Translations under genes and position numbers: made by a program
Source of the DNA: a virus
DNA length: 48,857 nt
UHGV virus genome: UHGV-0138835
Strand: one strand, 5' to 3'
Part shown: one piece after another, positions 1 through 48,857 of the stretch
Layout of the letters: each line of letters begins with the position of its first letter
How positions within the stretch are numbered: position 1 is the stretch's first letter
Notes under the pieces: generated by a model
The model's database searches: none
Seen by the model: only the letters and a program-made list of their open reading frames with translations
Told to the model about the DNA's origin: nothing

Positions 1-2375
1 CAGAAGATCTTTATAAAAAAGTTAAGGAAAACGCCGATGATATTGGTCAGCATGAGTCAAGAATTGACTCATTAGAAGTGTACAGCGAAAAAGTTGGCAG
101 CGAACTGGAGCAAGCAAAAGCAAGCCTGCAAAACGCGTCACTTGCTCTTATTAATAACTCACTTGCACAGACAAACACGCGCGTAACTCTTACCGCTCAG
201 TACAAGAAAGGCAGGACAGAGACTAAAGCGGAAATTGACCGTATTGACAACGTTATCGCTGAAGAGAAAAAAGCGACAGCGGAATCACTGGAAACCATCA
301 CAGCAGAAATGAATACGATGGATTCCAACCTTAAAGGTCAAATCTCTAACGTGCAACGAGCAGTAGCTGACGAGGCCAGCGCCCGCGCTGAAGCTATTAA
401 CGGTGTAAACGCCTCAATAAGCAATCTCGACAAGAAAACTGACGCCAGCGTTAACCGCCTTGATCAAGCTATCGCCGACGAAACAAGCGCACGCACCCAG
501 GCAGTCAGCGACGTTAACGCAAATATCTCAGCGCTTGATAAGAAAACTGACGCCAGCGTTAAACGTTTGGATCAAGCGATTGCAGACGAAACAAGCGCCC
601 GCAGCGAAGCCATCAGTGGAGTAAATGCCTCGGTATCAGCGCTCGACAAGAAAACTGACTCAAGTATAAGCCGTCTTGATAAGGCAATAGCAGACGAGAC
701 GAGCGCGAGAACTGAAGCCATTAACGGTGTGAAGGCGTCAATTTCCACACTTGACGGCAAGGTTACAAGTAACGTTAATCGTCTTGATAAGGCGATTGCA
801 GACGAAACGAAGGCACGCACTGACGCTATCAGTAGCGTGAATGCAAGCATTAGCACACTTGAAAGCAACACCGAATCAGAAGTAAGCAGACTTGATCAGG
901 CAATCGCTGACGAGGCCAGCGCTCGCGCACAAGCCATCAGCGGTGTGAATGCTTCGATAGAAAGTCTTGAAAGTAAAACCGATGCGAGCGTTTCCCGTCT
1001 TGATAAAGCAATAGCAGATGAAACGCAGGCAAGAAGCGACGCAATAACAGAGGTTAAAGCTGATTTAACAACACTAGAAAGCAACACAAACGCCAGCGTT
1101 AAGCGTCTTGATCAGGCAATTGCAGACGAAACAAGCGCCAGAGGACAAGCTATCAGCGAAGTTAGCGCAAGTGTCAGCACGCTTGATAATAAAGTGACAA
1201 GCAACGTCACCAGGATGGACAAAGCCATCGCCGACGAAACAAAAGCACGCACAGACGCAATAAGCGGCCTCAGTGCATCGCTTACCAGTACGATTAATTC
1301 AAAAGTATCTGAAGTGTCGACAGCGCTCTCTACGCATGAGGAATCAAGCGCGGAAAAATTTAGCCAGATCTCAGCGTCTTTCGAATCAGTAAACTCAAGT
1401 ATTACAGAATGGTCGCAGGCAATGGCAACGGCTGACGAGGCATTATCAAGCAAAATTGATCAGTTGACAGTAACAGTTAACGGGAACAAAACGGCGATAG
1501 AGACGACATCGAAAGCATTAACCGACTTCAAAGGTAATGTTGATGCGTCGTACTCTATCAAGCTGGCGACCGACAACAACGGAATGAAATACGCAACAGG
1601 TATGTCGCTTGGCCTCACTGGTGACGGCACTAACTTTCAGTCGCAGTGTATTTTCCTTGTTGACCGTTTCGTGTTAATGACCGCAGCAAACGGCACATAT
1701 ACAACGCCTTTCTATGTCACCAATGGCGCAATGTATGTAAGAGAAGCGTTTATTAAGGACGGAACTATCAACTCCGCCAAAATAGCTGATCAAATACAGT
1801 CAGTTAATTACAGCTGGGAAAACGGTACAGGATGGGCGATAAATAAAGCCGGTGACGCAGTATTTAACCAGGTAACCGTAAGGGGTACGGTATACGCTTA
1901 TGCTGGTGTGTTTAACGGTACTGTTTACGCAACTGGCGGTAAATTTACTGGAGCAGTTGAAGCTACAAGTTTTGTTGGTGACGTAGCAAGTATGTCAGTG
2001 ATAAACGAGGATGTATTTCCGTCAATGAGGGGAAATGGCAGCAGGCGCGTTTCGAAAACTTATCTTGATTCAAGTTCATCAAGTTTATCAAAAACAGTTT
2101 ACGTTATGATTCCGTATGATTTGTCATACTATACATATAGTGAATCTTCTCGCATCAATGTAACTATAAATATAAGCGGACACCAAAAAACAATTAATAT
2201 AGAAAGGCCAGCATCAACCCCAGCAATGTCAACTGTCGCGGTGCACTGTGTATCTGGCCTCACATACCCAACAATTACAGTAGAGGTGACGGAAAACTTT
2301 ACCAATACATCTAATGCAGCAATAAGAAAACCAGGTTTAATACTTATAACAAGAAGTTCAGGAACATGGATATAA
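1..2375 (+). CDS. tail fiber / host-specificity protein, 5'-partial (reading frame open to window start, codon phase from nt 3)
   Basis: No in-frame stop upstream of the track ORF start at 78; nine tandem 36-aa repeats of consensus RLDxAIADETSARxxAIxxVNASISxLDxKTxxSVx, then a Gly/Thr/Tyr-rich beta-type C-terminus typical of fibers; position just before a second fiber and attP/int. Confidence 0.7.
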   Translation, partial: EDLYKKVKENADDIGQHESRIDSLEVYSEKVGSELEQAKASLQNASLALINNSLAQTNTRVTLTAQYKKGRTETKAEIDRIDNVIAEEKKATAESLETITAEMNTMDSNLKGQISNVQRAVADEASARAEAINGVNASISNLDKKTDASVNRLDQAIADETSARTQAVSDVNANISALDKKTDASVKRLDQAIADETSARSEAISGVNASVSALDKKTDSSISRLDKAIADETSARTEAINGVKASISTLDGKVTSNVNRLDKAIADETKARTDAISSVNASISTLESNTESEVSRLDQAIADEASARAQAISGVNASIESLESKTDASVSRLDKAIADETQARSDAITEVKADLTTLESNTNASVKRLDQAIADETSARGQAISEVSASVSTLDNKVTSNVTRMDKAIADETKARTDAISGLSASLTSTINSKVSEVSTALSTHEESSAEKFSQISASFESVNSSITEWSQAMATADEALSSKIDQLTVTVNGNKTAIETTSKALTDFKGNVDASYSIKLATDNNGMKYATGMSLGLTGDGTNFQSQCIFLVDRFVLMTAANGTYTTPFYVTNGAMYVREAFIKDGTINSAKIADQIQSVNYSWENGTGWAINKAGDAVFNQVTVRGTVYAYAGVFNGTVYATGGKFTGAVEATSFVGDVASMSVINEDVFPSMRGNGSRRVSKTYLDSSSSSLSKTVYVMIPYDLSYYTYSESSRINVTINISGHQKTINIERPASTPAMSTVAVHCVSGLTYPTITVEVTENFTNTSNAAIRKPGLILITRSSGTWI
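348..1319 (+). repeat. 9 x 108-bp tandem coding repeats (36-aa units) inside the tail-fiber gene
   Basis: Repeat units read directly from the translated ORF (aa 91-414); explains the spurious minus-strand ORFs 572-871, 896-1087, 1112-1453. Confidence 0.85.
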
Positions 2376-2380
2376 AAAAT

Positions 2381-2408
2381 AACCCCGCTTCGCGCGGGGT
2401 TTTCTTTT
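2381..2408. terminator. bidirectional rho-independent terminator (stem CCCCGC/GCGGGG flanked by A-run and T-run)
   Basis: Hairpin ccccgc-ttcgc-gcgggg followed by ttttctttt on + and preceded by aaaaaataa; sits between convergent genes. Confidence 0.6.
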
Positions 2409-2655
2409 AGTAGTTAGCTACACAGTTAGAAGGGCTACCGATGCGGCGCATGTTGTGATCGAGTTCGTGACACCATTGACCAGTATAAGGCAGTTTTTCA
2501 GTGTCATAGACAAGATGCCCGTTAACATCATAAACAACATCCTGTGGAATTACTCCACTATTCGGCAGGTTATGCAATGCGGCTTCCTTATCAACAGCAC
2601 AGCCAGTAAGAGCTACAGCCGCAGCAAACAAAACCACTTTGAACATGTTTTTCAT
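2407..2655 (-). CDS. small lipoprotein (82 aa), candidate superinfection-exclusion / receptor-blocking lipoprotein (Cor/Llp-like by context only)
   Basis: N-terminal signal peptide MKNMFKVVLFAAAVALTGC with lipobox LTGC; antisense gene wedged between two tail-fiber genes. Confidence 0.55.
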   Translation of the reverse strand: MKNMFKVVLFAAAVALTGCAVDKEAALHNLPNSGVIPQDVVYDVNGHLVYDTEKLPYTGQWCHELDHNMRRIGSPSNCVANY

Positions 2656-2832
2656 TTTTAAAGCCTCATTCTCGTTTGTTCATCCGGTTCATCCGGTGGC
2701 TTAAATATCCGACAAAAGCACATTTCGTATATTGACACAAATCAACAAATACATTTTGTGTAAGCAGAAAATGCAACACAGATCACAAAATGGTAGAATT
2801 ATTCCGTTAATTAACAAAATGGAGTCATTGCG

Positions 2833-5800
2833 ATGATTTACACAACTGGAACAATTGCCATCAACGGCAATGCTGTTACAGGCACGGGAACAAACTTTTC
2901 CGCGCCGCTTTCTCTCATTCGTGTAGGCTGCACGCTCATTGCAATCGGCAATCCGGTGCAGATCTTTACCATCACAGAAATTAAAAGCGGTACTGAACTG
3001 TCAGTGACGCCAGCAGCTAACCCTGCAATCCCTGCGGGAACAAAATTTAGTATTCTGCTATCTGACTCAATCTCAGTTGATGGTCTTGCTCAGGACGTAG
3101 CTGAAACCCTGCGTTACTACCAGGGCAAGGAAACAGAGATCGCCGCCGCTGTCGAGTGGTGGGAAGATTTTGGCGGAGAAGGTCAGTTGGATCAGCTTCT
3201 TACCAACATTCGCGCAGAAACAGCCAAATCAACCGCCAATGCTCAAAAAACAGAAACTGACAAAAACGCAGCAGAAGCGTCAAAAACAGCGGCTGCAAAA
3301 TCCGCCACGGCAGCGAAAACATCAGAAACCAACGCTAAGGCAAGTGAGACAGCAGCAAAGACAAGCGAAACCAACGCCAAAACGTCAGAGAACAGGGCGC
3401 AAGAATATCTAAATCAAATGGGAAGGCTTACCAGTCCAATGGTTCAATGTGATTGGCCCGTTACAACTGGTACGACTGACGCTTACGTTAAGATAGCTAA
3501 AGTTACCAACCCAGGTAGCAGCTCCTGCCACATGACACTAATGATCACTAATGCCGGTAACTACGGGACAAGTTACGGAAACATTGATTTTGTCGAGATC
3601 TCCGCTCGCGGTTTTCCCGATGAACTGAACGCCGATAATGTATCTAAATACTTGAGTATCCGCCGCTTAGGTTCACCAAATCTGGCAACTGATAATCAGA
3701 TGCGTTATGGGCTTGTTAAGGGCGATAACTTTTTTGAGGTCTGGTGTCGTCAGCGAGCATTTACCGGAAGCGCAAAGGTCGCTGTACTGGCGCAGACTAA
3801 TCAAAACACGGAATTATACATTCCCGAAGGATTTGTTAAACAAGACAATGCACCATCAGGATTTATTGAAAGCCCGGCAGCAAGGATTTACGACCAGGTA
3901 AACAAACCCAGCAAGGCGGATTTGGGCCTTTCTAACGCTATGCTTATAGGCGCTTTTGGTCTTGGCGGTACTGGAATAGGGTTGACTGGTTACATGACTG
4001 ATCAGGAACTACTACAAGAGCTAAGGGCTAAAGGTGGGTGTTTCTGGAGATCAGGAAAACCAACAGGTAGCACGGCGACCATTTATAGCCACGGTTCTGG
4101 TATATTCTCGCGGTGCGCCGATACGTGGTCAGCGATCAATATCGACTACTCAACCGCGAAGGTTAAGGTCTATGCCGGTAACGACAATGGACTTAACAAT
4201 AACACTTTTGCCGTTAATGAGCTATACGGAACTAAAAACAAGCCGTCGAAATCAGATGTTGGACTTGGCAACGTAACGAACGATGCGCAGGTGAAAAAAA
4301 TCGGCGATGTTATGTCTGGTGACCTGGCGATCAAAAAAGGGACACCGTCATTCTTTCTGCGGTCAGACAGTGGAACCGCCCATGTATGGTTCCAAAATGC
4401 GGATCAGACGGAACGCGGCGTTATTTTTGCGCCTACAAATTCTGAGACGCTTGGTGAAGTTCACATCAGGGCTAAAAACGCAAAAGGTGAAACAAACGGT
4501 GATCTTATTGTTCGCCACGACGGGGTGGTTGAGGTTCAGAATCTCACAGCGGCTAAAAAAGCCAAAAGCGTAACCGCAGAATTTGCAAACACAAGCACTA
4601 GCTCCGATGATACCACGGTAAATATCAAAGGATCACAGCATACGCCTTTGGTTTTAACGCGCAACAACACAATTAAAAACTTATCCATTGGGTTTAAGGT
4701 TGATGATGTTGATCAAAAATACCTGGGTATAGCTGGCGACGGTGATTTGTATTTTGGTAGTTATTCTGACCACACAAAAAACAGCAAAGTGATCACACAA
4801 GCAATACTCGATAGCGGGGTAACGGTAGGCGGTAAAACAACCTTTTCTGACCTTGCCACATTCAGTGCTGGTATATATGGGGCCATAGAACCGGAAATAA
4901 TTAACAGCAAGACTGTAGATCTTAACAACCTTGTCATTAAGTCCTCTGATAAAGGTTCAGTTAAGTATTATCAATGCACATCTTCCGGGGCTGGTAACTC
5001 CATTACCAATAAGCCTGACGGCGTAGGCGGTAACTTTTTGCTACGTGTAGAATCTATTCGTAAGGTTACGGATTCAGATTATACAAACTTGCAAACCCTG
5101 GTTGGCACAGACACGAAACAAATATACGTTCGCTATTGTGAAAATGGCAATTGGTCCGCATGGAGTCAGGTTGTTGTTTCAGGAAGGAATCAGGATGTAA
5201 ACGTAAGGTCGTTAACCACTGGTACCCCTGTAAAATCTGGTGGCGGGCAAATTGATGTACTTGGGAGTACGTCAGATTATAGCGCGATGAATTGTACTGT
5301 GCGTGGTGTTGATAGCACTGGAACCAATTCGGCGTGGTCGGTAGGTACATCAGAAAGCACAGGAAAAATGTTGTACCTGAAAAACCACAGAAGCAGCGCT
5401 CAAGTGCTGTTAAATGGCGATGACGGCGCGGTGCAACTACTAAGCGGTACCGTCAACAGTGCTACAGCACAGGCGCTAACCATCAACAAAGATGAGGTTA
5501 ACTCAACTGCCGATTTAGTAATTAGAAAACAAACAGGGACTGGCAGTCGTTTTGCTTTACAGAACGCAGGTAATGCAGAACTACCGTTTTCTGTCAGTGT
5601 GTGGGGTTCCAGTACTCGACAAAACGTTTTTGAGGTTGCAACGTCTGCTGCGTATCTGTTTTATGCGCAAAGAACGCCAGCAGGCCAGTTGTTTGATGTA
5701 AATGGCGCTATTAATTGCACAACGCTGAATCAGTCATCAGACCGCGACCTTAAAGACGATATTCTCGTTATCAGCGACGCGACGAAAGCAATCCGTAAAA

Positions 5801-6150
5801 TGAACGGATACACCTACACGCTCAGGGAAAACGGGATGCCTTATGCTGGCGTTATTGCACAGGAAGTAATGGAGGCGATACCAGAAGCTGTGGGATCGTT
5901 TACTCATTACAGTGAAGAGTTGCAGGGACCAACGGTTGACGGCAACGAGCTACGCGAAGAAACGCGTTATCTCAATGTTGACTACGCCGCAGTAACTGGC
6001 TTACTTGTCCAGGTTGCACGCGAAACGGATAACCGCGTCACCGAACTGGAAGAGGAAAATGCCAGCTTACGCGCTAACATTGCTGTAATGGATGAGCGTA
6101 TCGCAAAACTTGAAGCGCTTGTCAGTAAGTTGACCGGAAGCGAAGAATAA
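2833..6150 (+). CDS. tail fiber protein with C-terminal intramolecular chaperone (peptidase S74-like) auto-processing domain
   Basis: 1105 aa; the C-terminal ~130 aa (DLKDDILVISDATKAIRKMNGYTYTL...YLNVDYAAVTGLLVQV...EEENASLRANIAVMDERIAKLEALV) matches the recalled endosialidase/T5 L-shaped-fiber chaperone domain; SD GGAG 8 nt upstream. Confidence 0.8.
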   Translation: MIYTTGTIAINGNAVTGTGTNFSAPLSLIRVGCTLIAIGNPVQIFTITEIKSGTELSVTPAANPAIPAGTKFSILLSDSISVDGLAQDVAETLRYYQGKETEIAAAVEWWEDFGGEGQLDQLLTNIRAETAKSTANAQKTETDKNAAEASKTAAAKSATAAKTSETNAKASETAAKTSETNAKTSENRAQEYLNQMGRLTSPMVQCDWPVTTGTTDAYVKIAKVTNPGSSSCHMTLMITNAGNYGTSYGNIDFVEISARGFPDELNADNVSKYLSIRRLGSPNLATDNQMRYGLVKGDNFFEVWCRQRAFTGSAKVAVLAQTNQNTELYIPEGFVKQDNAPSGFIESPAARIYDQVNKPSKADLGLSNAMLIGAFGLGGTGIGLTGYMTDQELLQELRAKGGCFWRSGKPTGSTATIYSHGSGIFSRCADTWSAINIDYSTAKVKVYAGNDNGLNNNTFAVNELYGTKNKPSKSDVGLGNVTNDAQVKKIGDVMSGDLAIKKGTPSFFLRSDSGTAHVWFQNADQTERGVIFAPTNSETLGEVHIRAKNAKGETNGDLIVRHDGVVEVQNLTAAKKAKSVTAEFANTSTSSDDTTVNIKGSQHTPLVLTRNNTIKNLSIGFKVDDVDQKYLGIAGDGDLYFGSYSDHTKNSKVITQAILDSGVTVGGKTTFSDLATFSAGIYGAIEPEIINSKTVDLNNLVIKSSDKGSVKYYQCTSSGAGNSITNKPDGVGGNFLLRVESIRKVTDSDYTNLQTLVGTDTKQIYVRYCENGNWSAWSQVVVSGRNQDVNVRSLTTGTPVKSGGGQIDVLGSTSDYSAMNCTVRGVDSTGTNSAWSVGTSESTGKMLYLKNHRSSAQVLLNGDDGAVQLLSGTVNSATAQALTINKDEVNSTADLVIRKQTGTGSRFALQNAGNAELPFSVSVWGSSTRQNVFEVATSAAYLFYAQRTPAGQLFDVNGAINCTTLNQSSDRDLKDDILVISDATKAIRKMNGYTYTLRENGMPYAGVIAQEVMEAIPEAVGSFTHYSEELQGPTVDGNELREETRYLNVDYAAVTGLLVQVARETDNRVTELEEENASLRANIAVMDERIAKLEALVSKLTGSEE

Positions 6151-6179
6151 TGGGTGATGTGCGAAGAACATCGCCGCGC

Positions 6180-6208
6180 GAAACGAGGCTAACGCCTCGT
6201 TTCTTTTT
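6180..6208 (+). terminator. rho-independent terminator after tail-fiber gene
   Basis: gaaacgaggc-taac-gcctcgtttc hairpin followed by TTTTT. Confidence 0.65.
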
Positions 6209-6229
6209 GTGTACCAAATAGTGACCAAA
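6208..6229 (+). repeat. 22-bp perfect direct repeat, copy 1 (tgtgtaccaaatagtgaccaaa); candidate integrase arm-type site / attP-region repeat
   Basis: Exact 22-mer recurs at 6439-6460, flanking a ~210-bp AT-rich tract just upstream of int. Confidence 0.5.
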
Positions 6230-6438
6230 ATGATAAATCAAAAACAAAAACATAACATAACACATTGAATACAAATGAATTTTTCATTAAGTTATCCATT
6301 CAAAAGATAAGTAGGTAGCGCCATTTCTATCATTTCATATCGTGTCACATCGTCACCGTTTCACGTTGATTTCAAAAGAAATATTTATTCTATCGTGTCA
6401 TATCGCTCCCCATCGTGTTACTATCCATGCGTAAAATG

Positions 6439-6460
6439 TGTGTACCAAATAGTGACCAAA
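6439..6460 (+). repeat. 22-bp perfect direct repeat, copy 2; ends 2 nt before the int start codon
   Basis: Identical to 6208-6229. Confidence 0.5.
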
Positions 6461-6462
6461 TT

Positions 6463-7662
6463 ATGCTTACAGATACCAAATTACGAAACATTCACGGCAA
6501 GCCATACGACGGCCCGGAAGAAGTACCGGACGCTGGCGGATTGTCTGCCAGGATAAGCCCGCGAGGAGTTATATCTTTCCAGTATCGCTACCGATTCAAC
6601 GGCAAGCCTCGACGGATGAAGATCGGCACATACGGAGAAATAACACTCAAAGAAGCGCGCGCGGAGGTGGCGGCGCACAAAGAAGTATTAAACTCAGGTC
6701 GAGATCCATCGGTAGCAAAAAGAATGCACCTTTCTCGCGTTACGACACGGGCAACGGTTGAGGATATTGTCAGGGAGTACATGGAATCAACGCAGGCAAG
6801 GAGCATGGTCAACTATAAGCAGGTTGAAGCGATGTTGAATAAGCACGTCATCAGGCCATACGGTAGCTATATAGTCGATGATATGGACGCTATGATGTGG
6901 GAGGGAGTTTTTAGAAAGGTAGCTAATGGTGGTGCGCCAGTTCAGGCGGGAATAGTTCTCAACAGAATGAAAGCGGTAATAAAATACGCCATGCGCCGCC
7001 GCCGCGTGGATCGTGACGACATATCGTTACTACGCGTGAAAGACGTTGGTAAAAACCCAGCGCAAGGGAAGCGGGTTTTGTCAATACAAGAGATTCGCCA
7101 TCTAATCAGCCTTATAGACAGTTCAAAAATGGCGCGTCTAAATCAGATATTGATGAAACTGATTATATTCACCGGATGCAGGACAAGCGAGCTAACAAAC
7201 GCAAGGCGAGAACATTTCGATCTTGATAACTGCGTGTGGACTGTGCCTGGTGCATTGAGTAAGAACAGAAACGAGTTTAAACGCGGTTTATCCGACGTTA
7301 GCGTCGATTTATTGCGTGAGGCTATGGATCTGCATAGCTTTGATTTTGTCTTCGTTCCTGTGCTTTCTGGAAGGGATGAGGCGGTGGACAGAAGCGTACC
7401 GAAAACAGCGGCAAGGGATTTAATGATGAGGATGGGCGGCGAGCCGTGGTCGTGTCACGATCTACGCCGCACCGTGAGGACAAACCTTTCAGCGCTTGGC
7501 GTTGCGCCTCACGTCGCTGAAAAGGTTTTGGGGCATAAGCTGGCGGGGATGTTGGCTATATACGATCAGTATGACTATGTGAGGGAACAAATAGAGGCGA
7601 TGAATAAACTGGCTGATTATTACATGAAGCCCATTGATTTACAAAATGAAATAACGTCCTGA
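6463..7662 (+). CDS. int: tyrosine recombinase / phage integrase (P4-type)
   Basis: N-terminal arm-binding-like region (ARISPRGVISFQYRYRFNGKPRRMKIGTYGEITLKEARAE) and C-terminal catalytic region with HDLRRT...LGH; start taken at ATG 6463 (the track ORF begins at 6415). Confidence 0.85.
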   Translation: MLTDTKLRNIHGKPYDGPEEVPDAGGLSARISPRGVISFQYRYRFNGKPRRMKIGTYGEITLKEARAEVAAHKEVLNSGRDPSVAKRMHLSRVTTRATVEDIVREYMESTQARSMVNYKQVEAMLNKHVIRPYGSYIVDDMDAMMWEGVFRKVANGGAPVQAGIVLNRMKAVIKYAMRRRRVDRDDISLLRVKDVGKNPAQGKRVLSIQEIRHLISLIDSSKMARLNQILMKLIIFTGCRTSELTNARREHFDLDNCVWTVPGALSKNRNEFKRGLSDVSVDLLREAMDLHSFDFVFVPVLSGRDEAVDRSVPKTAARDLMMRMGGEPWSCHDLRRTVRTNLSALGVAPHVAEKVLGHKLAGMLAIYDQYDYVREQIEAMNKLADYYMKPIDLQNEITS

Positions 7663-7838
7663 TAACGGTAAAGAGAGCCGCCGTGCTTTAATGCTGGCAT
7701 TCCCTTAACAGGTTCAGGGAATGGAGTACCTGAATCCTTCCATTTTTTAACCAGTTTAAAAAAGGCGGACTTACTAAGCCCGCCCAACATTTTTTGCACT
7801 TGCTCACGATTAATAAGAATTGCGCCGATCTTATCCAT
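7620..7838 (-). CDS. excisionase / AlpA-family small DNA-binding protein (putative Xis)
   Basis: 72 aa, HTH-like, convergent with and overlapping the int 3' end; family assignment from pattern only. Confidence 0.45.
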   Translation of the reverse strand: MDKIGAILINREQVQKMLGGLSKSAFFKLVKKWKDSGTPFPEPVKGMPALKHGGSLYRYQDVISFCKSMGFM

Positions 7839-8500
7839 TATCTTTTCCCCGTGTATTCAACGTGTCCGATACATCCATCAATAATAGCTTGCGCCATGTT
7901 GCGATAATCGCACGAAAATTCGTTGTCGCGGTTAAAGTTAATCTCTTTCGCCGCATCTTCACCGATAACCTTAGTAGCTAGTGCGAAAGCTATTTCAGCA
8001 AGCGCCTTTTCTTTCGGATCTACATGCAGCTTGAAAGCGCATGTTGTCCATGATAGCGGCCTCTCTAAGCATAAATCTTCCTTGCTTTCACATATAGCCC
8101 ATTTGTCACCAACATATTTAAATTTAACGACATCTAGAACCGTTCCGCTCGTAAGACCTACACAATCAAGCCACACGCCAACTGGAGGCTTTTCGCCTGC
8201 CAACCATTCCGTTTTTTCTTGTTGCGTTTCGCAATCATGCCGCTCATCTTCGATTAATTCATCAATGATTTCACTTTCTTTATTCATGCCGTCATCATCC
8301 TTATTCGATAAATTAGCGTATTTATCAAATTTCCAGCTTGCAGCCATAACCGAATAAGTGCCGCCAGTGTCAGCGCGAACACCCAATAAATAGTATGATC
8401 CAAAATTATATTCTGTGCGGCATGTTGTTACCTCAAACGATGGGTAACACTCAGGGTTAGTGCGATGGCTAATCACGCCAATTGCTTTAAGTTTATTCAT
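7838..8500 (-). CDS. hypothetical protein (220 aa), integrase-proximal accessory gene
   Basis: Long ORF, translationally coupled to downstream gene (TAATG overlap); no family recognised. Confidence 0.4.
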   Translation of the reverse strand: MNKLKAIGVISHRTNPECYPSFEVTTCRTEYNFGSYYLLGVRADTGGTYSVMAASWKFDKYANLSNKDDDGMNKESEIIDELIEDERHDCETQQEKTEWLAGEKPPVGVWLDCVGLTSGTVLDVVKFKYVGDKWAICESKEDLCLERPLSWTTCAFKLHVDPKEKALAEIAFALATKVIGEDAAKEINFNRDNEFSCDYRNMAQAIIDGCIGHVEYTGKR

Positions 8501-8514
8501 TTGCTTATCCTCGA

Positions 8515-8691
8515 TTACGCCACAGTTACATTGTCAACTTTGATAAAATATTCAGGATGATTTTCTATTTCGTTCTTGAAGTGCGCGTGACACAATCGCC
8601 ACTCCCGCGCCTGGTTGTGAAAATAGTAAACGTATTCGCCATCAATCTTGTATAAAATGCCTGTAGGTTTAGCCATGTAGTAACGAACCAT
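8515..8691 (-). CDS. hypothetical small protein
   Basis: Track ORF 8515-8745 trimmed to the internal ATG that overlaps the NinB stop by one base. Confidence 0.3.
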   Translation of the reverse strand: MVRYYMAKPTGILYKIDGEYVYYFHNQAREWRLCHAHFKNEIENHPEYFIKVDNVTVA

Positions 8692-9122
8692 TATTGCCCC
8701 CAGCGTTTTATAAATTCCTCGTTTAACTTCGTATCGCCAGACCACTGAACACCATGTTCAGCGCCGAACGAGTAGATCAGTTCGATTAATTCGCTAAATT
8801 CTGCTTTACCCATCCGGCTGGTTGACGTTCCCAGCACAACAAATCCTGATTTATCAAGATTAGGGACGACGCCATATTTTTTAAGCCCGGCAGTAAATAC
8901 CGCTTTCCAGTCTTCAGGTGACAGTTTTTTGCCGTACCAATTAACCTGATCGCTAATGTCGGTTAACAGCGCCCATAAAAGGCTATTTTGACTAAGCGAG
9001 CGGGTTTTCTCCTTGATGGTAATAATCAGCGGGCTTTTGCTATCAGGCTGGATTTCACTTATCTGCCTGATAGCGTTTTCTTTTACTGCGTCGTTTACTA
9101 TTTCAAATCTTATTTGCCTCAT
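8691..9122 (-). CDS. ninB: NinB recombination protein (lambda NinB/Orf family)
   Basis: Strong similarity to recalled lambda NinB (…RSLDQN..LWA.L.D.S.QV.W.G…VPNL…GFVV.G.STSRM…FSELIELI..FG…GV.WS). Confidence 0.85.
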   Translation of the reverse strand: MRQIRFEIVNDAVKENAIRQISEIQPDSKSPLIITIKEKTRSLSQNSLLWALLTDISDQVNWYGKKLSPEDWKAVFTAGLKKYGVVPNLDKSGFVVLGTSTSRMGKAEFSELIELIYSFGAEHGVQWSGDTKLNEEFIKRWGQ

Positions 9123-9837
9123 GGTTAGATAACGCCTCGTTTATTCTATTTGATGCAATTTCGAAATATTTTTCATCCTTTTCTATGCCGATAAAACGCC
9201 GATTAGTATTAATGCACGCAACGCCAGTAGTCCCGCTTCCCATGCAGTTATCAAGAACTAAATCACATTCGTTGGTATATGTTTTAATTAAATATTCCAT
9301 AAGCGCTACAGGCTTCTGTGTTGGGTGCAGCTTCACCCTATCTCGCGTAAACTCTAGTACCGTAACTGGATAGCGTTCGCCGCCACTCACCGTAGTTACA
9401 ATACCCGATGGATTGTAGTTAGATGTTTCCCCTCCTTTTTTACATTTATACGGCTTAAATCCCTCCCTCATTTGAGGGTTGTAAGTTGGCGGCTTATCAT
9501 AGAACACCAACACATTTTCATGATCCTTTAGCGGAGCGCGTTTAGCGTTCAGAAACCCTGTTCCAGCCTCTTTGCGCCAAATCCACTCATATCGAAGCAT
9601 ACCAAGATTGGACGCGCCTAAAACCTTGTCAAACGGCGTCTGGGCAGTCAGCACAATCGCCCCACAGCTTATGCGCTTGTATTCATCCCATAGAGACGGC
9701 AAATCAATAACGCTATCCCATTTGTTTCGCGTAGTCCCATACGGCAAATCACACAAAATCAAATTAATACTACAGTCTGGAATAGACTTCATAACCTCCA
9801 GGCAATCGCCTAACAATAATGCAATACCTTTACTCAT
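9103..9837 (-). CDS. DNA methyltransferase, beta-class N6-adenine/N4-cytosine (orphan)
   Basis: N-terminal motif IV DLPY (DPPY-like) and C-terminal motif I LDNCMGSGTTGVAC. Confidence 0.8.
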   Translation of the reverse strand: MSKGIALLLGDCLEVMKSIPDCSINLILCDLPYGTTRNKWDSVIDLPSLWDEYKRISCGAIVLTAQTPFDKVLGASNLGMLRYEWIWRKEAGTGFLNAKRAPLKDHENVLVFYDKPPTYNPQMREGFKPYKCKKGGETSNYNPSGIVTTVSGGERYPVTVLEFTRDRVKLHPTQKPVALMEYLIKTYTNECDLVLDNCMGSGTTGVACINTNRRFIGIEKDEKYFEIASNRINEALSNHEANKI

Positions 9838-9846
9838 GTTATAGCC

Positions 9847-10044
9847 TCATAATACACCGTTACTATTTTTCCACTGTGCCCGCGCATACATAATCGCCTG
9901 CAAAGAAATTAGCCGCGAGCTTGTCATGAAAGCGCCTTTTAAATATTTCATATCAACCGTGACAGGCTTATCAGGATCGTCGCCGCGCATGTATTCCGCA
10001 ATCGTGCTCAAATCCTCAACGGTTAAATCTAATTCCTTGTTCAT
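9847..10044 (-). CDS. hypothetical protein (65 aa)
   Basis: ORF in operon context. Confidence 0.3.
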   Translation of the reverse strand: MNKELDLTVEDLSTIAEYMRGDDPDKPVTVDMKYLKGAFMTSSRLISLQAIMYARAQWKNSNGVL

Positions 10045-10054
10045 GACTTACCCC

Positions 10055-10261
10055 TTACACAATCCGCATTGTGTTTCGTAATTCCCCGCGCAGCGCCTGC
10101 AAAGCGTAACGAATCGGCACAAAAGCCCGGTTAAATTTTACGTGCCTGTATTTGCGCATTAGTGGAGGCGTATAAACCATCGCGCCGCAAGAATTGCATG
10201 GAAATTTAAAGTGAGATTCATCAATGAATGTTTCAACTGAATAAAAAATTACACGTCTCAT
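10055..10261 (-). CDS. hypothetical protein (68 aa), Cys-containing
   Basis: ORF in operon context. Confidence 0.3.
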   Translation of the reverse strand: MRRVIFYSVETFIDESHFKFPCNSCGAMVYTPPLMRKYRHVKFNRAFVPIRYALQALRGELRNTMRIV

Positions 10262-10818
10262 AATTCCAACCCCGTTTCGCCGTTAAGTTTTTCGATCTCA
10301 AACACTGGTTTATCAGGAAGCAGGCCGTTATTTTTACGGTATTCGTTTAATAAGTTACTAAAATTAAATGCGACAACATTTGAATAACCATAAAAACGCG
10401 CGTTTCTGAAAAAATATTTACCGTCAAACTTATTAACGGTTAATAGATTCTCACTTCCTAACATCCGTAATATTCTGCCGACCTTTCCTTTGTTTATATT
10501 AATATTCAATTCATTCTTAACATCTTCCGCTGAAAAATACCCGCTGCTATTTGAAAACAAAGGGATTATATCCCTTATCGCCATTTCTCTTACTGACTTC
10601 AAGCAATATGATAATCTTTTACTATTTAGATCTACTTTTATAATAACGCCATCAGAAACCAAAGCATCCAAAGCGCAAATTATTTCACCTTCAGGTCCAG
10701 GAATAGATTTAACTATCGTTCCCTCACCTGAAATAACAGCGTCATTTAAAAAATCAATTATTTGTTGTTGGTATGAAGTTTTCATTTTCAGCCTCGCTTT
10801 AAACGCGATAACAGCCAC
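10258..10818 (-). CDS. hypothetical protein (186 aa) in a visibly AT-rich segment; possible acquired accessory gene
   Basis: Sequence is markedly AT-rich by eye compared with the flanking helicase and methyltransferase genes; no family recognised. Confidence 0.4.
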   Translation of the reverse strand: MAVIAFKARLKMKTSYQQQIIDFLNDAVISGEGTIVKSIPGPEGEIICALDALVSDGVIIKVDLNSKRLSYCLKSVREMAIRDIIPLFSNSSGYFSAEDVKNELNININKGKVGRILRMLGSENLLTVNKFDGKYFFRNARFYGYSNVVAFNFSNLLNEYRKNNGLLPDKPVFEIEKLNGETGLEL

Positions 10819-10861
10819 CAGAAAGCGGTAAACTTTCCGGTAAGCCGTTTGCTCATATTGA

Positions 10862-12277
10862 TTAAAAAGATGCGTTATTCTGATTGTTTCGTTGGCTAAA
10901 TCGGCTTGTACGATGATTCATGGACTGAATGCACGCGGCGGCGGCCTTACCCTGGTCGCATGGTAATATATTGCCGTTGTCATCAAACCGCTGGTAAATA
11001 GTACCAGTTTTCCCGTGACGGTTTTTAGATACAATTATTTCCATGTATTCGCGTGCTACAGACTGCTCATCGTAATAACCATCGCGGTAAACCATGATGA
11101 TCCTGTCAGCGTCTTGCTCAAGGTTCCCTGAATCTCGAAGATCTGAATTATTAGGGCGCTTGTTAGGTCGTTCCTCAACGCGGCGGGATAACTGGGCCAG
11201 CGCCAACACTGGTACACGCAATTCTTTCGCCATCATCTTCAACGACCATGACAATTGCCCTACAGCGAGATCGTGACGTTCGGCCTTAGCCAGCTTCATC
11301 AACCCGATGTAGTCAATCATTACCATACCCAGGTTGGGGTGTTCCTGTTTCATCCGTTCCGTGGTGGCGCGTATTTCCTCAACCGTTAACTGCGACGCGT
11401 CAACGATCCACACATCAAGATTAGCAAGTGCACTCATACCCTGGCCAACATGCGCCCACCCCTCATCATCAAGTTTTACCGGATTGCGCAGGCAGTCAGT
11501 TGATAAATTGCCAGCGCCAGCTATAGCGCGCTCAGTCATCTGATCGAGCGACATTTCAAGCGTGAATAACAAAACACCAACCCGCTGATCCTTGCTGCCA
11601 GGGTAAGGGCGCTCAGCAGCAGCGCGGGCAATCGCCAGCGCCAACGCAGATTTACCAGACCCAGGGCGTCCGGCGAGAAGTACCAAATCAGTGGCGTTAA
11701 TACCGCCTAACATTTCGTCGAGCGGTTCTATCCCTGTTTTGATGTTGTCAGAATTGACACCGCATTCCATGCGCTTGCTTAAAACCTCTGTGTATTCCTG
11801 TACCGCATCGCGCAACAGAACAGGGATAATCTTGTCTTTCGTTACCTTTAATTTTGAATACCGGGAATCAAAATCTTTCATCGTCTCTTTGACGACCTCA
11901 AGCGTACCCGTTTCCAGTTTGTAGCGCATATCGTCGATGAGTTCCAACATCTGACGCCGCTGGTGCTCTTCCCGTAGTAGCTGTGCGTACCCCTTCAGGT
12001 TGGCAGCAGAAGGACACGATCGCGCCGTTTGCATTAGCGGTACAAAGTTTTCGTTGCCAATCTCATCGCCAACCAATAACGCATCGATAAGATTCCTGTT
12101 TCTGGCTTGCGCCCTGATAATTTCAAACGCACGTTTATACAGCGGAATCGTGAACACTTCAGGATCAAGAGTGGCGAGAACATCTTGCGCGTTAGGAGTT
12201 AGGCCGCCTAACAGCAGCCCGCCGATAACTGACGCTTCACGTTCCTGCCGTAGTGAGTTTATTTGCTCAGTTACCAT
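10862..12277 (-). CDS. replicative DNA helicase, DnaB family
   Basis: N-terminal DnaB-like ERAVLGGLLL-type motif (EASVIGGLLLGG), Walker A GRPGSGKSA, length 471 aa. Confidence 0.85.
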   Translation of the reverse strand: MVTEQINSLRQEREASVIGGLLLGGLTPNAQDVLATLDPEVFTIPLYKRAFEIIRAQARNRNLIDALLVGDEIGNENFVPLMQTARSCPSAANLKGYAQLLREEHQRRQMLELIDDMRYKLETGTLEVVKETMKDFDSRYSKLKVTKDKIIPVLLRDAVQEYTEVLSKRMECGVNSDNIKTGIEPLDEMLGGINATDLVLLAGRPGSGKSALALAIARAAAERPYPGSKDQRVGVLLFTLEMSLDQMTERAIAGAGNLSTDCLRNPVKLDDEGWAHVGQGMSALANLDVWIVDASQLTVEEIRATTERMKQEHPNLGMVMIDYIGLMKLAKAERHDLAVGQLSWSLKMMAKELRVPVLALAQLSRRVEERPNKRPNNSDLRDSGNLEQDADRIIMVYRDGYYDEQSVAREYMEIIVSKNRHGKTGTIYQRFDDNGNILPCDQGKAAAACIQSMNHRTSRFSQRNNQNNASF

Positions 12278-12295
12278 TATGTTATTTCCTCCGGT

Positions 12296-13438
12296 TTACA
12301 AAATGGAATATTCAGGGTAATAAACAAAGCGCCCTATCTCACCATGATCCGGGCTGTAAATAATAACCGCCGCCAGGCGACGCGACCGCCATCCGCCATT
12401 AGTAGAATAAGCATCCTTACCGGCTAACGTGCCGTGATACTCAACAACGCCCAACGATGATTCAATCATCCGTTGATGATGCCAGTGCCCGCAGTGGGCG
12501 TAAACCGCCGCAGACTTCCCGAAATCATCGCGCCAGTCAGACACGCAAGCAGCCAATAAATTTTCCGGTTTTTTGATAGTGTGCCCGTGGTGGTAAGCAA
12601 GGAATGTTTTTCCGTACTGTGTGTGGTGGACGATGGCAGGGGACACATCAACCGTCACGCGCGGTTCATCTTCGTAAAAAGCCGCCAGCGACGCACGTAG
12701 CCATATCATTCCTGACTGGTCGTGATTGCCGGATAACACCTGTATTTCAACATCCTTATGATTTAATAACATCTTCCCTACCGCCCGCCGGACCGACCGG
12801 ATCGCTACATAAACAAGTTTTGCGTAGCGTGAATCGCAATCAAGTACGTGATTGCTTGATGGCGTAACTGGCAACAGACCGTCTGTGTGAAGAATATCCC
12901 CACCGAGAAGCAATACAGCTTTTTCAGACATCGGCGCAGCGCCTACAGCGTAGTCAAAGAAGTCATTCAACACGCGCTCAGCAATCCCAGTGTCGTAGCT
13001 CTCGCCGCATTCAGCTTTATGAGCAAGCGCCCCGATATGCAGATCAAATACCGGATAAAGGGCAAGGCTTTTTTGAAAATCAATTTCAGGCACTGGCACG
13101 GCCTCCGCGCGTGGTATTTCTTCCGTGAATGCGTCGCGGGCAGCTTCCATTACCTTTTCCATTTCATCGCGGTCACGGGCTGTTTTAATCCAGCGCATGA
13201 CTGTCTTCCCGTCTTTATCGACAAGAACAGATTCACCAGTAACGCCAAAACCCGGTGCGCGGCGCGTTGATAACAAACCGCGTTTCGCCAGCTTTGCGCC
13301 CAGACGCTCGACGTTGCGTTTTGACATGCAATATTTTTCAGCGATCTGTTTATACGTAAGACCGTTGTTATATTCAGCGATCAATTGCTCATCGCTGATT
13401 TTTCTTTGCGACATAATGTTAATTCCTCCAGTTAACAA
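12296..13438 (-). CDS. HTH domain fused to calcineurin-like metallophosphoesterase
   Basis: N-terminal HTH (LTYKQIAEKYCMSKRNVERL); phosphoesterase motifs DLH, GGDILHTDG, SGNHDQ, HHGH, GHWHH; start may be the internal ATG at 13414. Confidence 0.6.
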   Translation of the reverse strand: MLTGGINIMSQRKISDEQLIAEYNNGLTYKQIAEKYCMSKRNVERLGAKLAKRGLLSTRRAPGFGVTGESVLVDKDGKTVMRWIKTARDRDEMEKVMEAARDAFTEEIPRAEAVPVPEIDFQKSLALYPVFDLHIGALAHKAECGESYDTGIAERVLNDFFDYAVGAAPMSEKAVLLLGGDILHTDGLLPVTPSSNHVLDCDSRYAKLVYVAIRSVRRAVGKMLLNHKDVEIQVLSGNHDQSGMIWLRASLAAFYEDEPRVTVDVSPAIVHHTQYGKTFLAYHHGHTIKKPENLLAACVSDWRDDFGKSAAVYAHCGHWHHQRMIESSLGVVEYHGTLAGKDAYSTNGGWRSRRLAAVIIYSPDHGEIGRFVYYPEYSIL

Positions 13439-13447
13439 AATGTATAC

Positions 13448-14191
13448 CTACTTACACGCAAAAAGTTCAGATACCCAAAGCTGCCCCTTAGCGGTAAATA
13501 GTGATTGGACGTAACCTTCAGCCGAACATTTTACCACTCCATAGCCTTTTTCTACGAACCACTGTTTGAACATACGCCCACCGCGCTTAATTCGCGTATC
13601 GTACACGTCAACCTGTTCAAGTTTTTTGTTGAGTTGCGTAGCAGTCATACCCAAAGGCTTAGCGACCTGTGTAGCGTTGCGATGCTGTTCGTTTTTTGCA
13701 ATAGCATTATAAACAGCCGCTTTCGGTGCTAATTCCTTATTTTCCAGCGCCAGACGATCAACTTCTTTCTGTGCTAATAGTTTTTGCTCTACCTCATCCG
13801 CCCATGCGCGAGCAGCCGCAACCGGATCAGTGAAGTCCGGCAAAGCTGGTTTAAAACCGTAATGTCCATTTTCACGCAAAGCAGGGAGAACTTCTTCACA
13901 CACCCAATCCTGGAAGCGCTCAGCAAATTCTATTTTTGATCGCATCACAAGGCGGTACATATCTGATTCATGAATTAGCGTTACGCCTTGCGGTTTAGGG
14001 TCAAAACCCAAACACTGCATTTCACCGTATTTGATTTTAATCAATGACTTACAATGTTGTTTTAGAGCGTCCGCAGGTCTGATATACCCCAAAGCCCGCG
14101 CCACATCCATTGCAACAAAAGCAGGTTTACCATCATAAATTACAGCAGTGATTTTATTGTCATCAAAATTAAAACACATCAACTCAGACAT
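13448..14191 (-). CDS. antirepressor, Bro-N / KilA-C domain protein
   Basis: N-terminal Bro-N signature (FNFDDNKITAVIYDGKPAFVAMDVARALGY); start taken at ATG 14191 with GGGGAA SD. Confidence 0.7.
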   Translation of the reverse strand: MSELMCFNFDDNKITAVIYDGKPAFVAMDVARALGYIRPADALKQHCKSLIKIKYGEMQCLGFDPKPQGVTLIHESDMYRLVMRSKIEFAERFQDWVCEEVLPALRENGHYGFKPALPDFTDPVAAARAWADEVEQKLLAQKEVDRLALENKELAPKAAVYNAIAKNEQHRNATQVAKPLGMTATQLNKKLEQVDVYDTRIKRGGRMFKQWFVEKGYGVVKCSAEGYVQSLFTAKGQLWVSELFACK

Positions 14192-14323
14192 TGTAATTTC
14201 CCCGCAAAACGCTCTACAACGCAAAAATCCCACCGCGTAACACGTTCGCACATGTTGCAGTGTATTATTGCGCCAGAGGCGCTATCAGGTGGCTAATTTT
14301 TGATTTACAGACCGGTAGGTAGG

Positions 14324-14425
14324 TTATGGATTGACTAGAAGGAACAAACCGCCGAATAAGGCGACGTTAACAGCGATTGCCGCAGCGATGGCAAAAGCCA
14401 TGGCGAAAACGTGTTTACCGTCCAT
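14324..14425 (-). CDS. possible micro-ORF (33 aa), hydrophobic single-helix peptide MDGKHVFAMAFAIAAAIAVNVALFGGLFLLVNP
   Basis: Read by hand in the gap between the antirepressor and replication genes; weak SD. Confidence 0.25.
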   Translation of the reverse strand: MDGKHVFAMAFAIAAAIAVNVALFGGLFLLVNP

Positions 14426-14558
14426 TTTAAAATTCTCTCTGTAACGCTCTATAACGAGCTAATCGCAAAAAGGTAAGCAAGTATAGCACCACATGCGATT
14501 TATCTCGCTGGCGAGCTTGTTTTGCTGGTTATTTTGGGTTTTTGTGGATCGTGGTTAG

Positions 14559-15611
14559 TCAAAGAGCGCCAGCGCGTGTATCGCGTAGCGTTTTTGGTTT
14601 AAGCAGGAAATCAAGTGTCGCAGTGAAGCCATCGCCGAAGTAAAAATCTGAAGCCTTGTTTTTGAATGCTTCGAAGTAGGCGATAAAGCCGTTAATGCTT
14701 TTGTCTTTCAGGTAGTCAGTGAACGCATAGATCTTGCGTTCAAGATCCCGATCAAGTTCAGCAGGTGGCAACAGGCCGTCAAACGTGATGTTAAACTCTT
14801 CCACCACATCGGCAGCGTTTACAGTAGCTGATAGCTTGCGCCATTGTTCAGCGTCAGCCAGATACCCATCGAATTTAGTTACCCGGCAAATGTTAACAGG
14901 CTTAGGTGTTCCGCCACGGCTACGCCATTGCGTTAAAGCCCACTCAATCACTAATGTGATCTCATCCTCCGTATATGCTTTACGTGTTTTTGTTTCTGTC
15001 AGTAGTTCGATGAACGGTTTAGCATCACGACATTTACATCCTGCCTTGTCGTTGTAGAATGCCAGGCAACGCAATGCCGCTTCGTTTACGCCATCCTGAT
15101 TGAACATTTTTTGTTCATTTTCGACAATACACGAAGTGTATATATCTTTTTCTCTTTCTTTTTCTATTTCTAATTCTAATTCATGACCCTTTCCTGACCC
15201 GGTCATGACCCTATCATGACCTTTTTGTGTTGGATTGATTAACTTTTCTAATTTTAATTGCTCCTTCGCTGTGTTTATGGCGGCCCTGTAAGCGCTTTTA
15301 GAAGTCATTGATTGGTCCAGCCTTTTCAATAACTTTAAACAAGTTATGTGGCCTTGAGAACATTCAAACAAACCAATTTCGATGAAGTATTTCATCATTT
15401 CTTCTATACGTTTTTCAGTAGATCCGACGTTTCGCGCAATTATTCTTGCGTCATGTCGTAGGTCAAAAGTTAGATTGTGCTGATCTACGTCATAAGTTAT
15501 TAGTTCTAGGCAATACCAATAAAGCCCGTATCCTTCCAGTCCATAATCTAATAAAACGTTTTGAAGTTTTTCATCGCGGTTCGCATCGCTATCATGCTTA
15601 AACCACTTCAT
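14559..15611 (-). CDS. replication initiation protein (replisome-organizer-like N-terminal domain), contains internal iterons
   Basis: N-terminus MKWFKHDSDANRDEKL…GLEGYGLYWYCLE typical of phage replisome organizers; iterons in the linker region. Confidence 0.6.
   Translation of the reverse strand: MKWFKHDSDANRDEKLQNVLLDYGLEGYGLYWYCLELITYDVDQHNLTFDLRHDARIIARNVGSTEKRIEEMMKYFIEIGLFECSQGHITCLKLLKRLDQSMTSKSAYRAAINTAKEQLKLEKLINPTQKGHDRVMTGSGKGHELELEIEKEREKDIYTSCIVENEQKMFNQDGVNEAALRCLAFYNDKAGCKCRDAKPFIELLTETKTRKAYTEDEITLVIEWALTQWRSRGGTPKPVNICRVTKFDGYLADAEQWRKLSATVNAADVVEEFNITFDGLLPPAELDRDLERKIYAFTDYLKDKSINGFIAYFEAFKNKASDFYFGDGFTATLDFLLKPKTLRDTRAGAL
15138..15221. repeat. putative origin of replication: AT-rich tract plus four 9-bp iterons (TCATGACCC / TCCTGACCC) at exact 11-bp spacing
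   Basis: Iterons at 15181, 15192, 15203, 15214, immediately after the tract tatatatctttttctctttctttttctatttctaattctaat; located inside the initiator gene as in lambda O. Confidence 0.5.
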
Positions 15612-15614
15612 AGA

Positions 15615-15869
15615 TCATTCCTCCGGCAATGCAATGTCATAAATGTCGCCGTATTCGTCAGCGCGTTTAATGAATCCTTTGCGGATCAATGAATTTAATG
15701 CGTCAACAGTAGTATGCAGTGGTAGTTCGCACACTTTTGCGATCTCTTCGCGTGAAGCATGTGCGCGGCCTTTGTTGTCTGCCTTTTCTGCAAACGCAAT
15801 TAAGACAAGTTTTTGGATCGGGCTGTTAAGTTTTACGTTCCATACTTCATTCATCATGTGCATACTCAT
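15615..15869 (-). CDS. winged-helix HTH protein, first gene of the leftward early operon (Cro position)
   Basis: 84 aa, divergent from the repressor gene; HTH-like segment SREEIAKVCELPLHTTVDALNSLIRKGFI. Confidence 0.5.
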   Translation of the reverse strand: MSMHMMNEVWNVKLNSPIQKLVLIAFAEKADNKGRAHASREEIAKVCELPLHTTVDALNSLIRKGFIKRADEYGDIYDIALPEE

Positions 15870-16174
15870 CTTGTTTTTCTCCTATGGTTAGAGTGAACGC
15901 GCGGGCGGGCATCCCATTAGCATTAGATAGCAGTGACTGACCGCTCAACAGATCCCGCCGTTGCGTGATATTTGTTTTTCGCTTCGCAGCGACACCGGAT
16001 TTTTAAAGAGCTTAAGGAATTGGCCTTTTGTGCTTTCCTTTATCTTTTTTCTTGCATCATTGCAACTATGGCCTTACCTTGTCTGCAAGTTTACATAATG
16101 GCTTTAACAGGTCAAGGCTTGAAAAACACGTTTTGTGACTTGCATCAAACTTTTTTAGGTTATAGGGTAGCGAC
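15870..16174. promoter_or_regulatory. divergent immunity regulatory region (OR-like) with repeated CTTGCATCA motifs and a candidate leftward boxA/boxB
   Basis: CTTGCATCA at 16051 and 16139; TTTACATAATGG at 16090; minus-strand boxA-like GCTCTTTAAAAA (plus 16000-16011) followed by a hairpin at plus 15979-15992. Confidence 0.45.
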
Positions 16175-16822
16175 ATGAAAACAAAATGGTATGACTTAGC
16201 AAAGCAGCTCATGCGGGCGCAGGGCATGAGTCAGGATTCATTGGCTGATCTCATGGGGATAACCAAAGGTGGCCTTTCGCACTGGCTGAACGGTCGCCGT
16301 GAGCCAAATCTTGAAGATATTGCGCGGATCATGCGGGCGCTTGGGCGTCGGCAGTTTACTGTCACACATGACGGGATGGTTATCGATGATTCTGTTTCTA
16401 ACACGTTACCGGGAGCGCCACCGCGTGATTTAGGCAGTTACCCGGTTGTTGACTGGAAGGATGTAGCAAACAATATGGAAGGCACATGCCGATCAACATT
16501 GCCACACATTACTACTAGCGTTATTTGTTCGGATGATAGTTATTGGCTGGTTGCTAAAGGTGAATCAATGAACGCACCGCAGGGGTTAAGCATCCCGGCG
16601 GGGACTATGATACTCGTTGACCCGCACGCGCCAGCTATTGACGGAAAACTTGTTATAGCACAACTGGAGGAAGGGCAGATACCTACGTTTAAACAGTTGA
16701 TTATTGATGGAGGCCGAAAACTTTTGCGTTCACTGAATCCGTTGTATCCGCCGATCCCTATGAATCCAGAGTCAAAAATCATTGGCGTGGTTGTTGATGC
16801 GAAGATCGTAAACCTGCCATAA
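16175..16822 (+). CDS. CI-type repressor (HTH_XRE + LexA-like S24 peptidase domain), P22 C2-like
   Basis: C-terminal domain closely matches recalled P22 C2 (GSYP…SEDS.WL…G.SM.AP.GLSIP.G..ILVDP……GKLV.A.LE…..TFK.L..D.GRK.L..LNP.YP.I…….KIIGVVVDAK..NLP). Confidence 0.9.
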   Translation: MKTKWYDLAKQLMRAQGMSQDSLADLMGITKGGLSHWLNGRREPNLEDIARIMRALGRRQFTVTHDGMVIDDSVSNTLPGAPPRDLGSYPVVDWKDVANNMEGTCRSTLPHITTSVICSDDSYWLVAKGESMNAPQGLSIPAGTMILVDPHAPAIDGKLVIAQLEEGQIPTFKQLIIDGGRKLLRSLNPLYPPIPMNPESKIIGVVVDAKIVNLP

Positions 16823-16827
16823 ACATT

Positions 16828-16853
16828 AGCCGCCTGGTGGCGGCTTTTCTTTG
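16828..16853 (+). terminator. rho-independent terminator after repressor gene
   Basis: agccgcc-tggt-ggcggct hairpin followed by TTTCTTTGTT. Confidence 0.6.
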
Positions 16854-16946
16854 TTCGAAAAAACACCAAAACGTAAACAGAAAACGCTATTTATTGTTTA
16901 AATATCAATAGTATATAAAATATTTTAAAAAAGTATACAAAATGGA

Positions 16947-16975
16947 TTGACTCGATGTTATACGGGGAGTATATT
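16947..16975 (+). promoter_or_regulatory. candidate sigma70 early promoter (pL-like): -35 TTGACT, 17-bp spacer, -10 TATATT
   Basis: Hexamers and spacer read directly; upstream of the nut site and the N-like gene. Confidence 0.5.
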
Positions 16976-17016
16976 GCGAGTCAAAGGAGGCAGCAAGGCA
17001 GGGAAGGAAGGTTACT

Positions 17017-17054
17017 TGCTCTTTAATAATCTGGTCAGCCGCTGGAAGTGCGGC
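17017..17054 (+). promoter_or_regulatory. candidate nut site: boxA-like TGCTCTTTAA plus boxB hairpin GCCGC-UGGAAGU-GCGGC
   Basis: boxA 17017-17026 resembles the recalled rrn/lambda boxA; 11-nt spacer; boxB stem-loop 17038-17054. Confidence 0.5.
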
Positions 17055-17110
17055 AATTAACGAAGATGATTTTTTATTAAGTTTCATCAAGGATATACGG
17101 AGATCAGATT

Positions 17111-17401
17111 ATGAGCGTTACAATTATGTATGGAAAATGTGATAGCAAAATGAACGCCAGGGAACGCAGAAGGATAAAAAGAGAAAACGAAAGAAAATCA
17201 TCACCTGCAATTAATAAAACAGACAATGTGGATAAAGCTATTCGATTTGCAAACGAGGAAAGGTGCAAACCAAATAGCATTAAAGAACGTCGCAAAGGAT
17301 CAGTAAAATGGTATACGGAAAATGAAAGCGGCAGCTACTACCACGCAACGCAACCACGCCATTTAGGGGAGAAACCCCTGGATAAAGTCCGTTACCATTA
17401 A
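17111..17401 (+). CDS. N-like transcription antitermination protein (P22 gene 24-like)
   Basis: N-terminus MSVTIMYGKCDSKMNARERRRIKRENERK resembles recalled P22 gp24 (MTVITYGKS…AKTRRHERRRKLA) with an arginine-rich motif; first gene after promoter and nut. Confidence 0.6.
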   Translation: MSVTIMYGKCDSKMNARERRRIKRENERKSSPAINKTDNVDKAIRFANEERCKPNSIKERRKGSVKWYTENESGSYYHATQPRHLGEKPLDKVRYH

Positions 17402-17550
17402 TACAAAATGTAAACATTCGGAGGTTACATTATGGTTATCGAGGCGCTTCAATTCAAACTGACAGTAGCGGAAATGCTTCATGATGCCGAAATGTGGAGC
17501 GCCGCGAATAAAGCCTTATACATAGTGTTAACAGCGAAGGAGATTAAAGA

Positions 17551-18192
17551 GTGAAAACAGAGTTACACAAAAAACTGTGGACGATTCAGCAAACGCTGAA
17601 CGCGCCGAAAAATCAGCGTAATAATTTCGGCGGATACAATTACAGGTCGGCGGAGGATATTTTAGAAGCGGTCAAACCACTGCTTCAAAGTATTACGCTG
17701 ACTGTAAGCGATGAAATTGTCCTGATCGGCAATCGCTATTATGTGAAAGCCACTGCGACACTAAGCGACGGTGAGGATGAAATAGCGGTAACTGCTTACG
17801 CCAGGGAGGAAGAAAGCAAGAAGGGAATGGACGCAAGCCAGTTAACTGGCGCGACATCAAGTTACGCGCGTAAATACGCGTTGAACGGATTGTTCTGTAT
17901 TGACGATGCGCGTGATCCTGATACTGATGCATACGCCAAGCAGACAGGCCAGCAGCCTCGCCAACAGAAAAACCCACCAAAACAACAACCACAGCAGCAG
18001 AAGGCGCCGCCAAATCCTGACGAAGTGTTAGCGCGTTTCTGTGATGCAGCAGCGAAAGCGCCGGACGCTAACAAGTTACGCGAGATCTTCGGCAAGTGCT
18101 GGAAGCTATTGCCTAAGGATTCAGAACAACAACAGAAAGCGAAAGACGTTTATGACATTCGCTTGAAAGAGCTTAACGGGGAGATCGGTTAA
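17551..18192 (+). CDS. erf: Erf single-strand annealing recombinase
   Basis: Strong match to recalled P22 Erf (…LNAPKNQ.N.FG.Y.YRS.EDILE.VKPLL……SDEIVLIG.RYYVKATAT..DGE………AREEE.KKGMDA.Q.TGATSSYARKY.LNGLF.IDDA.D.DT); GTG start with AAGGAG SD. Confidence 0.9.
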   Translation: MKTELHKKLWTIQQTLNAPKNQRNNFGGYNYRSAEDILEAVKPLLQSITLTVSDEIVLIGNRYYVKATATLSDGEDEIAVTAYAREEESKKGMDASQLTGATSSYARKYALNGLFCIDDARDPDTDAYAKQTGQQPRQQKNPPKQQPQQQKAPPNPDEVLARFCDAAAKAPDANKLREIFGKCWKLLPKDSEQQQKAKDVYDIRLKELNGEIG

Positions 18193-18605
18193 TGAGCGTA
18201 AACTCAATCACACTTGGTGGTAACGTTGGCAACGATCTAGAAGTGCGCTACACGCCTAGCGGGAAAGCAATCGGTAGCTTCTCGTTGGCTGTTCAACAGG
18301 GCTACGGTGATAACAAACGTGCAATGTGGGTGACGTGCCTGATATTCGGTGAGCGTGCGGAAAAATTAGCGCCACATATCCGTAAGGGGACGAAGCTGGT
18401 TGTAAGTGGTCGTCTGGACGTTCGCCAGTACGATCGGAACGATGGCACGAAGGGGACGGCGGTCGAAGTAGCGGTTAATGACTTTGAGTTCATGGCAGGA
18501 GGTCAGCAGCAGGGCCAGCAGCAGGGCCAGCGCCAGCCACCGCAACAGAATCAAGGCGGCGGCAATCAACCTCCGATGGACTTCGATGATGATATTCCTT
18601 TTTGA
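18192..18605 (+). CDS. ssb: single-stranded DNA-binding protein
   Basis: OB-fold-like N-terminus, Gly/Gln-rich linker and acidic C-terminal tail DFDDDIPF. Confidence 0.85.
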   Translation: MSVNSITLGGNVGNDLEVRYTPSGKAIGSFSLAVQQGYGDNKRAMWVTCLIFGERAEKLAPHIRKGTKLVVSGRLDVRQYDRNDGTKGTAVEVAVNDFEFMAGGQQQGQQQGQRQPPQQNQGGGNQPPMDFDDDIPF

Positions 18606-18618
18606 TTCAATAGGTTAG

Positions 18619-18900
18619 GTGATGGGTTGTTATTTAAAAGCACCGCCACCGCCGCGAACAAAAGAGCAAGTATTGAAAGAAGCCCGTGATCAAATTGATC
18701 GCGGGTTTTTTATTGCTGGTAGTTCGGCTGAACGGATGGCGAAAAGATTTAGTGACCTGTACGCAAAACAAATATGGTTCGACAACTGGCAGGCAAGTTT
18801 TTACCCACCGCAAAGAAAACCGGATATGCACTGGCCTGAATATGTCGATCCACGCATGCGCAAATATCGCGGGCGTATGGGCCAGGTTATTAACGATTAA
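18619..18900 (+). CDS. hypothetical protein (93 aa)
   Basis: ORF in tightly packed + strand operon. Confidence 0.35.
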   Translation: MMGCYLKAPPPPRTKEQVLKEARDQIDRGFFIAGSSAERMAKRFSDLYAKQIWFDNWQASFYPPQRKPDMHWPEYVDPRMRKYRGRMGQVIND

Positions 18901-18914
18901 TGAGGTATTAAATC

Positions 18915-19139
18915 ATGATCGAAGATAAAGAAGTTGACAATGAAATTCCTGACGGCGCTGATGAACTTATTACTTTCGGTGGCGGGCTGTACGAGTTTGA
19001 AACGTCGGCAGGGTGGATCGATAAGTGGCCTTTTCCAACTCGACAGGAATTAAGCGAACGTAAATCATTTGGCGAAGATGCCGAACGGCTGGCTAATAAC
19101 AAATGGCTTGATAAGTTCATTGCGGAGGGTGGCAAATGA
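18915..19139 (+). CDS. hypothetical protein (74 aa)
   Basis: ORF in operon. Confidence 0.35.
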   Translation: MIEDKEVDNEIPDGADELITFGGGLYEFETSAGWIDKWPFPTRQELSERKSFGEDAERLANNKWLDKFIAEGGK

Positions 19140-19249
19140 ATCTTGCAAAAATTGCCGCATTGCTTGCGGCTTTATCTATCGCCGTGCTGTATCTCAGCGT
19201 GTCGCTTTATATCACGGTAGCGATCATTAAACTCATTACTAACATGTGA
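19136..19249 (+). CDS. micro-ORF (37 aa), hydrophobic membrane peptide MNLAKIAALLAALSIAVLYLSVSLYITVAIIKLITNM
   Basis: ATGA overlap with the upstream gene, SD GGAGGGTGG; below ORF-track cutoff. Confidence 0.35.
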   Translation: MNLAKIAALLAALSIAVLYLSVSLYITVAIIKLITNM

Positions 19250-19257
19250 GGCCAATC

Positions 19258-19377
19258 ATGAAAGTCGGTAAGGATATTGTGACTGTCGCGTTTTGCATTA
19301 TTTGCTTCCTGTTTGTGGTTGTTTCTTGTGGCGCATTTGCTGCGTTGGTTAGCTTTATTTTTAGAGGGTTGCCGTGA
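19258..19377 (+). CDS. micro-ORF (39 aa), hydrophobic membrane peptide MKVGKDIVTVAFCIICFLFVVVSCGAFAALVSFIFRGLP
   Basis: ATG 19258; its stop overlaps the start of the next gene (GTGATGA). Confidence 0.35.
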   Translation: MKVGKDIVTVAFCIICFLFVVVSCGAFAALVSFIFRGLP

Positions 19378-19646
19378 TGAAAACATGGGATGCAAAGGCT
19401 GGTGATCTTGTTGTGTTGCCTGAATATCGTGATGACCCTGGCCTGGTTGTACTGAATAAGGGGAGCTACGATCAGCGCCCGTTACTGGTTAAATATCTTG
19501 ACGGAACAATCATAGAGCCGCGTTTCTTTGACAATATTGAACTGAAGGCCCGCAATGTTCGCGTTAAGCCGTTCCGGGCTTATGTTGAAGACCACTGGCG
19601 GAAATTGTTCGCCGGACTGAATGGGATGTTTGGCGTATGGCTATAA
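19377..19646 (+). CDS. hypothetical protein (89 aa)
   Basis: ORF in operon. Confidence 0.35.
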   Translation: MKTWDAKAGDLVVLPEYRDDPGLVVLNKGSYDQRPLLVKYLDGTIIEPRFFDNIELKARNVRVKPFRAYVEDHWRKLFAGLNGMFGVWL

Positions 19647-19828
19647 AATTAGTGAAAGTTAAAGACCTGAAAGGCGGCGAAAAGATCCGCACGTGGTATG
19701 GCTATAAATTTATTGTCGCTGCCTTTTCTTTCGGGCCAGGGGGTCAAGTAACATTATTTGATGAAGAAGACGACGAGGTGGGTAAATGGCATCTTGAACA
19801 ATATGTTGAGGTGTTAAATGAAAATTAA
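19637..19828 (+). CDS. hypothetical protein (63 aa)
   Basis: ORF in operon. Confidence 0.3.
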   Translation: MAIKLVKVKDLKGGEKIRTWYGYKFIVAAFSFGPGGQVTLFDEEDDEVGKWHLEQYVEVLNEN

Positions 19829-20150
19829 ATTACATAAAGCGTATGATAGCCAGACAAACAAGCTATCACTATTTATTGAGTTCGAACGCCGGATCGTGTG
19901 TGTACCGTGGGCGCGGCGCTTTAATGATGCAGCAGGGCGGCGGCAGTTCGCGTTAGACATGTTGTTACGCGGTTGCGGCCTTATGCGCCCGCTATCTGAT
20001 TTAAAACGGATGATGCCTGGATCGTTCGGTCAGATTGATGAGATTGAAATAAGCCAGGAAGAACTAAAACGGGCGCGTGATTTATTCCTTTCAAGTGAAG
20101 GAAACCCGTTTAATCAAGAAACTGAAATGAAATGGCATCACCCACTATAA
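19818..20150 (+). CDS. hypothetical protein (110 aa)
   Basis: ORF in operon. Confidence 0.35.
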   Translation: MKIKLHKAYDSQTNKLSLFIEFERRIVCVPWARRFNDAAGRRQFALDMLLRGCGLMRPLSDLKRMMPGSFGQIDEIEISQEELKRARDLFLSSEGNPFNQETEMKWHHPL

Positions 20151-20163
20151 AAGGATGAACATC

Positions 20164-20784
20164 ATGAACGACATCAAAACAGCTTATTCACTTGGCAGCA
20201 ATGGCATGTTAATCACTCGCTACACTGAAGACGCAAGTTTTCATGAAGTGGAAACGAAGGATTATCACGAAGTATTAAAAGATATGGAAGCTGGCAAGTA
20301 TGACGCTGATTTGAATCTGGCGTTACAGATTGTTGATATTGTGATGGATGCGTCGATCCGCGATTATGTGTCTTTAAATGCTGAAGAAAAAACGGCTGTA
20401 GCTCGTTATGTCTTCTGCCTTACTTTCGTAAAACGAATGGAAGAAGAATTTGGACGAGTACCAGTGCCGGAAGAAATTGACCCGCTGGCGTTCGGAAGTG
20501 CTGTTATTTTCCCGTTAGATGAAAATCATATGGGTAGCGTTGCGCTGTATTCTATGCGCGGCGTAATGAAAGAAATATTCGAGGCTAAAGCGTTACAGAA
20601 GTGTATTGATGAAGGGCACAAAGAGGAAGACGTAAAGGCGATCATGCCATTGTTTTACGGCGAAATGGTTGGAAATAATATGCGTGCAAATGATTTAGGT
20701 ATACAGGCGGCTATAGCTGTGCTTAATGATGTACGGAAAAACGTGCAGCCAATGCCTGAACCTGAAAAGCGCGTACTTCATTAA
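20164..20784 (+). CDS. hypothetical protein (~206 aa)
   Basis: ORF; start moved to second ATG with better SD spacing. Confidence 0.4.
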   Translation: MNDIKTAYSLGSNGMLITRYTEDASFHEVETKDYHEVLKDMEAGKYDADLNLALQIVDIVMDASIRDYVSLNAEEKTAVARYVFCLTFVKRMEEEFGRVPVPEEIDPLAFGSAVIFPLDENHMGSVALYSMRGVMKEIFEAKALQKCIDEGHKEEDVKAIMPLFYGEMVGNNMRANDLGIQAAIAVLNDVRKNVQPMPEPEKRVLH

Positions 20785-20883
20785 CGTTGTGGTTGCGATC
20801 GCATAAATATACGTTTTGTGTTGCGATCGCAAATCCGTTTTGTGAACTGAAATCAAAAGGTTTACGGCGCGGAGGAAAACAAG

Positions 20884-21102
20884 ATGGCCCGCGAATTAAT
20901 GCTTTATTGTGTTGAGGGTGGAGTAGGTCACGATGCCTACATCGCCGGGAAAGGCTATCCAGCCGATGAAGTGCTTTCTAATATGCACTTCCGGGAAAAT
21001 GAAAGCCGGGTGTCTGTGTGGAAACGGTGTATTGATGGTATTGAAGTTGTAAGTATCGAACGGTATTTAGGCACATTTGATTACGGTGTTATTGAGGCTT
21101 AA
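20884..21102 (+). CDS. hypothetical protein (72 aa)
   Basis: ORF in operon. Confidence 0.3.
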   Translation: MARELMLYCVEGGVGHDAYIAGKGYPADEVLSNMHFRENESRVSVWKRCIDGIEVVSIERYLGTFDYGVIEA

Positions 21103-21200
21103 TTATGGACGACACATTGTTTTATATGTGCTGTTGCTGGGGTTTTATTGCCTTATGCCTGTTTATCAGGTGGTTTATTGAATACCATATGAGGTGATAT

Positions 21201-21395
21201 ATGAAAAAGGTTGGCGGTTATACGTTGCCTGATAACGCTAAATTGGCGGGAATTGGTTTTAGCGGCTGTTATTACTACAACAATGTAGGCGATATTTATT
21301 GCGTGCGTTTTGTCGATGGTGTACAGCATTTTCGCAGACTACCAGACATTGAATTGAGTAAACTTATCCGTGAGGTGTCATTACATGCGGTTTAA
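21201..21395 (+). CDS. hypothetical protein (64 aa)
   Basis: ORF in operon. Confidence 0.3.
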   Translation: MKKVGGYTLPDNAKLAGIGFSGCYYYNNVGDIYCVRFVDGVQHFRRLPDIELSKLIREVSLHAV

Positions 21396-21588
21396 ACATT
21401 ACAGAGAATGGATGATTCCAGAATCAGCAACAAAGGCAGCGCCCGGAATATTTTCGGGCGTTTATTTTTATATGGAAGGTAAATGGTATTTCGGCAGCAG
21501 GCCGGATCACTATTATCAAGAAGTGTGCAAATCTCACACATGGGACATTAATGAGCGCGTGCAAGGCGGTGTAATAGACGAGGTTTAA
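21370..21588 (+). CDS. hypothetical protein (72 aa)
   Basis: ORF in operon. Confidence 0.3.
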   Translation: MRCHYMRFKHYREWMIPESATKAAPGIFSGVYFYMEGKWYFGSRPDHYYQEVCKSHTWDINERVQGGVIDEV

Positions 21589-21589
21589 A

Positions 21590-21826
21590 ATGGTTAAGAG
21601 CTTTTTTAACTGGTTGGGGGCGTGGCTTTTGGCTACGCTTTTTGTTTTCCTGGCGGCCCTGACTGCTATCGGTGTTATCATGCTGGGGGCTATGTTTATT
21701 ACGTGGTCGCTGCCTGAATTTAACGACATTGGGAATATTCTTTTTGCAGCCCGCGCTTTATTGGCTGTTAGCGCATTCATTGGTTTTTGCTGGACTGTAG
21801 CGCCTGATTGGGGTGATGAATGGTGA
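21590..21826 (+). CDS. hypothetical membrane protein (78 aa, two hydrophobic helices)
   Basis: Hydrophobic composition. Confidence 0.35.
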   Translation: MVKSFFNWLGAWLLATLFVFLAALTAIGVIMLGAMFITWSLPEFNDIGNILFAARALLAVSAFIGFCWTVAPDWGDEW

Positions 21827-22064
21827 TCCTATGGCTTTGTTCAATATGTCAGAACTGCAATTTAATGCCGTAAAAGCTGCCGCCCGCGCTGCGCTTTCTG
21901 CCTGCAAAGCGGAGGTAGAAAGAAACGGCTACAGCGATAAAGCTACGCGGATGATATTAGAAAAGCATTATCGCAAGGTTGCCCCATTAATCAGTATTGA
22001 GCGCTTTGTGTGGTTGGTGGGGTATTTAAACAACCGTTGGGGGACGGAACAAGATTATTTCTAA
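21813..22064 (+). CDS. hypothetical protein (83 aa)
   Basis: ORF in operon. Confidence 0.3.
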   Translation: MMNGDPMALFNMSELQFNAVKAAARAALSACKAEVERNGYSDKATRMILEKHYRKVAPLISIERFVWLVGYLNNRWGTEQDYF

Positions 22065-22073
22065 GGGGGCGTA

Positions 22074-22613
22074 ATGAAAAATGATTTTGGAGGCAGCCAC
22101 ACTCCTAAGGAAATTAAAGATCTATGGCAGACGCCTAAACCAGTTTTCAGGGGAATGGATCGTGAATTTGAATTTGTCGCTGACGTTGCGGCAAACAAGG
22201 AAAATGCGCTAGTTCCTCGGTATATAACAGAAGAAATGGACACGCTGCATTATCCGTGGGGAGCGGTGGCAATGCCTGGTGAGTATGTCTGGATGAATCC
22301 GCCATATTCGAATCCGGGGCCATTCGTTGATAAAGCAGCGATTGAACACAGCCGAAATCACATAGGTTGCGTAATGTTATTGCCCGCTGACGTTTCTGTT
22401 AGCTGGTTTATGAACGGCATTGAGACGGCAAACGAATGCCGATTAATCACGCGCGGGCGGCTGGCGTTTATCAATGCTGCGACTGGTAAGCCAGTAAGCG
22501 GAAACAACAAAGGCAGTTTGTTTTTGATCTGGCATCCACGGTGCAGACATGAATGTATTTTTACACACATAACACGCAAAGAGCTATACGCAAGAGGTGC
22601 AGATAATGACTAG
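22074..22613 (+). CDS. phage Dam-like N6-adenine DNA methyltransferase (second orphan MTase)
   Basis: NPPY catalytic motif (WMNPPYSN) in a ~180-aa protein of the phage Dam family pattern. Confidence 0.7.
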   Translation: MKNDFGGSHTPKEIKDLWQTPKPVFRGMDREFEFVADVAANKENALVPRYITEEMDTLHYPWGAVAMPGEYVWMNPPYSNPGPFVDKAAIEHSRNHIGCVMLLPADVSVSWFMNGIETANECRLITRGRLAFINAATGKPVSGNNKGSLFLIWHPRCRHECIFTHITRKELYARGADND

Positions 22614-23103
22614 TGCGGCAGATTTATTGCGACTTGCAGAGGAAACAATTGAGCAAAGGGGGAAACAAAACGGCTACGACAGAAAAGAGGAAAAATCAGC
22701 GCCAAAAATAGCCACTATTTACAACGCTAAAAAGGGGGCGAATTTAACACCACTTGATGTATGGGATCTGTTGATTTGTCTCAAGGAGGCGCGATTAGAG
22801 GCAATTTTAGTTAATGGCGGGAATCCGGTTGATACACTGGTTGATTTAATTAGCTACAGCGCACTAAAAGCGGAGCAAATATTAAATGATCTGGAGAATG
22901 AACAAAATAAAAATCAGTTCACTGCCGCCAATATTAATGATGGAATAATAAATGACGCAGCAATAACAAGCTGTAAGGGATTGCCACCTTCAATGCTTAA
23001 CCCTCAATGCGGTTGTATTTCAACTCGGCTTGATTTGAGTTTTGACAGATCTGAAGCTATTCGCGATAAGAGGTATAACCCAAATGAAAAAGGTGACAAT
23101 TGA
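22597..23103 (+). CDS. conserved phage protein of unknown function (168 aa)
   Basis: ORF in operon; no confident family. Confidence 0.4.
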   Translation: MQIMTSAADLLRLAEETIEQRGKQNGYDRKEEKSAPKIATIYNAKKGANLTPLDVWDLLICLKEARLEAILVNGGNPVDTLVDLISYSALKAEQILNDLENEQNKNQFTAANINDGIINDAAITSCKGLPPSMLNPQCGCISTRLDLSFDRSEAIRDKRYNPNEKGDN

Positions 23104-23587
23104 CAGGTTACTGGCCTGCGTTTATGTCGCCGTTTTCGTAATCATCAACCTAATTGTTAACCATTGCGGCCCGTGGGTAATTCCGATCACCACGGTAGCC
23201 GCTGTGTGTGTCAATATGATGATCCGTGACTTCCTGTTATATGACGGCGGCCTGAAATGGTCGGCTACAACATGCGCCGCCGCTGGCGCAATCACGGTGC
23301 TGATAAATTACGATGCTGGAATGGTGGCGATTGCGTCATTCGTTGCGGTTGTTTCCGGTGCGCTTATTTCTGGCGGCGTTTACCGGGTTTTACCTGGTGA
23401 TTTCGATTCGAAACGATGGCCTGCAAATATAGCTTCAGCCATCGGTGATGCGTTGATTTTCCCTACGCTATCGTTCATGGCATTTATGCCTGAAATATCA
23501 GCTATGCAGTTCATCTCAAAAATGGCAGCGGTAACGGTGATCACTATCATCATGCGCCGCTATTTCACGTTTGAGGGAAGAAAATGA
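23084..23587 (+). CDS. integral membrane protein (~167 aa, multiple TM helices); very tentatively VUT/YhhQ-like
   Basis: Strongly hydrophobic; weak resemblance to recalled YhhQ segment (AS..G[DN]…F…F.AF); start at ATG 23084. Confidence 0.4.
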   Translation: MKKVTIDRLLACVYVAVFVIINLIVNHCGPWVIPITTVAAVCVNMMIRDFLLYDGGLKWSATTCAAAGAITVLINYDAGMVAIASFVAVVSGALISGGVYRVLPGDFDSKRWPANIASAIGDALIFPTLSFMAFMPEISAMQFISKMAAVTVITIIMRRYFTFEGRK

Positions 23588-24111
23588 ATTGGGAAGATTA
23601 TTTTATATACAATCCAGACACGGGTAAATTGTACTGGAAATGTAGAAATGATATAGATGAATCAAGGCGTAAACAATGGAATGCGTGCAACGCTGGTCAT
23701 GAAGTTGGATATATTGGCGGTAGCGGTGGTTATCTTAACACAGCGCTTACCGTAGGCGGGAAGCGTTATAATTTAAAAGTTCACAGAATATGTTATGAGA
23801 TGTACTATGGCCCAATACCTGAAGGTAAGGAGGTTGATCATATAAATCACATTAAAACAGACAATCGAGCCGTCAATCTTGAATTAAAAGACCATAAAGA
23901 TAATATGCGCAATATGTCTTTGATGGTAAACAATACCAGTGGATGCGCTGGTATCCATAAAAATAAACATGGTAAATGGGTTGTTAGAATAGGCGGAGGC
24001 AAAAGAGGCGAGAGGGTTTATATAGGGTGTTTTTCTGATATTAATGACGCAATAAAAGCACGACGCGACGCTGAAAAAGAGTATGGCTATCATGAAAACC
24101 ACGGCAAATAG
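23584..24111 (+). CDS. HNH homing endonuclease with AP2-like DNA-binding domain
   Basis: HNH core HRICYEMYYGPIPEGKEVDHINHIKTDNRAVNLE and AP2-like GIHKNKHGKWVVRIGG…YIGCFSDINDAIKARRDAE. Confidence 0.8.
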   Translation: MNWEDYFIYNPDTGKLYWKCRNDIDESRRKQWNACNAGHEVGYIGGSGGYLNTALTVGGKRYNLKVHRICYEMYYGPIPEGKEVDHINHIKTDNRAVNLELKDHKDNMRNMSLMVNNTSGCAGIHKNKHGKWVVRIGGGKRGERVYIGCFSDINDAIKARRDAEKEYGYHENHGK

Positions 24112-24370
24112 AACAACCCGCCAGCCGCCGCGCGGCTTTGCCAGTGCTGTATTCCTTGCTAACGACCGGGCCATCACGCGTACTACGCTCAACCGCGTTT
24201 TACCGGACTAAAGTTTACAAAATGGCGTCATTGCGTGATGTGGATCACATAATGGCGATTTTCACCTTGTTCTGACGTATCCATTTTGTATACTTCAAAC
24301 AAGAAAAATGCTCTTTAAAAATCCGGTAGCGCTGAAATGCGTAGAAATCACCTGAAAAGGAGAGAGCATT

Positions 24371-24547
24371 ATGCCTTTTGATAATTACCAATGGCATGAC
24401 GACTATGAACGAGAGAGCGTCATGCGTGCAATGTGCAATGTATGCAGCACGAAGAAAGGAGGCTGTAACGAGTGCAACGAATGCTTAGAACATTGGCTAA
24501 GGGCCGGACACGCCGAAAGGCTGAACGAAACAGAGAATCAAAAATAA
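24371..24547 (+). CDS. small Cys-rich (zinc-ribbon-like) protein, 58 aa
   Basis: Strong SD AAAGGAGAG 7 nt upstream; CNVCSTKKGGCNECNEC; below ORF-track cutoff. Confidence 0.35.
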   Translation: MPFDNYQWHDDYERESVMRAMCNVCSTKKGGCNECNECLEHWLRAGHAERLNETENQK

Positions 24548-24561
24548 TCGGGGTGGTTTTT

Positions 24562-25167
24562 ATGCAAAACCCTAAAAAACCCATAAGACGCCGTTGCAAA
24601 TGCTGCGGCGTTTTTTTTGAACCTAAATATCACAATCAAACGTGGTGCAGCGATGAATGTCTGGAAGAACTGAAGTTTGATCAGCTATGCCGCGAACGTG
24701 AAAAGGCTATGAAGGCTATGGAGCGGAAGAAACGCCGTGACAGCCAGCGTGAGGAACGCAACAGGAAGCGGAAACAGTTAAATCCGCGCAGCTACTGGAT
24801 TAAACAGGCGCAGGCCGTATTTAATGCCTATATCCGCGAACGTGACGCGCTATTGCCGTGCATATCCTGCGGGACTTATTACGGTGAGCAATGTTCATGG
24901 GATGCGGGACATTACAGGACGGTAGCCGCTGCCGGACACCTTCGCTTTAACGAGGATAATTGCCACAAACAATGCAGGCACTGCAACCAGACATTAGACG
25001 GCAACATCGGAGGGTATCGCCCAGCACTGATTCGAAAAATTGGCCTCGCCAGGGTGGTGGCGCTGGAGAACAACAACGAAACTCACAAATGGACGATAGA
25101 AGAATGTAAGGAAATCATAAAAGTCTATCAGGCGAAATTAGACGCCTTAAGGAGAAAGGCAGCATGA
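24562..25167 (+). CDS. ninG: NinG (Rap) recombination protein
   Basis: Strong match to recalled lambda NinG (RRRCK…C…PRSYWIKQAQ…N.FIRERD..LPCISCGT….WDAGHYRT.AAA..LRFNE.N.HKQC..CNQ…GN…YR..LI.RIG……E.N…H.WTIEECK.I). Confidence 0.85.
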   Translation: MQNPKKPIRRRCKCCGVFFEPKYHNQTWCSDECLEELKFDQLCREREKAMKAMERKKRRDSQREERNRKRKQLNPRSYWIKQAQAVFNAYIRERDALLPCISCGTYYGEQCSWDAGHYRTVAAAGHLRFNEDNCHKQCRHCNQTLDGNIGGYRPALIRKIGLARVVALENNNETHKWTIEECKEIIKVYQAKLDALRRKAA

Positions 25168-25571
25168 ATGAATATTCTTTTAGCCTGCCTTACCCGCCAT
25201 CGAATAATCGCTATTACCGACATTCACGCGGTTTTCACTATATCAGCAAAGTGGGGAAGGAATACAGGGAACAAGTAAGAGACATCATCGAGCTATTAAA
25301 TTTAAACATCAACCTATCTTGCCGACTGGCAATTACCATTCATGCCGCGCCGCCGGATAACCGAACCAGAGATCTGGATAATATCCCTAAATGCCTTTTT
25401 GATAGTCTTACTTATGCAGAGTTCTGGAAGGATGACGGACAAATCGACGCAATAAAAATTGTTCGCTGCCGGAAGGTAAAAGGCGGACGCTTGTTTATTA
25501 AGGTACGCGAACGCGGCGACCTGTTACCGGATATTGGTGAATACGAAACTAATATGTGGGGTGAGCAATGA
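25164..25571 (+). CDS. rusA: RusA Holliday-junction resolvase
   Basis: Match to recalled RusA (YSF.LPYPPSNNRYYRH.RG…RDLDN..K…D.LT.A.FW.DD.Q…….KGGRL). Confidence 0.85.
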   Translation: MNEYSFSLPYPPSNNRYYRHSRGFHYISKVGKEYREQVRDIIELLNLNINLSCRLAITIHAAPPDNRTRDLDNIPKCLFDSLTYAEFWKDDGQIDAIKIVRCRKVKGGRLFIKVRERGDLLPDIGEYETNMWGEQ

Positions 25572-25750
25572 AAAACGAAGTTAAAGATCTGCAAATAGAT
25601 ATTCAGCGCGATGAGCATGATTTAGCTACAGTCCGACAAATACAGGCTTTTCACATGAGAGAACTGCTTGCGCTGAAAGAGCTTGAAAGAAAGTTGGTCC
25701 AGTCAATATCTGATCGCAAAAGACTGGTTGCGCGTTACAGGGGAAAATAA
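25568..25750 (+). CDS. hypothetical protein (60 aa)
   Basis: ORF translationally coupled between rusA and Q. Confidence 0.3.
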   Translation: MKNEVKDLQIDIQRDEHDLATVRQIQAFHMRELLALKELERKLVQSISDRKRLVARYRGK

Positions 25751-26472
25751 TGAATCTGGAATCAATTCTTAAATTCCACTTCCCAAAATCACCGCGTTTG
25801 TCAGATGAAAGCCGGGGCACGTCCCCGGATGCGCTTAATACCACGGACGCACTAACTGCCGCAGGTATGGCGCAATCGCGCGTAGAGCTTGGTTATAGCG
25901 CTTTTTTGGGGAAGATGGAACTATCACAAGCCGAAAAACATAAGGCCGTAGTTTTGCTTACAGAGCGTTTAAGGGCTATGGCAAAAGATTATGAATACGT
26001 CATGGAACTGGACGAGGCCAAACGCAATGATCTCATTATTCTTGTTGCCGTTTTCGCGTTTCGGGATTATTGCCAGAGTGCAGCGACCGAAAAAGTTTGC
26101 CCGGAATGCGGCGGATATAAATTTACGTTTGACGAATACGGAGAAAAACACCTTTGCAAAAAATGCAAGGGGCATGGGAAAGTTCTTAATCATTGTAAAC
26201 AATGCAAGGGCCGTGGCGAAGTGCCGGATAAAGCAGCCAGCGAAGCGGCGGAAATGCCAGTATTCAAAACGTGTCAGCATTGCGGCGGGCGCGGGTACTC
26301 GCGTTTCCCTGTAGATCTCGTTCGGCAGGCTGTCAATCAGCTTGTCTTTCCGGTAAGCCGATCAACATGGTGGAAGAAATACCGCGCTTTCTATGAAGAC
26401 GCCATTGCTGAATTGTTCAAAGAAGAGGTGCGGGCAGATAACGAAATTAAACGAGTTACGCGGGGTGAATGA
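25750..26472 (+). CDS. Q: late-gene antitermination protein Q (lambda Q family)
   Basis: N-terminus MNLESILKFHFPKSPRLSD closely parallels recalled lambda Q (MRLESVAKFHSPKSPMMSD); Cys-rich zinc-binding region. Confidence 0.8.
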   Translation: MNLESILKFHFPKSPRLSDESRGTSPDALNTTDALTAAGMAQSRVELGYSAFLGKMELSQAEKHKAVVLLTERLRAMAKDYEYVMELDEAKRNDLIILVAVFAFRDYCQSAATEKVCPECGGYKFTFDEYGEKHLCKKCKGHGKVLNHCKQCKGRGEVPDKAASEAAEMPVFKTCQHCGGRGYSRFPVDLVRQAVNQLVFPVSRSTWWKKYRAFYEDAIAELFKEEVRADNEIKRVTRGE

Positions 26473-26672
26473 TGGATAAGCTGGAAATAAACGATCAGTT
26501 TGCTGTTATCTTGTTCGAAGATAAAACAGGCGGTGCATGGTGTAAGAAGGTCACTGGTGCGGAAGCGCGATTAATATTGGGTATGGCAAGCGCGTTAAAC
26601 GAAGGCGAATTGCCAGCCGTACCAATTGAGCCAGTTCATATTTACGGACGGAGCAAAGACAATGAAGCCTAA
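26469..26672 (+). CDS. hypothetical protein (67 aa)
   Basis: ORF overlapping Q stop (ATGA). Confidence 0.3.
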   Translation: MMDKLEINDQFAVILFEDKTGGAWCKKVTGAEARLILGMASALNEGELPAVPIEPVHIYGRSKDNEA

Positions 26673-26931
26673 ATTAAAGGAACATCTATTTGCAAAGCTG
26701 GTCAATGACCTGACGTTATCAGCGCGGTTATGTCGTGATACGCAACAATTGAGGGCGTGGATAGCAAGAGATTTAAAAAAATATATTGAGCCTGGCGGGC
26801 CAGGTGGCGAAATCACAATGGACGAGGCCATTAAACGCCGTTCGGCTGAATGGTCAGTTAGTAACACTGGTTTAACCGGATACATTGAAGGCTATAACGA
26901 CTGTTTACAGGATCATAGCGATGGCAAGTAA
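26662..26931 (+). CDS. hypothetical protein (~89 aa)
   Basis: ORF; start at internal ATG 26662. Confidence 0.3.
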   Translation: MKPKLKEHLFAKLVNDLTLSARLCRDTQQLRAWIARDLKKYIEPGGPGGEITMDEAIKRRSAEWSVSNTGLTGYIEGYNDCLQDHSDGK

Positions 26932-27220
26932 AGACCTACATTTGAACCTGAAAGGGGAATATTTCCACGCCATATTGACCGGAAAGAAGGTGGAGGAATA
27001 CCGGCTTTATAATGACTATTGGCGTAAACGTCTGGAAGGGCGGGAATATGAGCGCCTGATTATTAAATGGGGATACCCTGCCAACCACGAAAAACACAGG
27101 ATTATTAACCTTCCTTATTTTGGGTACGAAGTAAAAACTATCACACATCCATTATTCGGCCCTGATCCTGTTAAGGTATTCGCAATTAAATGTAACAGAA
27201 ATTGGATGTTGAGAGGTTAG
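26921..27220 (+). CDS. ASCH (PUA-like) domain protein
   Basis: GxKxxExR signature (TGKKVEEYR) in a ~100-aa protein. Confidence 0.45.
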   Translation: MASKDLHLNLKGEYFHAILTGKKVEEYRLYNDYWRKRLEGREYERLIIKWGYPANHEKHRIINLPYFGYEVKTITHPLFGPDPVKVFAIKCNRNWMLRG

Positions 27221-27435
27221 AAATGAAAAGTAACCGTAAACGCCTTGTAAGGGCATACGATAAAGCATTAAAGGCTTTTGATGATCTGCGACGCAATAAG
27301 CGCCAGCGCCGAAAATGGGCGCGTATGCTTGTAAGGGAGTGGCATAGCGAGGACTATTTCCTTGATGCCAGGCACATGACGCAGGATGTAGCGGACGCAT
27401 TAGCTGATGAGAACGTTTATTATATGATGTGGTGA
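27202..27435 (+). CDS. hypothetical basic protein (77 aa)
   Basis: ORF in operon. Confidence 0.3.
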   Translation: MDVERLEMKSNRKRLVRAYDKALKAFDDLRRNKRQRRKWARMLVREWHSEDYFLDARHMTQDVADALADENVYYMMW

Positions 27436-27439
27436 TAAT

Positions 27440-27805
27440 ATGCAAATAATCATTGATTATCTTTGCCATGCTGCAAATACAGTTTTTGGCATGTATCAAC
27501 AACCATTCCTGAAGGAATGGGATGATATGCTAAACGACATCCTCGACAAAGGATTAATAATGGAGGTTGACGAGCTTACAATCAAATTTAATTATGATGG
27601 TGAAATTTATCTAATTTGGGTCGGGAATAGATGGTATTCATACGGTCATATTTATTCAATTGGTGGTAAGTTCATTAAAAGAAACCAGGAGTTCAGACCG
27701 CGCTTCCGCACAATGCGCCGCCTGCATGATCTGCATATGAAGTTATTCGAAGATCAGGAAGCACGGGAATTATTCAAAATTTACGGGGATAAATCATGGA
27801 GCTAA
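27440..27805 (+). CDS. hypothetical protein (121 aa)
   Basis: ORF in operon. Confidence 0.35.
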   Translation: MQIIIDYLCHAANTVFGMYQQPFLKEWDDMLNDILDKGLIMEVDELTIKFNYDGEIYLIWVGNRWYSYGHIYSIGGKFIKRNQEFRPRFRTMRRLHDLHMKLFEDQEARELFKIYGDKSWS

Positions 27806-28026
27806 AAATCTGGCAGGCTATCGACGTAGTTGATAATGAATTGTCTATGTTCGCCACTAACGGGAAACGCGTTGTGATCGCTACATGGACACGTAACCAT
27901 GATGATATTGCTTTTCGTCGCGCTGCGGCGGAATTGCTTTTCTCTGATGGCGGCTACACGATGAATATCGCACAGCTTGCCAGAATGAAAGATGAAATAC
28001 TGGTGGACAGCTACACAACTGCATAA
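27796..28026 (+). CDS. hypothetical protein (76 aa)
   Basis: ORF in operon. Confidence 0.3.
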   Translation: MELKIWQAIDVVDNELSMFATNGKRVVIATWTRNHDDIAFRRAAAELLFSDGGYTMNIAQLARMKDEILVDSYTTA

Positions 28027-28036
28027 CGGGGTGAAT

Positions 28037-28270
28037 ATGCGTATCTATGAGCACAAGCGGGATAAAACCCGCTTTTTTGTTCGTGCTGGCGTGGCGTACT
28101 GGTATCACGAATGCGGATACATTGAGGCGCTTGCTTACGACCTTGATTTTGAGCAGGAAAAGGAATGGTTCGATTTTAAAATTTACCGGAAGCGCAAACC
28201 AACTCGCGACGAGCGACACGCTATCCGTGACTTTTTAATCAGTATTGAGCGCTGGGGGACAGAAGAGTGA
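28037..28270 (+). CDS. hypothetical protein (~77 aa)
   Basis: ORF; start at ATG 28037 with GGGGTGA SD. Confidence 0.3.
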   Translation: MRIYEHKRDKTRFFVRAGVAYWYHECGYIEALAYDLDFEQEKEWFDFKIYRKRKPTRDERHAIRDFLISIERWGTEE

Positions 28271-28494
28271 AAGTAAAATTCTTGCACGATCACGGTTATC
28301 CGTCGCTGAAACAGGTTGTTGGTAAGGTTGTTAACGTAGTTCATAGCGATGATGTTACTTGCATGATTAACGGTGCTGACCTAATTGCCGCTGGCGCTGA
28401 TGATCATTACATAAATCCGGCATGGTCGTATACGTTCAGCCTGAGTGACTTCGTTGGCGACAAGGGGCGCGGGCTGGAAGTAGTCGAGGGTTAA
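28267..28494 (+). CDS. hypothetical protein (75 aa)
   Basis: ORF in operon. Confidence 0.3.
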   Translation: MKVKFLHDHGYPSLKQVVGKVVNVVHSDDVTCMINGADLIAAGADDHYINPAWSYTFSLSDFVGDKGRGLEVVEG

Positions 28495-28498
28495 TATC

Positions 28499-28741
28499 AT
28501 GGACGTTTACGAAGATCTATACCTTCAGACGAATACCCACACTTTTTATTTTCTGAAAAACGGCGTCGTATATCGCAGTGACGACGGGGTAATAATGAAA
28601 GAATGGTTATTTAAGCGTAAAGACCTACTCGACGATCTGGTTTTTGCCGGGATATTTCGTAAACGTCCGGCTAACCTGGAAGAAGAAATGTTGATAGAGG
28701 TATATCAAAATGAAAATCAGGGTAAGTTATTTCCGGGCTAA
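28499..28741 (+). CDS. hypothetical protein (80 aa)
   Basis: ORF in operon. Confidence 0.3.
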   Translation: MDVYEDLYLQTNTHTFYFLKNGVVYRSDDGVIMKEWLFKRKDLLDDLVFAGIFRKRPANLEEEMLIEVYQNENQGKLFPG

Positions 28742-28763
28742 AGATAAGGCAACAGGAAAGCAG

Positions 28764-28961
28764 ATGGCGATCCTGGTTAACGAGGCCAATTATATGTTTG
28801 TACTTCAGCCGTGGTGCATAGCTGACTATAACGATGATTATCGTCGTCACGGTGCGCGGGGTGCTGTAGGCATGAAAGGATGGCAACCGCGCGACATGGA
28901 AAACTATTGTGAATGGAAATTGATAGCAAAATATACGGTCGATTATAAAGGGGTTTTCTGA
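28764..28961 (+). CDS. hypothetical protein (~65 aa)
   Basis: ORF; start at ATG 28764 with AGGAAA SD. Confidence 0.3.
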   Translation: MAILVNEANYMFVLQPWCIADYNDDYRRHGARGAVGMKGWQPRDMENYCEWKLIAKYTVDYKGVF

Positions 28962-28979
28962 TAGTGGTGAGGTGGTGTT

Positions 28980-29186
28980 ATGCAGGTTAAATGTGTCGAA
29001 TCAAATAGCGGCGTTTTTGTAGTCGATAAGATTTATCACGTCTATCAGGTTTTGGGCGTTGACTGCGATGAAAGAGATCAAGTGTTAATTGATGAAGATG
29101 GCGACCCGTGGAAATTCCTATATCGCTACGCCAGCGGCGGCGATGTTATTGGTATTCGCCTTCGTGCAAAATTTGAACTATGTTAA
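28980..29186 (+). CDS. hypothetical protein (68 aa)
   Basis: ORF in operon. Confidence 0.3.
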   Translation: MQVKCVESNSGVFVVDKIYHVYQVLGVDCDERDQVLIDEDGDPWKFLYRYASGGDVIGIRLRAKFELC

Positions 29187-29195
29187 GGTTTAATC

Positions 29196-29495
29196 ATGAA
29201 AAGCGATAAATTCATTGCGTGCTGTTTTGTTGAAGTGCCTAAAGGTGATGTTTTCTGCAATTATGAATTTAAAGACAGTTTAGGCCGATCTCATGTTGTA
29301 GTTGGTAAGCGCGGAGACTGGTTATACATCACTGATGGTGACAGGATCTTCACCAAAAACCAGTTATTAAGAATAAAGGCAGAAAATAATGAAATACCTG
29401 TTGGCAATATGGGGATTATGAACTACCACGCTGGTTTATCGTTAAAACACGATGCGGTGAATAAAGCGCGTAGCTTGCCTGGTGCTGAATTTTAA
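29196..29495 (+). CDS. hypothetical protein (99 aa)
   Basis: ORF in operon. Confidence 0.3.
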   Translation: MKSDKFIACCFVEVPKGDVFCNYEFKDSLGRSHVVVGKRGDWLYITDGDRIFTKNQLLRIKAENNEIPVGNMGIMNYHAGLSLKHDAVNKARSLPGAEF

Positions 29496-29518
29496 TTTCT
29501 TACGAAGGAGAATAACAA

Positions 29519-29842
29519 ATGTCTAAATTTATCAGCGTTAAGGTTTTCCGTGGCACTTTTCCAGAAGATGAGAAAAATGGACAATTCGCAGGACAGCCTG
29601 GCGCATGTTTCCGTGTAGCCACTGATGACGAAGCTAACGTCAAGTGCTTCCATGTATCTGAACCTCCTTTTGACGTGAAACATCTTGACGATGCAAATCA
29701 CGTTAAACATTTTGTTTTCGCATCTGTGGTGCTAAATCCTTGCCCTGATGCTGAAGTGGAATTACTTGGGGCTGAACTGGTTGCGGAATATAAAATGACT
29801 GAAGGAGAAGAGGGGGGAATTGAAATTGAGCGCATCAAATAA
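29519..29842 (+). CDS. hypothetical protein (107 aa)
   Basis: ORF with SD AAGGAG upstream. Confidence 0.35.
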   Translation: MSKFISVKVFRGTFPEDEKNGQFAGQPGACFRVATDDEANVKCFHVSEPPFDVKHLDDANHVKHFVFASVVLNPCPDAEVELLGAELVAEYKMTEGEEGGIEIERIK

Positions 29843-30077
29843 GCTGTATAAAGTCAGGTGTAAAGGAGAATACCCAGGCTTTACGATTGGTTGCGAATAC
29901 CTGGGCCACATTGGGTACGGACCTTTCGGTGAGTTGGGGATGAATACAATGGACGACGACGGCGACAGCCGGACGCTTGATCTTGATTCTGATGATTTCG
30001 AATACATCCCGCCAGTAACTTACCGTGCCGTTGATGATTTCCTGGCTGAACATGAAGACGAGGACGATGATGATTGA
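29820..30077 (+). CDS. hypothetical acidic protein (85 aa, C-terminal EDEDDDD)
   Basis: ORF in operon. Confidence 0.3.
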   Translation: MKLSASNKLYKVRCKGEYPGFTIGCEYLGHIGYGPFGELGMNTMDDDGDSRTLDLDSDDFEYIPPVTYRAVDDFLAEHEDEDDDD

Positions 30078-30264
30078 ATGCCTTATTGCTGTTATTGTTT
30101 TGCTTTATATCGCTGGCGCGATCCTGATGTCATGTTTTATTAAGTATAGCGGCGCTGAACCTGGTGGCCTCGAGATTCCTTTATGGCCTGCAGTGATGTT
30201 TCTCGCTTTCTTCGATGCTACGGTGGAGCAAATCAGGCGAGCTATTAAGGAGCGCAAGAAATGA
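30067..30264 (+). CDS. small membrane protein (~65 aa)
   Basis: Hydrophobic helix IECLIAVIVLLYIAGAILM; start at ATG 30067. Confidence 0.3.
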   Translation: MMIECLIAVIVLLYIAGAILMSCFIKYSGAEPGGLEIPLWPAVMFLAFFDATVEQIRRAIKERKK

Positions 30265-30443
30265 TCGAAGATGGTGTATACGCCGCAACAGTAGTAGACG
30301 GGTTGTTTTACCGCGTAGAAGGTGATGATATTCGCATTCGCGTTGGCGGTGGTGAGTGGGTATCGCCAATCATTAAGACGACACGAGAAACAATTAAAAT
30401 ATTTCTTGATGCTGGTGAACTGGCGAGGGTTAGCGACCTATGA
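30261..30443 (+). CDS. hypothetical protein (60 aa)
   Basis: ORF in operon. Confidence 0.3.
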   Translation: MIEDGVYAATVVDGLFYRVEGDDIRIRVGGGEWVSPIIKTTRETIKIFLDAGELARVSDL

Positions 30444-30616
30444 ACGAGATCGAAGATGGTATCTATTTGCACATGTTATTTAGCATCGCCTATTTGGTTA
30501 AAGGTGATAAGGTAATGACACAAAGCGCGGGCAATAAATATTGGGAATCAAGCGGCATGGATCGCGAACATATGCAAACATTGCTTGATAATGGCCTGAT
30601 ATACAGAAAGCAGTAA
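30440..30616 (+). CDS. hypothetical protein (58 aa)
   Basis: ATGA overlap with upstream gene; below ORF-track cutoff. Confidence 0.25.
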   Translation: MNEIEDGIYLHMLFSIAYLVKGDKVMTQSAGNKYWESSGMDREHMQTLLDNGLIYRKQ

Positions 30617-30624
30617 ATCCGTAT

Positions 30625-30653
30625 TTGTAGGGCGTAAACAAACAGATTAAAAT
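30625..30653 (+). promoter_or_regulatory. candidate late promoter (pR'-like): -35 TTGTAG, 17-bp spacer, -10 TAAAAT
   Basis: Hexamers read directly; ~30 nt upstream of a terminator hairpin and the lysis cassette. Confidence 0.4.
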
Positions 30654-30681
30654 ATTTCCTAACAATGCGAAATTGTAATTA

Positions 30682-30703
30682 CCCGGCCCAGCGCCGGGTT
30701 TTT
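30682..30703 (+). terminator. rho-independent terminator hairpin just upstream of holin (tR'-like)
   Basis: cccggc-ccagc-gccggg followed by TTTTT; SD GGAGG and holin ATG follow. Confidence 0.5.
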
Positions 30704-30723
30704 GCTTTGTTGGAGGTAAATCT

Positions 30724-30924
30724 ATGTTCGACAGAATACGGGAGGCGTGTGCGTATGTGACTGGTGCAGTAACCGCTTTTTTCGGTGCTATAACCATCAA
30801 TGACGTTGCAGTGTTCGTTGGTATCTTATCAACCATTGGCACATTTGCCGTTAATTATTACTTCAAATCACAGGAGAACAAGCGAGCGCAAGAGGAACAC
30901 GACGCGCGAATGGGGAATAAGTAA
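30724..30924 (+). CDS. holin (pinholin-like, two TM domains)
   Basis: 66 aa, two hydrophobic helices, basic C-terminus, directly upstream of a SAR endolysin as in phage 21. Confidence 0.7.
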
Positions 30925-30925
30925 A

Positions 30926-31417
30926 ATGATTAGCCAATCGCTGAAAAACAAGATTGTTGCGGCGGCGGCTGGTGGGGCGATCGCTATTGCGGCGGTGATG
31001 GTAAAAGATCTTGAGGGTGTGGAGTACAAGGCATACAGAGATGTCATCGGTGTTTACACGATATGTTATGGACACGTCGGGAAAGACATCATGCTTGGTA
31101 AGACTTACACGCAATCAGAATGCGATGCTTTGTTAAATAAAGATCTGCACAAGACCGCAAAAGCGATTGACCCATATATCAAAGTCGAAATATCAGATTT
31201 TACCCGCGCAGCACTTTATTCATTCGCCTATAACGTAGGCGCTACCAATTTCAAAACATCAACCTTATTGAAGCTACTCAATGACGGCAAGAAATCAGAG
31301 GCGTGCGCACAGCTTAAACGCTGGGTATACGCTGGCGGTAAGAAGTGGCAAGGCCTGGTAAACCGCCGCGAGGTTGAATATGCCGTTTGCGAATGGGGTG
31401 AAACATGGACAAGGTGA
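30926..31417 (+). CDS. SAR endolysin (GH24 lysozyme with N-terminal signal-arrest-release domain)
   Basis: Close match to recalled phage 21 R21 (GGAIAIA…LEGV.Y…[28 protein letters not shown]……YSF.YNVGA.NF.TSTLL……W.YAGGK.W.GL..RRE.E). Confidence 0.85.
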
Positions 31418-31875
31418 AGACGTTAATCATCGCCGTTGTTGTTTGCATTATTGCCAGCCTTACAGCCGTAACGTGTTATTACCAGGGTGAGGCAGCAAGG
31501 TTACAGGAAGAAGTCACGGTAACGAAAGGCGCACTGAAAACGGCAAGTAACACTATTCAGCAGATGAAGGAGCGAAACGCCGAACTGTCAAAACTTGATA
31601 AGAGGTATCACGATGAGATTAAAGCTATCAGATCTGACATTGCCGATCTGCGCACTGGCATTGATAACGGCACTATCAGGCTGCGCGTCAACGCAATACC
31701 CGTGCGAGTGTCCGACCCCGCCGGAACCGCCAGCGCCATTGATGGAGCCGCCTGTAGACTCACTCCCGACGCTGAATCGGCTTATCTATCCCTCAGAGAA
31801 CAACTAAAAGAGAAAGATGCGAAGATAACCGCGCTTCATGGCTACATCAAAACGCAGTGCTTACGCAAAGAATAA
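31405..31875 (+). CDS. Rz: Rz i-spanin
   Basis: N-terminal TM helix then coiled-coil periplasmic domain; contains embedded +1-frame Rz1. Confidence 0.75.
31613..31807 (+). CDS. Rz1: Rz1 o-spanin (lipoprotein embedded within Rz)
   Basis: Lipobox ITALSGC, proline-rich mature peptide, ATG 31613 with AGAGG SD, fully inside Rz in another frame. Confidence 0.7.
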   Translation: MRLKLSDLTLPICALALITALSGCASTQYPCECPTPPEPPAPLMEPPVDSLPTLNRLIYPSENN

Positions 31876-32202
31876 CAGCGCGTGGACGTGTCGCCGTTTC
31901 CGCCAGCCAGCCATAACCGGGCCAATCCTTCCCGCGAGCGGCGGCGGAAATTCAAAAACACGTAATACCGGATCAACAGTCCCATTAACAGGTCAGGCGC
32001 CACCTGGGTAGAAGAAAGCGCCATTTACTCACCTGCCACGCGTAGGACGAGCGCCCGGATCTGTTTATCAGAGATGTTAAGCAGGTCCAGTTTTATAAAA
32101 TTCTGCAAACGGTACTCACTAAGCGCCGTTTTCAGTGTTTTATGTCATTCCTGCCGCTGTATAAACAGGAAGTAAAAGCAAACCAGACAGGAGATTATTC
32201 TG

Positions 32203-32787
32203 ATGGCTAAGGCTAAAGGCATTAAGTTGCCTCAATTCAAAGTCCCGCTCTTTGAGCATACAACCGTTTTCTTTTGCCCGACCCGCGAGATGTTCTATGA
32301 ATTTTGCGAAAAGGCAGGGATCCCAATCGAACCTGATTTCGAACTGGCAGGGGGATTAACACTTACTTGCACTGGCGAGAAAGGCGGTAACTTCTATGTG
32401 ATCGCAGTATTCGACAATGAGTTAGGAACGCTGGTACATGAAGCGGCGCATACCACATTCCATGTTTTAAGCGATGTAGGCGTCGTTGCAACTACAGATC
32501 CAAGCCATCCGGCAAACGAGACTTATGCTTACATGGTGGGCCGTATCTTTGATGCATTTTTCCCCATCCTGGCAGAATCAAATGAAGCACAGGTTGCAGC
32601 AATGCAGGCCGCTGAAGTCGTAGAGAAGGCATTAGAACAGGCAGAAAAGGCGACTGATGCAGCAGAACAGGCAGTGGAACAGGCAGAGCAGCCGAAAGAA
32701 GAGAAAAAACCAGCTAAGAAAGGCAAACGTAAGCCTAAAGCAAAAGAAGCGCTTGTACCGCGTGTTATGAGCTTTAAACGGGGGTGA
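32203..32787 (+). CDS. HExxH-motif protein with Ala/Glu/Lys-rich C-terminal tail (possible zinc metallopeptidase)
   Basis: LVHEAAHTTFH motif; low-complexity basic C-terminus; between lysis cassette and micro-ORF array. Confidence 0.5.
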   Translation: MAKAKGIKLPQFKVPLFEHTTVFFCPTREMFYEFCEKAGIPIEPDFELAGGLTLTCTGEKGGNFYVIAVFDNELGTLVHEAAHTTFHVLSDVGVVATTDPSHPANETYAYMVGRIFDAFFPILAESNEAQVAAMQAAEVVEKALEQAEKATDAAEQAVEQAEQPKEEKKPAKKGKRKPKAKEALVPRVMSFKRG

Positions 32788-32789
32788 TT

Positions 32790-32858
32790 ATGGTTACTTT
32801 CCTGTTAGGTTTATTTATCGGAATGGCTGCCGCTGTAATATTACTGGTCGGTGAATAA
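32790..32858 (+). CDS. micro-ORF 1 (22 aa) hydrophobic single-helix peptide MVTFLLGLFIGMAAAVILLVGE
   Basis: SD GGGGGTGA 5 nt upstream; read by hand; below ORF-track cutoff. Confidence 0.45.
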   Translation: MVTFLLGLFIGMAAAVILLVGE

Positions 32859-32862
32859 TGTT

Positions 32863-32979
32863 ATGGACGATTATATCATCGCCGGATTAATCGGTATTTC
32901 TGTATTTCTTGTTGGTTCTATCATAGTTGCATTGATAAACGCATATATCAAGCATTGGGTGGGGTTGAAAGATGATTGA
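32863..32979 (+). CDS. micro-ORF 2 (38 aa) MDDYIIAGLIGISVFLVGSIIVALINAYIKHWVGLKDD
   Basis: SD GGTGA 9 nt upstream. Confidence 0.45.
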   Translation: MDDYIIAGLIGISVFLVGSIIVALINAYIKHWVGLKDD

Positions 32980-33046
32980 TCCGCTCATTATCCTTTCTGC
33001 CTGCGTCGCTGTATGGCTGGCGATCATGATATTCATTGAAAGCTGA
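32972..33046 (+). CDS. micro-ORF 3 (24 aa) MIDPLIILSACVAVWLAIMIFIES
   Basis: ATGATTGA overlap with micro-ORF 2; SD GGGTGGGG upstream. Confidence 0.4.
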   Translation: MIDPLIILSACVAVWLAIMIFIES

Positions 33047-33057
33047 AGGTATTCACC

Positions 33058-33132
33058 ATGAATATTTACGATCTAATATGGTGGTCAGTGGTCGCCGTCA
33101 TTATCTATTTCTGGTGGAAGAATGTTGTATAG
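33058..33132 (+). CDS. micro-ORF 4 (24 aa) MNIYDLIWWSVVAVIIYFWWKNVV
   Basis: SD GAAGGT 8 nt upstream. Confidence 0.45.
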   Translation: MNIYDLIWWSVVAVIIYFWWKNVV

Positions 33133-33139
33133 GTGAAGC

Positions 33140-33220
33140 ATGAACGCATACGAAATGCTATTGCTGGTGGCTGTAGTTGTAGTCATTGCTGTTGATTTTT
33201 ATAGAGGGTTTAAAAGATGA
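33140..33220 (+). CDS. micro-ORF 5 (26 aa) MNAYEMLLLVAVVVVIAVDFYRGFKR
   Basis: SD AGGTGA 4 nt upstream. Confidence 0.45.
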   Translation: MNAYEMLLLVAVVVVIAVDFYRGFKR

Positions 33221-33288
33221 GAGAAGCAGACTTCTTTTGCATAATTATAGTGATCGTCATCGTTGCGGTGCTTTTAAGCGTTAACTGA
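33217..33288 (+). CDS. micro-ORF 6 (23 aa) MREADFFCIIIVIVIVAVLLSVN
   Basis: ATGA overlap with micro-ORF 5; SD GAGGG upstream. Confidence 0.4.
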   Translation: MREADFFCIIIVIVIVAVLLSVN

Positions 33289-33305
33289 ATCGCAGGGGGT
33301 TGAAA

Positions 33306-33374
33306 ATGAAATGGCTTGATTTCTTTTTCCTGGTTGTTGCGATTGTTTTTACCATGACCGCGCTGACTCAATAG
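33306..33374 (+). CDS. micro-ORF 7 (22 aa) MKWLDFFFLVVAIVFTMTALTQ
   Basis: SD AGGGGG 7 nt upstream. Confidence 0.45.
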   Translation: MKWLDFFFLVVAIVFTMTALTQ

Positions 33375-33382
33375 GTGAATAT

Positions 33383-33457
33383 ATGGAAACTATCGAAGCC
33401 GTATTATTCGTATGTATCGCGGCGGTTGTTATTGTGGGGTTTATTATCAATGTCTGA
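33383..33457 (+). CDS. micro-ORF 8 (24 aa) METIEAVLFVCIAAVVIVGFIINV
   Basis: SD AGGTGA 5 nt upstream. Confidence 0.45.
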   Translation: METIEAVLFVCIAAVVIVGFIINV

Positions 33458-33518
33458 CGGTGATTTCTTAATCATGGCTATATGCACGTTGTTAGTCGTT
33501 ATCGTTTTCTTCGCATAA
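33450..33518 (+). CDS. micro-ORF 9 (22 aa) MSDGDFLIMAICTLLVVIVFFA
   Basis: ATGTCTGA overlap with micro-ORF 8 (coupled). Confidence 0.35.
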   Translation: MSDGDFLIMAICTLLVVIVFFA

Positions 33519-33527
33519 AGGTAAACA

Positions 33528-33611
33528 ATGAAAGAATTATTCGACTGGTTGGAAGTATTAACATACTGCGCAAGTTTTGTTGCTTGCGTATACATCATCA
33601 ATAAATATTGA
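33528..33611 (+). CDS. micro-ORF 10 (27 aa) MKELFDWLEVLTYCASFVACVYIINKY
   Basis: SD AAGG 7 nt upstream; stop 10 nt before the terminase small subunit start. Confidence 0.45.
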   Translation: MKELFDWLEVLTYCASFVACVYIINKY

Positions 33612-33621
33612 GAGGTGAAAT

Positions 33622-34107
33622 ATGGCCCGCACTAAAAAGGCAAAGGCTGACGATAAAAAGCCAGCAGCCAAAAAGGTGGGCCGTCCGCATGGTTATACCG
33701 AAGAAAAGGCATTAGAAATCTGTGAGCTGGTGGCGGACGGTCAGAGTATTAACAAAATTTCGAAGATGCCTGATATGCCTGCGCGTTCAACAATCCTTAA
33801 ATGGTTCAGAGACGTGCCAGAGTTCTCGGACATGTACATGCGCGCGAAGGAGATCGGTTTTGAGGTATTGGCTGATGAGATTATCGACATAGCCGACGCA
33901 GCGGAGAACACCGATAAAGACCAATGCCGCCGCCATCAACTGATGATTGAAACGCGCAAGTGGTTACTGGCAAAACTGCAACCGCGTAAATATGGTGAGC
34001 GCGTCACGCAGGAGATCGTAGGTAACAGGGAAGAAGCACCCGTCCAGGTTGAAGTAACGAAAGAAGAGATCGCCCGCATCGTCCAGGAAGTAGAAGATGA
34101 GGTGTGA
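33622..34107 (+). CDS. terminase small subunit
   Basis: 161 aa, basic N-terminus with HTH-like segment, immediately upstream of and overlapping the large terminase; SD GAGGTGA. Confidence 0.7.
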   Translation: MARTKKAKADDKKPAAKKVGRPHGYTEEKALEICELVADGQSINKISKMPDMPARSTILKWFRDVPEFSDMYMRAKEIGFEVLADEIIDIADAAENTDKDQCRRHQLMIETRKWLLAKLQPRKYGERVTQEIVGNREEAPVQVEVTKEEIARIVQEVEDEV

Positions 34108-35588
34108 TTATGTTGACAATCAAAGAACGAGTTATTCAGTCCAAATGTGAAAACGATGGCCTGTTTTTCAATCGCTACTTCTATAAGCAAGCGAACGGAA
34201 CGAAGATGTTAATCTCAGGCCATCATTTAGCTATCCGTGATGCACTGCAACGCGTTATTAAAGGTGAGATAACCCGACTCATCATTAACATCCCTCCAGG
34301 GTACGGCAAAACCATGATCGCGACTATCAACATGATGGCGCGGTCCCTCGCAATAAATCCCCGCACAAGATTCCTTCACGTTTCCTATTCCAACAACCTG
34401 GCGCTACTCAATTCCTCGACTGTAAGAAACATGATCTGTACGCCTGAATATCAGGCAATGTGGCCCATGAAGATCCGCAACGATGCAAACTCCAAATCGA
34501 TGTGGTGGACCGAATACGGTGGCGGCGTGTATGCGACGTCATCACTTGGTCAGGTGACTGGGTTCCGTGCGGGGTACATGGAATCAGGATTTAACGGCGC
34601 GTTAATCATCGACGACCCATTAAAACCCGCTGACGCTTACTCCGACGTGGTGAGAAAGCAGGTAAACACCAACTATAATGATACGCTTGCTTCACGTCTG
34701 GCAGTGCAAACGACGCCTGTTATCGTCATCATGCAGCGCATCCACTACGATGATTTGTCCGGCTACCTGCTACGCGGTGGGAGTGGTGAGAAGTGGTATC
34801 ACCTTAACCTGCCAGTGAAGATTGACAACAGCATCGACTATTGGGATCTGTACCCGGAAAACGAGTTCGCCATCCCTATCGCTCACAACCTGCCAGACGG
34901 CTGGCTATGGCCTAAAAAGCACAATGACAACCACGAAGCAGGACTGAAGGCGCACAGAAGGTCATTCGAGGCCCAGTACATGCAGCGCCCGCGTAAATTC
35001 GACGAAGAGGGCGCATTGTGGACTGAAGCGATGATAACCGCCGCGCACCGGATGCAGATAACGCAGGAGAAAATACGCACTGTAATAGCTATTGACCCTG
35101 CGACAACATCATCTGATGAGTCGGACGAAACGGGGATCGTGGCGTGTTCCGCTTATGGTGGCGGTAAGAATGCTCAGTATTCTGTTGATGGCGACTACTC
35201 AGGCCGCATGTCTCCTAACGACTGGGCGCAAGCCTCAATGAACGCCTACAACATCCATGAAGCTGACGCGATAGTTATCGAAACAAACCAGGGCGGCGAA
35301 ATGGCAGAGGCCACGCTACGCAATGCAGGATTTAAAGGCCGCATTGTTAAGGTGCACGCAAGTAAAGGTAAATTCGCCCGCGCCGAACCAATATCAGCAC
35401 TATATGCACAGGGCAGAGTAGCCCACACTGGCAGCCTGTACACGCTGGAAAATCAAATGATGGAATATGTGCCAGCTACCGCCAAAAAATCCCCTGACCG
35501 TATGGATGCGATGGTGTGGGGTATCACTGAATTAAGCCAACCACAGGCTATGGGCCTCATGTTACCGAAGCGCCTGCGCGGATTTTAA
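34104..35588 (+). CDS. terminase large subunit
   Basis: Walker A-like PPGYGKT, ATPase then nuclease-type C-terminal half, 494 aa. Confidence 0.85.
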   Translation: MIMLTIKERVIQSKCENDGLFFNRYFYKQANGTKMLISGHHLAIRDALQRVIKGEITRLIINIPPGYGKTMIATINMMARSLAINPRTRFLHVSYSNNLALLNSSTVRNMICTPEYQAMWPMKIRNDANSKSMWWTEYGGGVYATSSLGQVTGFRAGYMESGFNGALIIDDPLKPADAYSDVVRKQVNTNYNDTLASRLAVQTTPVIVIMQRIHYDDLSGYLLRGGSGEKWYHLNLPVKIDNSIDYWDLYPENEFAIPIAHNLPDGWLWPKKHNDNHEAGLKAHRRSFEAQYMQRPRKFDEEGALWTEAMITAAHRMQITQEKIRTVIAIDPATTSSDESDETGIVACSAYGGGKNAQYSVDGDYSGRMSPNDWAQASMNAYNIHEADAIVIETNQGGEMAEATLRNAGFKGRIVKVHASKGKFARAEPISALYAQGRVAHTGSLYTLENQMMEYVPATAKKSPDRMDAMVWGITELSQPQAMGLMLPKRLRGF

Positions 35589-35615
35589 AATCTGACTCAC
35601 AATCCCCCACAAGTT

Positions 35616-35650
35616 TTTCTATTTTTCGCGTAGCAACGCGTAAACATGTA
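35616..35650 (+). promoter_or_regulatory. conserved element with tandem CGCGTA (10-bp spacing), copy 1, in portal 5' leader
   Basis: tttctatttttcgcgtagcaacgcgtaaacatgta; a near-identical copy lies at 48240-48275 upstream of the M gene. Confidence 0.4.
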
Positions 35651-35666
35651 TTCAGGAGTAAACATT

Positions 35667-37037
35667 ATGCCATCAAATTTAGATTTGGCGGTTAACGCTG
35701 CCTTGTCACAACGTCAGGCGGCCTATGCCCGCTATGCCGCAGCCAACCCATTCACTATGGGGATAGATGCCAAACGTGATGCCGCGTGGAGTGAATACGG
35801 ATTCAAAGAAGAGATCACGTATGACGACCTGTATAAGCTGTACAGACGCGGTGGTATTGCTCACGGTGCTATTGAGAAAATCATCACGACTTGCTGGCGC
35901 ACCAGGCCAACGATGATCGAGGGAACAGAAGACGAGAAAGCGGAAACGGAAACACCCTGGGAAAGAGACATCAAGAAACAGTTTGATAACAGATTCTGGC
36001 GCATCATTGCTGAATGTGACCGCCGCCGCCTCATTGGTCGTTATGCTGGCCTGTTGATTCATGTCAGAGATAGCCAGCCGTGGGATCAGCCAGTGACAAA
36101 AGGCGTAGGCATTGCCAAATTTACCCCGGTATGGGCTGGCGCTCTTACGCCGAAGGAGTTCGAAGAAGACCCGAACAGTGAAAACTATGGCCTGCCTACA
36201 TGGTGGGAATACAAGGAGCGCATAAACAGCAAGACTATTGCCAGAAAGATCCACCCTGACCGCATATTTATCTTTGGTGACTATTCTGATGATGCCATCG
36301 CCTTCCTTGAACCGTCCTATAACGCCTTTGTGTCACTTGAGAAAGTGGAAGGCGGTAGCGGTGAATCATTCCTGAAAAACGCTGCCCGCCAGTTAGCTAT
36401 CTCGTTCGATAAAGAGATTGATTTCCGCTCCCTTGCTGCAACATACGGATGCGACGTCACAGAGCTACGCGAAAGATTCAATGAGGCTGCTGCTGAAATG
36501 AATAAGGGTAATGATGTGATGATGGCATTACAAGGGGCGACAGTAAGCCCGCTGGTGACTGCCGTATCTGACCCGTCGGCAACCTATGACGTCAACCTGC
36601 AAACCGCCGCCGCTGGTATTGATATTCCTACCCGCATCCTGGTTGGGAACCAGCAGGGGGAACGCGCATCAACCGAAGACCTGCGTTACTTCAACAGTCG
36701 CTGTATGACCCGCAGGGAGGAAATTGGCGGTGAGCTTGAGGATCTATTCCGCAAGATGGCAGATCTCCGCCTTATCAGTATGCCAATTGACGTATCAGTG
36801 ATATGGGACGACCTGAACGCCATGACAAAAGCCGAACTACTGGAAGCGGCACACAAAATGGCGCAAATCAATCAGGCTTGTTTGGCTACTGGTGAAGAAA
36901 TATTTAGCGGTGACGAGATCCGCGAGGCTGCCGGATACGATGGCCCTGCCAGTGTAGTGGAAATGGAAGAGGAAAACGATGATGAAGGTGAAGAAGATAA
37001 TCAGGCGAATACCTCCAGCCGCGATAATGCCATCTAA
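35667..37037 (+). CDS. portal protein (SPP1 gp6-like by size and context)
   Basis: ~456 aa gene directly after the large terminase and before a MuF-like gene; acidic C-terminus; start at ATG 35667 with CAGGAG SD. Confidence 0.65.
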   Translation: MPSNLDLAVNAALSQRQAAYARYAAANPFTMGIDAKRDAAWSEYGFKEEITYDDLYKLYRRGGIAHGAIEKIITTCWRTRPTMIEGTEDEKAETETPWERDIKKQFDNRFWRIIAECDRRRLIGRYAGLLIHVRDSQPWDQPVTKGVGIAKFTPVWAGALTPKEFEEDPNSENYGLPTWWEYKERINSKTIARKIHPDRIFIFGDYSDDAIAFLEPSYNAFVSLEKVEGGSGESFLKNAARQLAISFDKEIDFRSLAATYGCDVTELRERFNEAAAEMNKGNDVMMALQGATVSPLVTAVSDPSATYDVNLQTAAAGIDIPTRILVGNQQGERASTEDLRYFNSRCMTRREEIGGELEDLFRKMADLRLISMPIDVSVIWDDLNAMTKAELLEAAHKMAQINQACLATGEEIFSGDEIREAAGYDGPASVVEMEEENDDEGEEDNQANTSSRDNAI

Positions 37038-37053
37038 CACCGAAGACCCGACC

Positions 37054-37923
37054 ATGACAGGTAAGTTACGGTCGGGCGCTATCAAGCGTTTTAAAGCCTG
37101 CCTGAAGAAAGTTGCGGATCCGTATATTGCCATACTGGACAGAATGCAATATAGCCTGGCTGTTAATAAAAAATACACCTTTCAGATCTACATTGACGAA
37201 TTACATGACTTGCTGGAAGACGCCAGCGACATGATTGATGAGATATTCGAGTTAACAGACCCGGAAAACTTCTGGTTCTGGCAGGAATACGTGAAGGTGG
37301 CGTATCAGCGAGGCACTTCACAGGAATACGCCAACCTTGCTAACCAGTCAGTCACATACTCCAGGGCTTATCCTGAAGTGTCGGCGGTATTAACCAGCCA
37401 GACCTATCGCACGCGTCTTGCTCTGGTCCGTACCCGTGTATTTGAAGAGATGCGCGGACTGACAGCGCAGATCAAGAAGGATATGGCCCGTCGATTAACT
37501 GAAGGCATGGCCCGTGGCTTAAACCCACTTGAAATAGCGCGTACATTGCAGCAGGAAACGCAATTACCGCTATACAGGTGCAAACGTATTGCCCGTACTG
37601 AAATATGCACAGCGTTACGCACAGCGCGTATGGATGAGGCAGAAGCGGCGACGGAAGAGCTTAACTTGCGCACTATGCAAATGCACATTTCGGCATTGTC
37701 ACCGACTACCAGGCTATCACACGCACAGCGACACGGGAAAACATACACCATAGAAGAGCAGCGCGAATGGTGGAGCAGATCCCCTAATTCAATTAACTGC
37801 AAATGCAGCACTATTACCGTATTAGTTGACGAAGACGGTAATATATTAAACAAACGAATATTAGATCGGGCGCAAGAAAACTATAAGGTTGCGCACGCTA
37901 AATATGGCGAAGATTGGGAGTAA
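37054..37923 (+). CDS. head morphogenesis protein (Mu F-like / SPP1 gp7 family)
   Basis: Position after portal; recalled MuF-like pattern; start at ATG 37054. Confidence 0.65.
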   Translation: MTGKLRSGAIKRFKACLKKVADPYIAILDRMQYSLAVNKKYTFQIYIDELHDLLEDASDMIDEIFELTDPENFWFWQEYVKVAYQRGTSQEYANLANQSVTYSRAYPEVSAVLTSQTYRTRLALVRTRVFEEMRGLTAQIKKDMARRLTEGMARGLNPLEIARTLQQETQLPLYRCKRIARTEICTALRTARMDEAEAATEELNLRTMQMHISALSPTTRLSHAQRHGKTYTIEEQREWWSRSPNSINCKCSTITVLVDEDGNILNKRILDRAQENYKVAHAKYGEDWE

Positions 37924-39196
37924 AACCGTGAGTAAAGAATTGATTCAGGTTAATACCAAATTAACCGCTAATACCATCCGCCGGGAAACGTATAACGGGC
38001 GTGAGCATATTGTTGTTCCGTCTTATACGTTACCATTCAATATCGTTATGAACCGTGAATATTACCCGGAGGCTGAAATTATCGCTAATTATCAGTCACT
38101 GGAGGGCACACTCGCACCGCTGGGCCATCCTACCGTTGACGGTGAATTTGTTTCCGCATTTAGCCCTGAAGGACTAAATATTGGTTTTTGTGGTGCATGG
38201 AACAGGAATGTTGAATTGCGCGGGAACCGTGTTTATGTGGAAAAATGGGTGGATGTTGAAACCGCCAGCCATTCAGAACAGGGCCGCGAATTATTAAACC
38301 GACTGGAAGCGCTGGAAAAAGGCGAAAGCAAAGATCCGATCTGGTCATCCGTAGCCGTATATCGTCAGCGTATGCCAGCTACTGAAGAGATGAAAGCCCA
38401 GGGTGCTGACAGCGTTGTCAAAATCATGTCGATTGACCATGACGCCATCTTACTGCATGAACCGCCAGCCGCGTCACCAGAACAGGGCGTTGGCCTGATG
38501 GTTAACACTGACCAGGCGAAGCCTTTAATGGCGGTGGCAATGAAAGAAAACAGCTATCGCACGCTTGAAAGACAACTGACGGAAGCGGCGCGTGAATTAC
38601 TTCCTGATGCCGATTATGTCTATGTTGTGGACTTCACAGATAAAGAAGTGACAATTGCAACAAATAAAAATTACGCGGAAAAATACAACTACCAAAAACA
38701 GGCTGATAAAATTATTCTCAATAATGGCGAGCTTGCAACCAATGAGGAAGGTAAATCGTGGTTCTCTCAGTTCGCTGAACACTTATCTAATCTTTTCTCC
38801 CTGAATGAAAAAATTAAGGCCAATAAATCGGAGGGTGAACCCATGCCTTTGACCAAAGAAGAACGCGCCGAACTGGTAAAAGAAATTAACGAAGGTTTAG
38901 CCGCTAATATCGCTAATGCAGTAGCAGAGGCATTAAAACCAGTACAGGCAAGCGTAGAAGAATTACAGACCAATCAGAAAGCGATTAAAGAAGAGATCGC
39001 AGCAAACGCAGATAAAGAAGTAGCAGAAAAACGCGCCGCAGTAGCAAGAGTACACGGCGAAATTGTTGCTAACGCATTAAGTGGCGAAGCGTTAGAAGCA
39101 ATGTTTAAATCCCTGGGCAAAGCCGCGCCAATGGCAACCAATGCAGCAAGCGAAGGTAAAAAAGGCGAAGTACCAGACTTTAACACTTATTTCTAA
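37904..39196 (+). CDS. head scaffolding protein (possibly protease-scaffold); start uncertain (ATG 37904 or GTG 37928)
   Basis: Between MuF-like and capsid genes; C-terminal half alanine/glutamate-rich helical, scaffold-like. Confidence 0.45.
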   Translation: MAKIGSKTVSKELIQVNTKLTANTIRRETYNGREHIVVPSYTLPFNIVMNREYYPEAEIIANYQSLEGTLAPLGHPTVDGEFVSAFSPEGLNIGFCGAWNRNVELRGNRVYVEKWVDVETASHSEQGRELLNRLEALEKGESKDPIWSSVAVYRQRMPATEEMKAQGADSVVKIMSIDHDAILLHEPPAASPEQGVGLMVNTDQAKPLMAVAMKENSYRTLERQLTEAARELLPDADYVYVVDFTDKEVTIATNKNYAEKYNYQKQADKIILNNGELATNEEGKSWFSQFAEHLSNLFSLNEKIKANKSEGEPMPLTKEERAELVKEINEGLAANIANAVAEALKPVQASVEELQTNQKAIKEEIAANADKEVAEKRAAVARVHGEIVANALSGEALEAMFKSLGKAAPMATNAASEGKKGEVPDFNTYF

Positions 39197-39212
39197 TTAA
39201 AAGGGGATCACA

Positions 39213-39641
39213 ATGTTTCGTTTTCGTCGTGTAAATATTGATGGTAAGTCAATTACCGAAACCCGCCTTGCTGGTGCTGAATTAAAACCGGGTGAACTGG
39301 TTAAACTGGCTAGTGGTAAATTTGCTAAAGCCGCCCCAGCCGATGTAGGCGCAACTCAACTGTTTGTCGTTAACCCGGCATTCCATGAAGGTAAAACCAT
39401 TGCTGATGCAATCGCAGCTAATGCTACGGCTGTTGCTGATTATGTAGAGCAGGGCCGTGAGTTTGCTCTTCGTGTTCCCGCTGCCACTTACACCAAAGGC
39501 GCGGCTATCGCTCTTTCTGCTACTGGCGTCAAGCTGTTTACCGCGCCGAGTGATGAGGGTACTGCGGACCCAATCATCGCATACTGCCAGGAAGACGTAA
39601 CCCTGGAAGCGGAAGACTTCATTCGCGTTCGCGTCGCTTAA
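39213..39641 (+). CDS. virion structural protein (head decoration or scaffold-associated), 142 aa
   Basis: Strong SD AAAGGGGA; immediately upstream of the capsid gene. Confidence 0.35.
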   Translation: MFRFRRVNIDGKSITETRLAGAELKPGELVKLASGKFAKAAPADVGATQLFVVNPAFHEGKTIADAIAANATAVADYVEQGREFALRVPAATYTKGAAIALSATGVKLFTAPSDEGTADPIIAYCQEDVTLEAEDFIRVRVA

Positions 39642-39658
39642 TTTAAAAGGGGAAAAAC

Positions 39659-40708
39659 ATGTACTTTACTAAAGAAAACCTTGCTACCAACGCCCGTATG
39701 CAGGGCCATTGGAAAGAACTGTGGGCGCAACGCAACATCTTCAACGATCAGCATGACGCCATGATTGCAGCAAACAAGGCGAACATGACCGCTGAAATGA
39801 TTGCCTGTAACGCCGTTGGCGGCTTTGCAAAAGAGTTCTGGAAAGAAATCGACAACCAGATTATCGAACTGAATACCGAAGAAATCGGTATTGAAATCGT
39901 CAACGACCTGATGGGTGTGCAAACCGTACTGCCTATCGGTAAAACGCTGAAAATGTACAGCGTATCCGGCGACATCAACGATGAAGTCGTAATGTCTATG
40001 GATGGTCAGGCGCCTCACGGCTATGATCACACCGAATACGGCAGCGATGGCGACCCGATCCCGATGTTCGCAGCGGGTTACGGTGTTAACTGGCGTTTAG
40101 CTCAGGGCTTAAATACTGTAGGTATTGACCTTGCCCTGGACAGCCAGCGCCTGAAACTGAAAAAATTCAACAAAGCACGCGTTAAATTCTACCTTGAAGG
40201 TAACGAAAACATCGTGGTTGATGGTCATAAAGCTATGGGTATTAAAAAACATAAAAACACCCAGCAACTGACTCTGACCGCTGACCTTACCACTGCAAAA
40301 TTTGACGCACTGATCGACTTCTTCACCGTTGGTGAATTTGGTGTTCTGGCCCGCAATAACTTCGTTGCTAAATATGATGTGATGTGGGTATCACCTGAAA
40401 TCATGGCTAACCTGGCACGTCCGCATATCGTTAACGGTGCTGTCGTTGGCAGTGTACTTAATACGGTTATGCCGTTCGCCCCTGTTGGTGAAATCCGTCA
40501 GACCTTTGCACTGAAAGGCAACGAAATCATTGCTTATCAGCGCCGCCGTGACGTCATCACCCCGCTGATCGGTATGACTACTGGTGTAGTTCCTGTTCCG
40601 CGCATGATGCCTACTGATAACTACAACTTCAAAATCATGTCTGCCGAAGGCTTACAAATCACCTGCGACATGCTGGGCCGTTCCGGTGTCGTTTACGGTC
40701 ACAAATAA
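39659..40708 (+). CDS. major capsid protein
   Basis: 349 aa, strong SD, followed by a strong terminator, position in head module. Confidence 0.6.
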   Translation: MYFTKENLATNARMQGHWKELWAQRNIFNDQHDAMIAANKANMTAEMIACNAVGGFAKEFWKEIDNQIIELNTEEIGIEIVNDLMGVQTVLPIGKTLKMYSVSGDINDEVVMSMDGQAPHGYDHTEYGSDGDPIPMFAAGYGVNWRLAQGLNTVGIDLALDSQRLKLKKFNKARVKFYLEGNENIVVDGHKAMGIKKHKNTQQLTLTADLTTAKFDALIDFFTVGEFGVLARNNFVAKYDVMWVSPEIMANLARPHIVNGAVVGSVLNTVMPFAPVGEIRQTFALKGNEIIAYQRRRDVITPLIGMTTGVVPVPRMMPTDNYNFKIMSAEGLQITCDMLGRSGVVYGHK

Positions 40709-40727
40709 TTTCGTGTTTCCTGTAACT

Positions 40728-40755
40728 CCCCGGCGCGATGCCGGGGATTTTTTTT
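40728..40755 (+). terminator. strong rho-independent terminator after capsid gene
   Basis: ccccggc-gcgat-gccgggg followed by ATTTTTTTT. Confidence 0.7.
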
Positions 40756-40773
40756 GTATGTGGAGCAAACAAA

Positions 40774-41160
40774 ATGGTCACTACAGAACAGGCGCGGGAA
40801 TATCTTGAAAGCCAGGGTATTGACCTGCCAGACATTATCTTATCCTTGCTGGTGGAGCAGGCAAATAGCGTTAATGAATGCCTTGATGCCAACTATCCGG
40901 CCTCCACTGCAACATTGATCCAACTTTATCTTATCGGCCTGTTAGGACTCACCCAGGCTAACAAGTACGTTTCCTCGCAAACTGGTCCGAACGGTGCAGG
41001 CCAGTCATACCGCTATGTCGATTTTAATAAAAAATGGAAGGCAGCCTACTCGTTGCTTTACTCCCTTGATAAACATCACTGTACAGCCGAACTGATTCCA
41101 CCAGATCCAGAAAACACCGCGCACGCTGGGCTTTGGATAGGTAAAAGCGGGAGGATGTAA
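40774..41160 (+). CDS. head-tail connector / head completion protein (by position)
   Basis: 128 aa; start at ATG 40774 after the terminator. Confidence 0.4.
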   Translation: MVTTEQAREYLESQGIDLPDIILSLLVEQANSVNECLDANYPASTATLIQLYLIGLLGLTQANKYVSSQTGPNGAGQSYRYVDFNKKWKAAYSLLYSLDKHHCTAELIPPDPENTAHAGLWIGKSGRM

Positions 41161-41162
41161 CA

Positions 41163-41348
41163 ATGTGGAACGACCTGACATTACCGGATCCGCTATTGCC
41201 GAAACTGTTTACCCGCGTGTGGGTGAAGACTGACACCGGGCGACAGGTGGCGGCCTACCTCAATGATGCTGGCGAATGGGTAATTCTTTGCCCGCGCGTA
41301 GCGAAAACCCATCCGAAAATCGTTAAATGGAGCTATGGCTATGAGTAA
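41163..41348 (+). CDS. hypothetical small structural-module protein (61 aa)
   Basis: ORF in operon. Confidence 0.3.
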   Translation: MWNDLTLPDPLLPKLFTRVWVKTDTGRQVAAYLNDAGEWVILCPRVAKTHPKIVKWSYGYE

Positions 41349-41727
41349 GATCGCGAGATTCAGCTACAAGGCATTAGCCACCATTTACCCAGTAACGCGT
41401 GACGACTGGAATAATTCGAAGGTATACGGGCAACCTTACCTGATTGATTGCACCTGGACGTCTACGGAAGGTAAAGACGAAAACGAGCGCGGGAGTGAAA
41501 CCGATGTTAGTTACGTCATATTTACCGAACTGCTTTACAACCTGCAACCAGTGGAGCGCCCCCAGAAAGGGTGGATGATTGCACTAGGTGACACCACGGC
41601 TTTTTCTGATCCGCTTGAAGCTGGCGCGAATGAGATCTCCGGCGTGGTTGAATGGGATATGAGCATGTTTAACGACACGCCTGATTATAAAATCATTACA
41701 GGTAACAGCGTGCACAGTAAATATTAA
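41335..41727 (+). CDS. head-tail adaptor protein (by position)
   Basis: 130 aa ORF in head-tail joining region. Confidence 0.35.
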   Translation: MAMSKIARFSYKALATIYPVTRDDWNNSKVYGQPYLIDCTWTSTEGKDENERGSETDVSYVIFTELLYNLQPVERPQKGWMIALGDTTAFSDPLEAGANEISGVVEWDMSMFNDTPDYKIITGNSVHSKY

Positions 41728-41738
41728 AGGGGTTTTCT

Positions 41739-42179
41739 ATGCCTATTAAGGGTGTTAAACGCGTCAGGGAGCGATTGAAGCAGGAACTAAAGGAAATTAC
41801 AGACAGAAAAACTCACGATGTATTATGGCGCGTAGGGATGCTGGCTGGTGGCTTCGCGGCGAACATGACCCCAGTTGATACGGGTTTTTTAATTAACAGC
41901 CAATTTCAGTATATAGGTAACACGGCGGAGGGTATGCAATTACGGCTTGGATATACGGCCCGTTACGCCGAATGGGTGCATGACATGCCGGGTAAATTAA
42001 AAGGTCAGCCGCGCGAACATTTCGGCAAAACCAGAGAAGGGGTTGAATTTGGCGGCGGTACTGGTAAGGGTGATTACTGGGATCCAAACGCGGAACCTGA
42101 ATTTTTGCGCAAGGCATTCGAAGATCCAAACAACGCCGACGATATTTATAAAGAGATTGTGGAAGGTTACAAAACATGA
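41739..42179 (+). CDS. tail completion / head-tail joining protein (by position)
   Basis: 146 aa, SD AAAGGGG. Confidence 0.4.
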   Translation: MPIKGVKRVRERLKQELKEITDRKTHDVLWRVGMLAGGFAANMTPVDTGFLINSQFQYIGNTAEGMQLRLGYTARYAEWVHDMPGKLKGQPREHFGKTREGVEFGGGTGKGDYWDPNAEPEFLRKAFEDPNNADDIYKEIVEGYKT

Positions 42180-42562
42180 AACGCAGCGAAGTATACGACG
42201 AAATAAGGGATTGGATTAAATCCCACGGGTACGATGAAGGTTATATTTTGCAGGCCCGTTTCTGGAATGAGCGATCCAATTCGAATAACAGCAGATACAT
42301 TGTCATACAGCAAAACGGCGGCGCGGCTGGTGAGGAAGCAGTAACCCGTGACTACTTCCGCATCCTGGTTATTTCAGCGCGTAATGACGCAAATATCAGT
42401 GAAGTGGAAGATCTCGCCGACGCTATACGGCAAAGTATGATAACAGAGTATAAAACTGATAAAATTACACACATGAAGCCAGTTGGCGCTATTCCTGCTA
42501 TGCAGACAAGAGAAGGGCGCTTTATTTTTACCGTAGCTTTTCAAACCATAATATCCAGATAA
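42176..42562 (+). CDS. tail terminator / neck protein (by position)
   Basis: 128 aa, ATGA overlap with upstream gene. Confidence 0.4.
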   Translation: MKRSEVYDEIRDWIKSHGYDEGYILQARFWNERSNSNNSRYIVIQQNGGAAGEEAVTRDYFRILVISARNDANISEVEDLADAIRQSMITEYKTDKITHMKPVGAIPAMQTREGRFIFTVAFQTIISR

Positions 42563-42575
42563 GAGGTAACAAACC

Positions 42576-43052
42576 ATGTCTCAGACTTGCGAAAATGGCT
42601 CATTTACAGGCCGTGACGTTGCTGTATTCTTTGCTATCGCTTGCCCTAATGCGAAACCTGGTAAAGAAGCATATAAAGCGTTAGGCATGATGCGCGGCAA
42701 AACGCTTTCCGTAGAATGGGAAACCGCAGACGCCACCGCTGATAAATCCGCCGACTATACCAAAGAATCCCTGGTCACTTACAAATCTGTTTCTTTCTCC
42801 GGCGACGGCGTATCACGTAGTGATGCTCTACACAACCAGAAAGAACTAAAGCGGCATGTAATGTCACCGGGCACTGCTACCGGAAATCAGCCATACGTGT
42901 GGCTAAAAATCGTCACCCCCACCGATGTGACTGAGGGTCCATTCCTTTGCACATCTTTCGAAGAAGAAGCGCCGCATGATGATGTGACAACCTGGTCCAT
43001 TGAGTGCGAAAGCGCGGGCCAGGTAACTGTAACCGATCCGACCGCCGAATAA
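42576..43052 (+). CDS. major tail (tube) protein
   Basis: 158 aa, followed by a strong terminator, upstream of tail assembly and tape-measure genes. Confidence 0.5.
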   Translation: MSQTCENGSFTGRDVAVFFAIACPNAKPGKEAYKALGMMRGKTLSVEWETADATADKSADYTKESLVTYKSVSFSGDGVSRSDALHNQKELKRHVMSPGTATGNQPYVWLKIVTPTDVTEGPFLCTSFEEEAPHDDVTTWSIECESAGQVTVTDPTAE

Positions 43053-43059
43053 ATAATAA

Positions 43060-43085
43060 AGGGGCTAAATAGCCCCTTCCTTTTA
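43060..43085 (+). terminator. rho-independent terminator after tail tube gene
   Basis: aggggct-aaat-agcccct hairpin followed by T-rich run. Confidence 0.65.
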
Positions 43086-43096
43086 GGGTGAATACT

Positions 43097-43777
43097 ATGA
43101 TCCATGTTCGTACAGGACAATTTGCGGCTGTGGTGAACGGTAAGCGCTATGAGTTTAACCCGTGTTTCGCTGCGATGGCTAAAATCGGTAATGACAGGGA
43201 GCTTGTGGAATGTTTCGCAACCATCCACGGTAGCAAATACCCTTCACGATTACCTACAGATCCAGACCTCCGCAATCGCATTATGGCGCGGTGTTATGGT
43301 GAGATAGTGCAAACGTCTATGTACATCCTGAAATGTTGCTCAGACGACGAAACAGGCCCGTTATTAGGCGAATGCTGGTTTACTTCTTCGGGTAAATTAA
43401 GGTTAAAGCCCGGAATAATGCCAGTTGATGATGTTATCACGCTGGCGCAACACTGCATGTACCACGGTTTAATTGGTGACGGCCCTGAAGAGGTCGCAAG
43501 CGATAGACGGGAAGGTGAATACAAACCAACGTTCGACATACTGGAGTTTGTTTATTCTGCCGTTGCTCACCTGGGGTTATCAGAATCAGAAGCGTGGAAT
43601 ATGACAATGACCGGATATAGGGCCGCTGTGCGTGCTAAAACGCCGCCAGAAGCAAGAAACAAACAAAAACGACCAGATGTATTACTGGATAAAAAGGCTT
43701 ATGACGATGGAATGAGGGAGGCTATGGAGATACTAAAAAGAATGGAAAATAGCGAGCAAGAAAAAGCCCGGGATTAG
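43097..43777 (+). CDS. tail assembly protein / chaperone (by position)
   Basis: 227 aa gene between tube and tape measure; no frameshift partner evaluated. Confidence 0.4.
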   Translation: MIHVRTGQFAAVVNGKRYEFNPCFAAMAKIGNDRELVECFATIHGSKYPSRLPTDPDLRNRIMARCYGEIVQTSMYILKCCSDDETGPLLGECWFTSSGKLRLKPGIMPVDDVITLAQHCMYHGLIGDGPEEVASDRREGEYKPTFDILEFVYSAVAHLGLSESEAWNMTMTGYRAAVRAKTPPEARNKQKRPDVLLDKKAYDDGMREAMEILKRMENSEQEKARD

Positions 43778-43798
43778 CCGGGCCTCTAAAATTCTGTG

Positions 43799-44158
43799 TT
43801 AGTTGAAATACGCATCAACTCTGTGGGCCACGTTTACACCATAAGACTCGCCATCATTAAACGCATTTAGTGACGCTTTATTATTTTTTGCCGCCTCTTT
43901 TAATCCATTGTACTTGCTATTAAGATCTTTCCATTCAGCGGTTTTTTCTAATACTGGCTTCATTGCGTAATGAATACAGCCAACGTTAAATGGCATTTCC
44001 AGATCACCATTACCGTCACCATGCTTTATATCGTACAACTGAGCATTATGCGCACATTCACGAAGTATGTATTTTGCAGACGGAGAGTGCTCAGCATTAG
44101 CATTAAGCGCAACCCCTGCAAGTACCGCCACGATTAAGATTTTTGCCAGACTTTTCAT
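43799..44158 (-). CDS. secreted/periplasmic protein (119 aa, signal peptide), moron
   Basis: Signal peptide MKSLAKILIVAVLAGVALNANA; antisense to the tail operon. Confidence 0.55.
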   Translation of the reverse strand: MKSLAKILIVAVLAGVALNANAEHSPSAKYILRECAHNAQLYDIKHGDGNGDLEMPFNVGCIHYAMKPVLEKTAEWKDLNSKYNGLKEAAKNNKASLNAFNDGESYGVNVAHRVDAYFN

Positions 44159-44170
44159 ATTTCACCCCGC

Positions 44171-44260
44171 TTAGTTTTTGTTTTTCAGCGCTTTTAACAT
44201 TTGCTCGATGAAGTCAGCATAGCGCTCATGTTCGTTGGGGTGGTAGTTTACGTTTTTCAT
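44171..44260 (-). CDS. small ORF (29 aa) MKNVNYHPNEHERYADFIEQMLKALKNKN, upstream partner of the secreted-protein gene
   Basis: SD AAGAGGATAAG upstream of ATG on minus strand; below ORF-track cutoff. Confidence 0.3.
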   Translation of the reverse strand: MKNVNYHPNEHERYADFIEQMLKALKNKN

Positions 44261-44339
44261 TTTCTTATCCTCTTTTGCTTCCTCCGGTCAATCCGGTCTT
44301 TTAAATCCCTTTGCTCTATCCCTTTCCTTTATCTTCTTT

Positions 44340-44406
44340 ATACAAAATGTACTCGTTGAAGTGAAGCCATTTTGTATAAAATAGAGACATAGATCACATT
44401 TTGTAT
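44340..44406. promoter_or_regulatory. inverted/direct repeats of ATACAAAATG / CATTTTGTAT in the divergent region upstream of the tape-measure gene
   Basis: ATACAAAATG 44340-44349; CATTTTGTAT at 44368-44377 and 44397-44406. Confidence 0.45.
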
Positions 44407-44417
44407 GAGGTTAAATC

Positions 44418-47400
44418 ATGTCAACAAATTTGGGTACAATTTACTACGAGGTTGACGCGAAAACGGGTCAGCTTCTGACTGTTCAACGCGATGTAGATCG
44501 CGCAACTGGCAAAATGGAAAAGGATTTGGAGCGCGTGGATAGTGCCGCTACTCAGGCAAGTAAGTCACTGTCAAAACTATCCTCGATTGCCAGCGCCCTG
44601 GGTGCTGCAATGGCAGCGAAAAAAATCATTGAGTATGCAAACGCCTGGCAGGAGGTGAATAACAGGCTAATCAATAGCGTTCGTGCTGGTGAATCGCTGG
44701 CAGACGTTAATCAGCGTGTATTTCAGATCGCGCAAAATTCACGAAGCGACCTTGATGCTACGGCAGATCTTTACGGTAAATTAGAGCGCTCGACGCGCGA
44801 CGCTGGTTTATCGACGAAAGCACTTGGTGATATGGTTGAAACCATTAACAAAACATTCCGCATTTCTGGCGCTTCTGCCGCTGAAGCAGAAGGCGGGATC
44901 CGTCAGTTGGGTCAATCCCTCGCCAAAGGTGTTTTGAATGGCGATGAATTTAACTCCGTTACAGAAAACGCCACCAGGCTGTCAGAGGGTTTAGCTAAAT
45001 CACTGGGCGTATCGTCGGCAGAAATGCGCAAGATGGCAGCAGAAGGGAAAATCACCCGTGAAGCTATCATTAAAGCCCTTAAGGAAATGAAAGCGGAAGT
45101 TGATGCTGAGTTTTCTAAACTCACCCCAACTATGCAGGAGGCTTTCACTGTTGCAGGCAACAACGCAGCTAAATTTTTCGGCAGCAATTCGTCAATTATG
45201 GGCGGGATTGGTGCTTTTAATTCGGCAGTTGTAACCCTGTCAGAAAACCTTAACGAAATAGCTACCGCATTTATTGGCCTTGCCACTGTGATGGGTGGCA
45301 GAGTGGTAAATAAATTCGTAGCTGCAACAGCAGAGGCATTAACTAACGCTCAGGCAACCAGGGCACAAACGGCAGCGGCACGGCAGGCCGCTCAGAGTGA
45401 ATTGGCGCTAGCTAACGCTCAGGTGGTATCAGCACGGCAATCAGTAGCGGCGGCGGCGGCAAGGCTGAGAGAGGCGCAGGCTTATGCTGCGGCAAATGCC
45501 GGAACAAAATTCGAAGTTCAGACGCTGAAAGAGTTGGCTGTAGCCAAAGCACAGAACACAGCGGCATCAAACGCCCTTACTGCGGCAGAGCAGCGCCTTG
45601 CTGCGGCCCACACTGCGGCGGCGGCTAATGCAGGGCTACTAAAAACAGCATTTAGCGCTACTCTGGGCGCGATCGGCGGTATCCCTGGCGCGTTAATGCT
45701 TGCTGTTTACGGGTTGACAGCATATGTAGATCACGTAGATCAAACAGCAGAGGCAAACCGCAACCTTGCTGATTCAGTGGATGTTAGTACCGAATCACTG
45801 GAGCGAATGAGCAAGGCGGCTAAACTGGCTGGCGCAGATAAACTACAAATATCAATGGGTCAGTTAGAGGAAGACATTGACAGTCTTAACAAACAGATTG
45901 ACCAGGACACGCAGGCGCTGGAACTGAATAAGCGGGCACTGGAGAACGCCGAGGAGGGATCACGCGCTTACGCCAACCTATCGAAAGCTAATCAGGAAAT
46001 CACAGCCCGCCTGACCAGGGAAGAAGCACAGCGTGAAGATATTCTCGACCGCCTTAATCAAATGCAGCGCAAATATATTTTGCTTATGCAGGATACAGAT
46101 CCGCTAATGAAGACCCTTGCCACTTCATTGGGGTTGGTGGCGGATGCATACGGAAGAATCACCACAGAAGCAGAACGCGCAGCAGCAGCAACGCAACACG
46201 CTTCAGCAGCGCTTAACGCAGATCAACAAGAACTAATAGATCTGGCAAACCGCCGCCTGGAACTGGCAAAACTCGACTCCAAAACAGCCAGCAGGGAAAA
46301 GGCGATTGATGGGTTTAAGCGTGAGGCTGAGAAAGCAAACCTGACCGGGGAAGCGTATGAAAAATACATGGCTACAATGACCAAAGCATACGACACCGAG
46401 CAGAAACGCGCCGAAGCTGAAAGAAAGGCCAATCAAGGGAAGAAAACTGGCGAAAGCGAGGAAAAAAAACGTCTAAAAGAGGCTGAACGCCTACGCAAAG
46501 AGCTTGAGAAACGGGGACAGAATGTTGCAGACAAATACAACGTCGAAGCAGCCGCGCAACGTAAACTAAAAGAGGATCAGAAAGCACTAAACGCAGCATT
46601 AGAAAGCGGCAAAATAAGCGCGGAACAATATAATAAGGCATGGAAGGAATTAATTGGAACCGAGGAGCAACGCAAGCGCCAGGCTGGCTGGGATAATCTG
46701 GTAAACAATGAGCTGCAACTACGCGGGCAGCTAGACCCAATTCAGCAGGCGATGAACGAATGGGCGGTTCGCAAACAAATGCTCACAGATTTAGGCGCTA
46801 CAGAGCAATATATGAGGGAGCAAGAAAAAGCGCACGAGAGGGAAATGCTATCACTTCAGTGGGAGAGGTATAAGGCGCAGTCATTGACCAACCAACTGTT
46901 AGGTGATGCCGTTGATGCAATGAGCGGATCTGCAACTAACGCGCTTGTCGGCCTGATTAACGGTACTCAGAGCTGGCAACAGGCGCTTGCTAACATTGGC
47001 AATACGATTCTGTCATCCGTGATCGGTACGCTTGTTCAGATGGGCGCTGAATGGGTCAAGCAGCAATTAATAGGGGAGGCTGCCAGTGCCGCCGCAACAG
47101 CAAAGGCAATGGGCGAGGCGGTGGCGTTAAGTTCTGCATGGTCCACCCCGGCCTACCTAGCAAGCGTGGCAACAATGGGCGGCGCAGCGACGGCGGGATC
47201 AACAGCGATGGCCACCGGACTTGCTGGAGCAAAAGCGCTTGCTCTGGGTGGCGCTCGTTATAACGGCGGTGCGGTTAATGGTGGTAGCCTGTATCGCGTA
47301 GGGGAACACGGGATACCGGAGCTATTCCAGACGAGCAACGGGCGTCAGTATATGATTCCTGGTGAAAATGGCAGGGTCATTCCTGGCCGCGATCTTTTCA

Positions 47401-47567
47401 GCGGTGGCGGCATCAATATGCCTGTAAACATTAACGTTCAGACCACAAACGGGTTTAGCGATGAGGACAGTCGCAGGCTTGAACAAACGATGGAACGCGT
47501 AGCAATGAAAATGATGGCAAGGGAATCGCAACGACCGGGAGGAATGTTGCAACCGCGCCGCAAATAA
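44418..47567 (+). CDS. tail tape measure protein
   Basis: 1049 aa, Ala/Gln/Glu-rich helical, position before the M gene. Confidence 0.85.
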   Translation: MSTNLGTIYYEVDAKTGQLLTVQRDVDRATGKMEKDLERVDSAATQASKSLSKLSSIASALGAAMAAKKIIEYANAWQEVNNRLINSVRAGESLADVNQRVFQIAQNSRSDLDATADLYGKLERSTRDAGLSTKALGDMVETINKTFRISGASAAEAEGGIRQLGQSLAKGVLNGDEFNSVTENATRLSEGLAKSLGVSSAEMRKMAAEGKITREAIIKALKEMKAEVDAEFSKLTPTMQEAFTVAGNNAAKFFGSNSSIMGGIGAFNSAVVTLSENLNEIATAFIGLATVMGGRVVNKFVAATAEALTNAQATRAQTAAARQAAQSELALANAQVVSARQSVAAAAARLREAQAYAAANAGTKFEVQTLKELAVAKAQNTAASNALTAAEQRLAAAHTAAAANAGLLKTAFSATLGAIGGIPGALMLAVYGLTAYVDHVDQTAEANRNLADSVDVSTESLERMSKAAKLAGADKLQISMGQLEEDIDSLNKQIDQDTQALELNKRALENAEEGSRAYANLSKANQEITARLTREEAQREDILDRLNQMQRKYILLMQDTDPLMKTLATSLGLVADAYGRITTEAERAAAATQHASAALNADQQELIDLANRRLELAKLDSKTASREKAIDGFKREAEKANLTGEAYEKYMATMTKAYDTEQKRAEAERKANQGKKTGESEEKKRLKEAERLRKELEKRGQNVADKYNVEAAAQRKLKEDQKALNAALESGKISAEQYNKAWKELIGTEEQRKRQAGWDNLVNNELQLRGQLDPIQQAMNEWAVRKQMLTDLGATEQYMREQEKAHEREMLSLQWERYKAQSLTNQLLGDAVDAMSGSATNALVGLINGTQSWQQALANIGNTILSSVIGTLVQMGAEWVKQQLIGEAASAAATAKAMGEAVALSSAWSTPAYLASVATMGGAATAGSTAMATGLAGAKALALGGARYNGGAVNGGSLYRVGEHGIPELFQTSNGRQYMIPGENGRVIPGRDLFSGGGINMPVNINVQTTNGFSDEDSRRLEQTMERVAMKMMARESQRPGGMLQPRRK

Positions 47568-47572
47568 TAAAA

Positions 47573-47604
47573 ACCCCGGTACAATTCCGGGGTTATTTCG
47601 TATT
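47573..47604 (+). terminator. rho-independent terminator after tape-measure gene
   Basis: accccgg-tacaatt-ccggggt hairpin followed by TATTTCGTATTT. Confidence 0.6.
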
Positions 47605-47704
47605 TATAACCGACCATTCCGCACGATATATCCTCTTCCGAAAATTACCTGCCAGATGTTCCAGATCTCCAGCCAGGTGAATTTATCGCCTTCCATATCC
47701 CACC

Positions 47705-47959
47705 TCACTTATGCGCCCCTTTTACCCCGCAGTGTCTGTTATATTCCAGATGGTCGATAATTAACCACGCCTTTAAATCTTCGCTGAATAACCGCCAATC
47801 GGGGTTGATGTCAAATTTATAACCGTAGCCATCGCGTAATTTTTTGGGGTTGGCCTCTTTTTTCAGGAAAGCATTTAATAAAGCCTTGCCCTTTTTGATG
47901 ATCCGGTCCTGTGCGTTTTTTTGTGCTTTCAGATTTTTACCAATCGCTACCAATTTCAT
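47705..47959 (-). CDS. hypothetical basic protein (84 aa), moron; second gene of a minus-strand pair
   Basis: ORF antisense to the tail operon; SD GGGGTGAG upstream. Confidence 0.45.
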   Translation of the reverse strand: MKLVAIGKNLKAQKNAQDRIIKKGKALLNAFLKKEANPKKLRDGYGYKFDINPDWRLFSEDLKAWLIIDHLEYNRHCGVKGAHK

Positions 47960-47977
47960 AACTCACCCCACAATCCA

Positions 47978-48133
47978 TTAGTTGACCACTTTCAGGAAGA
48001 AATCACGGTATTCATCTTCTTTTGCATTCATCATGAATTGACCGTATTTGAATGCGTCATCAAAGCCTTTAACTATCGCCACTTCCACCTGTTCGAATGC
48101 GTTGTTCAGCATTACCACTACATAACGCTTCAT
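47978..48133 (-). CDS. small protein (51 aa) MKRYVVVMLNNAFEQVEVAIVKGFDDAFKYGQFMMNAKEDEYRDFFLKVVN, first gene of the minus-strand pair
   Basis: Strong SD AAGGAGG 6 nt upstream of ATG on minus strand; below ORF-track cutoff. Confidence 0.4.
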   Translation of the reverse strand: MKRYVVVMLNNAFEQVEVAIVKGFDDAFKYGQFMMNAKEDEYRDFFLKVVN

Positions 48134-48239
48134 GTTGGCCTCCTTTGTCGGTACTGCTTTTTCTTCTTGCTTACTATATACATCTTGTTACGTCCTGTGT
48201 GAAGCCATTTCGTAAACTGGGTATAATTCTTGTGATGAA

Positions 48240-48275
48240 TTTCTCATTTTTCGCGTAGAAGCGCGTAAAGATGTA
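48240..48275 (+). promoter_or_regulatory. conserved element with tandem CGCGTA, copy 2, in the M-gene 5' leader (with TATAAT at 48222-48227 upstream)
   Basis: tttctcatttttcgcgtagaagcgcgtaaagatgta; about 32 of 35 positions shared with 35616-35650. Confidence 0.4.
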
Positions 48276-48302
48276 CACAATATGTAACTTATAGGGGGAA
48301 TC

Positions 48303-48656
48303 ATGCCGGAAGTTTTCAGATGGACGCCGCAAAGAAGCTACAGCGTGACCAGGGAACCAAATGTGTCGGTCGTTAAACTTGGTGATGGTTATGAACAGCG
48401 CCAGGCGAAAGGGATTAACACGTTGCTTGATAAATACACCCTGGTTTTTAAAGGCAGTAGCGCAGGATGCGGTGATGGTAGAAACGTGGCGATCCAGGCA
48501 GAAGCATTCTTGAGGGCGCGCGGCGCTGTCGAGGCTTTTTACTGGTCGCCGTCTATGGATGGCGTGCAAAGGCTTTTTGTTTGCCGTAGCTGGAGTATGA
48601 CAAAGGACGGGCCTGTATACACGCTAAACGCAACGTTTGAGCAAGTTGTTGGCTAA
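48303..48656 (+). CDS. M: minor tail protein M (lambda gpM family)
   Basis: Match to recalled lambda M (FRW…GDGY.QR…FEQVV), 117 aa, follows the tape measure. Confidence 0.8.
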   Translation: MPEVFRWTPQRSYSVTREPNVSVVKLGDGYEQRQAKGINTLLDKYTLVFKGSSAGCGDGRNVAIQAEAFLRARGAVEAFYWSPSMDGVQRLFVCRSWSMTKDGPVYTLNATFEQVVG

Positions 48657-48853
48657 TGGGGGTTGATATGTACGGGACTTGTGTAGTTGACAAAACTGAC
48701 GCTTTTACATTGTTTGACGACTATGAAATCAACGACCTTACTGTAAAAGCTGACAACGGCGATATATGGTATCTTCACGACGTTGGTGATGGGTATGTGG
48801 GGTGTAGATCCTGGGAAGGGAAGGAGGTTTTATTTTTGGTTGATGGCGTATAA
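48656..48853 (+). CDS. hypothetical small protein (65 aa) downstream of M
   Basis: ORF; alternative start at ATG 48668 with GGGGG SD. Confidence 0.3.
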   Translation: MGVDMYGTCVVDKTDAFTLFDDYEINDLTVKADNGDIWYLHDVGDGYVGCRSWEGKEVLFLVDGV

Positions 48854-48857
48854 ACAC

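Follow-up and report, generated by a model that had tools for sequence, protein, structure and literature searches.

The tail-fibre gene of the virus genome UHGV-0138835 is directly preceded by 19 nt that recur, with a single mismatch, in the gap between an HNH gene and ninG. The window examined here, i.e., the whole stretch of 48,857 nt, is that of a temperate coliphage of the mEpimmI group (a relative of mEp021 and mEp554); the phages of this group are common gut coliphages and were described recently. The initial annotation offered two explanations for the second copy: either the gap is a recombination scar that carries a fossil gene start, or both sites share a promoter/leader element. This poses the question of what the repeated segment is, and why it occurs at a place where it is followed only by an open reading frame of four codons.

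Sites of the repeated segment

The 19-bp duplication is real. Copy 1 (ACAAAATGGAGTCATTGCG) and copy 2 (ACAAAATGGCGTCATTGCG), at positions 2814-2832 and 24217-24235, lie on the same strand and are identical at 18 of 19 positions. They are the only two matches to the 19-mer in the window when up to three mismatches are allowed, while 100 dinucleotide-preserving shuffles of the window gave a mean of 0.02 matches and in no case two. Local alignment of the two copies covers 25 matching columns out of 27 with one 1-nt gap (TTAACAAAATGGAGTCATTGCGATGAT versus TTTACAAAATGGCGTCATTGCG-TGAT; z = 9.1 relative to shuffles). The similarity also persists when both loci are aligned with those of related phages: the 19-mer shows 0-2 changes across 34 distinct relatives at the nin gap, where the sequences were retrieved via the neighbouring ninF gene or by BLAST and not via the repeat, and 0-4 changes (median 1) across 36 relatives at the tail-fibre leader. 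In front of the tail-fibre gene the following features were recognized:

2751-2759, minus strand: copy A1 of a 9-nt word, ACAAAATGT; its flank (2742-2763) is 86% complementary to 44338-44359
2771-2799, plus strand: predicted promoter-like site ATGCAA-17-(TGg)TAGAAT, the best before the tail-fibre gene, in the top 0.009% of window positions in a position weight matrix (PWM) scan of our own that gives many high scores within genes
2814-2832, plus strand: copy 1 of the 19-mer, in the 5' leader of the tail-fibre gene, with the Shine-Dalgarno (SD) sequence GGAG at 2822-2825, 8 nt before the ATG at 2833

The open reading frame that starts at this ATG encodes 1105 amino acids and matches a PHROG tail fibre (E = 4e-270). 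Copy 1 has the make-up of a translation initiation region, and the same ribosome-binding site is annotated in the mEp021 record; at this locus the element serves as the working 5' leader, with the GGAG, an 8-nt spacer and the ATG. Its part GGAGTCATTGCG is near-invariant in the 36 tail-fibre relatives, while the part ACAAAATGG is variable, ACATAATGG being the commonest form. The spacer of the promoter-like site contains a further word copy (A2, 2785-2793), and transcription from this site is predicted to start near 2806, so that the 19-mer would span about +9 to +27. In all relatives a -10-like hexamer lies 6 nt before GTTAATTAAC, regardless of the upstream sequence.

A third copy was found before the tape-measure gene, where two features overlap:

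44337-44382, both strands: predicted back-to-back promoter-like sites at the tape-measure junction (PWM scan)
44342-44360, plus strand: third copy of the 19-mer (C1), which in the window reads ACAAAATGTACTCGTTGAA

Twelve of 45 tape-measure junctions read ACAAAATGGAGTCGTTGAA at this position and one reads ...GTCATTGAA (17/19). The leftward promoter-like site (TTCACT-17-TATAAA, 44365 to 44337) points towards moron genes and the rightward one (TTGAAG-15-TAAAAT) occupies 44356-44382; a second word copy (C2, 44367-44375, minus strand) lies inside the back-to-back module. Approximately 45 relatives keep this junction module, even where the identity of the tape-measure protein is down to 31%. Because of this third copy we infer common descent of the segments, i.e., that they arose by duplication rather than by convergence, two origins that 17-19 nt cannot separate.

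Make-up of the repeat and its links to early promoters

The 19-mer is composite. Its first 9 nt, ACAAAATGG, occur in 10 exact copies in the window against 0.7-0.9 expected under Markov models of order 1-4, and they form the tail of a 15-mer, AAGTWTACAWAATGG, of which the window holds four exact copies, all in early control regions. One copy lies in the -10/spacer of pL, another adjoins the -35 of pR, and the nin gap holds the remaining two in inverted orientation. Among 100 shuffles, not one gave as many as six matches to this 15-mer at up to two mismatches. The last 10 nt, (A/C)GTCATTGCG, correspond to the tail-fibre SD and spacer and are present at three sites only, i.e., the tail-fibre leader, the nin gap and the tape-measure junction of relatives. 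Three versions shorter than the 15-mer precede the tail-fibre gene, and three the tape-measure gene. Hence the similarity does not reduce to a generic SD-plus-start pattern, since the 5' half is a promoter-associated word and the 3' half a specific leader segment. The exact 15-mers are:

16087-16101, plus strand: 15-mer at pL, the reverse complement of which supplies the pL -10 (TAAACT) and the adjoining spacer
16931-16945, plus strand: 15-mer at pR, one base upstream of the -35 (TTGACT) of pR (16947-16975)
24211-24225, plus strand: B1, 15-mer AAGTTTACAAAATGG, left arm of the nin-gap inverted repeat, overlapping the first 9 nt of the 19-mer
24281-24295, minus strand: B3, 15-mer AAGTATACAAAATGG, right arm of the same inverted repeat, overlapping a -10 (TATACT)

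B3 includes the inverted CCATTTTGTA (24282-24291) that had been noticed in the same gap as copy 2. The 15-mer at pL is kept in 23 distinct relatives while the remainder of the pL spacer varies, and that at pR is invariant in 33 distinct relatives despite a variable pR spacer. B1 is identical to the pL -10 region at 15 of 16 positions and B3 to the stretch beside the -35 of pR at 17 of 17; among relatives the B3 columns are 97% identical. Homology between pR and the nin gap does not continue beyond the 15-mer, as by eye only about 10 of the next 40 bases match, which is random. As further links between these regions, 44322-44339 matches the pL leader at 17 of 18 positions, and the two moron leaders are paralogous to each other. 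The top promoter-like score of the PWM scan coincides with a word-bearing site in all three regions, and the word layer may be tied to phage sigma-70 promoters. The 19-mer as such, however, is not a promoter unit, since its position relative to the best promoter-like site differs at each of the three loci: it lies downstream of this site, as a 5' leader, in the tail-fibre region, 50 bp upstream of it in the nin gap, and overlaps -35/-10-like hexamers at the tape-measure junction. In a comparison by eye with their consensus sequences, sigma-54, IHF, Fis, TyrR, LexA, OmpR and ArcA sites do not fit across the copies, and a literature search for the sequence words returned only unrelated primer matches.

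Constraint, too, is distributed differently over the three sites. The tail-fibre leader keeps the SD half while the word half varies, the tape-measure junction shows the reverse, and the nin gap keeps both. Such a pattern agrees with a single origin of the copies followed by divergence in use. We consider it about evenly balanced whether the 19-mer is, as we prefer to read it, one copy of a small intergenic cassette that was duplicated among the regulatory junctions of mEpimmI phages, each copy having a different local job.

The nin gap upstream of Q

The job of the nin copy has to be sought among its neighbours, which are, in order:

24112-24211, plus strand: 3' remnant of a dcm-type cytosine methyltransferase gene that is intact in relatives
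24217-24235, plus strand: copy 2 of the 19-mer, with GGCG at the SD position
24226-24263, plus strand: predicted terminator t4 (TERM_4 in the mEp021 record), an imperfect hairpin (24226-24257) with a T-rich tail
24234-24249, no strand assigned: CRP-type palindrome cGTGA-N6-TCACA inside the t4 hairpin, by consensus match only
24267-24294, plus strand: predicted promoter-like site TTGTTC-16-TATACT, in the top 0.017% of the same PWM scan
24309-24342, plus strand: nutR2, with boxA (TGCTCTTTAAAAA) at 24309-24321 and the boxB hairpin GCGC-UGAAAU-GCGU at 24329-24342
24371-24547, plus strand: zinc-ribbon open reading frame of 58 amino acids, the first gene after nutR2 (phrog_30170, E = 5e-44), whose mEp021 homologue is annotated as 'putative NinF protein'

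In the window an HNH gene (23584-24111) replaces most of the methyltransferase gene, and the zinc-ribbon frame is the small one that had been reported from the HNH-ninG gap. Behind copy 2 follow TG and then ATG TGG ATC ACA TAA (24238-24252), i.e., the four-codon frame exactly as described. As a fossil start it can be rejected: among the 34 relatives, 11 have ATA in place of its ATG and 33 have GGCG at the SD position, and no conserved open reading frame follows. Copy 2 likewise lacks the make-up of a translation initiation region, the frames behind it having 4 or 17 codons and no conservation. A 38-amino-acid frame annotated in mEp554 (mEp554_44) is truncated to 17 codons both in the window and in mEp021, and is frameshifted in one relative, so that small frames called in the nin gap, such as this one, should be treated with caution in annotation. 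Nevertheless, the nin copy is not decaying, because its columns are 94.5% identical across relatives compared to approximately 72% in the neighbouring variable blocks; from this we infer that it is constrained for something other than a gene start. Both initial explanations are, accordingly, partly right: the repeat is non-random, kept and present in a third copy, while the fossil start and the 19-mer as a promoter unit have to be abandoned. The nin copy is best read as part of a putative terminator/promoter/nut-site control region upstream of the late-gene activator Q, not as a lost gene start.

The first element of this region is t4, whose ascending hairpin arm is the 3' half of the 19-mer. 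PMC11893012 labels t4 as 'predicted'. The hairpin has a dG of about -17 and a z-score of -1.8, which is marginal relative to shuffles, its tail (AUUUUC) is short with 4 U, and a separate terminator scan of ours did not call it. The CRP-like core within the hairpin matches 9 of 10 positions in the window and is perfect (TGTGA-N6-TCACA) in 12 of 34 relatives, namely those reading TTGTG; its half-sites GTGA and TCACA are invariant in relatives and combined with 12 different spacers. Its centre (24241.5) lies approximately 60-61.5 bp upstream of a start predicted near 24301-24303, to be compared with the -61.5 around which CRP sites of class I promoters are centred. The window contains 4 such matches versus 1.3 expected, an enrichment that is not significant.

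The promoter candidate downstream matches the -35 consensus at only 3 of 6 positions and the -10 consensus at 5 of 6, and it is not listed by a stricter promoter scan. Its last 8 spacer bases are CCATTTTG, and the pL spacer is built likewise (TTGACC-16-TAAACT, spacer ending CCATTATG). The -35 columns are 89% identical versus approximately 72% in the flanks, with indels in one sequence only. Leftward transcription from B1, or antisense transcription from within ninF, was considered as well, but both candidates score weakly, and that in ninF is disfavoured because its -35 and -10 consist of coding bases and the ninF start.

The candidate lies approximately 8 nt before the published nutR2, which PMC11893012 places downstream of the methyltransferase gene. 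The identity of nutR2 is firm. It has a boxA and a boxB hairpin with a purine-rich loop, as expected of an N-type nut site, is 81% complementary to nutL (15975-16011), aligns with nutR1 as well, and shows a compensatory change of G.U to C-G in the boxB of RM9245. The corresponding antiterminator would be the Gp17 homologue at 17111-17401, which is N-like with a weak N_peptide match only (E = 0.008); a paper to which PMC11893012 refers reports antitermination by Gp17 in mEp021. The pL/nutL pair and the pair of nin promoter candidate and nutR2 have the same layout.

Judged from these signals, the nin copy may mark the left edge of a compact region that controls the ninF-ninG-rusA-Q block, in the order left 15-mer, t4 hairpin, T-rich tail, weak -35, right 15-mer with the -10, and nutR2, in which the t4 stem would double as the CRP-type palindrome. 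Unmodified pR transcripts would probably stop at t4, and a second, pL-like promoter may start approximately 8 nt before boxA, so that its transcripts could load the N-like Gp17 independently. Such a promoter just before nutR2 would explain the third nut site of mEpimmI phages, for which there is no stated rationale, and the 15-mer common to pL, pR and the nin gap would offer a handle on the silence of Q in lysogens. Otherwise the situation is an ordinary one of short regulatory cassettes being reused at mosaic junctions of temperate phages.

Alternative readings and known systems

The main rival takes the 15-mer AAGTWTACAWAATGG as the operator of one early regulator, either the CI-like repressor Rep or a Cro-like protein, and we regard it as rather unlikely. 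Once bound, this protein would overlie the pL -10, contact the pR -35 and clamp the nin promoter between inverted sites approximately 70 bp apart, possibly with looping; Q would thus be silent in lysogens, and the 5' part of the nin copy would be conserved as operator, its extra 10 nt being inherited baggage. The distribution of the 15-mer agrees with this, since its perfect copies number exactly four and none lies outside an early control region; the one at pR is invariant and the one at pL is kept while the promoter spacers vary. The conserved 8 spacer bases at pL and the 15-mer by pR exceed what RNA polymerase usually demands, which points to a bound factor more than to inheritance alone, and a promoter upstream of Q would presumably need to be shut off in a lysogen. 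Furthermore, B3 reads as a near-palindrome, GTATACA-AAA-TGGATAC, whose arms match at 6 of 7 positions, and loci that encode a distant Rep homologue (37% identity overall, higher in the N-terminal HTH part) have three (A/G)GTATACA words in the interval between the divergent HTH genes. However, the dyad symmetry is confined to B3; asymmetric sites, such as the copies at pL, pR and B1, would be unusual for a dimer of the HTH_3/S24 type, and there is a single 15-mer each at pL and pR instead of the usual multiple operators. Separate palindromes of the type CTTGCA-N4-TGCAAG, whose arms are conserved and whose centres vary, occur near pL and the promoter of rep and look better as operators of Rep. 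Every relative found carries the same Rep (91-98% identity), so repressor and site offer no co-variation. An extension of the operator reading, which we hold to be unlikely, makes the nin gap a second entry to the late switch, with a CRP-assisted promoter that is clamped by the inverted operator 15-mers and fires into nutR2 and then Q. If true, immunity and the cAMP status of the host would gate Q independently of pR transcription, and through the weaker word copies before the tail-fibre and tape-measure genes the same regulator would also reach the tail modules, or their leftward morons.

It is quite improbable that the nin copy is a scar without present function, left when illegitimate or short-homology recombination copied the tail-fibre leader or the start of an ancestral small gene. 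The match does end sharply on both sides, the nin site of one relative (L014/L217) has GGAG, the variant of the tail fibre, and the three copies open the same short frame, M-(E/A/Y)-S-L-(R/K). The broken SD and the lack of a conserved frame would also fit, the frame from the internal ATG having 17 codons in the window and approximately 38 in mEp554 and being interrupted by stops or a frameshift elsewhere. Yet few parts of the gap are as well conserved as the nin copy, as the column identities given above indicate; this copy is present in 34 of 34 distinct relatives down to approximately 82% identity across the region, and belongs with its 5' part to the 15-mer family with its four exact copies.

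An element acting at the RNA level appears very unlikely. In pR transcripts 24217-24225 could pair with 24282-24290 to form a structure of approximately 85 nt around t4, serving as a processing site (for RNase III or another enzyme) or as an attenuator; alternatively, an antisense RNA from the gap could pair with the tail-fibre leader over 19 nt and block its SD. Positions 24210-24300 indeed fold at -28 kcal/mol (z = -4.9), a value that none of 200 shuffles equalled, and an analogous 12-bp inverted repeat at the tape-measure junction has a z-score of -6.2 on the minus strand. An inverted repeat folds equally on both strands, however, as any DNA palindrome does. One-sided changes preserve G-U pairs on the plus strand (U-A to U-G at two pairs, in 7 and 5 sequences, and both changes in L229), but none of the 27 pairs of the t4 hairpin and outer stem changed on both sides among the 34 distinct sequences, with flat shuffle controls, and the ACATAATGG variants (L206, L223) and a change in L224 break the outer stem without compensation. 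No Rfam family reached its gathering threshold anywhere in the window; the sole match, isrQ (17.9 bits versus a cut-off of 50), was discarded, since isrQ lies in an unrelated Salmonella island (PMC2330248). For the antisense alternative there is no credible leftward promoter, the best one (ATCACG-16-TAAACT) ranking in the top 0.27% only.

We give hardly any credence to a translated mini-ORF, in which the internal ATG opens a 5-codon leader peptide that tunes expression of the downstream gene. At the tail fibre the frame is MESLR-stop, the stop and the ATG of the tail-fibre gene overlapping as ATGA; the tape-measure junction has M(E/Y/C)SLK-stop. The frame with an ATG start is found in 38 of 45 tape-measure junctions and the ATG is kept in 27 of 36 tail-fibre leaders; changes at the junction are mostly synonymous or conservative (TCG/TCA, TTG/TTA/CTG, AAG/AAA, TAA/TGA), in numbers too small for a test. 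But the internal ATG is not preceded by an SD at any site, the start is ACG in 8 tail-fibre and 5 tape-measure copies, the stop is lost in the nin copy, and the pattern could have another cause, as these bases also read as -35-like hexamers on either strand. Chance resemblance of two leaders, suggested by the AT-richness of intergenic DNA and by the ATG within ACAAAATGG, is effectively refuted by the shuffles, the alignment score, the conservation in relatives and the third copy.

Several known systems offer parallels. The bar minigenes of lambda are two-codon frames in transcribed spacers. The leader frames found here are similarly short (4 codons after the nin copy, 5 inside the element), but lack an SD, are of weak or ambiguous conservation and show nothing that suggests toxicity or translation. 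Mosaic joints of lambdoid phages are marked by conserved boundary or 'linker' sequences, as comparisons of HK97, HK022 and HK620 revealed. The tape-measure module resembles these in being approximately 90% conserved while the genes on either side are exchanged (only 31% identity in the tape-measure protein, and other genes to the left), and the tail-fibre leader in being kept under four or more different upstream modules; the element described here differs in being repeated within one genome and tied to promoter hexamers.

Scattered repressor sites form a second group of parallels. Mycobacteriophage L5 and its cluster A relatives possess stoperators, i.e., many asymmetric repressor sites scattered in intergenic DNA. 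Here, too, the over-representation is strong and concerns an asymmetric 9-15 bp word that clusters in intergenic junctions, those of structural genes included, but its orientation to transcription is mixed, its copy number is low (about 12-15) and the repressor is of the lambda CI type. Distal or flanking repressor sites that act by looping occur in temperate phages such as lambda (OL-OR) and coliphage 186 (FL/FR). As in these, one short sequence recurs at the two early promoters and again at a locus far from them, where two copies are inverted approximately 70 bp apart around a promoter candidate; in contrast, most copies here lack dyad symmetry, and there is only one per early promoter.

Further counterparts are the nin and nut regions of lambda and those of mEp021 (Gp17; nutL, nutR1 and nutR2), which likewise have an N-like antiterminator (here at 17111-17401) and boxA/boxB sites. 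The position of nutR2 downstream of the methyltransferase gene is exactly that given for mEp021 in PMC11893012, which mentions neither the nin promoter candidate nor the repeat. The lambda nin region has the terminators tR2-tR4 upstream of Q, and a predicted terminator likewise lies between the early genes and Q here. Lambda, however, has two nut sites, paired with its early promoters as pL-nutL and pR-nutR, and no promoter inside nin, whereas the phage studied here carries a third nut site behind a pL-like promoter candidate that is bracketed by two 15-mers.

The duplicated leader segment

The initial annotation reported a 19-nt leader segment (the 19-mer) both directly before the tail-fibre gene and between the HNH gene and ninG (the nin gap). 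Both copies were confirmed, and they are the sole matches (≤3 mismatches) in the 48.9 kb searched; none of 100 dinucleotide-preserving shuffles contained two matches. In a local alignment the similarity runs slightly further, over 27 columns of which 25 agree, with a single 1-nt gap (z 9.1). The nin gap also contains the three other features reported for it: the 4-codon ORF, the inverted CCATTTTGTA and the zinc-ribbon ORF.

Repeat copies and principal genes
2814-2832: 19-mer copy 1, ACAAAATGGAGTCATTGCG
24217-24235: 19-mer copy 2, ACAAAATGGCGTCATTGCG
2407-2655, minus strand: lipoprotein moron
2833-6150: tail fibre
16175-16822: CI-like repressor, Rep (HTH_3 + S24)
17111-17401: N-like Gp17
23584-24111: HNH endonuclease (HNH_3)
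24562-25167: NinG
25750-26472: Q-type antiterminator
44418-47567: tape-measure protein

The phage belongs to the mEpimmI group of temperate coliphages, with 91-94% identity to mEp554, mEp010, mEp021 and others in the nin region; of 5426 complete E. coli genomes, 35 carry a related prophage. A dcm-type cytosine methyltransferase sits at the HNH position in relatives including mEp021 and mEp554; the window retains only the last ~100 nt of that gene (24112-24211). The HNH gene lies 5' of an intact dcm in the RM9245 and E21845 prophages and adjoins the nin gap in STEC306-308. Elsewhere, a 108-nt unit is repeated seven times in tandem (360-1270) within the J-like central tail-fibre ORF (78-2375), the copies sharing 63-72% identity with the reference copy. 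A 30-nt direct repeat (ATTTTTCGCGTAGNANCGCGTAAANATGTA; 35621-35650 and 48246-48275, 90% identity) may be another duplicated leader; its first copy ends with the ATG of an ORF at 35646, and the second has an ATG at the equivalent position.

The nin-gap copy and its surroundings

Both loci were compared with related phages, as had been proposed. For the nin gap, loci were retrieved via the neighbouring ninF and by BLAST, independently of the repeat, giving 34 distinct sequences. The 19-mer is unchanged in 15, has one change in 16 and two in 3; its column identity is 94.5%, versus ~72% in the gap's two variable blocks, which indicates that this copy is constrained rather than decaying. The SD position reads GGCG in 33 of the 34, the ATG that follows the repeat is replaced by ATA in 11, and the ORF from the internal ATG (17 codons in the window and mEp021, ~38 in mEp554) is frameshifted in one relative. 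We therefore reject a gene start here. The observed duplication stands, and its two explanations, a recombination scar with a fossil gene start or a promoter/leader element common to both sites, are each half right, the fossil start being a part that fails. A 38-aa ORF annotated in the mEp554 nin gap, mEp554_44 (2876-2989 of locus L002), begins at the internal ATG; its frame crosses the hairpin of t4, the candidate promoter and boxA and is shortened or frameshifted in many relatives, and it is probably not a gene.

Elements of the nin gap
24211-24225: left 15-mer, overlapping the 19-mer
24226-24257: t4 imperfect hairpin, the 3' half of the 19-mer forming the ascending arm
24234-24249: CRP-type palindrome cGTGA-N6-TCACA, inside the hairpin
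24258-24263: T-rich tail
24267-24272: -35-like hexamer
24281-24295, minus strand: right 15-mer, bearing the -10
24309-24342: nutR2

mEp021 has three nut sites, with nutR2 downstream of the methyltransferase gene, and a terminator t4 labelled "predicted" (PMC11893012); TERM_4 of its record corresponds to 24225-24258 here. nutR2 is 81% complementary to nutL (15975-16011) and also aligns with nutR1, and its boxB shows a compensatory change in the most divergent relative. The CRP-type palindrome keeps GTGA and TCACA unchanged around 12 different spacers, a pattern that the stem and loop of a hairpin should also show; perfect TGTGA occurs in the 12 of 34 relatives that have TTGTG. Its centre lies ~60-61.5 bp from the predicted start, the class I CRP geometry. 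CRP-type matches were not significantly enriched in the window.

A repeat family at promoters and promoter-like sites

The first 9 nt of the 19-mer (the word, ACAAAATGG) occur in 10 exact copies where Markov models of order 1-4 predict 0.7-0.9, and with one mismatch allowed form three clusters of three. Four exact copies of a longer form ending in the word, the 15-mer AAGTWTACAWAATGG, are also present.

Word clusters, 15-mers and promoters (start positions for words)
2751 (-), 2785 (+), 2814 (+): words, tail-fibre region
24217 (+), 24247 (+), 24281 (-): words, nin gap
44342 (+), 44367 (-), 44396 (-): words, 5' of the tape-measure gene
16087-16101: 15-mer, reverse complement forming the pL -10 and 8 spacer bases
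16931-16945: 15-mer, one base 5' of the pR -35
16115 to 16088: pL, TTGACC-16-TAAACT (promoter scan)
16947-16975: pR, TTGACT-17-TATATT (promoter scan)
2771-2799: promoter-like, ATGCAA-17-TGgTAGAAT (PWM)
24267-24294: promoter-like, TTGTTC-16-TATACT (PWM)
Tape-measure junction: promoter-like, TTGAAG-15-TAAAAT and leftward TTCACT-17-TATAAA (PWM)

The PWM scan, whose ranks are indicative only, placed pR 1st and pL 11th in the window, and its best site coincided with a word-bearing position in all three regions. The nin-gap candidate is laid out like pL: a -35, a 16-nt spacer ending CCATTWTG, a -10 TAWACT and then a nut site whose boxA and spacer are shared; its start would lie ~8 nt 5' of boxA. Identity is 15/16 between the left nin 15-mer and the pL -10 region, 17/17 between 24279-24295 and the stretch adjoining pR, and 17/18 between an 18-mer adjoining the tape-measure junction (44322-44339) and the pL leader (16033-16050).

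The third copy, at the tape-measure junction, reads ACAAAATGTACTCGTTGAA in the window, ACAAAATGGAGTCGTTGAA in 12 of 45 junction sequences and ...GTCATTGAA in one, which matches the tail-fibre copy at 17/19. The junction module is ~90% conserved also in relatives whose tape-measure protein is just 31% identical and whose leftward genes differ. Among 36 tail-fibre leaders GGAGTCATTGCG is near-invariant and the first half variable (ACATAATGG most often, also ACGAAATGG, ACAAGATGG and ACAAAACGG); remoter homologues have a different leader, cctGGAGAAAACATG. Constraint falls on different halves: on the SD half (the last 10 nt) in the tail-fibre leaders, on the word half before the tape-measure gene, and on both in the nin gap, as would be expected if a single ancestral cassette had been adopted for different purposes.

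Beside a word copy, all three regions hold an RGATCACA element that includes a Dam site (GATC; 2781-2784, 24243-24246, 44391-44394); this site is missing from several nin-gap relatives, which have GGTCACA or TGTCACA. The two leftward morons have paralogous 5' leaders (2665-2707 and 44264-44307), each with a tandem CCGGAT-type repeat. Before the exclusion-type lipoprotein moron, 41.5 bp from the leftward start that the -10 GATATT (2704-2709) predicts, is an FNR-type palindrome, TTGAC-N4-ATCAA (2732-2745), which many relatives have as a perfect TTGAT-N4-ATCAA. The spacing is class II geometry, and the palindrome, a match to consensus only, hints at anaerobic control.

Possible functions

We favour, at about even odds, a reading in which the copies are paralogous regulatory cassettes that have taken on a different role at each site; the nin copy would border a terminator, promoter and nut control region serving ninF-ninG-rusA-Q.

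The main alternative is that the 15-mer is the operator of one early regulator. It accounts better for conservation at the spacer level: none of 33 distinct sequences shows a change in the pR-adjacent 15-mer and the pL copy is retained, while the pR spacer and the remaining pL spacer vary. There is also a hint of it in two IMG/VR contigs (L196, L198), whose distant Rep homologue (37% identical) has a similar N-terminal HTH region: they carry three (A/G)GTATACA words between divergent HTH genes, and a 9-mer of that control region, AAGTATACA, also begins the 15-mer copies adjoining pR and at 24281-24295. However, dyad symmetry is absent from most 15-mer copies, and there are competing candidates: palindromes of CTTGCA-N4-TGCAAG type around pL and the rep promoter (16051-16066, 16077-16088, 16139-16150) may be Rep operators, their arms being kept and their centres variable in relatives. 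All relatives have the same Rep. The rep promoter itself appears nearly leaderless (TATAGG, 8 nt, ATG).

Ranked lower is an RNA-level role for the nin interval, the whole of which is predicted to form a single extended fold (dG -28, z -4.9), equally on both strands; the 34 sequences contain no covarying pairs and the outer stem is broken in some variants, so that an RNA structure may form but gains no support from the comparison. Also lower-ranked is translation of a 5-codon mini-ORF (MESLR/K) from the internal ATG (2819-2836, 44347-44364 and relatives L101-L144), before which no SD was present. In the tail-fibre leader it spells MESLR-stop, its stop codon sharing bases with the start codon of the gene (ATGA); 38 of the 45 junction sequences have M(E/Y/C)SLK-stop, where substitutions are mainly synonymous or conservative, a suggestive pattern in small numbers. 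Likewise ranked lower is a functionless scar, against which the conservation of the nin copy speaks.

None of these results goes beyond the types of phage regulatory architecture already known; the new elements, all of them predictions at the sequence level, are the third repeat copy, the 15-mer family and the candidate promoter before nutR2.

Follow-up and report, generated by a model that had tools for sequence, protein, structure and literature searches.

The window analysed here is a stretch of 48,857 nucleotides (virus genome UHGV-0138835) from an mEp021-like E. coli phage of the mEpimmI group, which was published in 2025 (PMC11893012). It carries on its + strand a gene for a lambda-family antiterminator, Q (25750..26472), which matches Pfam PF03589 (1.4e-28), phrog_127 and PDB 7ubm (1e-38). 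The protein is 35% identical to lambda Q (E 1e-47) and has a 31-aa insertion bearing two extra CxxC pairs. The lysis cassette (30724..31875, + strand) consists of holin (30724-30924), lysozyme (30926-31417) and spanin (31405-31875), with Pfam matches to Phage_holin_2_3 (7e-15), Phage_lysozyme (3e-44) and, on an identical contig, Phage_lysis. Between both flanks, the open reading frame listing gives 17 consecutive small genes of 58-121 aa on the + strand (26469-30616), with a coding share of 98.3%. Adjacent genes overlap by 4-53 nt or are separated by 23 nt at most, and an SD-like motif precedes most of the starts. The stop codon of Q overlaps the ATG of the first gene, o1, in the sequence ATGA, so that there is no intergenic space between them. 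Neither a GC discontinuity at the island nor tRNA genes at the locus were found. A first-pass annotation had described about 17 tightly coupled small ORFs between Q and the lysis genes, and that description stands, flanks included. The ORFs are real genes and not chance ORFs, since 15 of the 17 match PHROG families, every one of them function-unknown, and 16 of the 17 are under purifying selection relative to their relatives (dN/dS 0.06-0.33; the flanking Q, holin and lysozyme genes give 0.11-0.12). Gene calling done separately on two public contigs that carry this island returns the same 17 genes; one of these contigs, ENA ERZ27289313 k141_49484, is 100% identical across the island.

The array, all of it on the + strand, opens with o1 (26469..26672; 67 aa, acidic; phrog_35000, 1e-40; dN/dS 0.10), present in 46 of the 50 distinct islands compared, and o2 (26662..26931; 89 aa; phrog_29262; dN/dS 0.14; 44/50 islands). 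They are followed by o3 (26921..27220; 99 aa) and by the basic o4 (27223..27435; 70 aa; phrog_8758; 47/50 islands), which has homologs in Salmonella Sasha-like phages and is duplicated in some relatives, with a maximum of two copies per island. The homologs of o5 (27440..27805, alternative start 27527; 121 aa; phrog_16975, 4e-55; 49/50 islands) are found in Edwardsiella phages. Four genes form the island core and are universal (50/50 islands): o6 (27796..28026; 76 aa; phrog_38280), whose family provides the first gene downstream of Q in mEp021; o7 (28037..28270; 77 aa, or 92 aa from 27992; phrog_30442), the most constrained gene of the array (dN/dS 0.056); o9 (28499..28741; 80 aa); and the basic o10 (28710..28961; 83 aa; phrog_38609). 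Among them lies o8 (28267..28494; 75 aa, GTG start; phrog_5009; 41/50 islands), with homologs of 42-47% identity in small-ORF arrays of rV5-like myoviruses. The o9 product is 94% identical to mEp021 gp41, a 'virion structural protein' conserved in the group that was detected by MS in purified virions, as was Ssb; apart from noting gp41, that study gives no further analysis of the region (PMC11893012). The AF2 model of o9 is poor (pLDDT 60) and has no fold match; the published idea is a RegA-like protein.

In the distal half, o11 (28980..29186; 68 aa; phrog_31142, 6e-8) lies in the central variable segment and is a diverged representative of a paralog superfamily that has itself diversified. 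Its allele is only about 40% identical to those of its mEpimmI relatives (first 12 genomes), and HHalign relates it to two other island families, f20 (96%) and f37 (79%). The PHROG search gave no match for o12 (29196..29495; 99 aa; dN/dS 0.18; 36/50 islands). Homologs of o13 (29519..29842; 107 aa, net charge -9; phrog_23107; dN/dS 0.24) and of o14 (29820..30077; 85 aa, TTG start; phrog_25234; dN/dS 0.11) are confined to the mEpimmI group; o14 is very acidic, with a pI of 4.1, a net charge of -15 and the residues EDEDDDD at its C-terminus. The hydrophobic windows in its hydropathy profile predict o15 (30070..30264; 64 aa; phrog_10061) to be a small membrane protein; it is the fastest-evolving gene of the array (dN/dS 0.33) and has a weak homolog in an rV5-like phage. 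The last two genes, o16 (30261..30443; 60 aa; phrog_15318, 5e-32) and o17 (30440..30616; 58 aa; phrog_15318, 7e-25), are tandem paralogs (32% identity, E 2e-6) of a family found in 48 of 50 islands in one to three copies. The starts given for o2 (26662), o3 (26921), o4 (27223), o7 (28037 or 27992) and o15 (30070) are likely corrections.

Regarding function, no array protein matches anti-defence, defence or host-takeover families in Pfam, NCBIfam or PADLOC, apart from o3 no array gene has a match of any kind in these collections, and PHROG provides no function label for any array gene. The proposal that o3 is an ASCH/PUA-like protein is supported at the level of the fold. It carries the GxKxxExR motif (in o3, GKKVEEYR) and a modelled PUA-like beta-barrel, features it shares with the ASCH proteins E. 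coli YqfB (an ac4C amidohydrolase), ZmASCH and PH0355, and its best structural matches are ASCH proteins in every case; binding of RNA or modified bases is predicted. An anti-defence or host-takeover role for the array, as suggested in the first-pass annotation, is a reasonable prior.

The array lies between a lambda-type Q and the holin gene in 50/50 distinct relatives; in the window, scanning found no promoter and terminator pair at the Q-proximal end of the island. Across these 50 islands the array ranges from 1.9 to 7.2 kb and from 8 to 28 ORFs, belonging to 42 ORF families; gene order is fixed, while cassettes are gained or lost. Each gene of the window belongs to a family that occurs in at least 36 of the 50 islands, array families are found also in unrelated phages, and there is paralog expansion (the o11 superfamily and o16/o17). 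Compared with Q or lysozyme, dN is 4-7 times higher in the variable genes, and their dN/dS is 0.18-0.33 versus 0.11. The array is therefore a true variable hotspot, as had been claimed, but about one third of its genes belong to the core set of the phage group and are not cargo. In mEp021, gp38-gp45 have the same locus, flanks (Q, t5, holin) and gene order, and equivalent runs of 'hypothetical protein' genes are found at the same locus in mEp010, mEp013, mEp044, mEp515, mEp554 and MagusPhagus (mEpimmI, PMC11893012). For mEp044, mEp554, MagusPhagus and mEp010, 74-90% of the island aligns with 86-90% DNA identity. The array of the window (17 genes, 4.1 kb) is mid-sized between that of mEp021 (8 genes, 1.9 kb) and those of prophages with up to 28 genes (7.2 kb). 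It is an ordinary accessory region of mEpimmI phages with a somewhat unusual regulatory geometry.

This geometry starts well upstream of the island. A candidate early rightward promoter (16947..16975, + strand; TTGACT-17-TATATT, 10/12 consensus match) lies 5' of an N-like gene, at a site that appears analogous to the mEp021 repressor/gp17 region. The N-like early antiterminator Gp17 (17111..17401, + strand) is 94% identical to mEp021 gp17 and has the arginine-rich motif ARERRRIKRENERK; for mEp021, Gp17 function and three nut sites have been reported (PMC11893012). A nutR2-like site (24309..24342, + strand) comprises a putative boxA, TGCTCTTTAAAAA (24309-24321), and a boxB-like hairpin (24328-24342). 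It lies in a segment (24204-24371) about 97% identical to the t4-ninF segment of mEp021, in which nutR2 was placed (PMC11893012). Homologs of ninF, ninG and rusA are found directly upstream of Q.

Inside the island, the 5' end of o7 contains a terminator-like hairpin with a T-run (28055..28082, + strand; hairpin proper 28055-28074; 7-bp stem with 5 GC pairs; RNA fold z -4.2), which is kept in 50/50 islands. Its stem shows two changes only, both synonymous and with pairing kept, one of them a compensatory G>C/C>G pair. Promoter-like sites are not enriched within the island (17 versus 18.1 expected in the consensus scan). Beyond the island lies a late-promoter-like block (30636..30680, + strand), whose core, the -10 TAAAAT (30648-53) and AACAAT (30661-66), is invariant in 50/50 distinct islands and unique within the window. 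The latter motif occupies the position of the pause-inducing AACGAT in lambda pR', and the overall layout parallels that of pR'. It is followed by an intrinsic terminator (30681..30707, + strand; hairpin 30681-30699; 7-bp stem with 6 GC pairs, T-run; fold z -3.4) equivalent to t5, annotated TERM_5 in mEp021 and listed as experimentally demonstrated (PMC11893012). Its stem is invariant in 45/50 islands, namely those matched at this region by a fixed-length search (five gave no match), while loop and flanks vary. This pR'-like/t5 block occurs once per locus, 79-89 bp upstream of holin and, in the 54/54 loci that reach lysozyme, 278-286 bp upstream of that gene; in 56/56 loci it is located downstream of the island, 1.9-7.2 kb after Q. 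Of the late promoter and terminator pair proposed earlier at 30625-30703, the conserved terminator and the invariant -10 hold up, but the -35 is weak (3/6 or worse), non-conserved and present as two unrelated alleles, and the promoter scan did not call the block. The pair was also given as the only convincing one; there is indeed a single pR'-like/t5 block, but the second conserved hairpin, in o7, had been missed.

We consider it fairly likely that the island is a group-specific accessory array of mEpimmI phages that extends the rightward delayed-early operon beyond Q. The overlap of the Q stop with the o1 start and the downstream position of the late block lead us to read it as a post-Q extension of an operon antiterminated by Gp17, and its likely place in the early operon follows from the sole pR'-like/terminator block being downstream in all 56 loci. 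The analysis shows that the genes are real, that the architecture is conserved, where the conserved regulatory block lies and that o3 has an ASCH fold; how the island is transcribed and which class of function its products have are our inferences. RNA polymerase would initiate at the candidate early promoter (near 16.95 kb), and Gp17 would confer terminator resistance at the nut sites, the last of which would be nutR2 near 24.3 kb. The transcript would then cross ninF-ninG-rusA-Q and the 17 translationally coupled genes without an intergenic break, reading through the hairpin terminator embedded in o7, until reaching the conserved pR'-like/t5 block just upstream of holin. At this point, Q translated from that transcript would load on RNA polymerase and turn on lysis and late genes. 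Since the island would share Q's transcript, its proteins would be made alongside Q and ahead of the late proteins; the array is probably switched on early, unlike the late Shiga toxin genes. Genes o5-o10 form a conserved spine, around which there is gain, loss and duplication of cassettes as well as exchange with other phages. The array products are too small for typical enzymes; most likely, they would bind macromolecules of the host or of competitors, resulting in host takeover, counter-defence or exclusion. Three of them stand out by some feature: o3 as a predicted ASCH-fold binder of RNA or modified bases, o15 as a predicted small membrane protein and o14 by its strong acidity.

The first-pass annotation regarded the island as equivalent to the stx locus, which would make it late, Q-dependent cargo, transcribed from a late promoter immediately 3' of Q and expressed together with the lysis genes. 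The order Q, island, holin does resemble that of Stx phages, where stx occupies a recognised variable-cargo site flanked by Q on one side and the lysis genes on the other (PMC6266700). However, stx is Q-dependent and sits 3' of pR'/tR' (PMC6266700, PMC7547250), whereas the cargo of the window lies upstream of the pR'-like/t5 block and comprises no tRNAs, toxin or recognisable payload. The block is holin-proximal whatever the island length, and the Q-proximal end offers neither intergenic space nor a promoter-plus-terminator pair; the positional part of the claim stands, the full equivalence is not supported, and late expression seems improbable to us. Defence or exclusion genes are frequent at prophage hotspots, and we think it similarly improbable that the array consists of lysogenic-conversion or defence genes (morons), which a repressed prophage would express for the protection or benefit of its host. 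Such genes would fit with o15 being a small membrane protein and with two relatives having a PAPS-reductase-like 'moron/AMG' gene in this position, but PADLOC matches none of the 17, there is no GC anomaly, proteins of 58-121 aa are far below typical defence-effector size, and single-strand, translationally coupled genes without promoter/terminator pairs of their own are not what morons would lead one to expect. A possible but less favoured view is that the genes o5-o10 of the spine, possibly along with o17, serve core functions in development, the block being only partly accessory. The roles named are late-transcription or lysis-timing regulation, DNA/RNA binding and virion association. The universal o6, o7, o9 and o10, together with the near-universal o5, the low dN/dS of the spine (0.06-0.13) and a conserved o7 hairpin suggestive of regulatory use agree with it, and the universal genes and the presence of the o9 homolog in virions indicate that part of the block may serve core functions. 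The spine nevertheless lacks homology to structural, replication or regulatory families, and gp41 (80 aa, encoded outside the structural cluster) could be MS carry-over, as Ssb was detected too.

The early-operon reading has a close parallel in the lambda nin region, a set of small, dispensable delayed-early ORFs of the pR operon that, like the array, are packed on the same strand 3' of a nutR site; they are co-transcribed with Q, as the array presumably is. The nin region, however, lies between P and Q and the array after Q, which places the Q gene 2-7 kb from its presumed target site, compared with about 80 bp from the Q stop to pR' in lambda; no known nin families are present among the 17 genes. 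The array also corresponds in type to the phage accessory regions defined by Silas et al. (bioRxiv 10.1101/2023.04.06.535777), hotspots with conserved boundary genes and variable, small, fast-evolving genes exchanged between unrelated phages. It differs from them in that no known counter-defence gene (ocr, ral, abc2, etc.) co-occurs to allow guilt by association, and in that about one third of its genes are invariantly present.

Seventeen consecutive plus-strand ORFs of 58–121 aa, o1–o17, span the island at 26469–30616 between the antiterminator gene Q and the holin gene, and they are real genes, as follows from their packing, independent calls, PHROG matches and dN/dS values. The coding density of the island is 98.3%, neighbouring ORFs overlap by 4–53 nt or leave gaps of at most 23 nt, SD-like motifs precede most of them, and the same 17 genes were called independently on two public contigs. 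PHROG matches were obtained for 15 of the 17 ORFs, every one labelled "unknown function". Pairwise comparison of 12 relatives with the window, which yields values that are not phylogenetically independent, gave dN/dS of 0.06–0.33 for 16 of the ORFs, compared to 0.11–0.12 for Q, holin and lysozyme; o11 was excluded because it is too divergent to score. The ORF listing, the independent callers and dN/dS thus confirm the series of about 17 tightly coupled small ORFs between Q and the lysis cassette that had been proposed in the first-pass annotation. The minus-strand ORFs inside the island are read as shadows, since the selection signal sits in the plus-strand frames.

The gene on the left side, Q (25750–26472), matches Pfam PF03589 (1.4e-28, 99 bits vs a cut-off of 26.7) and the PDB entries 7ubm and 4mo1, and is 35% identical to lambda Q over 238 aa, covering the full length including the zinc-binding C-terminal domain. 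Its stop codon overlaps the ATG of o1. Relative to lambda Q, a 31-aa insertion is found at residues ~117–147, with two extra CxxC pairs and a weak DnaJ-type zinc-finger Pfam match, which suggests that it may form an additional zinc ribbon. On the right side, the lysis cassette (30724–31875) begins with an HP1-type holin, followed by lysozyme and spanin. Scanning the whole window against Rfam and for tRNA genes gave no match.

Island and flanks share 86–92% DNA identity with the coliphages mEp021, mEp010, mEp013, mEp044, mEp515, mEp554 and MagusPhagus of the mEpimmI group, a Nus-dependent, non-lambdoid group described in 2025 and reportedly as common as lambdoid phages in E. coli of the human gut (PMC11893012). 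The genes gp38–gp45 of mEp021 and the runs of hypothetical proteins in published mEpimmI genomes are the same locus as the window island, and this locus makes up ~15–25% of the genes of these phages. Among 5,426 complete E. coli genomes, 35 gave prophage matches at 84–90%, one ENA metagenome contig carries an island that is 100% identical, and neither Q nor the promoter-like block next to the holin was detected in a GTDB scan of 185,579 species-representative genomes.

The comparison set was formed by 12 annotated relatives and 45 IMG/VR loci, giving 56 loci with both ends, and in all 56 Q lies on the left, the promoter-like block, terminator and holin on the right, and the island in between. 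The 50 distinct islands measure 1,928–7,178 bp (median 5.4 kb) and hold 8–28 ORFs (median 21); gene order is constant, and the islands differ by presence or absence of cassettes, duplication and allele replacement. The genes o6, o7, o9 and o10 are present in 50/50 islands, o5 in 49 and the o16/o17 family in 48. The family of each window ORF occurs in at least 36 of the 50 islands; therefore, the window carries a typical mid-sized version, without any unique gene, its sole peculiarity being a divergent o11 allele. The pan-island set, counted with a simple longest-ORF caller in which one shadow ORF displaced o7, comprises 42 ORF families with an accumulation curve still climbing, ~28 of them recurring in at least five genomes, and several singleton families of 38–54 aa are probably spurious. 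"Family 3" of this count was rejected as a separate gene, being an alternative-frame ORF that shadows o7. This 63-aa ORF (28047–28238, plus strand) is open over 38–71 aa in 50/50 distinct islands, probably as a by-product of the very low divergence of o7 and not as an overlapping gene. The variable genes o3, o12, o13 and o15–o17 show dN of 0.15–0.22 vs 0.03–0.04 for Q and lysozyme, and their dN/dS (0.18–0.33) is also above that of Q and lysozyme, except for o3 (0.10). In addition, a PAPS-reductase-like protein of 239 aa is encoded in two islands, so that the hotspot also accepts enzyme-sized cargo; one copy lies at 14041–14760 of locus L022 (IMG/VR UViG_3300001919_000001), and this PAPS-reductase/PP-loop protein matches Pfam PF01507 (4e-8) and a PHROG of the "moron/AMG" category.

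The sole non-coding stretch, at 30617–30723, holds the right boundary of the island. The strong intrinsic terminator at 30681–30699 plus T-run corresponds to TERM_5/t5 of mEp021, which is among the experimentally demonstrated terminators (PMC11893012); wherever the search retrieved this region, in 45 islands, the stem is unchanged and the loop variable. Directly upstream of it, the pR'-like block (30636–30680) has a core, GATTAAAATAyTnyCTAACAATGCGAA, that is invariant in 50/50 distinct islands and unique in the window. The layout of the block mirrors that of lambda pR', in which TAAATT is followed after 6 nt by AACGAT at +1 to +6: in the window, the −10 element TAAAAT (30648–53) is followed after 7 nt by AACAAT (30661–66), with the terminator 15 nt further. 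In lambda pR', AACGAT is the pause-inducing element for lambda Q. In the window block, the −35 region is weak, with 3/6 positions at best, there is no identifiable Q-binding element, and a consensus promoter scan called no promoter at the block. The segment at 30620–30647, where the −35 and Q-binding elements would lie, occurs as two unrelated alleles (CCGTATTTGTAG... and CCATAATCGCGC...), which do not follow the Q protein variants in the alignment of relatives. As the −35 region is weak, two alleles exist and the scan made no call, the block is treated here as a putative promoter. Hence, of the late-promoter and terminator pair noticed earlier at the far end of the island (30625–30703), the terminator and a conserved block stand, whereas the promoter itself is weakened by its −35 region and by the scan. 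If the block were a constitutive promoter, a terminated RNA of ~45 nt would arise, from 30661 to ~30705; the pR' of Stx phages likewise gives a regulatory sRNA, StxS (PMC7547250).

The position of the block is tied to that of the lysis genes, upstream of which it stands: it lies 79–89 bp before the holin start and at a constant 278–286 bp before lysozyme, at a variable 1.9–7.2 kb after Q, and nothing comparable to the block and t5 is present at the Q-proximal end of the island. This bears on the location of the island, which had been described as equivalent to the stx locus. It does lie between Q and the lysis genes, but stx is found downstream of pR' and under its direct control (PMC6266700; PMC7547250), while the window island would be upstream of the late switch, with its first gene overlapping Q. 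A late cargo in the manner of stx, for which the interval between Q and the lysis genes would speak, is thus contradicted by the conserved position of the block and by the Q/o1 overlap, and we think that it is improbable.

We favour instead the view that the island probably extends the delayed-early operon beyond Q. Same-strand coding is uninterrupted from Q through the island, where promoter-like matches are at chance level (17 vs 18.1 expected). The window encodes a homolog (17111–17401) 94% identical to the N-like antiterminator Gp17, and the segment before ninF, with a nutR2-like site at 24309–24342 that includes the boxA-like TGCTCTTTAAAAA, is ~97% identical to the mEp021 segment in which nutR2 was placed (PMC11893012). 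Polymerase starting at the early promoter would be modified at nut sites by Gp17 and Nus factors and would pass internal terminators, including that of o7, transcribing ninF-ninG-rusA-Q together with the 17 genes in a single unit; Q would then act at the holin-proximal pR'-like site, so that t5 is read through and the lysis genes and late genes are transcribed. With one Gp17-antiterminated unit, island proteins would thus appear together with Q and ahead of the late proteins, and a location upstream of the late switch predicts such early expression. Promoter, nut-site motifs and timing are each inferred from sequence. Early expression is the usual timing for counter-defence genes, and an island placed upstream of the late switch would have to be compared with Stx cargo in a different way.

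The terminator of o7 was missed in the first-pass annotation and has no annotation in mEp021. It is an intrinsic-terminator-like hairpin in the 5' end of the gene (28055–28074 plus T-run, to 28082; z = −4.2), and it is found in 50/50 islands with just two stem changes, both pairing-neutral: one compensatory pair of synonymous changes and one G.U. A reading of this hairpin as tR', with a pR'-like promoter upstream, was rejected because there is no acceptable −35/−10 pair in 27960–28054 and the motif of the block occurs just once in the window. The unusual points of the locus are the terminator within o7, the expansion of paralogs and the distance from the Q gene to the presumed loading site, 2–7 kb in mEpimmI phages vs ~80 bp in lambda. 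The first and the last of these are small testable oddities for the antitermination field.

Among the 17 genes, o3 alone has a recognisable fold. Its GxKxxExR motif reads GKKVEEYR, with K23, E26 and R28 invariant and G21 nearly so in 56 homologs, and its PUA-like beta-barrel matches solved ASCH structures by fold comparison, the only approach that succeeded, as PDB sequence and profile searches gave no significant match. The match to Pfam ASCH (PF04266; E 0.012) covers only the first 25 profile positions, in the motif region, and a match at E<=0.1 is obtained for 28 of the 56 homologs (best 0.0016). The ASCH/PUA-like assignment proposed earlier is therefore backed by motif and fold, but its Pfam score stays under the gathering threshold (16.7 vs 21.2 bits). 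Apart from it, Pfam, NCBIfam and PADLOC searches of all 17 ORFs gave no match. Of the remaining proteins, o14 is marked by its extreme acidity (net charge −15), and o15 is a small membrane protein. The protein o9, conserved across the group, is homologous to mEp021 gp41, a protein that MS found in virions (PMC11893012). The alignment for o9 has little depth (52 clusters, all with identities of at least 66%), and its AF2 model (pLDDT 60) gave meaningless Foldseek matches that neither support nor refute the published RegA-like suggestion.

Two groups of paralogs stand out. The tandem genes o16/o17 (30261–30616) both belong to PHROG 15318, with 32% identity, in a family of 1–3 copies per genome. 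The gene o11 (28980–29186) belongs to a diversified superfamily of 68–97-aa proteins that occupies the central variable segment of the island, and it is joined by HHalign to families f20 (96%) and f37 (79%) and more weakly to f22 and f28. The superfamily has up to four or five tandem members in some genomes; in relatives, it is represented for instance in L002 (5537–5997), L010 (4748–5041) and L007 (4626–4913). Short N-terminal HHalign matches (f17–f37, o1–o2, o3–o4, o2–f25) were discarded as artefacts, because longest-start ORF calls extend into the upstream overlapping gene.

By kind, the island belongs with the phage accessory regions, and in function it comes nearest to an early block of small ORFs of the nin type. 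Its bounds are conserved, its content is variable, and horizontal exchange is found. Homologs of o3 occur in 331 phage records, among them those of P22-like, Stx and HK022 phages, in which the gene adjoins eaA, and also in Ralstonia and Klebsiella phages; o8 and, weakly, o15 are common to small-ORF arrays of rV5-like myoviruses, while o5 has homologs in Edwardsiella phages and o4 in Salmonella siphoviruses. Exchange with unrelated phages concerns o3, o4, o5 and o8, and o9, o13, o14 and o16 are confined to the mEpimmI group. With regard to known counter-defence genes, Pfam, NCBIfam and PHROGs gave no functional label among the 17 genes, nor among 10 further pan-island families except for one PAPS-reductase-like protein.

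On account of its hotspot behaviour, the small size of its proteins and the general concept of accessory regions (bioRxiv 10.1101/2023.04.06.535777), a reasonable prior for the island is that its products are small binding proteins serving in host takeover, counter-defence or exclusion, with no specific homology behind this class. A tentative reading sees the array as an arms-race locus of small binders that are expressed early, several of them (e.g. o14, o11/f20/f37, o16/o17) new counter-defence or host-takeover proteins. Should it be true, Q would be uncoupled from its loading site by a 2–7 kb hypervariable insert, and the conserved terminator in o7 would gate the distal half, where expression would need N-like antitermination. 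Genes expressed from the prophage, as morons or defence genes, are a very unlikely explanation: individual promoter/terminator pairs do not flank the genes, base composition is not distinct (GC 0.42–0.47 in the island and 0.45–0.49 in the flanks, with continuous GC skew over 16–31 kb) and PADLOC gave no matches. The invariant spine o5–o10 may have core developmental roles, a reading on the doubtful side when taken for the locus, yet compatible with the delayed-early operon and quite possible for this subset. The comparative map separates spine, variable cassettes and paralog families and so guides which genes should be deleted or screened first; the array is a sensible screening target, not a surprise.

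Two further ORFs outside the island are worth mentioning. Just upstream of the nutR2-like site, an HNH_3-type endonuclease ORF (175 aa, 23584–24111) lies where mEp021 has a cytosine methyltransferase, and it may be a homing-endonuclease replacement. Between spanin and terminase, a 194-aa ORF (32203–32787), homologous to mEp021 gp49 and assigned to phrog_1365 (unknown function), bears an alanine/glutamate-rich, lysine-rich C-terminal tail.

Follow-up and report, generated by a model that had tools for sequence, protein, structure and literature searches.

By its sequence, the window analysed here, a stretch of 48,857 nucleotides (nt) of the virus genome UHGV-0138835, is a mEp021-like coliphage of the group termed mEpimmI. 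The region described below shares 85–92% DNA identity with members of this group, and the relatives matched were mEp021, mEp010, mEp013, mEp044, mEp515, mEp554 and MagusPhagus. mEpimmI phages are temperate, non-lambdoid and Nus-dependent, and their abundance in human faeces has been reported to equal that of lambdoid phages (PMC11893012). Their N-like early antitermination has been studied, whereas for the late switch gp37 has been termed 'Q-like' and nothing beyond that has been described (PMC11893012). On the plus strand of the window, the open reading frame (ORF) list and gene order place genes for NinG (24472–25167) and RusA (25164–25571) ahead of a 60-amino-acid ORF, which is followed by the gene for a 240-amino-acid Q antiterminator (25750–26472; PF03589, E = 1.4e-28). 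About 17 small ORFs, packed closely into an island (26469–30616), and a non-coding gap of 107 nt then lead to the first late gene, which encodes an HP1-family holin (ATG at 30724, end at 30924; PF16080, E = 6.7e-15) and is preceded by a Shine-Dalgarno sequence, GGAGG, at 30712–30716. Genes for an endolysin (lysozyme; 30926–31417, PF00959) and an Rz-type spanin (31405–31875, PF03245) complete the lysis region on the same strand, and terminase, packaging and morphogenesis genes lie 3′ of Rz.

Three observations concern the surroundings of this locus. A nutR2-like site at approximately 24311–24345, comprising a boxA, GCTCTTTAA, and then a small hairpin with GAAA in its loop, sits between the ORF at 23584–24111 and a 58-amino-acid ORF at 24371, which is the published position in mEp021. 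On the other side, the roughly 830-nt 'gap' 5′ of the small terminase gene (32790–33610) holds a string of very small ORFs with hydrophobic, membrane-like peptides, several of which are annotated as tiny hypothetical proteins in MagusPhagus. In the mEp044 record (L009, PP180004.1), the holin coding sequence is absent, a 108-nt ORF at 1106–1213 is annotated across the terminator and the lysozyme coding sequence is annotated with an upstream extension; the missing holin is probably an annotation artefact, because its reading frame starts normally in the DNA.

A first-pass annotation of the window had read the 107-nt gap as a candidate pR′/tR′ pair, with a TTGTAG-17-TAAAAT promoter followed about 30 nt later by a GC hairpin, a T-run and the holin Shine-Dalgarno sequence, and all of these elements are present in the window sequence where it had placed them. 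From 5′ to 3′ on the plus strand, the gap contains a −35-like hexamer, TTGTAG (30625–30630; three of six consensus matches); a conserved spacer core, AAACAAACAGAT, at 30636–30647, which is near-invariant in both classes of −35 sequence described below and is a candidate Q-binding element; and a −10 hexamer, TAAAAT (30648–30653; five of six consensus matches), separated from TTGTAG by 17 nt. Seven nucleotides further on, a −10-like hexamer, AACAAT (30661–30666), occupies predicted positions +1 to +6 and is a candidate sigma-dependent pause element, so that the site reads TAAAAT-atttcct-AACAAT-GCG. The start site is predicted at 30660–30662 and a pause would be expected near 30676–30677, as the lambda pause is at +16/+17 (PMC9191641). 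A hairpin begins 14 nt after AACAAT and forms part of an intrinsic, tR′-like terminator (30681–30711), with the stem ACCCGGC/GCCGGGT and then TTTTTGCTTTGTT.

The terminator is the clearest of these elements. Its hairpin (30681–30699) starts 27 nt after the −10, has seven pairs, six of them G–C, and a 5-nt loop, and is the top terminator-like site in the 24.5–33.5 kb region. The 49-nt leader has a predicted folding energy of −18.2 kcal/mol (z = −3.3), and none of 200 shuffles was as good. Both arms of the stem are 100% identical in 11 of 12 aligned relatives, with a single change in the 5′ arm of the remaining one (L007), whereas the loop varies, at 60–100% identity. The counterpart of the hairpin in the mEp021 record is TERM_5, with TERM_1 to TERM_4 arranged in order along the early region, and the hairpin is the only element of the gap annotated in published records. 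Terminators t1, t2 and t5 of mEp021 are listed as experimentally demonstrated (PMC11893012). We equate t5 with TERM_5 by their matching numbering only. A 2023 paper on mEp021 antitermination presumably includes the test of t5. Transcription from the predicted start would yield a terminated RNA of about 44 nt, ending near 30703–30707. A search of the 24–34 kb region against Rfam matched no family and returned only one sub-threshold CRISPR-repeat hit.

The promoter is less conspicuous. Its two hexamers match the consensus at 8 of 12 positions (3/6 plus 5/6), which is below the threshold of our consensus scan, where the site is not listed; promoter-like sites in the region were not in excess in that scan. 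On a crude position-weight score covering 97,662 positions of both strands, the site comes 23rd, which is good, yet not significant alone. With a weak and often replaced −35, and no extended −10 at the candidate promoter, the site may be weak as a plain sigma-70 promoter. Taken by itself, the hexamer match could be due to chance, and the support for a promoter here comes from position and comparison; by sequence statistics alone, only the terminator stands out. The candidate site is the single place in the window with the composite motif of a −10, 5–7 nt, AACNNT and a terminator no more than 110 nt away, and about 10% of dinucleotide shuffles hold at least one such motif.

Two other readings of this short region were rejected. 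TGTAAT at 30675–30680 could serve as an alternative −10, but its last T is a C in many relatives. Interpretation of the candidate region as a nut site fails in two ways: a boxA resembling GCTCTTTAA is absent, with only TAACAA in the region, and the mini-hairpin ACAAU-GCGAA-AUUGU is broken by uncompensated T-to-C changes in many relatives.

To compare the site among related phages, we used 15 loci collected by BLAST from phage and Escherichia coli genome collections and 37 loci found by an exact-motif scan of IMG/VR. The search motif comprised 22 specified bases, and the 37 IMG/VR loci are bound to be invariant inside it, a bias that does not affect the BLAST-collected loci or the more distant sister clade described below. 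An aligned set of 12 comparators, the sister clade among them, was compared with the window as reference. The block at 30636–30672, from the spacer core through the candidate pause element, is 95–100% identical to the window in ten close relatives, and the figure is 81% for one relative with a Q of 76% identity, whereas identity in the −35 region is 25–38% in one class of relatives. The conserved block is kept although the ORF upstream of it differs, with at least three unrelated ones found there, and although the holin gene comes in two alleles of about 60% nucleotide identity; the block thus behaves as a module under a selective constraint of its own. Across the whole phage group, no other non-coding block between Q and holin is conserved. 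When one genome per species was scanned for TAAAAT-N7-AACAATGCGAAA, enterobacteria yielded no hit and unrelated bacteria yielded 49, which we put down to chance; the motif is confined to the mEpimmI phage group. One of the contigs (P0011) stops 5′ of the holin gene.

Within the promoter, conservation is uneven. In the close relatives that were aligned independently of the motif, the −10 TAAAAT never varies, and AACAAT is invariant in the mEpimmI group. At the −35 position, 38 of 53 related sites read TTGTNN and the other 15 read TCGCGC or TCGCAC; the relative with the 76%-identical Q carries TCGCGC, exactly 17 nt from the −10. Of the two hexamers of the candidate promoter, the −10 is both present and conserved, whereas TTGTAG is present in the window but gives way to another sequence in the sister clade and in 15 of the 53 relatives. 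TTGTAG is weak and not conserved, and is the least secure part of the original observation. A recurrent nnGCGC is seen at the −35 position (30620–30635; L002, L004, L007, L011, L116 and L112), and this GCGC might be part of a protein-binding site. The spacer core, AAACAAAYRGAT, is conserved, and its AAACAA is kept at nearly the same position in the sister clade. It shows no resemblance to the lambda spacer. By its position and conservation, the core at 30636–30647 is a candidate for the Q-binding element.

A protein search led to a sister clade with Q at 47% identity (P0010), on contigs of approximately 52–53 kb (L112–L115) with the same genome layout, ERF-SSB...Dam-NinG-RusA-Q-island-holin. 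This clade was found only among Logan contigs, which are read-archive assemblies; a close relative of its Q appeared neither in the phage-record search nor in IMG/VR, where the same search gave six more ordinary Q-lambda-family loci that we used in the layout comparison below. The sister clade has the order Q, about 3 kb of small ORFs, a 111-nt gap and holin, and its gap reads TATAAT-tccctc-AATAAT-(19 nt)-GGCTGGA-attgt-TCCGGCC-TTTATTTTTTT-...GGGAGG-ATG, with the ATG being that of holin. Compared with the window, the −10 (TATAAT) matches the consensus and the −10-like repeat (AATAAT) is better at the same spacing, and a different hairpin and T-run occupy the same place. The −35 position, exactly 17 nt from the −10, reads AAGCGC. 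The composite site is unique in the 18.8-kb locus. The sister clade thus keeps the architecture though the sequence has changed, and in our view no other single finding speaks as strongly for the arrangement being functional. In L112, the predicted outer helix round the terminator pairs 12752–12769 with 12835–12852.

The arrangement also matches that of late promoters served by Q-lambda-family proteins. Our layout set consisted of 15 loci, namely lambda, HK225, SfV, Klebsiella ST16-OXA48phi5.1, SEN34, Erwinia vB_EhrS_59, ES18, SEN22, a Citrobacter prophage and the six IMG/VR loci, and addition of the sister clade brought the comparators to 16. All 15 have a −35, 16–17 nt, a −10, a gap of 5–7 nt that is usually pyrimidine-rich, and an AAYNNT hexamer. 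This hexamer takes the forms AACGAT (lambda), AACAGT, AACACT, AATAGT, AATCAT and AATGAT, with A at position 2, T at position 6 and often GGG next. An intrinsic terminator lies tens of nucleotides downstream in this set, and more than 150 nt downstream in lambda. Providencia PSTCR3 was the only phage without a site of this layout in the DNA stretch read after Q. At the level of sequence, the candidate site does carry a qut-like element: the −10-like AACAAT at predicted +1 to +6 fits the family-wide layout.

The Q protein itself points to the same mechanism. PF03589 is the Q-lambda family, whose members have a torus segment, a zinc-ribbon arm and a helix-turn-helix body, and residues 1–44 of lambda Q form the exit-channel torus for RNA (PMC9388147). 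In this family, the Q-binding site lies inside the late promoter, Q loads onto the sigma-dependent paused polymerase and a terminator lies downstream (PMC9388147, PMC9191641). The window Q is 35% identical to lambda Q over its full length; residues 1–114 align with residues 1–114 of the lambda Q chain 7UBM_Q and are well conserved, and residues 148–238 align with 117–207. The N-terminal segment aligns closely with lambda Q residues 1–44. Judged by its sequence, the window Q is a genuine Q-lambda-family protein, and since it aligns with lambda Q and has a conserved torus segment, the lambda mechanism is to be expected. The arm of lambda Q contacts the Q-binding site and sigma region 4. Relative to lambda Q, the window Q has at the base of this zinc-ribbon 'arm' an extra 33-amino-acid CxxC..CxxC insertion (residues 115–147), with two CxxC pairs, and the family alignment shows similar or larger arm insertions in ES18, HK225, other family members and the sister clade. 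Within the mEpimmI group, the insertion exists as two alleles. The two insertion variants do not covary with the two −35 classes, and this comparison gave no handle on the Q-binding site.

The candidate promoter is nevertheless far from the Q gene, unlike the canonical cassette, which is described with its transcription unit adjoining Q (PMC9388147), and unlike all 15 loci of the layout set, in which the promoter starts within roughly 100 nt of the Q stop. The −35 lies 4,153 nt past the Q stop, with 17 ORFs between, in agreement with the distance of about 4 kb originally noted, and Q is indeed without intergenic space after it, as the next ORF starts at 26469 with an ATGA overlap. In 16 relatives the site lies 1.9–6.7 kb past the Q stop, and the sister clade has it at about 3 kb. 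This separation is a matter of gene order and poses no mechanistic problem, as a protein such as Q can diffuse to the promoter and bind DNA there. The first-pass annotation had left a choice between Q acting at a distance and another late promoter inside the island; our results favour Q acting in trans and give no support to an island promoter, because the island and post-Q ORFs are tightly packed and variable between relatives. From Q to holin, the 107-nt gap is the only non-coding stretch of any size. Outside one motif within an ORF at 26477, no other plus-strand pair of a −10 and AACNNT was found between Q and holin. That motif, TAAGCT-7 nt-AACGAT at 26477–26495, was rejected as the late promoter: it lies inside an ORF, without a −35 and without a nearby terminator, and it is absent where the first ORF differs (mEp021, L017, L022, L032 and L045).

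The island varies in content and in length, from 1.9 to 6.7 kb, among relatives, and 15 of its 17 ORFs in the window match PHROG families of unknown function. It is upstream of the proposed late promoter and therefore should be transcribed together with Q as delayed-early genes, so that it is presumably part of a delayed-early, Q-independent transcript. Placement of this hypervariable small-gene island of 2–7 kb in the early transcript matters for guessing the roles of its genes. Its last two ORFs, 30261–30443 and 30440–30616, are tandem paralogues that both match phrog_15318, of unknown function. A good terminator-like hairpin with a T-run lies inside an island ORF on the plus strand (28055–28084), and the best consensus promoter of the region, TTTGCA-16-TATAAT with 10 of 12 matches, maps to the minus strand where two ORFs meet (27446–27419). 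Downstream, the late region has 12 promoter-like sites against 24.3 ± 4.8 expected, about half, and contains a strong intrinsic terminator on the plus strand at 40727–40747 (nine pairs, seven of them G–C, and T8), just past the ORF at 39659–40708. A promoter-poor late region with an internal terminator fits one long antiterminated operon with an upstream loading site.

Taken together, we consider a pR′/tR′ pair acting as the substrate of a Q-type antiterminator, as first suggested, to be the best-supported explanation, given the fit to the family layout and the presence of the only conserved non-coding block between Q and holin. More specifically, and with a probability of about 0.7, the 107-nt gap would be a compact lambda-type pR′-pause-tR′ cassette served in trans by Q. 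Sigma-70 polymerase would start at about 30660–30662 from the −10 TAAAAT, with a weak −35, and sigma region 2 would re-bind AACAAT at +1 to +6 to give a promoter-proximal pause near +16/+17. Without Q, the polymerase would escape and stop at the hairpin and T-run (30681–30711), releasing the RNA of about 44 nt. Q, whose gene lies 4.2 kb upstream and would be expressed from the early rightward transcript, would bind the promoter spacer, probably at its AAACAA... core, and load onto the paused polymerase, which would then ignore the 30681–30711 terminator and later ones and allow expression of the lysis, packaging and morphogenesis genes. Initiation and pausing at these points, binding by Q and dependence on Q are inferred from the sequence elements and their comparison with the family. 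What is peculiar here is the separation from Q by a variable island throughout the group, the very short leader and the poor −35.

The terminator could instead act without a promoter, with the hairpin ending the delayed-early operon, the late genes being reached by nut-modified polymerase (through the N-like Gp17) and Q loading elsewhere. We think this unlikely, although the hairpin is the strongest and best-supported element and alone is annotated in published records, the −35 is poor or absent, and a nutR2-like boxA/boxB lies upstream, at about 24311–24345 (PMC11893012). Such an arrangement leaves unexplained both the near-invariance of 30636–30672 upstream of the hairpin and the pair of −10 and −10-like elements at family-typical spacing, which recurs in the sister clade with a different sequence. 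More improbable still is that the true Q-dependent late promoter is elsewhere, either right after Q or in the island, and that the holin-proximal site is a secondary terminator. The TAAGCT-7 nt-AACGAT motif does lie in the canonical position after the Q stop, and island sites at 29826, 27554 and 27567 score as well as the candidate by position weight; against this, the 26477 motif is in an ORF, has no −35 or nearby terminator and is missing in several relatives, no island site has a −10 plus AACNNT pair, and the island changes in content over 1.9 to 6.7 kb with ORFs that abut or overlap throughout. We therefore give this possibility very little weight.

A different kind of explanation assigns the conserved block a role in RNA: 30644–30659 would pair with the holin Shine-Dalgarno sequence and spacer (30712–30723) and gate translation, with or without a Q-independent promoter. 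Folding predicts an outer helix round the terminator both for the window (z = −4.4) and for the sister clade, where its sequence differs (z = −4.2). In four lineages, the probability that the Shine-Dalgarno sequence and AUG are unpaired falls from 0.47–0.65 in RNA from the predicted start to 0.07–0.20 in read-through RNA, and 1.5–5% of shuffles reach equally low accessibility. The effect is weak in the window, mEp021, mEp010 and L003 (0.25 versus 0.19, and similar), and changes that occur naturally at 30657 and 30717 disrupt pairs with no compensating change. Furthermore, the pyrimidine-rich stretch from the −10 to the pause is a family trait even where the holin is distant, and complementarity to the Shine-Dalgarno sequence may be incidental. 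We judge that an RNA-level role is quite unlikely to be the explanation of the site; it would be compatible with the pR′-pause-tR′ cassette and does not exclude it.

Two additions to the cassette can be considered in this light. In the members lacking a −35 and in the sister clade, initiation may depend on a phage factor, possibly spacer-bound Q, as opposed to constitutive initiation in lambda. In addition, the modelled folds raise the possibility that the holin may be translated well only from late-promoter transcripts, with RNA of the −10 and discriminator pairing with the Shine-Dalgarno sequence in read-through RNA; if true, this occlusion would guard the cell against premature lysis by early read-through. 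That the late region adds both factor-dependent initiation and occlusion of the holin Shine-Dalgarno sequence on early read-through RNA is, as a joint proposal, unlikely. The cassette itself would supply the missing late-switch element for the mEpimmI coliphages and would leave the understanding of Q-type antitermination unchanged. The lambda-family signature, comprising a −10, a short pyrimidine-rich gap, AAYNNT and a nearby terminator, can be used to locate late promoters that do not adjoin Q.

The candidate cassette can be compared with the pR′-QBE-SDPE-tR′ (6S RNA) region of lambda. Both have a Q of family PF03589, a −10-like element 6–7 nt past the −10 at +1 to +6 (AACGATG in lambda and AACAATG in the window), an intrinsic terminator before the lysis genes and a long late operon after it. 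The lambda promoter is about 55 nt past the Q stop, whereas that of the window is 4.15 kb away behind 17 small ORFs, and lambda has a good −35 (TTGACT) where the window has TTGTAG and many relatives have no match at all. The spacer with the Q-binding sequence in lambda is unrelated to the window spacer. The lambda terminator lies more than 150 nt downstream of the start, and the terminated RNA is about 194 nt long; in the window the hairpin begins at +21 and the predicted RNA is about 44 nt.

A further comparison is with short-leader phages of the ES18, SEN22, HK225 and SfV type. Among annotated phage records, they have the closest Q outside the group, at 33–37% identity, and the Q proteins of ES18, SEN22 and HK225 have extra zinc-ribbon insertions, as in the window. 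The ES18 site, TAATAT-cgtttct-AACAGT with a terminator tens of nucleotides past the start, has the same layout as that of the window. These phages differ in having the promoter within roughly 100 nt of the Q stop and a good −35 (TTTACA, TTTACT or TTGCAT), and the extra genes of SfV are downstream of the terminator, whereas the island of the window is upstream of the promoter.

In Stx phages (PMC7547250), a constitutive late promoter is terminated just downstream to give a short RNA (StxS) in lysogens, with read-through only with Q. The arrangement predicted here is alike, with a late promoter, a terminator just downstream and a short RNA, but the cargo of Stx phages (stx among other genes) follows tR′ and precedes the lysis genes, and is Q-dependent, whereas the island of the window lies between Q and pR′ and is presumably Q-independent. 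For separation from Q, there is a precedent in BaGTA BrrG, a Q21-like antiterminator of Bartonella whose locus is apart from its target promoter, which has a −10-like element and a terminator (bioRxiv 10.1101/2024.11.20.624540). BrrG differs from the window Q in being Q21-like (by structure), in its long leader and in belonging to another host and element type, and it illustrates that a Q protein need not adjoin its own site.

What the first reader, a model, noticed from the sequence alone, without database searches (positions are those of the whole stretch)
32203..32787. HExxH-motif protein with low-complexity basic tail immediately upstream of the micropeptide array
The 194-aa protein carries LVHEAAHTTFH, a candidate zinc-metallopeptidase HExxH motif, followed by an Ala/Glu/Gln-rich helical stretch and a Lys-rich C-terminus. 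It sits between Rz and the micro-ORF array, preceded by a ~330-bp gap. If it is a peptidase, its adjacency to ten small peptides suggests a processing or maturation relationship, or an ImmA/SprT-like regulatory protease.
Basis: partly seen in the sequence, partly recalled or inferred. Interest (0 to 1): 0.55.

Follow-up and report, generated by a model that had tools for sequence, protein, structure and literature searches.

The report
Small phage zinc-protease-like accessory protein
This gene of a temperate E. coli phage encodes a member of a widespread but uncharacterised phage protein family. The family keeps the zinc-binding signature of thermolysin-type proteases perfectly conserved, so it is probably a small protease, but nothing ties it to the neighbouring micro-peptides.

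Summary
ORF 32203-32787 (+, 194 aa) lies 327 nt after Rz and directly before an array of about ten micro-ORFs. It carries LVHEAAHTTFH, an Ala/Glu/Gln helix and a Lys-rich tail.

The window is an mEp021-like (mEpimmI) coliphage, and the gene is the homologue of mEp021_49. The N-terminal ~125 aa belong to PHROG 1365 (function unknown). That family includes P22/HK620 HkcC and ST64T Orf-129, and about 233 clusters at 50% identity, mostly 110-140 aa.

In 128 representatives, H79, E80, H83 and E106 are invariant and Y110 is ≥90% conserved. The consensus spacing aligns without gaps to thermolysin's HELTH...NE166. An AlphaFold model (pLDDT 94) has the strand/helix order of a zincin core. A stand-alone Glu-type zinc metallopeptidase is therefore the best reading (about 0.75).

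The micro-ORF array occurs only in mEpimmI phages and varies from 2 to 12 units. The protease family is found in 83 phage records and mostly lacks such an array, so a processing link is not supported. The acidic-helix and basic tail is specific to this clade.

It is a late-operon accessory gene with an unknown substrate, and of modest interest.

The parts
32203..32787 (+). CDS of the 194-aa HExxH protein (homologue of mEp021_49; HkcC/Orf-129 family, PHROG 1365)
   Evidence: dN/dS 0.02-0.17 in the N-terminal domain
32189..32193 (+). Shine-Dalgarno AGGAG, 9 nt before the ATG
   Evidence: read directly from the sequence; conserved in relatives
32203..32580 (+). Conserved catalytic-type domain, residues 1-126. 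Predicted elements: strands 11-13, 21-25, 51-57 and 63-69; helices 28-38, 74-91 and from 103 onward.
   Evidence: PHROG 1365 match over aa 1-131, E=6e-30; AlphaFold model with pLDDT 94.3
32437..32451 (+). Codons for H79-E80-A-A-H83 (HExxH): two predicted zinc ligands and the general base
   Evidence: invariant in 128 representatives; 146 of 149 in the wider set, and two of the three exceptions look like truncated or frameshifted fragments
32518..32532 (+). Codons E106-T-Y-A-Y110. E106 is the predicted third zinc ligand; Y110 is at least 90% conserved.
   Evidence: E106 aligns with thermolysin E166 in an ungapped 45-residue alignment
32581..32691 (+). Ala/Glu/Gln-rich acidic helical linker (residues 127-163), variable in length between relatives
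32622..32687 (+). Imperfect 21-nt tandem repeat, 3.2 copies (heptad EQAEKAx). It probably accounts for the 180/190/194-aa length variants, whose indels fall in this stretch (my inference).
32692..32784 (+). Lys-rich basic tail (residues 164-194, net charge +10), predicted disordered. Present in all 13 close relatives aligned, in one of two sequence variants; absent from most of the wider family.
31876..32202 (+). Upstream intergenic region, highly conserved at nucleotide level and non-coding. Contains a long imperfect hairpin at 32094-32144, annotated as a terminator in mEp021.
32784..33611 (+). Downstream array of about ten translationally coupled hydrophobic micro-ORFs. This is context only; no functional link was shown.

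Best explanation
What it is: the gene encodes a cytoplasmic, stand-alone, minimal zincin-type (Glu-zincin-like) metallohydrolase, most likely a zinc endopeptidase. It belongs to the uncharacterised phage family PHROG 1365, which includes P22/HK620 HkcC and ST64T Orf-129.

Inferred mechanism: H79 and H83 on the helix 74-91, together with E106 at the start of the next helix, hold a zinc ion. E80 activates the water molecule. The two-stranded hairpin 51-69 and the conserved Y110 line the substrate cleft.

Clade-specific addition: in the mEpimmI clade the ~125-aa domain has acquired an acidic repeat helix and a histone-H1-like basic tail. I infer these tether or regulate the enzyme, for example on nucleic acid or on an acidic partner.

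Expression: it is translated from the Q-antiterminated late transcript, after the lysis cassette and before the micro-ORFs and terminase.

Role: its position and distribution are those of a dispensable accessory (moron-like) gene. The substrate is most likely a host or competing-element protein, not the neighbouring micro-peptides and not a virion component.

Shown: conservation, motif spacing, predicted topology, synteny and distribution. Inferred: metal binding, catalysis, substrate class and the role of the tail.
For: Conservation:
- H79, E80, H83 and E106 are invariant, and G51, G93 and Y110 are at least 90% conserved, in 128 representatives 21-63% identical to the query.
- 146 of 149 in the wider set carry the motif.

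Weak matches point only to zincins:
- All nine PDB sequences with E<10 against the family profile are zinc metallopeptidases.
- The thermolysin alignment is ungapped over 45 residues and places HELTH142-146 and E166 on the family's HExxH and invariant Glu.

Structure prediction:
- The AlphaFold domain model has pLDDT 94.3. Its order of strand, helix, two strands, HExxH helix and Glu helix matches the zincin core as described in PMC5512222.
- A public TPA record names homologue P0118 'PolyVal Metallopeptidase superfamily domain'.
- hhalign against an ArdC/PF18818 alignment gives 87% probability and P=3.8e-6, against 0.3% for reversed controls.

Real gene: purifying selection with dN/dS 0.02-0.17.

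Accessory, late-operon behaviour:
- It lies between Rz and TerS in mEpimmI phages, in ST64T-type P22-like phages and in a metagenomic P22-like prophage.
- It lies just after Rz in the T7-like phage RSB3.
- It lies in the P22 'ant moron' beside sieA.
- It lies beside a Tad2-like gene in another phage.
- Some P22-like genomes carry two matching places, in others only one was found, and no partner gene is conserved across lineages.
- No sigma-70-like promoter was found upstream on the + strand.
Against: - No significant hit in Pfam, NCBIfam or PADLOC, or to PDB sequences.
- Foldseek against the PDB gives a best E of 0.09 and TM-scores of at most 0.34.
- The hhalign signal to ArdC collapses to 1.9% when H79, E80 and H83 are masked, so it adds nothing beyond the motif.
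- I could not inspect model coordinates, so the ligand geometry is unverified.
- No experiment on any family member was found in the literature searched.
- The proposed biological role rests on context only.
Confidence: 0.6

Rival explanations
1. Maturation or processing protease for the adjacent micro-peptides. The enzyme would cleave or modify the ten small hydrophobic peptides encoded just downstream.
For: The genes are adjacent and translationally coupled, with the stop codon overlapping the first micro-ORF start. Both features are present in all 7 mEpimmI phage records and in the two metagenomic relatives examined.
Against: - The array varies from about 2 to 12 units while the protease gene stays constant.
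- Array DNA is absent outside mEpimmI phages. The family occurs in 76 other phage records and in roughly 230 clusters, typically followed by unrelated genes.
- The micro-peptides are 22-27 aa, essentially one transmembrane helix, with no leader or recognisable cleavage site.
Confidence: 0.06
2. A DNA-tethered protease that works like SprT/Spartan or ArdC. The basic tail would bind DNA, and the domain would cleave DNA-bound proteins such as restriction or defence enzymes, nucleoid proteins or crosslinked proteins, around the time of packaging.
For: - 19 of 128 family members give weak SprT-like (PF10263) hits, best E=1e-4.
- hhalign against ArdC/PolyVal gives 87% probability.
- The KKPAKKGKRKPKAK tail has net charge +10, and a basic tail is present in all 13 close relatives aligned.
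- The gene sits immediately upstream of the packaging genes.
Against: - The tail is absent from most of the family, where proteins are 110-140 aa, so DNA tethering cannot be the core mechanism.
- hhalign against E. coli SprT gives 4.9%.
- The ArdC signal depends on the motif alone.
- From general knowledge, Spartan and Wss1 use a third His ligand, whereas this family has an invariant Glu.
- No nucleic-acid-binding domain was detected.
Confidence: 0.12
3. A lysis-associated factor that modulates lysis, for example by degrading an envelope-maintenance or lysis-inhibiting protein at the end of infection.
For: The gene lies directly downstream of Rz/Rz1 in three unrelated phage types: mEpimmI siphophages, ST64T-like podophages and the T7-like Ralstonia phage RSB3.
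Against: - The Rz-to-terminase junction is also a classic slot for accessory genes (general knowledge of lambdoid phages, for example lambda bor).
- The P22/HK620 paralogue hkcC lies elsewhere, in the ant moron, and other members lie far from lysis genes.
- There is no signal peptide or transmembrane segment, whereas the envelope targets of lysis are extracytoplasmic.
- A conserved hairpin, annotated as a terminator in mEp021, separates the gene from Rz.
Confidence: 0.1
4. Not a peptidase. It could be a new small fold that uses an HExxH...E metal site for a different reaction (for example a nuclease, as in the zincin-like RNase YbeY, or an amidase), or that binds metal only for structural stability.
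Against: The invariant general-base Glu, the thermolysin-identical ligand spacing and the zincin order of secondary-structure elements are most simply explained by a zincin peptidase. The only weak hits are peptidases.
Confidence: 0.15
5. A capsid-targeted internal protein or morphogenetic protease. The helical rod and basic C-terminus would act like a scaffold-type capsid-targeting signal.
For: The gene lies at the head of the morphogenesis operon. The combination of a long helix and a basic C-terminus resembles scaffolding-protein C-termini (general knowledge).
Against: - The mEp021 homologue is annotated 'hypothetical protein', whereas another protein in the same record (mEp021_41) is labelled 'virion structural protein'. 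The paper reports 16 virion proteins identified by mass spectrometry. That the label reflects the mass-spectrometry set is my inference.
- Family members in P22-like phages lack the tail and are accessory genes.
Confidence: 0.05

Closest known systems
HkcC (phages P22 and HK620), Orf-129 (ST64T), ORF47 (ST104), gene 70 (epsilon34); PHROG 1365
   Same: The same protein family. The PHROG 1365 match has E=6e-30 over aa 1-131, and tblastn identities are 35-45% over 87-93% of the domain. HExxH and the NETY(C/A)Y Glu motif are conserved. These are late-operon accessory genes, often placed between Rz and the small terminase. Function is described as unknown (PMC2629481).
   Different: Those proteins are the bare domain of 120-130 aa. 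The window protein and its mEpimmI relatives add a tail of about 50-70 aa, made of an acidic repeat helix and a Lys-rich segment, and they are followed by a micro-ORF array.
Thermolysin-type Glu-zincins (MEROPS M4; HExxH...NExxSD)
   Same: There is an ungapped 45-residue alignment of the family profile to thermolysin residues 135-179. HELTH142-146 falls on HExxH, and the NE of GAINEAISD (E166) falls on the invariant Glu. The inferred catalytic chemistry is the same.
ArdC / polyvalent-protein zincin-like metallopeptidase domain (Pfam PF18818, MPTase-PolyVal; Iyer et al. 2017, PMC5512222)
   Same: A mobile-element zincin with HExxH followed by a downstream Glu about 23 residues later. hhalign gives 87% probability and P=3.8e-6. 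A public record names a homologue 'PolyVal Metallopeptidase superfamily domain'. The described core, three strands flanked by one N-terminal and two C-terminal helices, matches the predicted topology.
   Different: PF18818 is not among the 25 families listed for the 128 members. The hhalign signal vanishes when the three catalytic residues are masked, and the alignment treats ArdC's own Glu helix as an insertion. ArdC is fused to an ssDNA-binding domain and belongs to conjugative plasmids, whereas this is a solo phage late gene.
SprT-like / Spartan / Wss1 (Pfam PF10263)
   Same: A minimal HExxH zincin. 19 of 128 family members give weak hits, best E=1e-4. The window protein's basic tail is reminiscent of their DNA-binding regions.
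   Different: The window protein and the family consensus do not hit PF10263. hhalign against E. coli SprT gives 4.9%. There is no zinc ribbon. The third ligand here is Glu, not His (the latter from general knowledge).
ImmA/IrrE (Peptidase_M78, COG2856) regulatory proteases
   Same: An HExxH motif with a downstream Glu ligand (general knowledge), and encoded by mobile elements.
   Different: No M78 family appears in the Pfam scans. The gene is not next to a repressor; it lies in the late operon between the lysis and packaging genes.

Membership tests
PHROG 1365 / HkcC-Orf-129 family | Significant full-domain match to the family profile | tested here: met
   E=6.3e-30 over aa 1-131 of the protein and profile positions 3-124 of 127. 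All 128 representatives match it.
PHROG 1365 / HkcC-Orf-129 family | Homology to the named members (P22/HK620 hkcC, ST64T orf-129) | tested here: met
   tblastn gives 35% identity (E=1e-11) to hkcC and 45% identity (E=6e-24) to orf-129. The ORFs were read.
Zincin-like metallopeptidase superfamily (Glu-zincin type) | HExxH on a helix, conserved across the family | tested here: met
   Invariant in 128 sequences and located in the predicted helix 74-91.
Zincin-like metallopeptidase superfamily (Glu-zincin type) | Third metal ligand (Glu) on the following helix at Glu-zincin spacing | tested here: met
   E106 is invariant and lies at the start of helix 103-134. It aligns with thermolysin E166 in an ungapped alignment.
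Zincin-like metallopeptidase superfamily (Glu-zincin type) | Core topology: beta-sheet with a backing helix, then the active-site helix and the Glu helix | tested here: inconclusive
Zincin-like metallopeptidase superfamily (Glu-zincin type) | Zinc binding and peptide-bond hydrolysis | not testable with these tools
   Requires biochemistry.
MPTase-PolyVal (PF18818, ArdC-type) | Match to the family HMM or profile beyond the catalytic motif | tested here: not met
   PF18818 is not among the families listed for the 128 members. hhalign gives 87% probability but falls to 1.9% with the motif masked.
SprT-like (PF10263) | Match above the Pfam gathering threshold, or profile similarity to SprT | tested here: not met
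   The window protein and the family consensus give no hit. 19 of 128 members give weak hits only. hhalign against E. coli SprT gives 4.9%.
ImmA/IrrE (Peptidase_M78) | M78 domain match and adjacency to a cognate repressor | tested here: not met
   No M78 hit appears. The neighbours are Rz, the micro-ORFs and the small terminase.

The most novel reading that the evidence does not exclude
PHROG 1365/HkcC proteins could be a structurally distinct class of roughly 120-aa mini-Glu-zincins with no solved relative. Temperate phages would carry them in late-operon accessory slots, sometimes as two diverged paralogues per genome, as counter-defence or host-takeover proteases. In this reading the mEpimmI version has evolved a nucleic-acid-tethering tail.
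Probability: 0.2. Interest if true: 0.6.

Novelty: new member of a known kind. Interest (0 to 1): 0.35.

Why it matters
Knowing what this family cleaves would assign a function to a gene that remains unannotated or 'hypothetical' in P22, HK620, ST64T and the mEp phages, and in about 0.6% of complete E. coli genomes (32 of 5,426).

A protease of about 120 aa with no solved structural relative would also be a useful minimal scaffold for study.

If the substrate is a host defence or competitor protein, the family would add a proteolytic mode to the known phage counter-defence repertoire.

As it stands, the result is a well-supported enzyme-class prediction for a hypothetical protein, together with a negative result on the proposed link to the micro-peptide array.

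Tried and rejected
Searches that found nothing usable:
- Pfam, NCBIfam, PADLOC and PDB sequence searches with the protein, with two P22-type homologues and with the family consensus gave nothing significant.
- Foldseek against AFDB50 was not available.
- A second word-index homologue search with the profile mostly returned the same E. coli set.
- The mEpimmI paper and its supplements do not mention this gene. Literature searches for hkcC, for PHROG 1365 and for phage metalloprotease anti-defence gave no functional data.

Ideas tested and rejected:
- hhalign against E. coli SprT was negative.
- hhalign against an ArdC/PF18818 alignment looked positive but failed my motif-masking control.
- A conserved partner gene across lineages was sought and none found.
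- A reverse-strand ORF in the upstream gap (31842-32024) is broken by indels in relatives.
- Rfam hits in the region are all far below the gathering thresholds.
- No sigma-70-like promoter was found upstream of the gene on the + strand.

Full report
**1. The observation**

The ORF is exactly as described. It runs 32203..32787 on the + strand, is 194 aa and starts at ATG. AGGAG lies 9 nt upstream. LVHEAAHTTFH is residues 77-87. Residues 127-163 are 32% Ala, 22% Glu and 16% Gln. Residues 164-194 are 32% Lys with net charge +10.

The upstream neighbours are a holin (30724-30924), an endolysin (30923-31417) and Rz (31405-31875), with an embedded Rz1-like ORF. The upstream gap is 327 nt.

Downstream, the stop codon overlaps the start of the first of about ten hydrophobic micro-ORFs (32784-33611). 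An Sf6-type small terminase, the large terminase, the portal and a Mu-F-like protein follow.

HExxH is expected only 0.003 times in this protein, and it occurs in no other + strand ORF of at least 100 aa in the window.

**2. Where the window comes from**

The region is 88-92% identical to the mEpimmI group of temperate E. coli siphophages: mEp021, mEp010, mEp013, mEp044, mEp515, mEp554 and MagusPhagus. This group is described in PMC11893012.

The gene is the homologue of mEp021_49, annotated 'hypothetical protein'. It is present in 32 of 5,426 complete E. coli genomes, always chromosomal and always annotated 'hypothetical protein'.

**3. The family**

- The protein alone gives no significant Pfam, NCBIfam, PADLOC or PDB sequence hit.
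- It matches PHROG 1365 (unknown function) at E=6e-30 over residues 1-131.
- tblastn against phage genomes finds 83 records. Seven are mEpimmI phages. About 74 are P22-like phages and two are Ralstonia phage RSB3.
- In the ST64T-type P22-like phages (ST64T, ST104, epsilon34, g341c and others) the homologue is Orf-129, at 45% identity. In ST64T, the one I inspected, it lies between lysis gene 15 (Rz) and terminase gene 3.
- In P22 and HK620 the homologue is hkcC, at 35% identity. It is a + strand ORF between sieA and orf59a in the 'ant moron', and it is unannotated in NC_002371.2. PMC2629481 lists its function as unknown.
- In the T7-like phage RSB3 it is ORF49, directly after the Rz-like spanin.
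- An exhaustive profile search of 1.84 billion representatives finds 233 clusters at E≤1e-3, nearly all of 110-140 aa.

The conserved unit is therefore the N-terminal ~125 residues. The C-terminal 70 residues of the window protein are an addition.

**4. Is the motif functional?**

In an alignment of 128 representatives that are 21-63% identical to the query, exactly four columns are invariant: H79, E80, H83 and E106. G51, G93 and Y110 are at least 90% conserved.

In the wider set, 146 of 149 sequences keep HExxH. Two of the three exceptions look like truncated or frameshifted fragments, and the third has HK in place of HE.

A metzincin-type third His is therefore excluded.

The N-terminal domain is under strong purifying selection, with dN/dS 0.02-0.17.

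**5. Fold**

With the deep alignment, AlphaFold gives a confident domain model (pLDDT 94.3, pTM 0.87). Its elements are:

- strands 11-13 and 21-25
- helix 28-38
- strands 51-57 and 63-69
- helix 74-91, carrying HExxH
- helix 103-134, starting with E106

This is the element order of the zincin core as described in PMC5512222: a small sheet with one N-terminal helix, then the HExxH helix and a Glu-bearing helix.

A profile search of PDB sequences yields nine sequences with E<10, and all are zinc metallopeptidases: myroilysin, peptidyl-Lys metalloendopeptidase, thermolysin and tolloid-like. None is individually significant.

The thermolysin alignment is nevertheless striking. It is ungapped over 45 residues and superposes HELTH142-146 and the NE166 of GAINEAISD on the family's HExxH and invariant Glu. 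The myroilysin and M35 alignments also include the two strands that precede the active-site helix.

**6. Evidence that weakens the fold assignment**

- Foldseek against the PDB has a best E of 0.09 and TM-scores of at most 0.34.
- The AFDB library was not available, and I could not inspect the coordinates.
- Of the 128 members, 19 give weak SprT-like hits (best E=1e-4) and none a listed PF18818 or M78 hit. The family consensus hits nothing.
- hhalign against E. coli SprT is negative at 4.9%.
- One public record calls homologue P0118 a 'PolyVal Metallopeptidase superfamily domain'. To test that label, I built an alignment of 120 ArdC-type PF18818 domains. hhalign gives 87% probability and P=3.8e-6, against 0.3% for reversed controls. 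Masking H79, E80 and H83 drops it to 1.9%. That similarity is therefore the motif and its immediate flanks, not independent evidence.

My reading is a Glu-zincin-like metallohydrolase at about 0.75. Membership of any named peptidase family is not established.

**7. The tail**

Residues 127-163 continue the last helix as an acidic Ala/Glu/Gln stretch. It contains an imperfect 21-nt tandem repeat (32622-32687, 3.2 copies). The indels that distinguish the 180-, 190- and 194-aa variants fall in this stretch.

Residues 164-194 are predicted to be disordered. Their sequence is well conserved in most mEpimmI relatives (K172, K175, R176, K177, K179, K181, E182, P186 and V188 are invariant). A second tail variant, also basic, occurs in P0113 and P0117.

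The tail of relative L003 is much closer to the window at synonymous sites (dS 0.25) than its N-terminal domain is (dS 3.9). This indicates a recombination junction inside the gene.

Because most of the family lacks the tail, it is a clade-specific targeting or regulatory add-on. Its H1-like composition makes nucleic-acid binding the obvious guess, but that is inference.

**8. Relation to the micro-ORF array**

Within the mEpimmI group both features are always present, but the array is modular:

| Source | Approximate number of micro-ORF units |
|---|---|
| Window | 10 |
| mEp021 | 5 |
| MagusPhagus | 12 |
| L003 | 8 |
| L004 | 2 |

Array DNA is found in no phage record outside the seven mEpimmI phages.

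In the members outside mEpimmI whose loci I examined, unrelated genes follow the protease gene: orf-134 in ST64T, a 414-aa protein in RSB3, and 47- and 156-aa proteins in a P22-like prophage. No partner gene is conserved across lineages.

The micro-peptides are single hydrophobic helices of 22-27 aa with no leader. A maturation relationship is therefore not supported. Adjacency is better explained by both features occupying the variable slot between the lysis and packaging modules.

**9. Likely biology**

The gene is co-oriented with the late operon, which has a Q-type antiterminator at 25750-26472. It has no sigma-70-like promoter of its own on the + strand. It is preceded by a conserved hairpin that is annotated as a terminator in mEp021. 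It is therefore most likely expressed late, by read-through.

Its locations in other phages are typical accessory slots:

- after Rz
- in the P22 ant moron beside sieA
- beside a Tad2-like gene and ParB-like genes upstream of the terminase in another phage

Some P22-like genomes hold two matching places, while in others (for example ST64T and the P22 reference record) only one was found.

The mEp021 homologue is not labelled as a virion protein, although another protein in the same record (mEp021_41) is.

I therefore favour a dispensable cytoplasmic protease aimed at a host or competitor protein, while stressing that the substrate is unknown. The rivals are a DNA-tethered SprT/ArdC-like action, a lysis-linked role, a non-peptidase hydrolase, a capsid-targeted protein and micro-peptide processing. 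They are scored in their own section.

**10. Verdict**

The specific family suggestions and the micro-peptide link are not supported.

The gene is a new member, with a clade-specific tail, of an already catalogued but uncharacterised phage family. Interest is modest. It would rise if the family proved to be a structurally new mini-zincin used in phage-host conflict.

Noticed in passing
window 31876-32202: The Rz-to-HExxH-gene intergenic region is more conserved at nucleotide level among five relatives than the flanking genes are. It has a 59-nt indel and frame-breaking indels, so it is non-coding. It folds better than shuffled sequence (z=-3.46) and contains a long imperfect hairpin at 32094-32144, annotated as a terminator in mEp021. 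It could be a late-operon terminator, a regulatory RNA element or packaging-related.
   Followed up: partly
window 32784-33611; L001 3994-4472; L002 3394-4466; L003 6528-7085; L004 6556-6730: The micro-ORF array is modular. Individual 22-27-aa hydrophobic units are shuffled, gained or lost between relatives (about 2 to 12 units). The last unit, MKELFDWLEVLTYCASFVACVYIINKY, lies immediately upstream of the small terminase and is identical in four of the five loci; mEp021 has a diverged version.
   Followed up: partly
window 32622-32687: An imperfect 21-nt tandem repeat (3.2 copies) inside the coding sequence encodes EQAEKAx heptads. The indels that separate the 180-, 190- and 194-aa variants of close homologues fall in this stretch.
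   Followed up: yes
window 32692-32784 compared with L003 6001-6534: A mosaic junction lies inside the gene. Against relative L003, synonymous divergence is about 3.9 in the N-terminal domain but 0.25 in the basic tail, which implies recombination within the ORF.
   Followed up: no
L005 (P22 NC_002371.2) 2489-2866, record approximately 13849-14226, + strand: The P22 reference record does not annotate the hkcC ORF (125 aa counted from the first start codon, a GTG; HECAH and NETYCY present). Only a 'sieA promoter' feature overlaps it.
   Followed up: yes
L014 4729-5570: In a metagenomic phage, a 189-aa family member overlaps the stop codon of a Tad2-like (PF11195) gene. The pair sits in a block with two ParB_N genes, an ABC-like ATPase and a thioredoxin, upstream of the terminase. 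This looks like an accessory or counter-defence gene cluster.
   Followed up: no
L003 4752-5273 and 10491-12398; L004 7250-7753: Relatives carry selfish insertions that the window lacks: an HNH endonuclease between the endolysin and Rz, an intein in the Mu-F-like gene, and an HNH gene between the small and large terminase genes.
   Followed up: no
window 31595-31807: An Rz1-like ORF is embedded in Rz in another frame, with a lipobox-like LSGC motif and a Pro-rich mature part.
   Followed up: no

What the first reader, a model, noticed from the sequence alone, without database searches (positions are those of the whole stretch)
35616..35650. Conserved 35-bp element with tandem CGCGTA half-sites in the 5' leaders of the portal and M genes
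tttctatttttcgcgtagcaacgcgtaaacatgta (35616-35650, ending 17 nt before the portal ATG) and tttctcatttttcgcgtagaagcgcgtaaagatgta (48240-48275, ending 28 nt before the M ATG) share about 32 of 35 positions. Each has two CGCGTA hexamers exactly 10 bp apart (one helical turn) after a T-run. I found no other tandem copy in the window. The M copy is additionally preceded by GTGAAGCCATTT, which is shared with the tape-measure upstream region, and by a perfect TATAAT. This suggests a dedicated late-gene control element acting as a DNA or RNA site.
Basis: seen in the sequence. Interest (0 to 1): 0.55.

Follow-up and report, generated by a model that had tools for sequence, protein, structure and literature searches.

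The report
Conserved hairpin in two late-gene leaders
A roughly 30-base imperfect palindrome sits just upstream of the portal gene and of the tail-tip gene M in every sampled phage of the mEp021 (mEpimmI) group, and it looks more like a hairpin in the late messenger RNA than a pair of DNA half-sites, although what binds it and what it does remain unknown.

Summary
The window is a temperate coliphage of the mEpimmI group, 96% identical to mEp021. It carries exactly two copies of the element, at 35616-35651 and 48240-48275, both on the sense strand; none are expected by chance.

Both copies occur at the same two positions in every relative sampled without using the motif: 47 portal loci, 30 M loci and 5 E. 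coli prophages. The seven mEpimmI GenBank phages have two places each. Phages with about 60% identical portals or 70% identical M proteins lack the element.

The two CGCGTA hexamers are the arms of a hairpin. It has a lower stem of U-run against AAArAUG, one bulged U, an upper stem CGCGU/RCGCG and a loop AGNN. Natural variants argue mildly for sense-strand RNA:
- the only upper-stem changes are C-to-U, which give G.U pairs;
- one variant loses a loop base and so breaks the 10-bp phasing;
- the M copy folds much better as plus-strand RNA.

There are no compensatory double changes, and the CGCG arms are almost invariant. A DNA-binding site therefore remains a serious rival.

It is not a promoter, a terminator, a boxA/boxB nut site or any Rfam family. 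My best guess is a cis-acting RNA operator or processing signal. The element is new but of an ordinary kind, and of moderate interest.

The parts
35616..35651 (+). Portal-leader copy of the conserved block. It begins 28 nt after the terL stop codon (35586-35588) and ends 3 nt before the portal Shine-Dalgarno sequence.
   Evidence: 61.8 bits. Nearly invariant in 47 of 47 portal-anchored relatives.
35620..35648 (+). Predicted RNA hairpin, portal copy. Lower stem 35620-35626 pairs with 35642-35648 and contains one U.C mismatch. U35641 is bulged. Upper stem CGCGU 35627-35631 pairs with ACGCG 35636-35640. The loop is AGCA, 35632-35635.
   Evidence: Fold (-6.2 kcal/mol). Pair counts.
35654..35669 (+). 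Portal ribosome-binding site: AGGAG at 35654-35658 and ATG at 35667-35669. The hairpin ends 5 nt before the Shine-Dalgarno sequence, which leaves no room for a -10 element and a transcription start.
48240..48275 (+). M-leader copy of the conserved block.
   Evidence: 67.8 bits. Present in 30 of 30 mEpimmI M-anchored relatives and in 5 of 5 E. coli prophages fetched.
48245..48273 (+). Predicted RNA hairpin, M copy. Lower stem CAUUUUU 48245-48251 pairs with AAAGAUG 48267-48273. U48266 is bulged. Upper stem CGCGU 48252-48256 pairs with GCGCG 48261-48265. The loop is AGAA, 48257-48260.
   Evidence: Fold (-11.8 kcal/mol, z = -2.96). The plus strand is more stable than the minus strand in 21 of 22 M variants.
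48199..48227 (+). Promoter-like region ahead of the M copy: GTGAAGCCATTTCGTAAACT followed by a consensus TATAAT at 48222-48227. This would place the hairpin at about +11 to +40 of the transcript. It lies back to back with a leftward promoter-like site for the toxin-antitoxin genes.
   Evidence: Highly conserved among relatives. Promoter activity is inferred, not shown.
48231..48246 (+). CRP-like site TGTGAtgaattTCTCA between the -10 element and the hairpin. Its right half overlaps the first bases of the lower stem.
   Evidence: Read from the sequence. Analogous sites lie after the -10 elements of the tape-measure and L 'restart' promoters. Consensus match only.
48276..48302 (+). Rest of the M leader: a conserved block (ACAAWATGTAACTTAT in relatives) and the Shine-Dalgarno sequence GGGGG. 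It stays with the hairpin when an HNH gene is inserted ahead of M in locus L084.
47705..48133 (-). Divergent two-gene cassette next to the M copy: a 51-aa protein and a ParE-like toxin. It interrupts the tail operon between the tape-measure gene and M.
   Evidence: (PF24732, E = 1e-11).

Best explanation
The element is a cis-acting stem-loop in the sense-strand late mRNA. It has a 12-bp stem made of an A-U-rich lower part and a CGCG upper part, one bulged U on the 3' side, and an AGNN loop. It occurs once in the terL-portal junction of the long late transcript and once near the 5' end of the M transcription unit. I infer that a sequence-specific factor recognises it, either a phage or host RNA-binding protein or a ribonuclease. 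I further infer that it sets the processing, stability or translation of the mRNA for the portal and for M; I note that these two proteins start head and tail-tip assembly and may be needed in small, controlled amounts. What is shown: the element's existence, its copy number, its orientation, its conservation, its capacity to fold, and the G.U-type variation. What is inferred: that it is transcribed, that something binds it, and what effect it has.
For: 1. There are two copies per genome, both in the sense orientation inside leaders.
2. The complementarity covers the whole conserved core, T-run and A-run included, not only the CGCGTA hexamers.
3. Across 34 distinct sequences, 92.4% of cells form pairs, against 22-75% when the partner columns are slid. 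Seven of the 12 pairs vary on one side only while staying paired through G.U.
4. The only upper-stem changes seen are C-to-U, and each gives a G.U pair. They occur in the 5' arm in L168/L172 and L344 and in the 3' arm in L174. No G-to-A change was seen.
5. The M copy is far more stable as plus-strand RNA than as minus-strand RNA, with means of -9.3 and -5.5 kcal/mol; the plus strand wins in 21 of 22 variants.
6. Loop positions 3-4 vary freely, and L169/L170 lack one loop base, which changes the hexamer spacing to 9 bp.
7. In L084 an HNH gene sits between the hairpin and M. The element therefore goes with the leader and promoter rather than with M's ribosome-binding site.
8. Each copy is the best-conserved non-coding block of its region.
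Against: No pair shows a compensatory double change, and the shuffle control is uninformative. The CGCG arms are invariant in 40 of 41 metagenome copies found with a stem-free pattern. That fits recognition of the sequence as much as recognition of a structure. The portal copy is weak (-6.2 kcal/mol, z = -0.95) and folds equally well on the minus strand. Some prophage variants break lower-stem pairs: L133, L344, L347 and the G-to-U variant in L088/L090. All relatives are close (84% portal identity or more), so high conservation is partly expected. The distance to the start codon differs between the copies (19 and 30 nt), which argues against a simple translational operator. No candidate binding protein was identified, and no transcript data exist.
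Confidence: 0.45

Rival explanations
1. It is a double-stranded DNA site for a sequence-specific protein. The protein could bind two CGCGTA(R) direct repeats on one face of the helix, or the imperfect palindrome TTTTTCGCG...CGCGTAAA. It would act as an operator or roadblock just downstream of the M promoter and in front of the portal gene, for example to keep structural genes silent in the lysogen.
For: The CGCGTA hexamers and their 10-bp spacing are almost invariant, and the stem never covaries. The M copy lies at about +11 to +40 of a consensus -10 element, next to other protein-site-like motifs (CRP-like and GCCATTTTGTA). Conserved bases 3' of the hairpin (TRTAT-CA) are not explained by the fold.
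Against: L169/L170 have 9-bp spacing. The two arms are asymmetric by one base. The variants are G.U-type on the sense strand only. The portal copy has no promoter to regulate. The motif is absent from the immunity region, so the CI-like repressor is not the binder. The only host consensus I recalled, the CpxR box GTAAA-N5-GTAAA, fits one half-site only, and the invariant CGC and G25 are unexplained.
Confidence: 0.25
2. It is an RNA hairpin that works in transcription elongation. It would be a boxB-like loading site for the N-like antiterminator Gp17, or for another factor, that makes RNA polymerase terminator-resistant in the head and tail operons.
For: The phage group uses an N-like protein with three nut sites, one of them far downstream behind its own promoter (PMC11893012). 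The nut boxB hairpins also have short CGC-type stems closed by a U, with purine-rich loops. The M unit starts at its own promoter and ends at a terminator, beyond which the tail genes continue in mEp021.
Against: The boxA sequence GCTCTTTAA occurs exactly three times, at the three known nut sites, and not near either hairpin even with one mismatch. The loop is AGNN, not GNRA-like. The U-run is paired rather than free. The paper that searched these genomes for nut sites reports only three (PMC11893012). A lambda-type Q protein (PF03589) already provides late antitermination.
Confidence: 0.1
3. It has no dedicated trans-acting partner. It is a duplicated piece of leader kept as a generic structural element (an mRNA end protector or a spacer) or as a short homology patch at module boundaries, and the two copies are homogenised by gene conversion.
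For: The portal copy lies about 30 nt from a mosaic breakpoint: two terL C-terminal alleles join at the stop codon. The M copy borders an inserted reverse cassette. Loop types are occasionally exchanged between the two positions, with GAAG in some portal copies and GCAA in one M copy. Other leader pieces are also shared in pairs, for example between the tape-measure and L leaders.
Against: Conservation is higher than in the flanking non-coding DNA at both sites in all lineages. The first two loop bases and the bulged U are invariant or nearly so, which a generic hairpin does not need. The breakpoint is not in the element itself.
Confidence: 0.12
4. It is a late promoter: an activator site plus a weak -10 element (TRTAT) that drives portal and M.
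For: A conserved TRTAT follows the repeats, and the palindrome would be centred near -22 to -25, which recalls the P1 late promoters (recalled from memory, not tested).
Against: In the portal copy the putative -10 element ends 2-3 nt before the Shine-Dalgarno sequence, so a transcript would start within or after it. The base at the -7 position is not conserved. The M copy already lies downstream of a consensus TATAAT. The promoter scan found nothing at either site.
Confidence: 0.03

Closest known systems
Phage RNA operator hairpins bound by a protein, such as the MS2/PP7 coat-protein operators and the Mu Com site on mom mRNA (from general knowledge)
   Same: A short hairpin with a single bulged base and a small loop carrying conserved bases, lying just upstream of a ribosome-binding site.
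   Different: No binding protein is known here. The distance to the start codon is not fixed. The element is in a temperate dsDNA siphophage and occurs at two unrelated genes. There is no sequence similarity to those operators.
Lambda-type nut sites (boxA + boxB), including the three mEp021 nut sites (PMC11893012)
   Same: A small GC-stem hairpin with a purine-rich loop in a leader, downstream of a phage promoter in the M copy. The same phage group is known to use extra nut sites.
   Different: There is no boxA. The loop is AGNN, not GNRA-like. The stem is longer and has a bulge. The portal copy is not behind a promoter.
Mycobacteriophage stoperators: repressor-binding sites scattered in intergenic regions and oriented with transcription (from general knowledge)
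   Same: A short conserved site in gene leaders, in one orientation relative to transcription. It would explain a site downstream of a promoter and one inside an operon.
   Different: There are only two copies. The motif is absent from the immunity-region operators. The variation pattern favours RNA.
Intergenic processing or stabiliser hairpins of polycistronic phage mRNAs, such as the T7 RNase III sites and 5' stabiliser stem-loops (from general knowledge)
   Same: A conserved hairpin between genes of a long late transcript, flanked by AU-rich single strands; GU|AU follows the stem.
   Different: It is much shorter than RNase III substrates. No cleavage data exist. Generic stabilisers are not expected to have sequence-invariant loops.
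AGNN tetraloop hairpins recognised by yeast Rnt1p (from general knowledge)
   Same: The loop consensus AGNN, with the first two bases fixed.
   Different: That is a eukaryotic enzyme and no bacterial counterpart is known to me. I treat this as a formal resemblance only.

Membership tests
Lambda-type nut site | A boxA sequence (GCTCTTTAA in this phage) a few bases upstream of the hairpin | tested here: not met
   Exact boxA occurs only at 16003(-), 17018(+) and 24310(+). None lies near 35620 or 48245, even with 1 mismatch.
Lambda-type nut site | A boxB hairpin with a GNRA-like loop beginning with G | tested here: not met
   The loop is AGCA or AGAA, and the first base is A in all but one variant. 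The phage's own boxB loops are GCGA, (U)GAAA(U) and (U)GGAAG(U).
Lambda-type nut site | Binding by the N-like protein and Nus factors | not testable with these tools
   This needs an EMSA or an antitermination reporter.
Intrinsic terminator | A GC-rich hairpin followed by a U-run | tested here: not met
   The hairpin is followed by UAAAGAUG on the plus strand and by AAAAAUGAG on the minus strand. The terminator scan does not list it.
Sigma-70 or activator-dependent promoter | A -10 element with room for a transcription start and a leader before the ribosome-binding site | tested here: not met
   In the portal copy the conserved block ends at 35651 and the Shine-Dalgarno sequence starts at 35654. 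The scan gives no promoter-like hit at either copy.
Direct-repeat DNA site (response-regulator or CII-like) | Two equal half-sites at a fixed spacing of about 10 bp in all members | tested here: inconclusive
   Spacing is 10 bp in nearly all copies, but 9 bp in L169/L170. Single-base variants are CGCGTG, TGCGTA (first half-site) and TGCGTA (second half-site).
Immunity-repressor operator / stoperator | The same motif as the operators in the immunity region | tested here: not met
   There is no copy in 15800-17200 or anywhere else in the window.
Q-binding element of the late promoter | A motif shared with the PR' promoter of the same phage and conserved there | tested here: not met
   GCGTAAAC occurs in the PR' spacer of the window (30632) but is not conserved in mEp010 or MagusPhagus.
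Any curated RNA family (Rfam 15) | A match to a covariance model | tested here: not met
   No match at E up to 10 around either copy, and none at gathering score in the whole window.
Structured cis-regulatory RNA (generic) | Compensatory base-pair changes | tested here: inconclusive
   There are no double changes. Seven pairs vary on one side only and stay paired, and 92.4% of cells are paired. The diversity of the group is too low to decide.

The most novel reading that the evidence does not exclude
The hairpin is the operator of a so far unrecognised post-transcriptional circuit specific to the mEpimmI phage family. One phage-encoded RNA-binding protein would read the AGNN loop and the bulged U, and would co-regulate the proteins that start head assembly (portal) and tail-tip assembly (M), coupling the two assembly lines. 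The N-like Gp17 acting at boxA-less sites is one possible binder.
Probability: 0.2. Interest if true: 0.65.

Novelty: new member of a known kind. Interest (0 to 1): 0.4.

Why it matters
The mEpimmI phages were proposed as a new family of common gut coliphages only in 2025 (PMC11893012). Their late-gene control beyond a Q-like antiterminator is undescribed in that paper. This element is a precise, testable handle: 30 bases, two copies and strict conservation. It could show how a temperate siphophage whose tail operon is broken up by reverse-oriented cassettes keeps head and tail genes expressed in the right amounts. If a specific binder exists, the hairpin-protein pair could also serve as a small orthogonal regulatory part. 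If it is only a stabilising hairpin or a DNA operator, it is a routine annotation feature.

Tried and rejected
- Promoter reading: rejected for lack of room before the portal Shine-Dalgarno sequence.
- Terminator reading on either strand: rejected because there is no U-run.
- Q-binding element: the GCGTAAAC in the PR' spacer is not conserved.
- Nut site: no boxA.
- Rfam: no match.
- More distant homologues that could give covariation:
  - The scan of species-representative genomes found no portal relative.
  - Portals about 60% identical (Enterobacter, Citrobacter, Klebsiella and E. coli prophages) have a Cys-rich micro-ORF or an unrelated spacer instead of the hairpin.
  - Lambda-like M genes about 70% identical lack it.
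  - A metagenome scan with the stem left free returned 41 true copies, 40 with CGCG/CGCG and 1 with TGCG; the rest were AT-rich chance hits.
- Non-mEpimmI hits to the exact tandem pattern in viral contigs (for example L016, L033/L050/L083, L076): these lie in coding sequence or unrelated contexts and are taken as chance.
- Third, degenerate copy, for example ahead of the tape-measure gene or L: none in the window or in 41.5 kb of mEp021.
- Antisense promoters reading leftward through the element: the spacing is inconsistent between the two copies, and the motif is degenerate in the window's own M copy.
- Pseudoknot between the loop and the upstream UUCU: no support in the portal copy.
- CpxR box: only one half-site fits.
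- The 2023 paper on Gp17 and the nut sites is not in the library, so I located the nut sites from boxA myself.

Full report
**What the window is.** A 1.5-kb stretch around the finding is 96.4% identical to Enterobacteria phage mEp021. It is 88-92% identical to five other mEp phages and to phage MagusPhagus. These are the 'mEpimmI' Nus-dependent, non-lambdoid temperate coliphages described in PMC11893012. The mEp021 annotation and my own profile searches give this gene order:
- lambda-type Q (PF03589);
- lysis genes;
- Sf6-like small terminase, then large terminase (ending at 35588);
- portal (ATG at 35667), then head genes;
- major tail protein;
- a reverse-strand gene;
- tape-measure gene (44418-47567);
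- a reverse-strand two-gene cassette, a 51-aa protein plus a ParE-like toxin (47705-48133);
- M (ATG at 48303).

Both 35/36-nt sequences are at the stated coordinates and differ by three substitutions and one indel. The exact tandem CGCGTA-N4-CGCGTA occurs only there. A 29-nt consensus allowing three mismatches gives 2 sites against 0.00 expected. A covariance model run without filters over both strands finds only these two, at 67.8 and 61.8 bits; the next hit scores 12 bits. The TATAAT and the GTGAAGCCATTT shared with the tape-measure upstream region are also there.

**Distribution.**
- The exact tandem pattern found 95 stretches in the viral-contig collection. Almost all lie in about 50-kb E. 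coli phage contigs, usually two per contig, and fall into a 'portal' context and an 'M' context.
- That sample was selected on the motif, so I re-sampled through the proteins. All 47 loci with the upstream region found with the portal protein (84-98% identity) carry the element before the portal gene.
- All 30 loci whose M protein is 83% or more identical carry it before M.
- Five divergent prophages from the 35 of 5,426 complete E. coli genomes that have this region also carry it.
- Among 50,697 GenBank phage records, only the seven mEpimmI phages match, with two places each.
- A model search of 34 loci, including 41.5 kb of mEp021, found no third copy.
- The next relatives lack it. M genes about 70% identical, in lambda-like contigs, follow the tape-measure gene directly or a terminator. 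Portals about 60% identical, in Enterobacter, Citrobacter, Klebsiella and E. coli prophages, are preceded by a Cys-rich micro-ORF or an unrelated spacer.
- The element is therefore an invention of this phage group, present twice, and older than the group's diversification. Each position keeps its own diagnostic differences, and loop types are occasionally exchanged between the positions.

**Anatomy.** CGCG is self-complementary, so the two 'half-sites' are also the arms of an inverted repeat. The complementarity extends outward into the flanks. In the M copy the pairs are CAUUUUU with AAAGAUG, one bulged U, CGCGU with GCGCG, and the loop AGAA (48245-48273; -11.8 kcal/mol, z = -2.96). In the portal copy the equivalent hairpin is 35620-35648, with one U.C mismatch and the loop AGCA (-6.2 kcal/mol, z = -0.95). 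This one structure accounts for the T-run, both hexamers and the AAA(G/C)ATG, which is almost the whole conserved block.

**Conservation.** In the alignment of 34 distinct sequences, these bases are invariant or nearly so: the T-run, CGCGT, the first two loop bases (A, G), CGCG, the bulged U and AAA. Loop positions 3-4 vary freely. Both copies are the best-conserved non-coding blocks of their regions. The 20 nt between TATAAT and the M hairpin, and the 25 nt before the portal hairpin, vary much more.

**RNA or DNA?** Evidence pointing to sense-strand RNA:
- 92.4% of cells are paired for the proposed structure, against 22-75% for slid partners. Seven of the 12 pairs vary on one side only while remaining paired through G.U.
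- The only changes ever seen in the eight CGCG stem positions are C-to-U: in the 5' arm in L168/L172 and L344, and in the 3' arm in L174. Each gives a G.U pair in the plus-strand RNA and would be an A.C mismatch in the minus strand. No G-to-A change was seen.
- L169/L170 lack one loop base, which changes the hexamer spacing from 10 to 9 bp.
- The M copy is much more stable as plus-strand than as minus-strand RNA. The means are -9.3 and -5.5 kcal/mol, and the plus strand is better in 21 of 22 variants.
- In L084 an HNH endonuclease gene has been inserted between the leader and M, and the hairpin has stayed with the leader.

Evidence against, or neutral:
- There is not one compensatory double change, and the shuffle control cannot discriminate.
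- A metagenome scan that left the stem bases free found 40 of 41 true copies with CGCG/CGCG.
- The portal copy folds equally well on either strand.
- A few variants break lower-stem pairs: L133, L344, L347 and L088/L090.
- A conserved TRTAT-CA 3' of the stem is unexplained.
- C-to-T is also the commonest mutation at CpG.

I conclude that an RNA hairpin is the better reading, but it is not proven.

**What it is not.**
- It is not a promoter. The portal copy ends 2-3 nt before the Shine-Dalgarno sequence, and the scan lists nothing at either copy.
- It is not a terminator on either strand, because there is no U-run.
- It is not a nut site. The boxA sequence GCTCTTTAA occurs exactly three times, at the three published nut sites, and never near the hairpins. 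The loops of the phage's boxB hairpins begin with G, whereas here the first loop base is A.
- It is not the Q-binding part of the late promoter. The short similarity to the PR' spacer is not conserved among relatives.
- It is not an immunity operator, since there is no copy in the immunity region.
- It matches no Rfam family.
- The 2025 paper on the group does not mention it. Two literature searches found nothing comparable.

**Context of the M copy.** The tail operon of these phages is interrupted by reverse-oriented cassettes. After each cassette the next tail gene (tape-measure, M, and L in mEp021) is preceded by a promoter-like sequence. These sequences share a motif, (G/T)CCATTTTG-TA(A/T)A(C/A)T. 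The motif also occurs at the early promoter-like sites of the immunity region and ahead of nutR2: 12 sites against 4.6 expected. Each 'restart' site also has a CRP-like TGTGA-N6-TCACA site just after its -10 element. Only the M unit has the hairpin, which would lie at about +11 to +40 of its transcript. The portal copy has no promoter; the TAAAAT that overlaps the terL stop codon is TAAAAA in several relatives. It therefore sits inside the long Q-dependent late transcript.

**Most likely mechanism.** I commit, at about 0.45, to a cis-acting sense-RNA stem-loop read by a sequence-specific factor that sets processing, stability or translation of the downstream late mRNA. The invariant loop AG and the bulged U are typical protein-recognition features. 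The stem is flanked by AU-rich single strands, and GU|AU follows it, which would suit RNase E. The unequal distance to the two start codons, and the L084 insertion, argue against a classical translational operator that occludes the ribosome-binding site. They favour an effect on the transcript, through stability, processing or elongation. The rivals are:
- a duplex-DNA operator or roadblock (0.25);
- a boxA-less loading site for the N-like antiterminator or another elongation factor (0.10);
- a duplicated leader piece with only a generic or recombinational role (0.12);
- a promoter (0.03).

**Verdict.** This is a real, strictly conserved, family-specific cis element that I did not find described. 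It is better read as a hairpin than as tandem half-sites. Its kind, a leader hairpin or operator, is ordinary; its partner and function are unknown. Interest is moderate.

Noticed in passing
window 2811(-), 7638(-), 12295(-), 16090(-), 16934(-), 24214(-), 24280(+), 44339(-), 44366(+), 48204(+): A motif (G/T)CCATTTTG-TA(A/T)A(C/A)T recurs at regulatory regions: 12 hits against 4.6 expected. At 16090(-) and 24280(+) it forms the spacer and -10 element of good promoter-like sites (TTGACC-N16-TAAACT and TTGTTC-N16-TATACT). It also precedes the tape-measure gene and M, and it often comes in inverted pairs. It may be a phage-specific promoter class or the operator of the CI/Cro-like proteins, which would put the tail 'restart' promoters under immunity control.
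   Followed up: partly
window 48231-48246, 44381-44396, 24232-24247; L001 about 35726-35741 (mEp021, upstream of L): CRP-like sites (TGTGA-N6-TCACA, 8-9 of 10 matches) lie immediately downstream of the -10 elements of the three promoter-like sites that restart the tail operon (M, tape-measure, L). Another is centred about 61.5 bp upstream of the predicted start of the promoter ahead of nutR2. The tape-measure and L leaders share GACRTAGATCACAWWTTG.
   Followed up: partly
window 47705-48133 (-): A reverse-strand cassette between the tape-measure gene and M encodes a 51-aa protein and an 84-aa ParE-like toxin (PF24732, E = 1e-11). This is a probable toxin-antitoxin moron with its own leftward promoter-like site, back to back with the M promoter.
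   Followed up: partly
window 32790-33620: The 830-bp 'gap' before the small terminase gene contains a run of about eight very short ORFs, each with a Shine-Dalgarno-like sequence and each encoding a hydrophobic peptide of roughly 20-40 residues.
   Followed up: no
L084 (reverse complement) about 8724-9198: In one relative a 157-aa HNH endonuclease gene is inserted between the M-leader hairpin and M. The promoter, the hairpin and the following conserved block are left intact.
   Followed up: yes
L225-L228, between terL and portal (e.g. L225 5869-6001): Prophages of Enterobacter, Citrobacter, Klebsiella and E. coli with portals about 60% identical carry a Cys-rich micro-ORF of about 39 aa (MPKKCKCSSCERRRKGWPGYQPC...) where the mEpimmI phages have the hairpin. 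NCBI names many of these portals (PF06381) 'anti-CBASS protein Acb1 family protein', which looks like an annotation transfer worth checking.
   Followed up: no
window 35560-35595 and loci L097-L144: The large terminase has two unrelated C-terminal endings among relatives (...LPKRLRGF* and ...NKNNSQLAT*). They join common sequence exactly at the stop codon (TAAAATCTG), a mosaic breakpoint about 30 nt upstream of the portal hairpin.
   Followed up: partly
window 30626-30700: The probable late promoter PR' (TTGTAG-N17-TAAAAT) is followed after about 25 nt by a strong terminator (30681-30699) just before the holin gene. The stretch from -20 to the terminator is nearly invariant in four phages and is likely the Q loading region.
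   Followed up: partly
window 360-1270 within ORF 78-2375: Seven or more tandem copies of a 108-nt (36-aa) repeat lie in the C-terminal part of what is probably the tail fibre/J-like protein.
   Followed up: no
window 35646 and mEp021 record 28919: The GenBank annotation of mEp021 starts the portal at the ATG that lies inside the 3' arm of the hairpin (MYSGVNIMPS...). That ATG has no Shine-Dalgarno sequence. The ATG at 35667, 8 nt after AGGAG, is the more likely start.
   Followed up: partly
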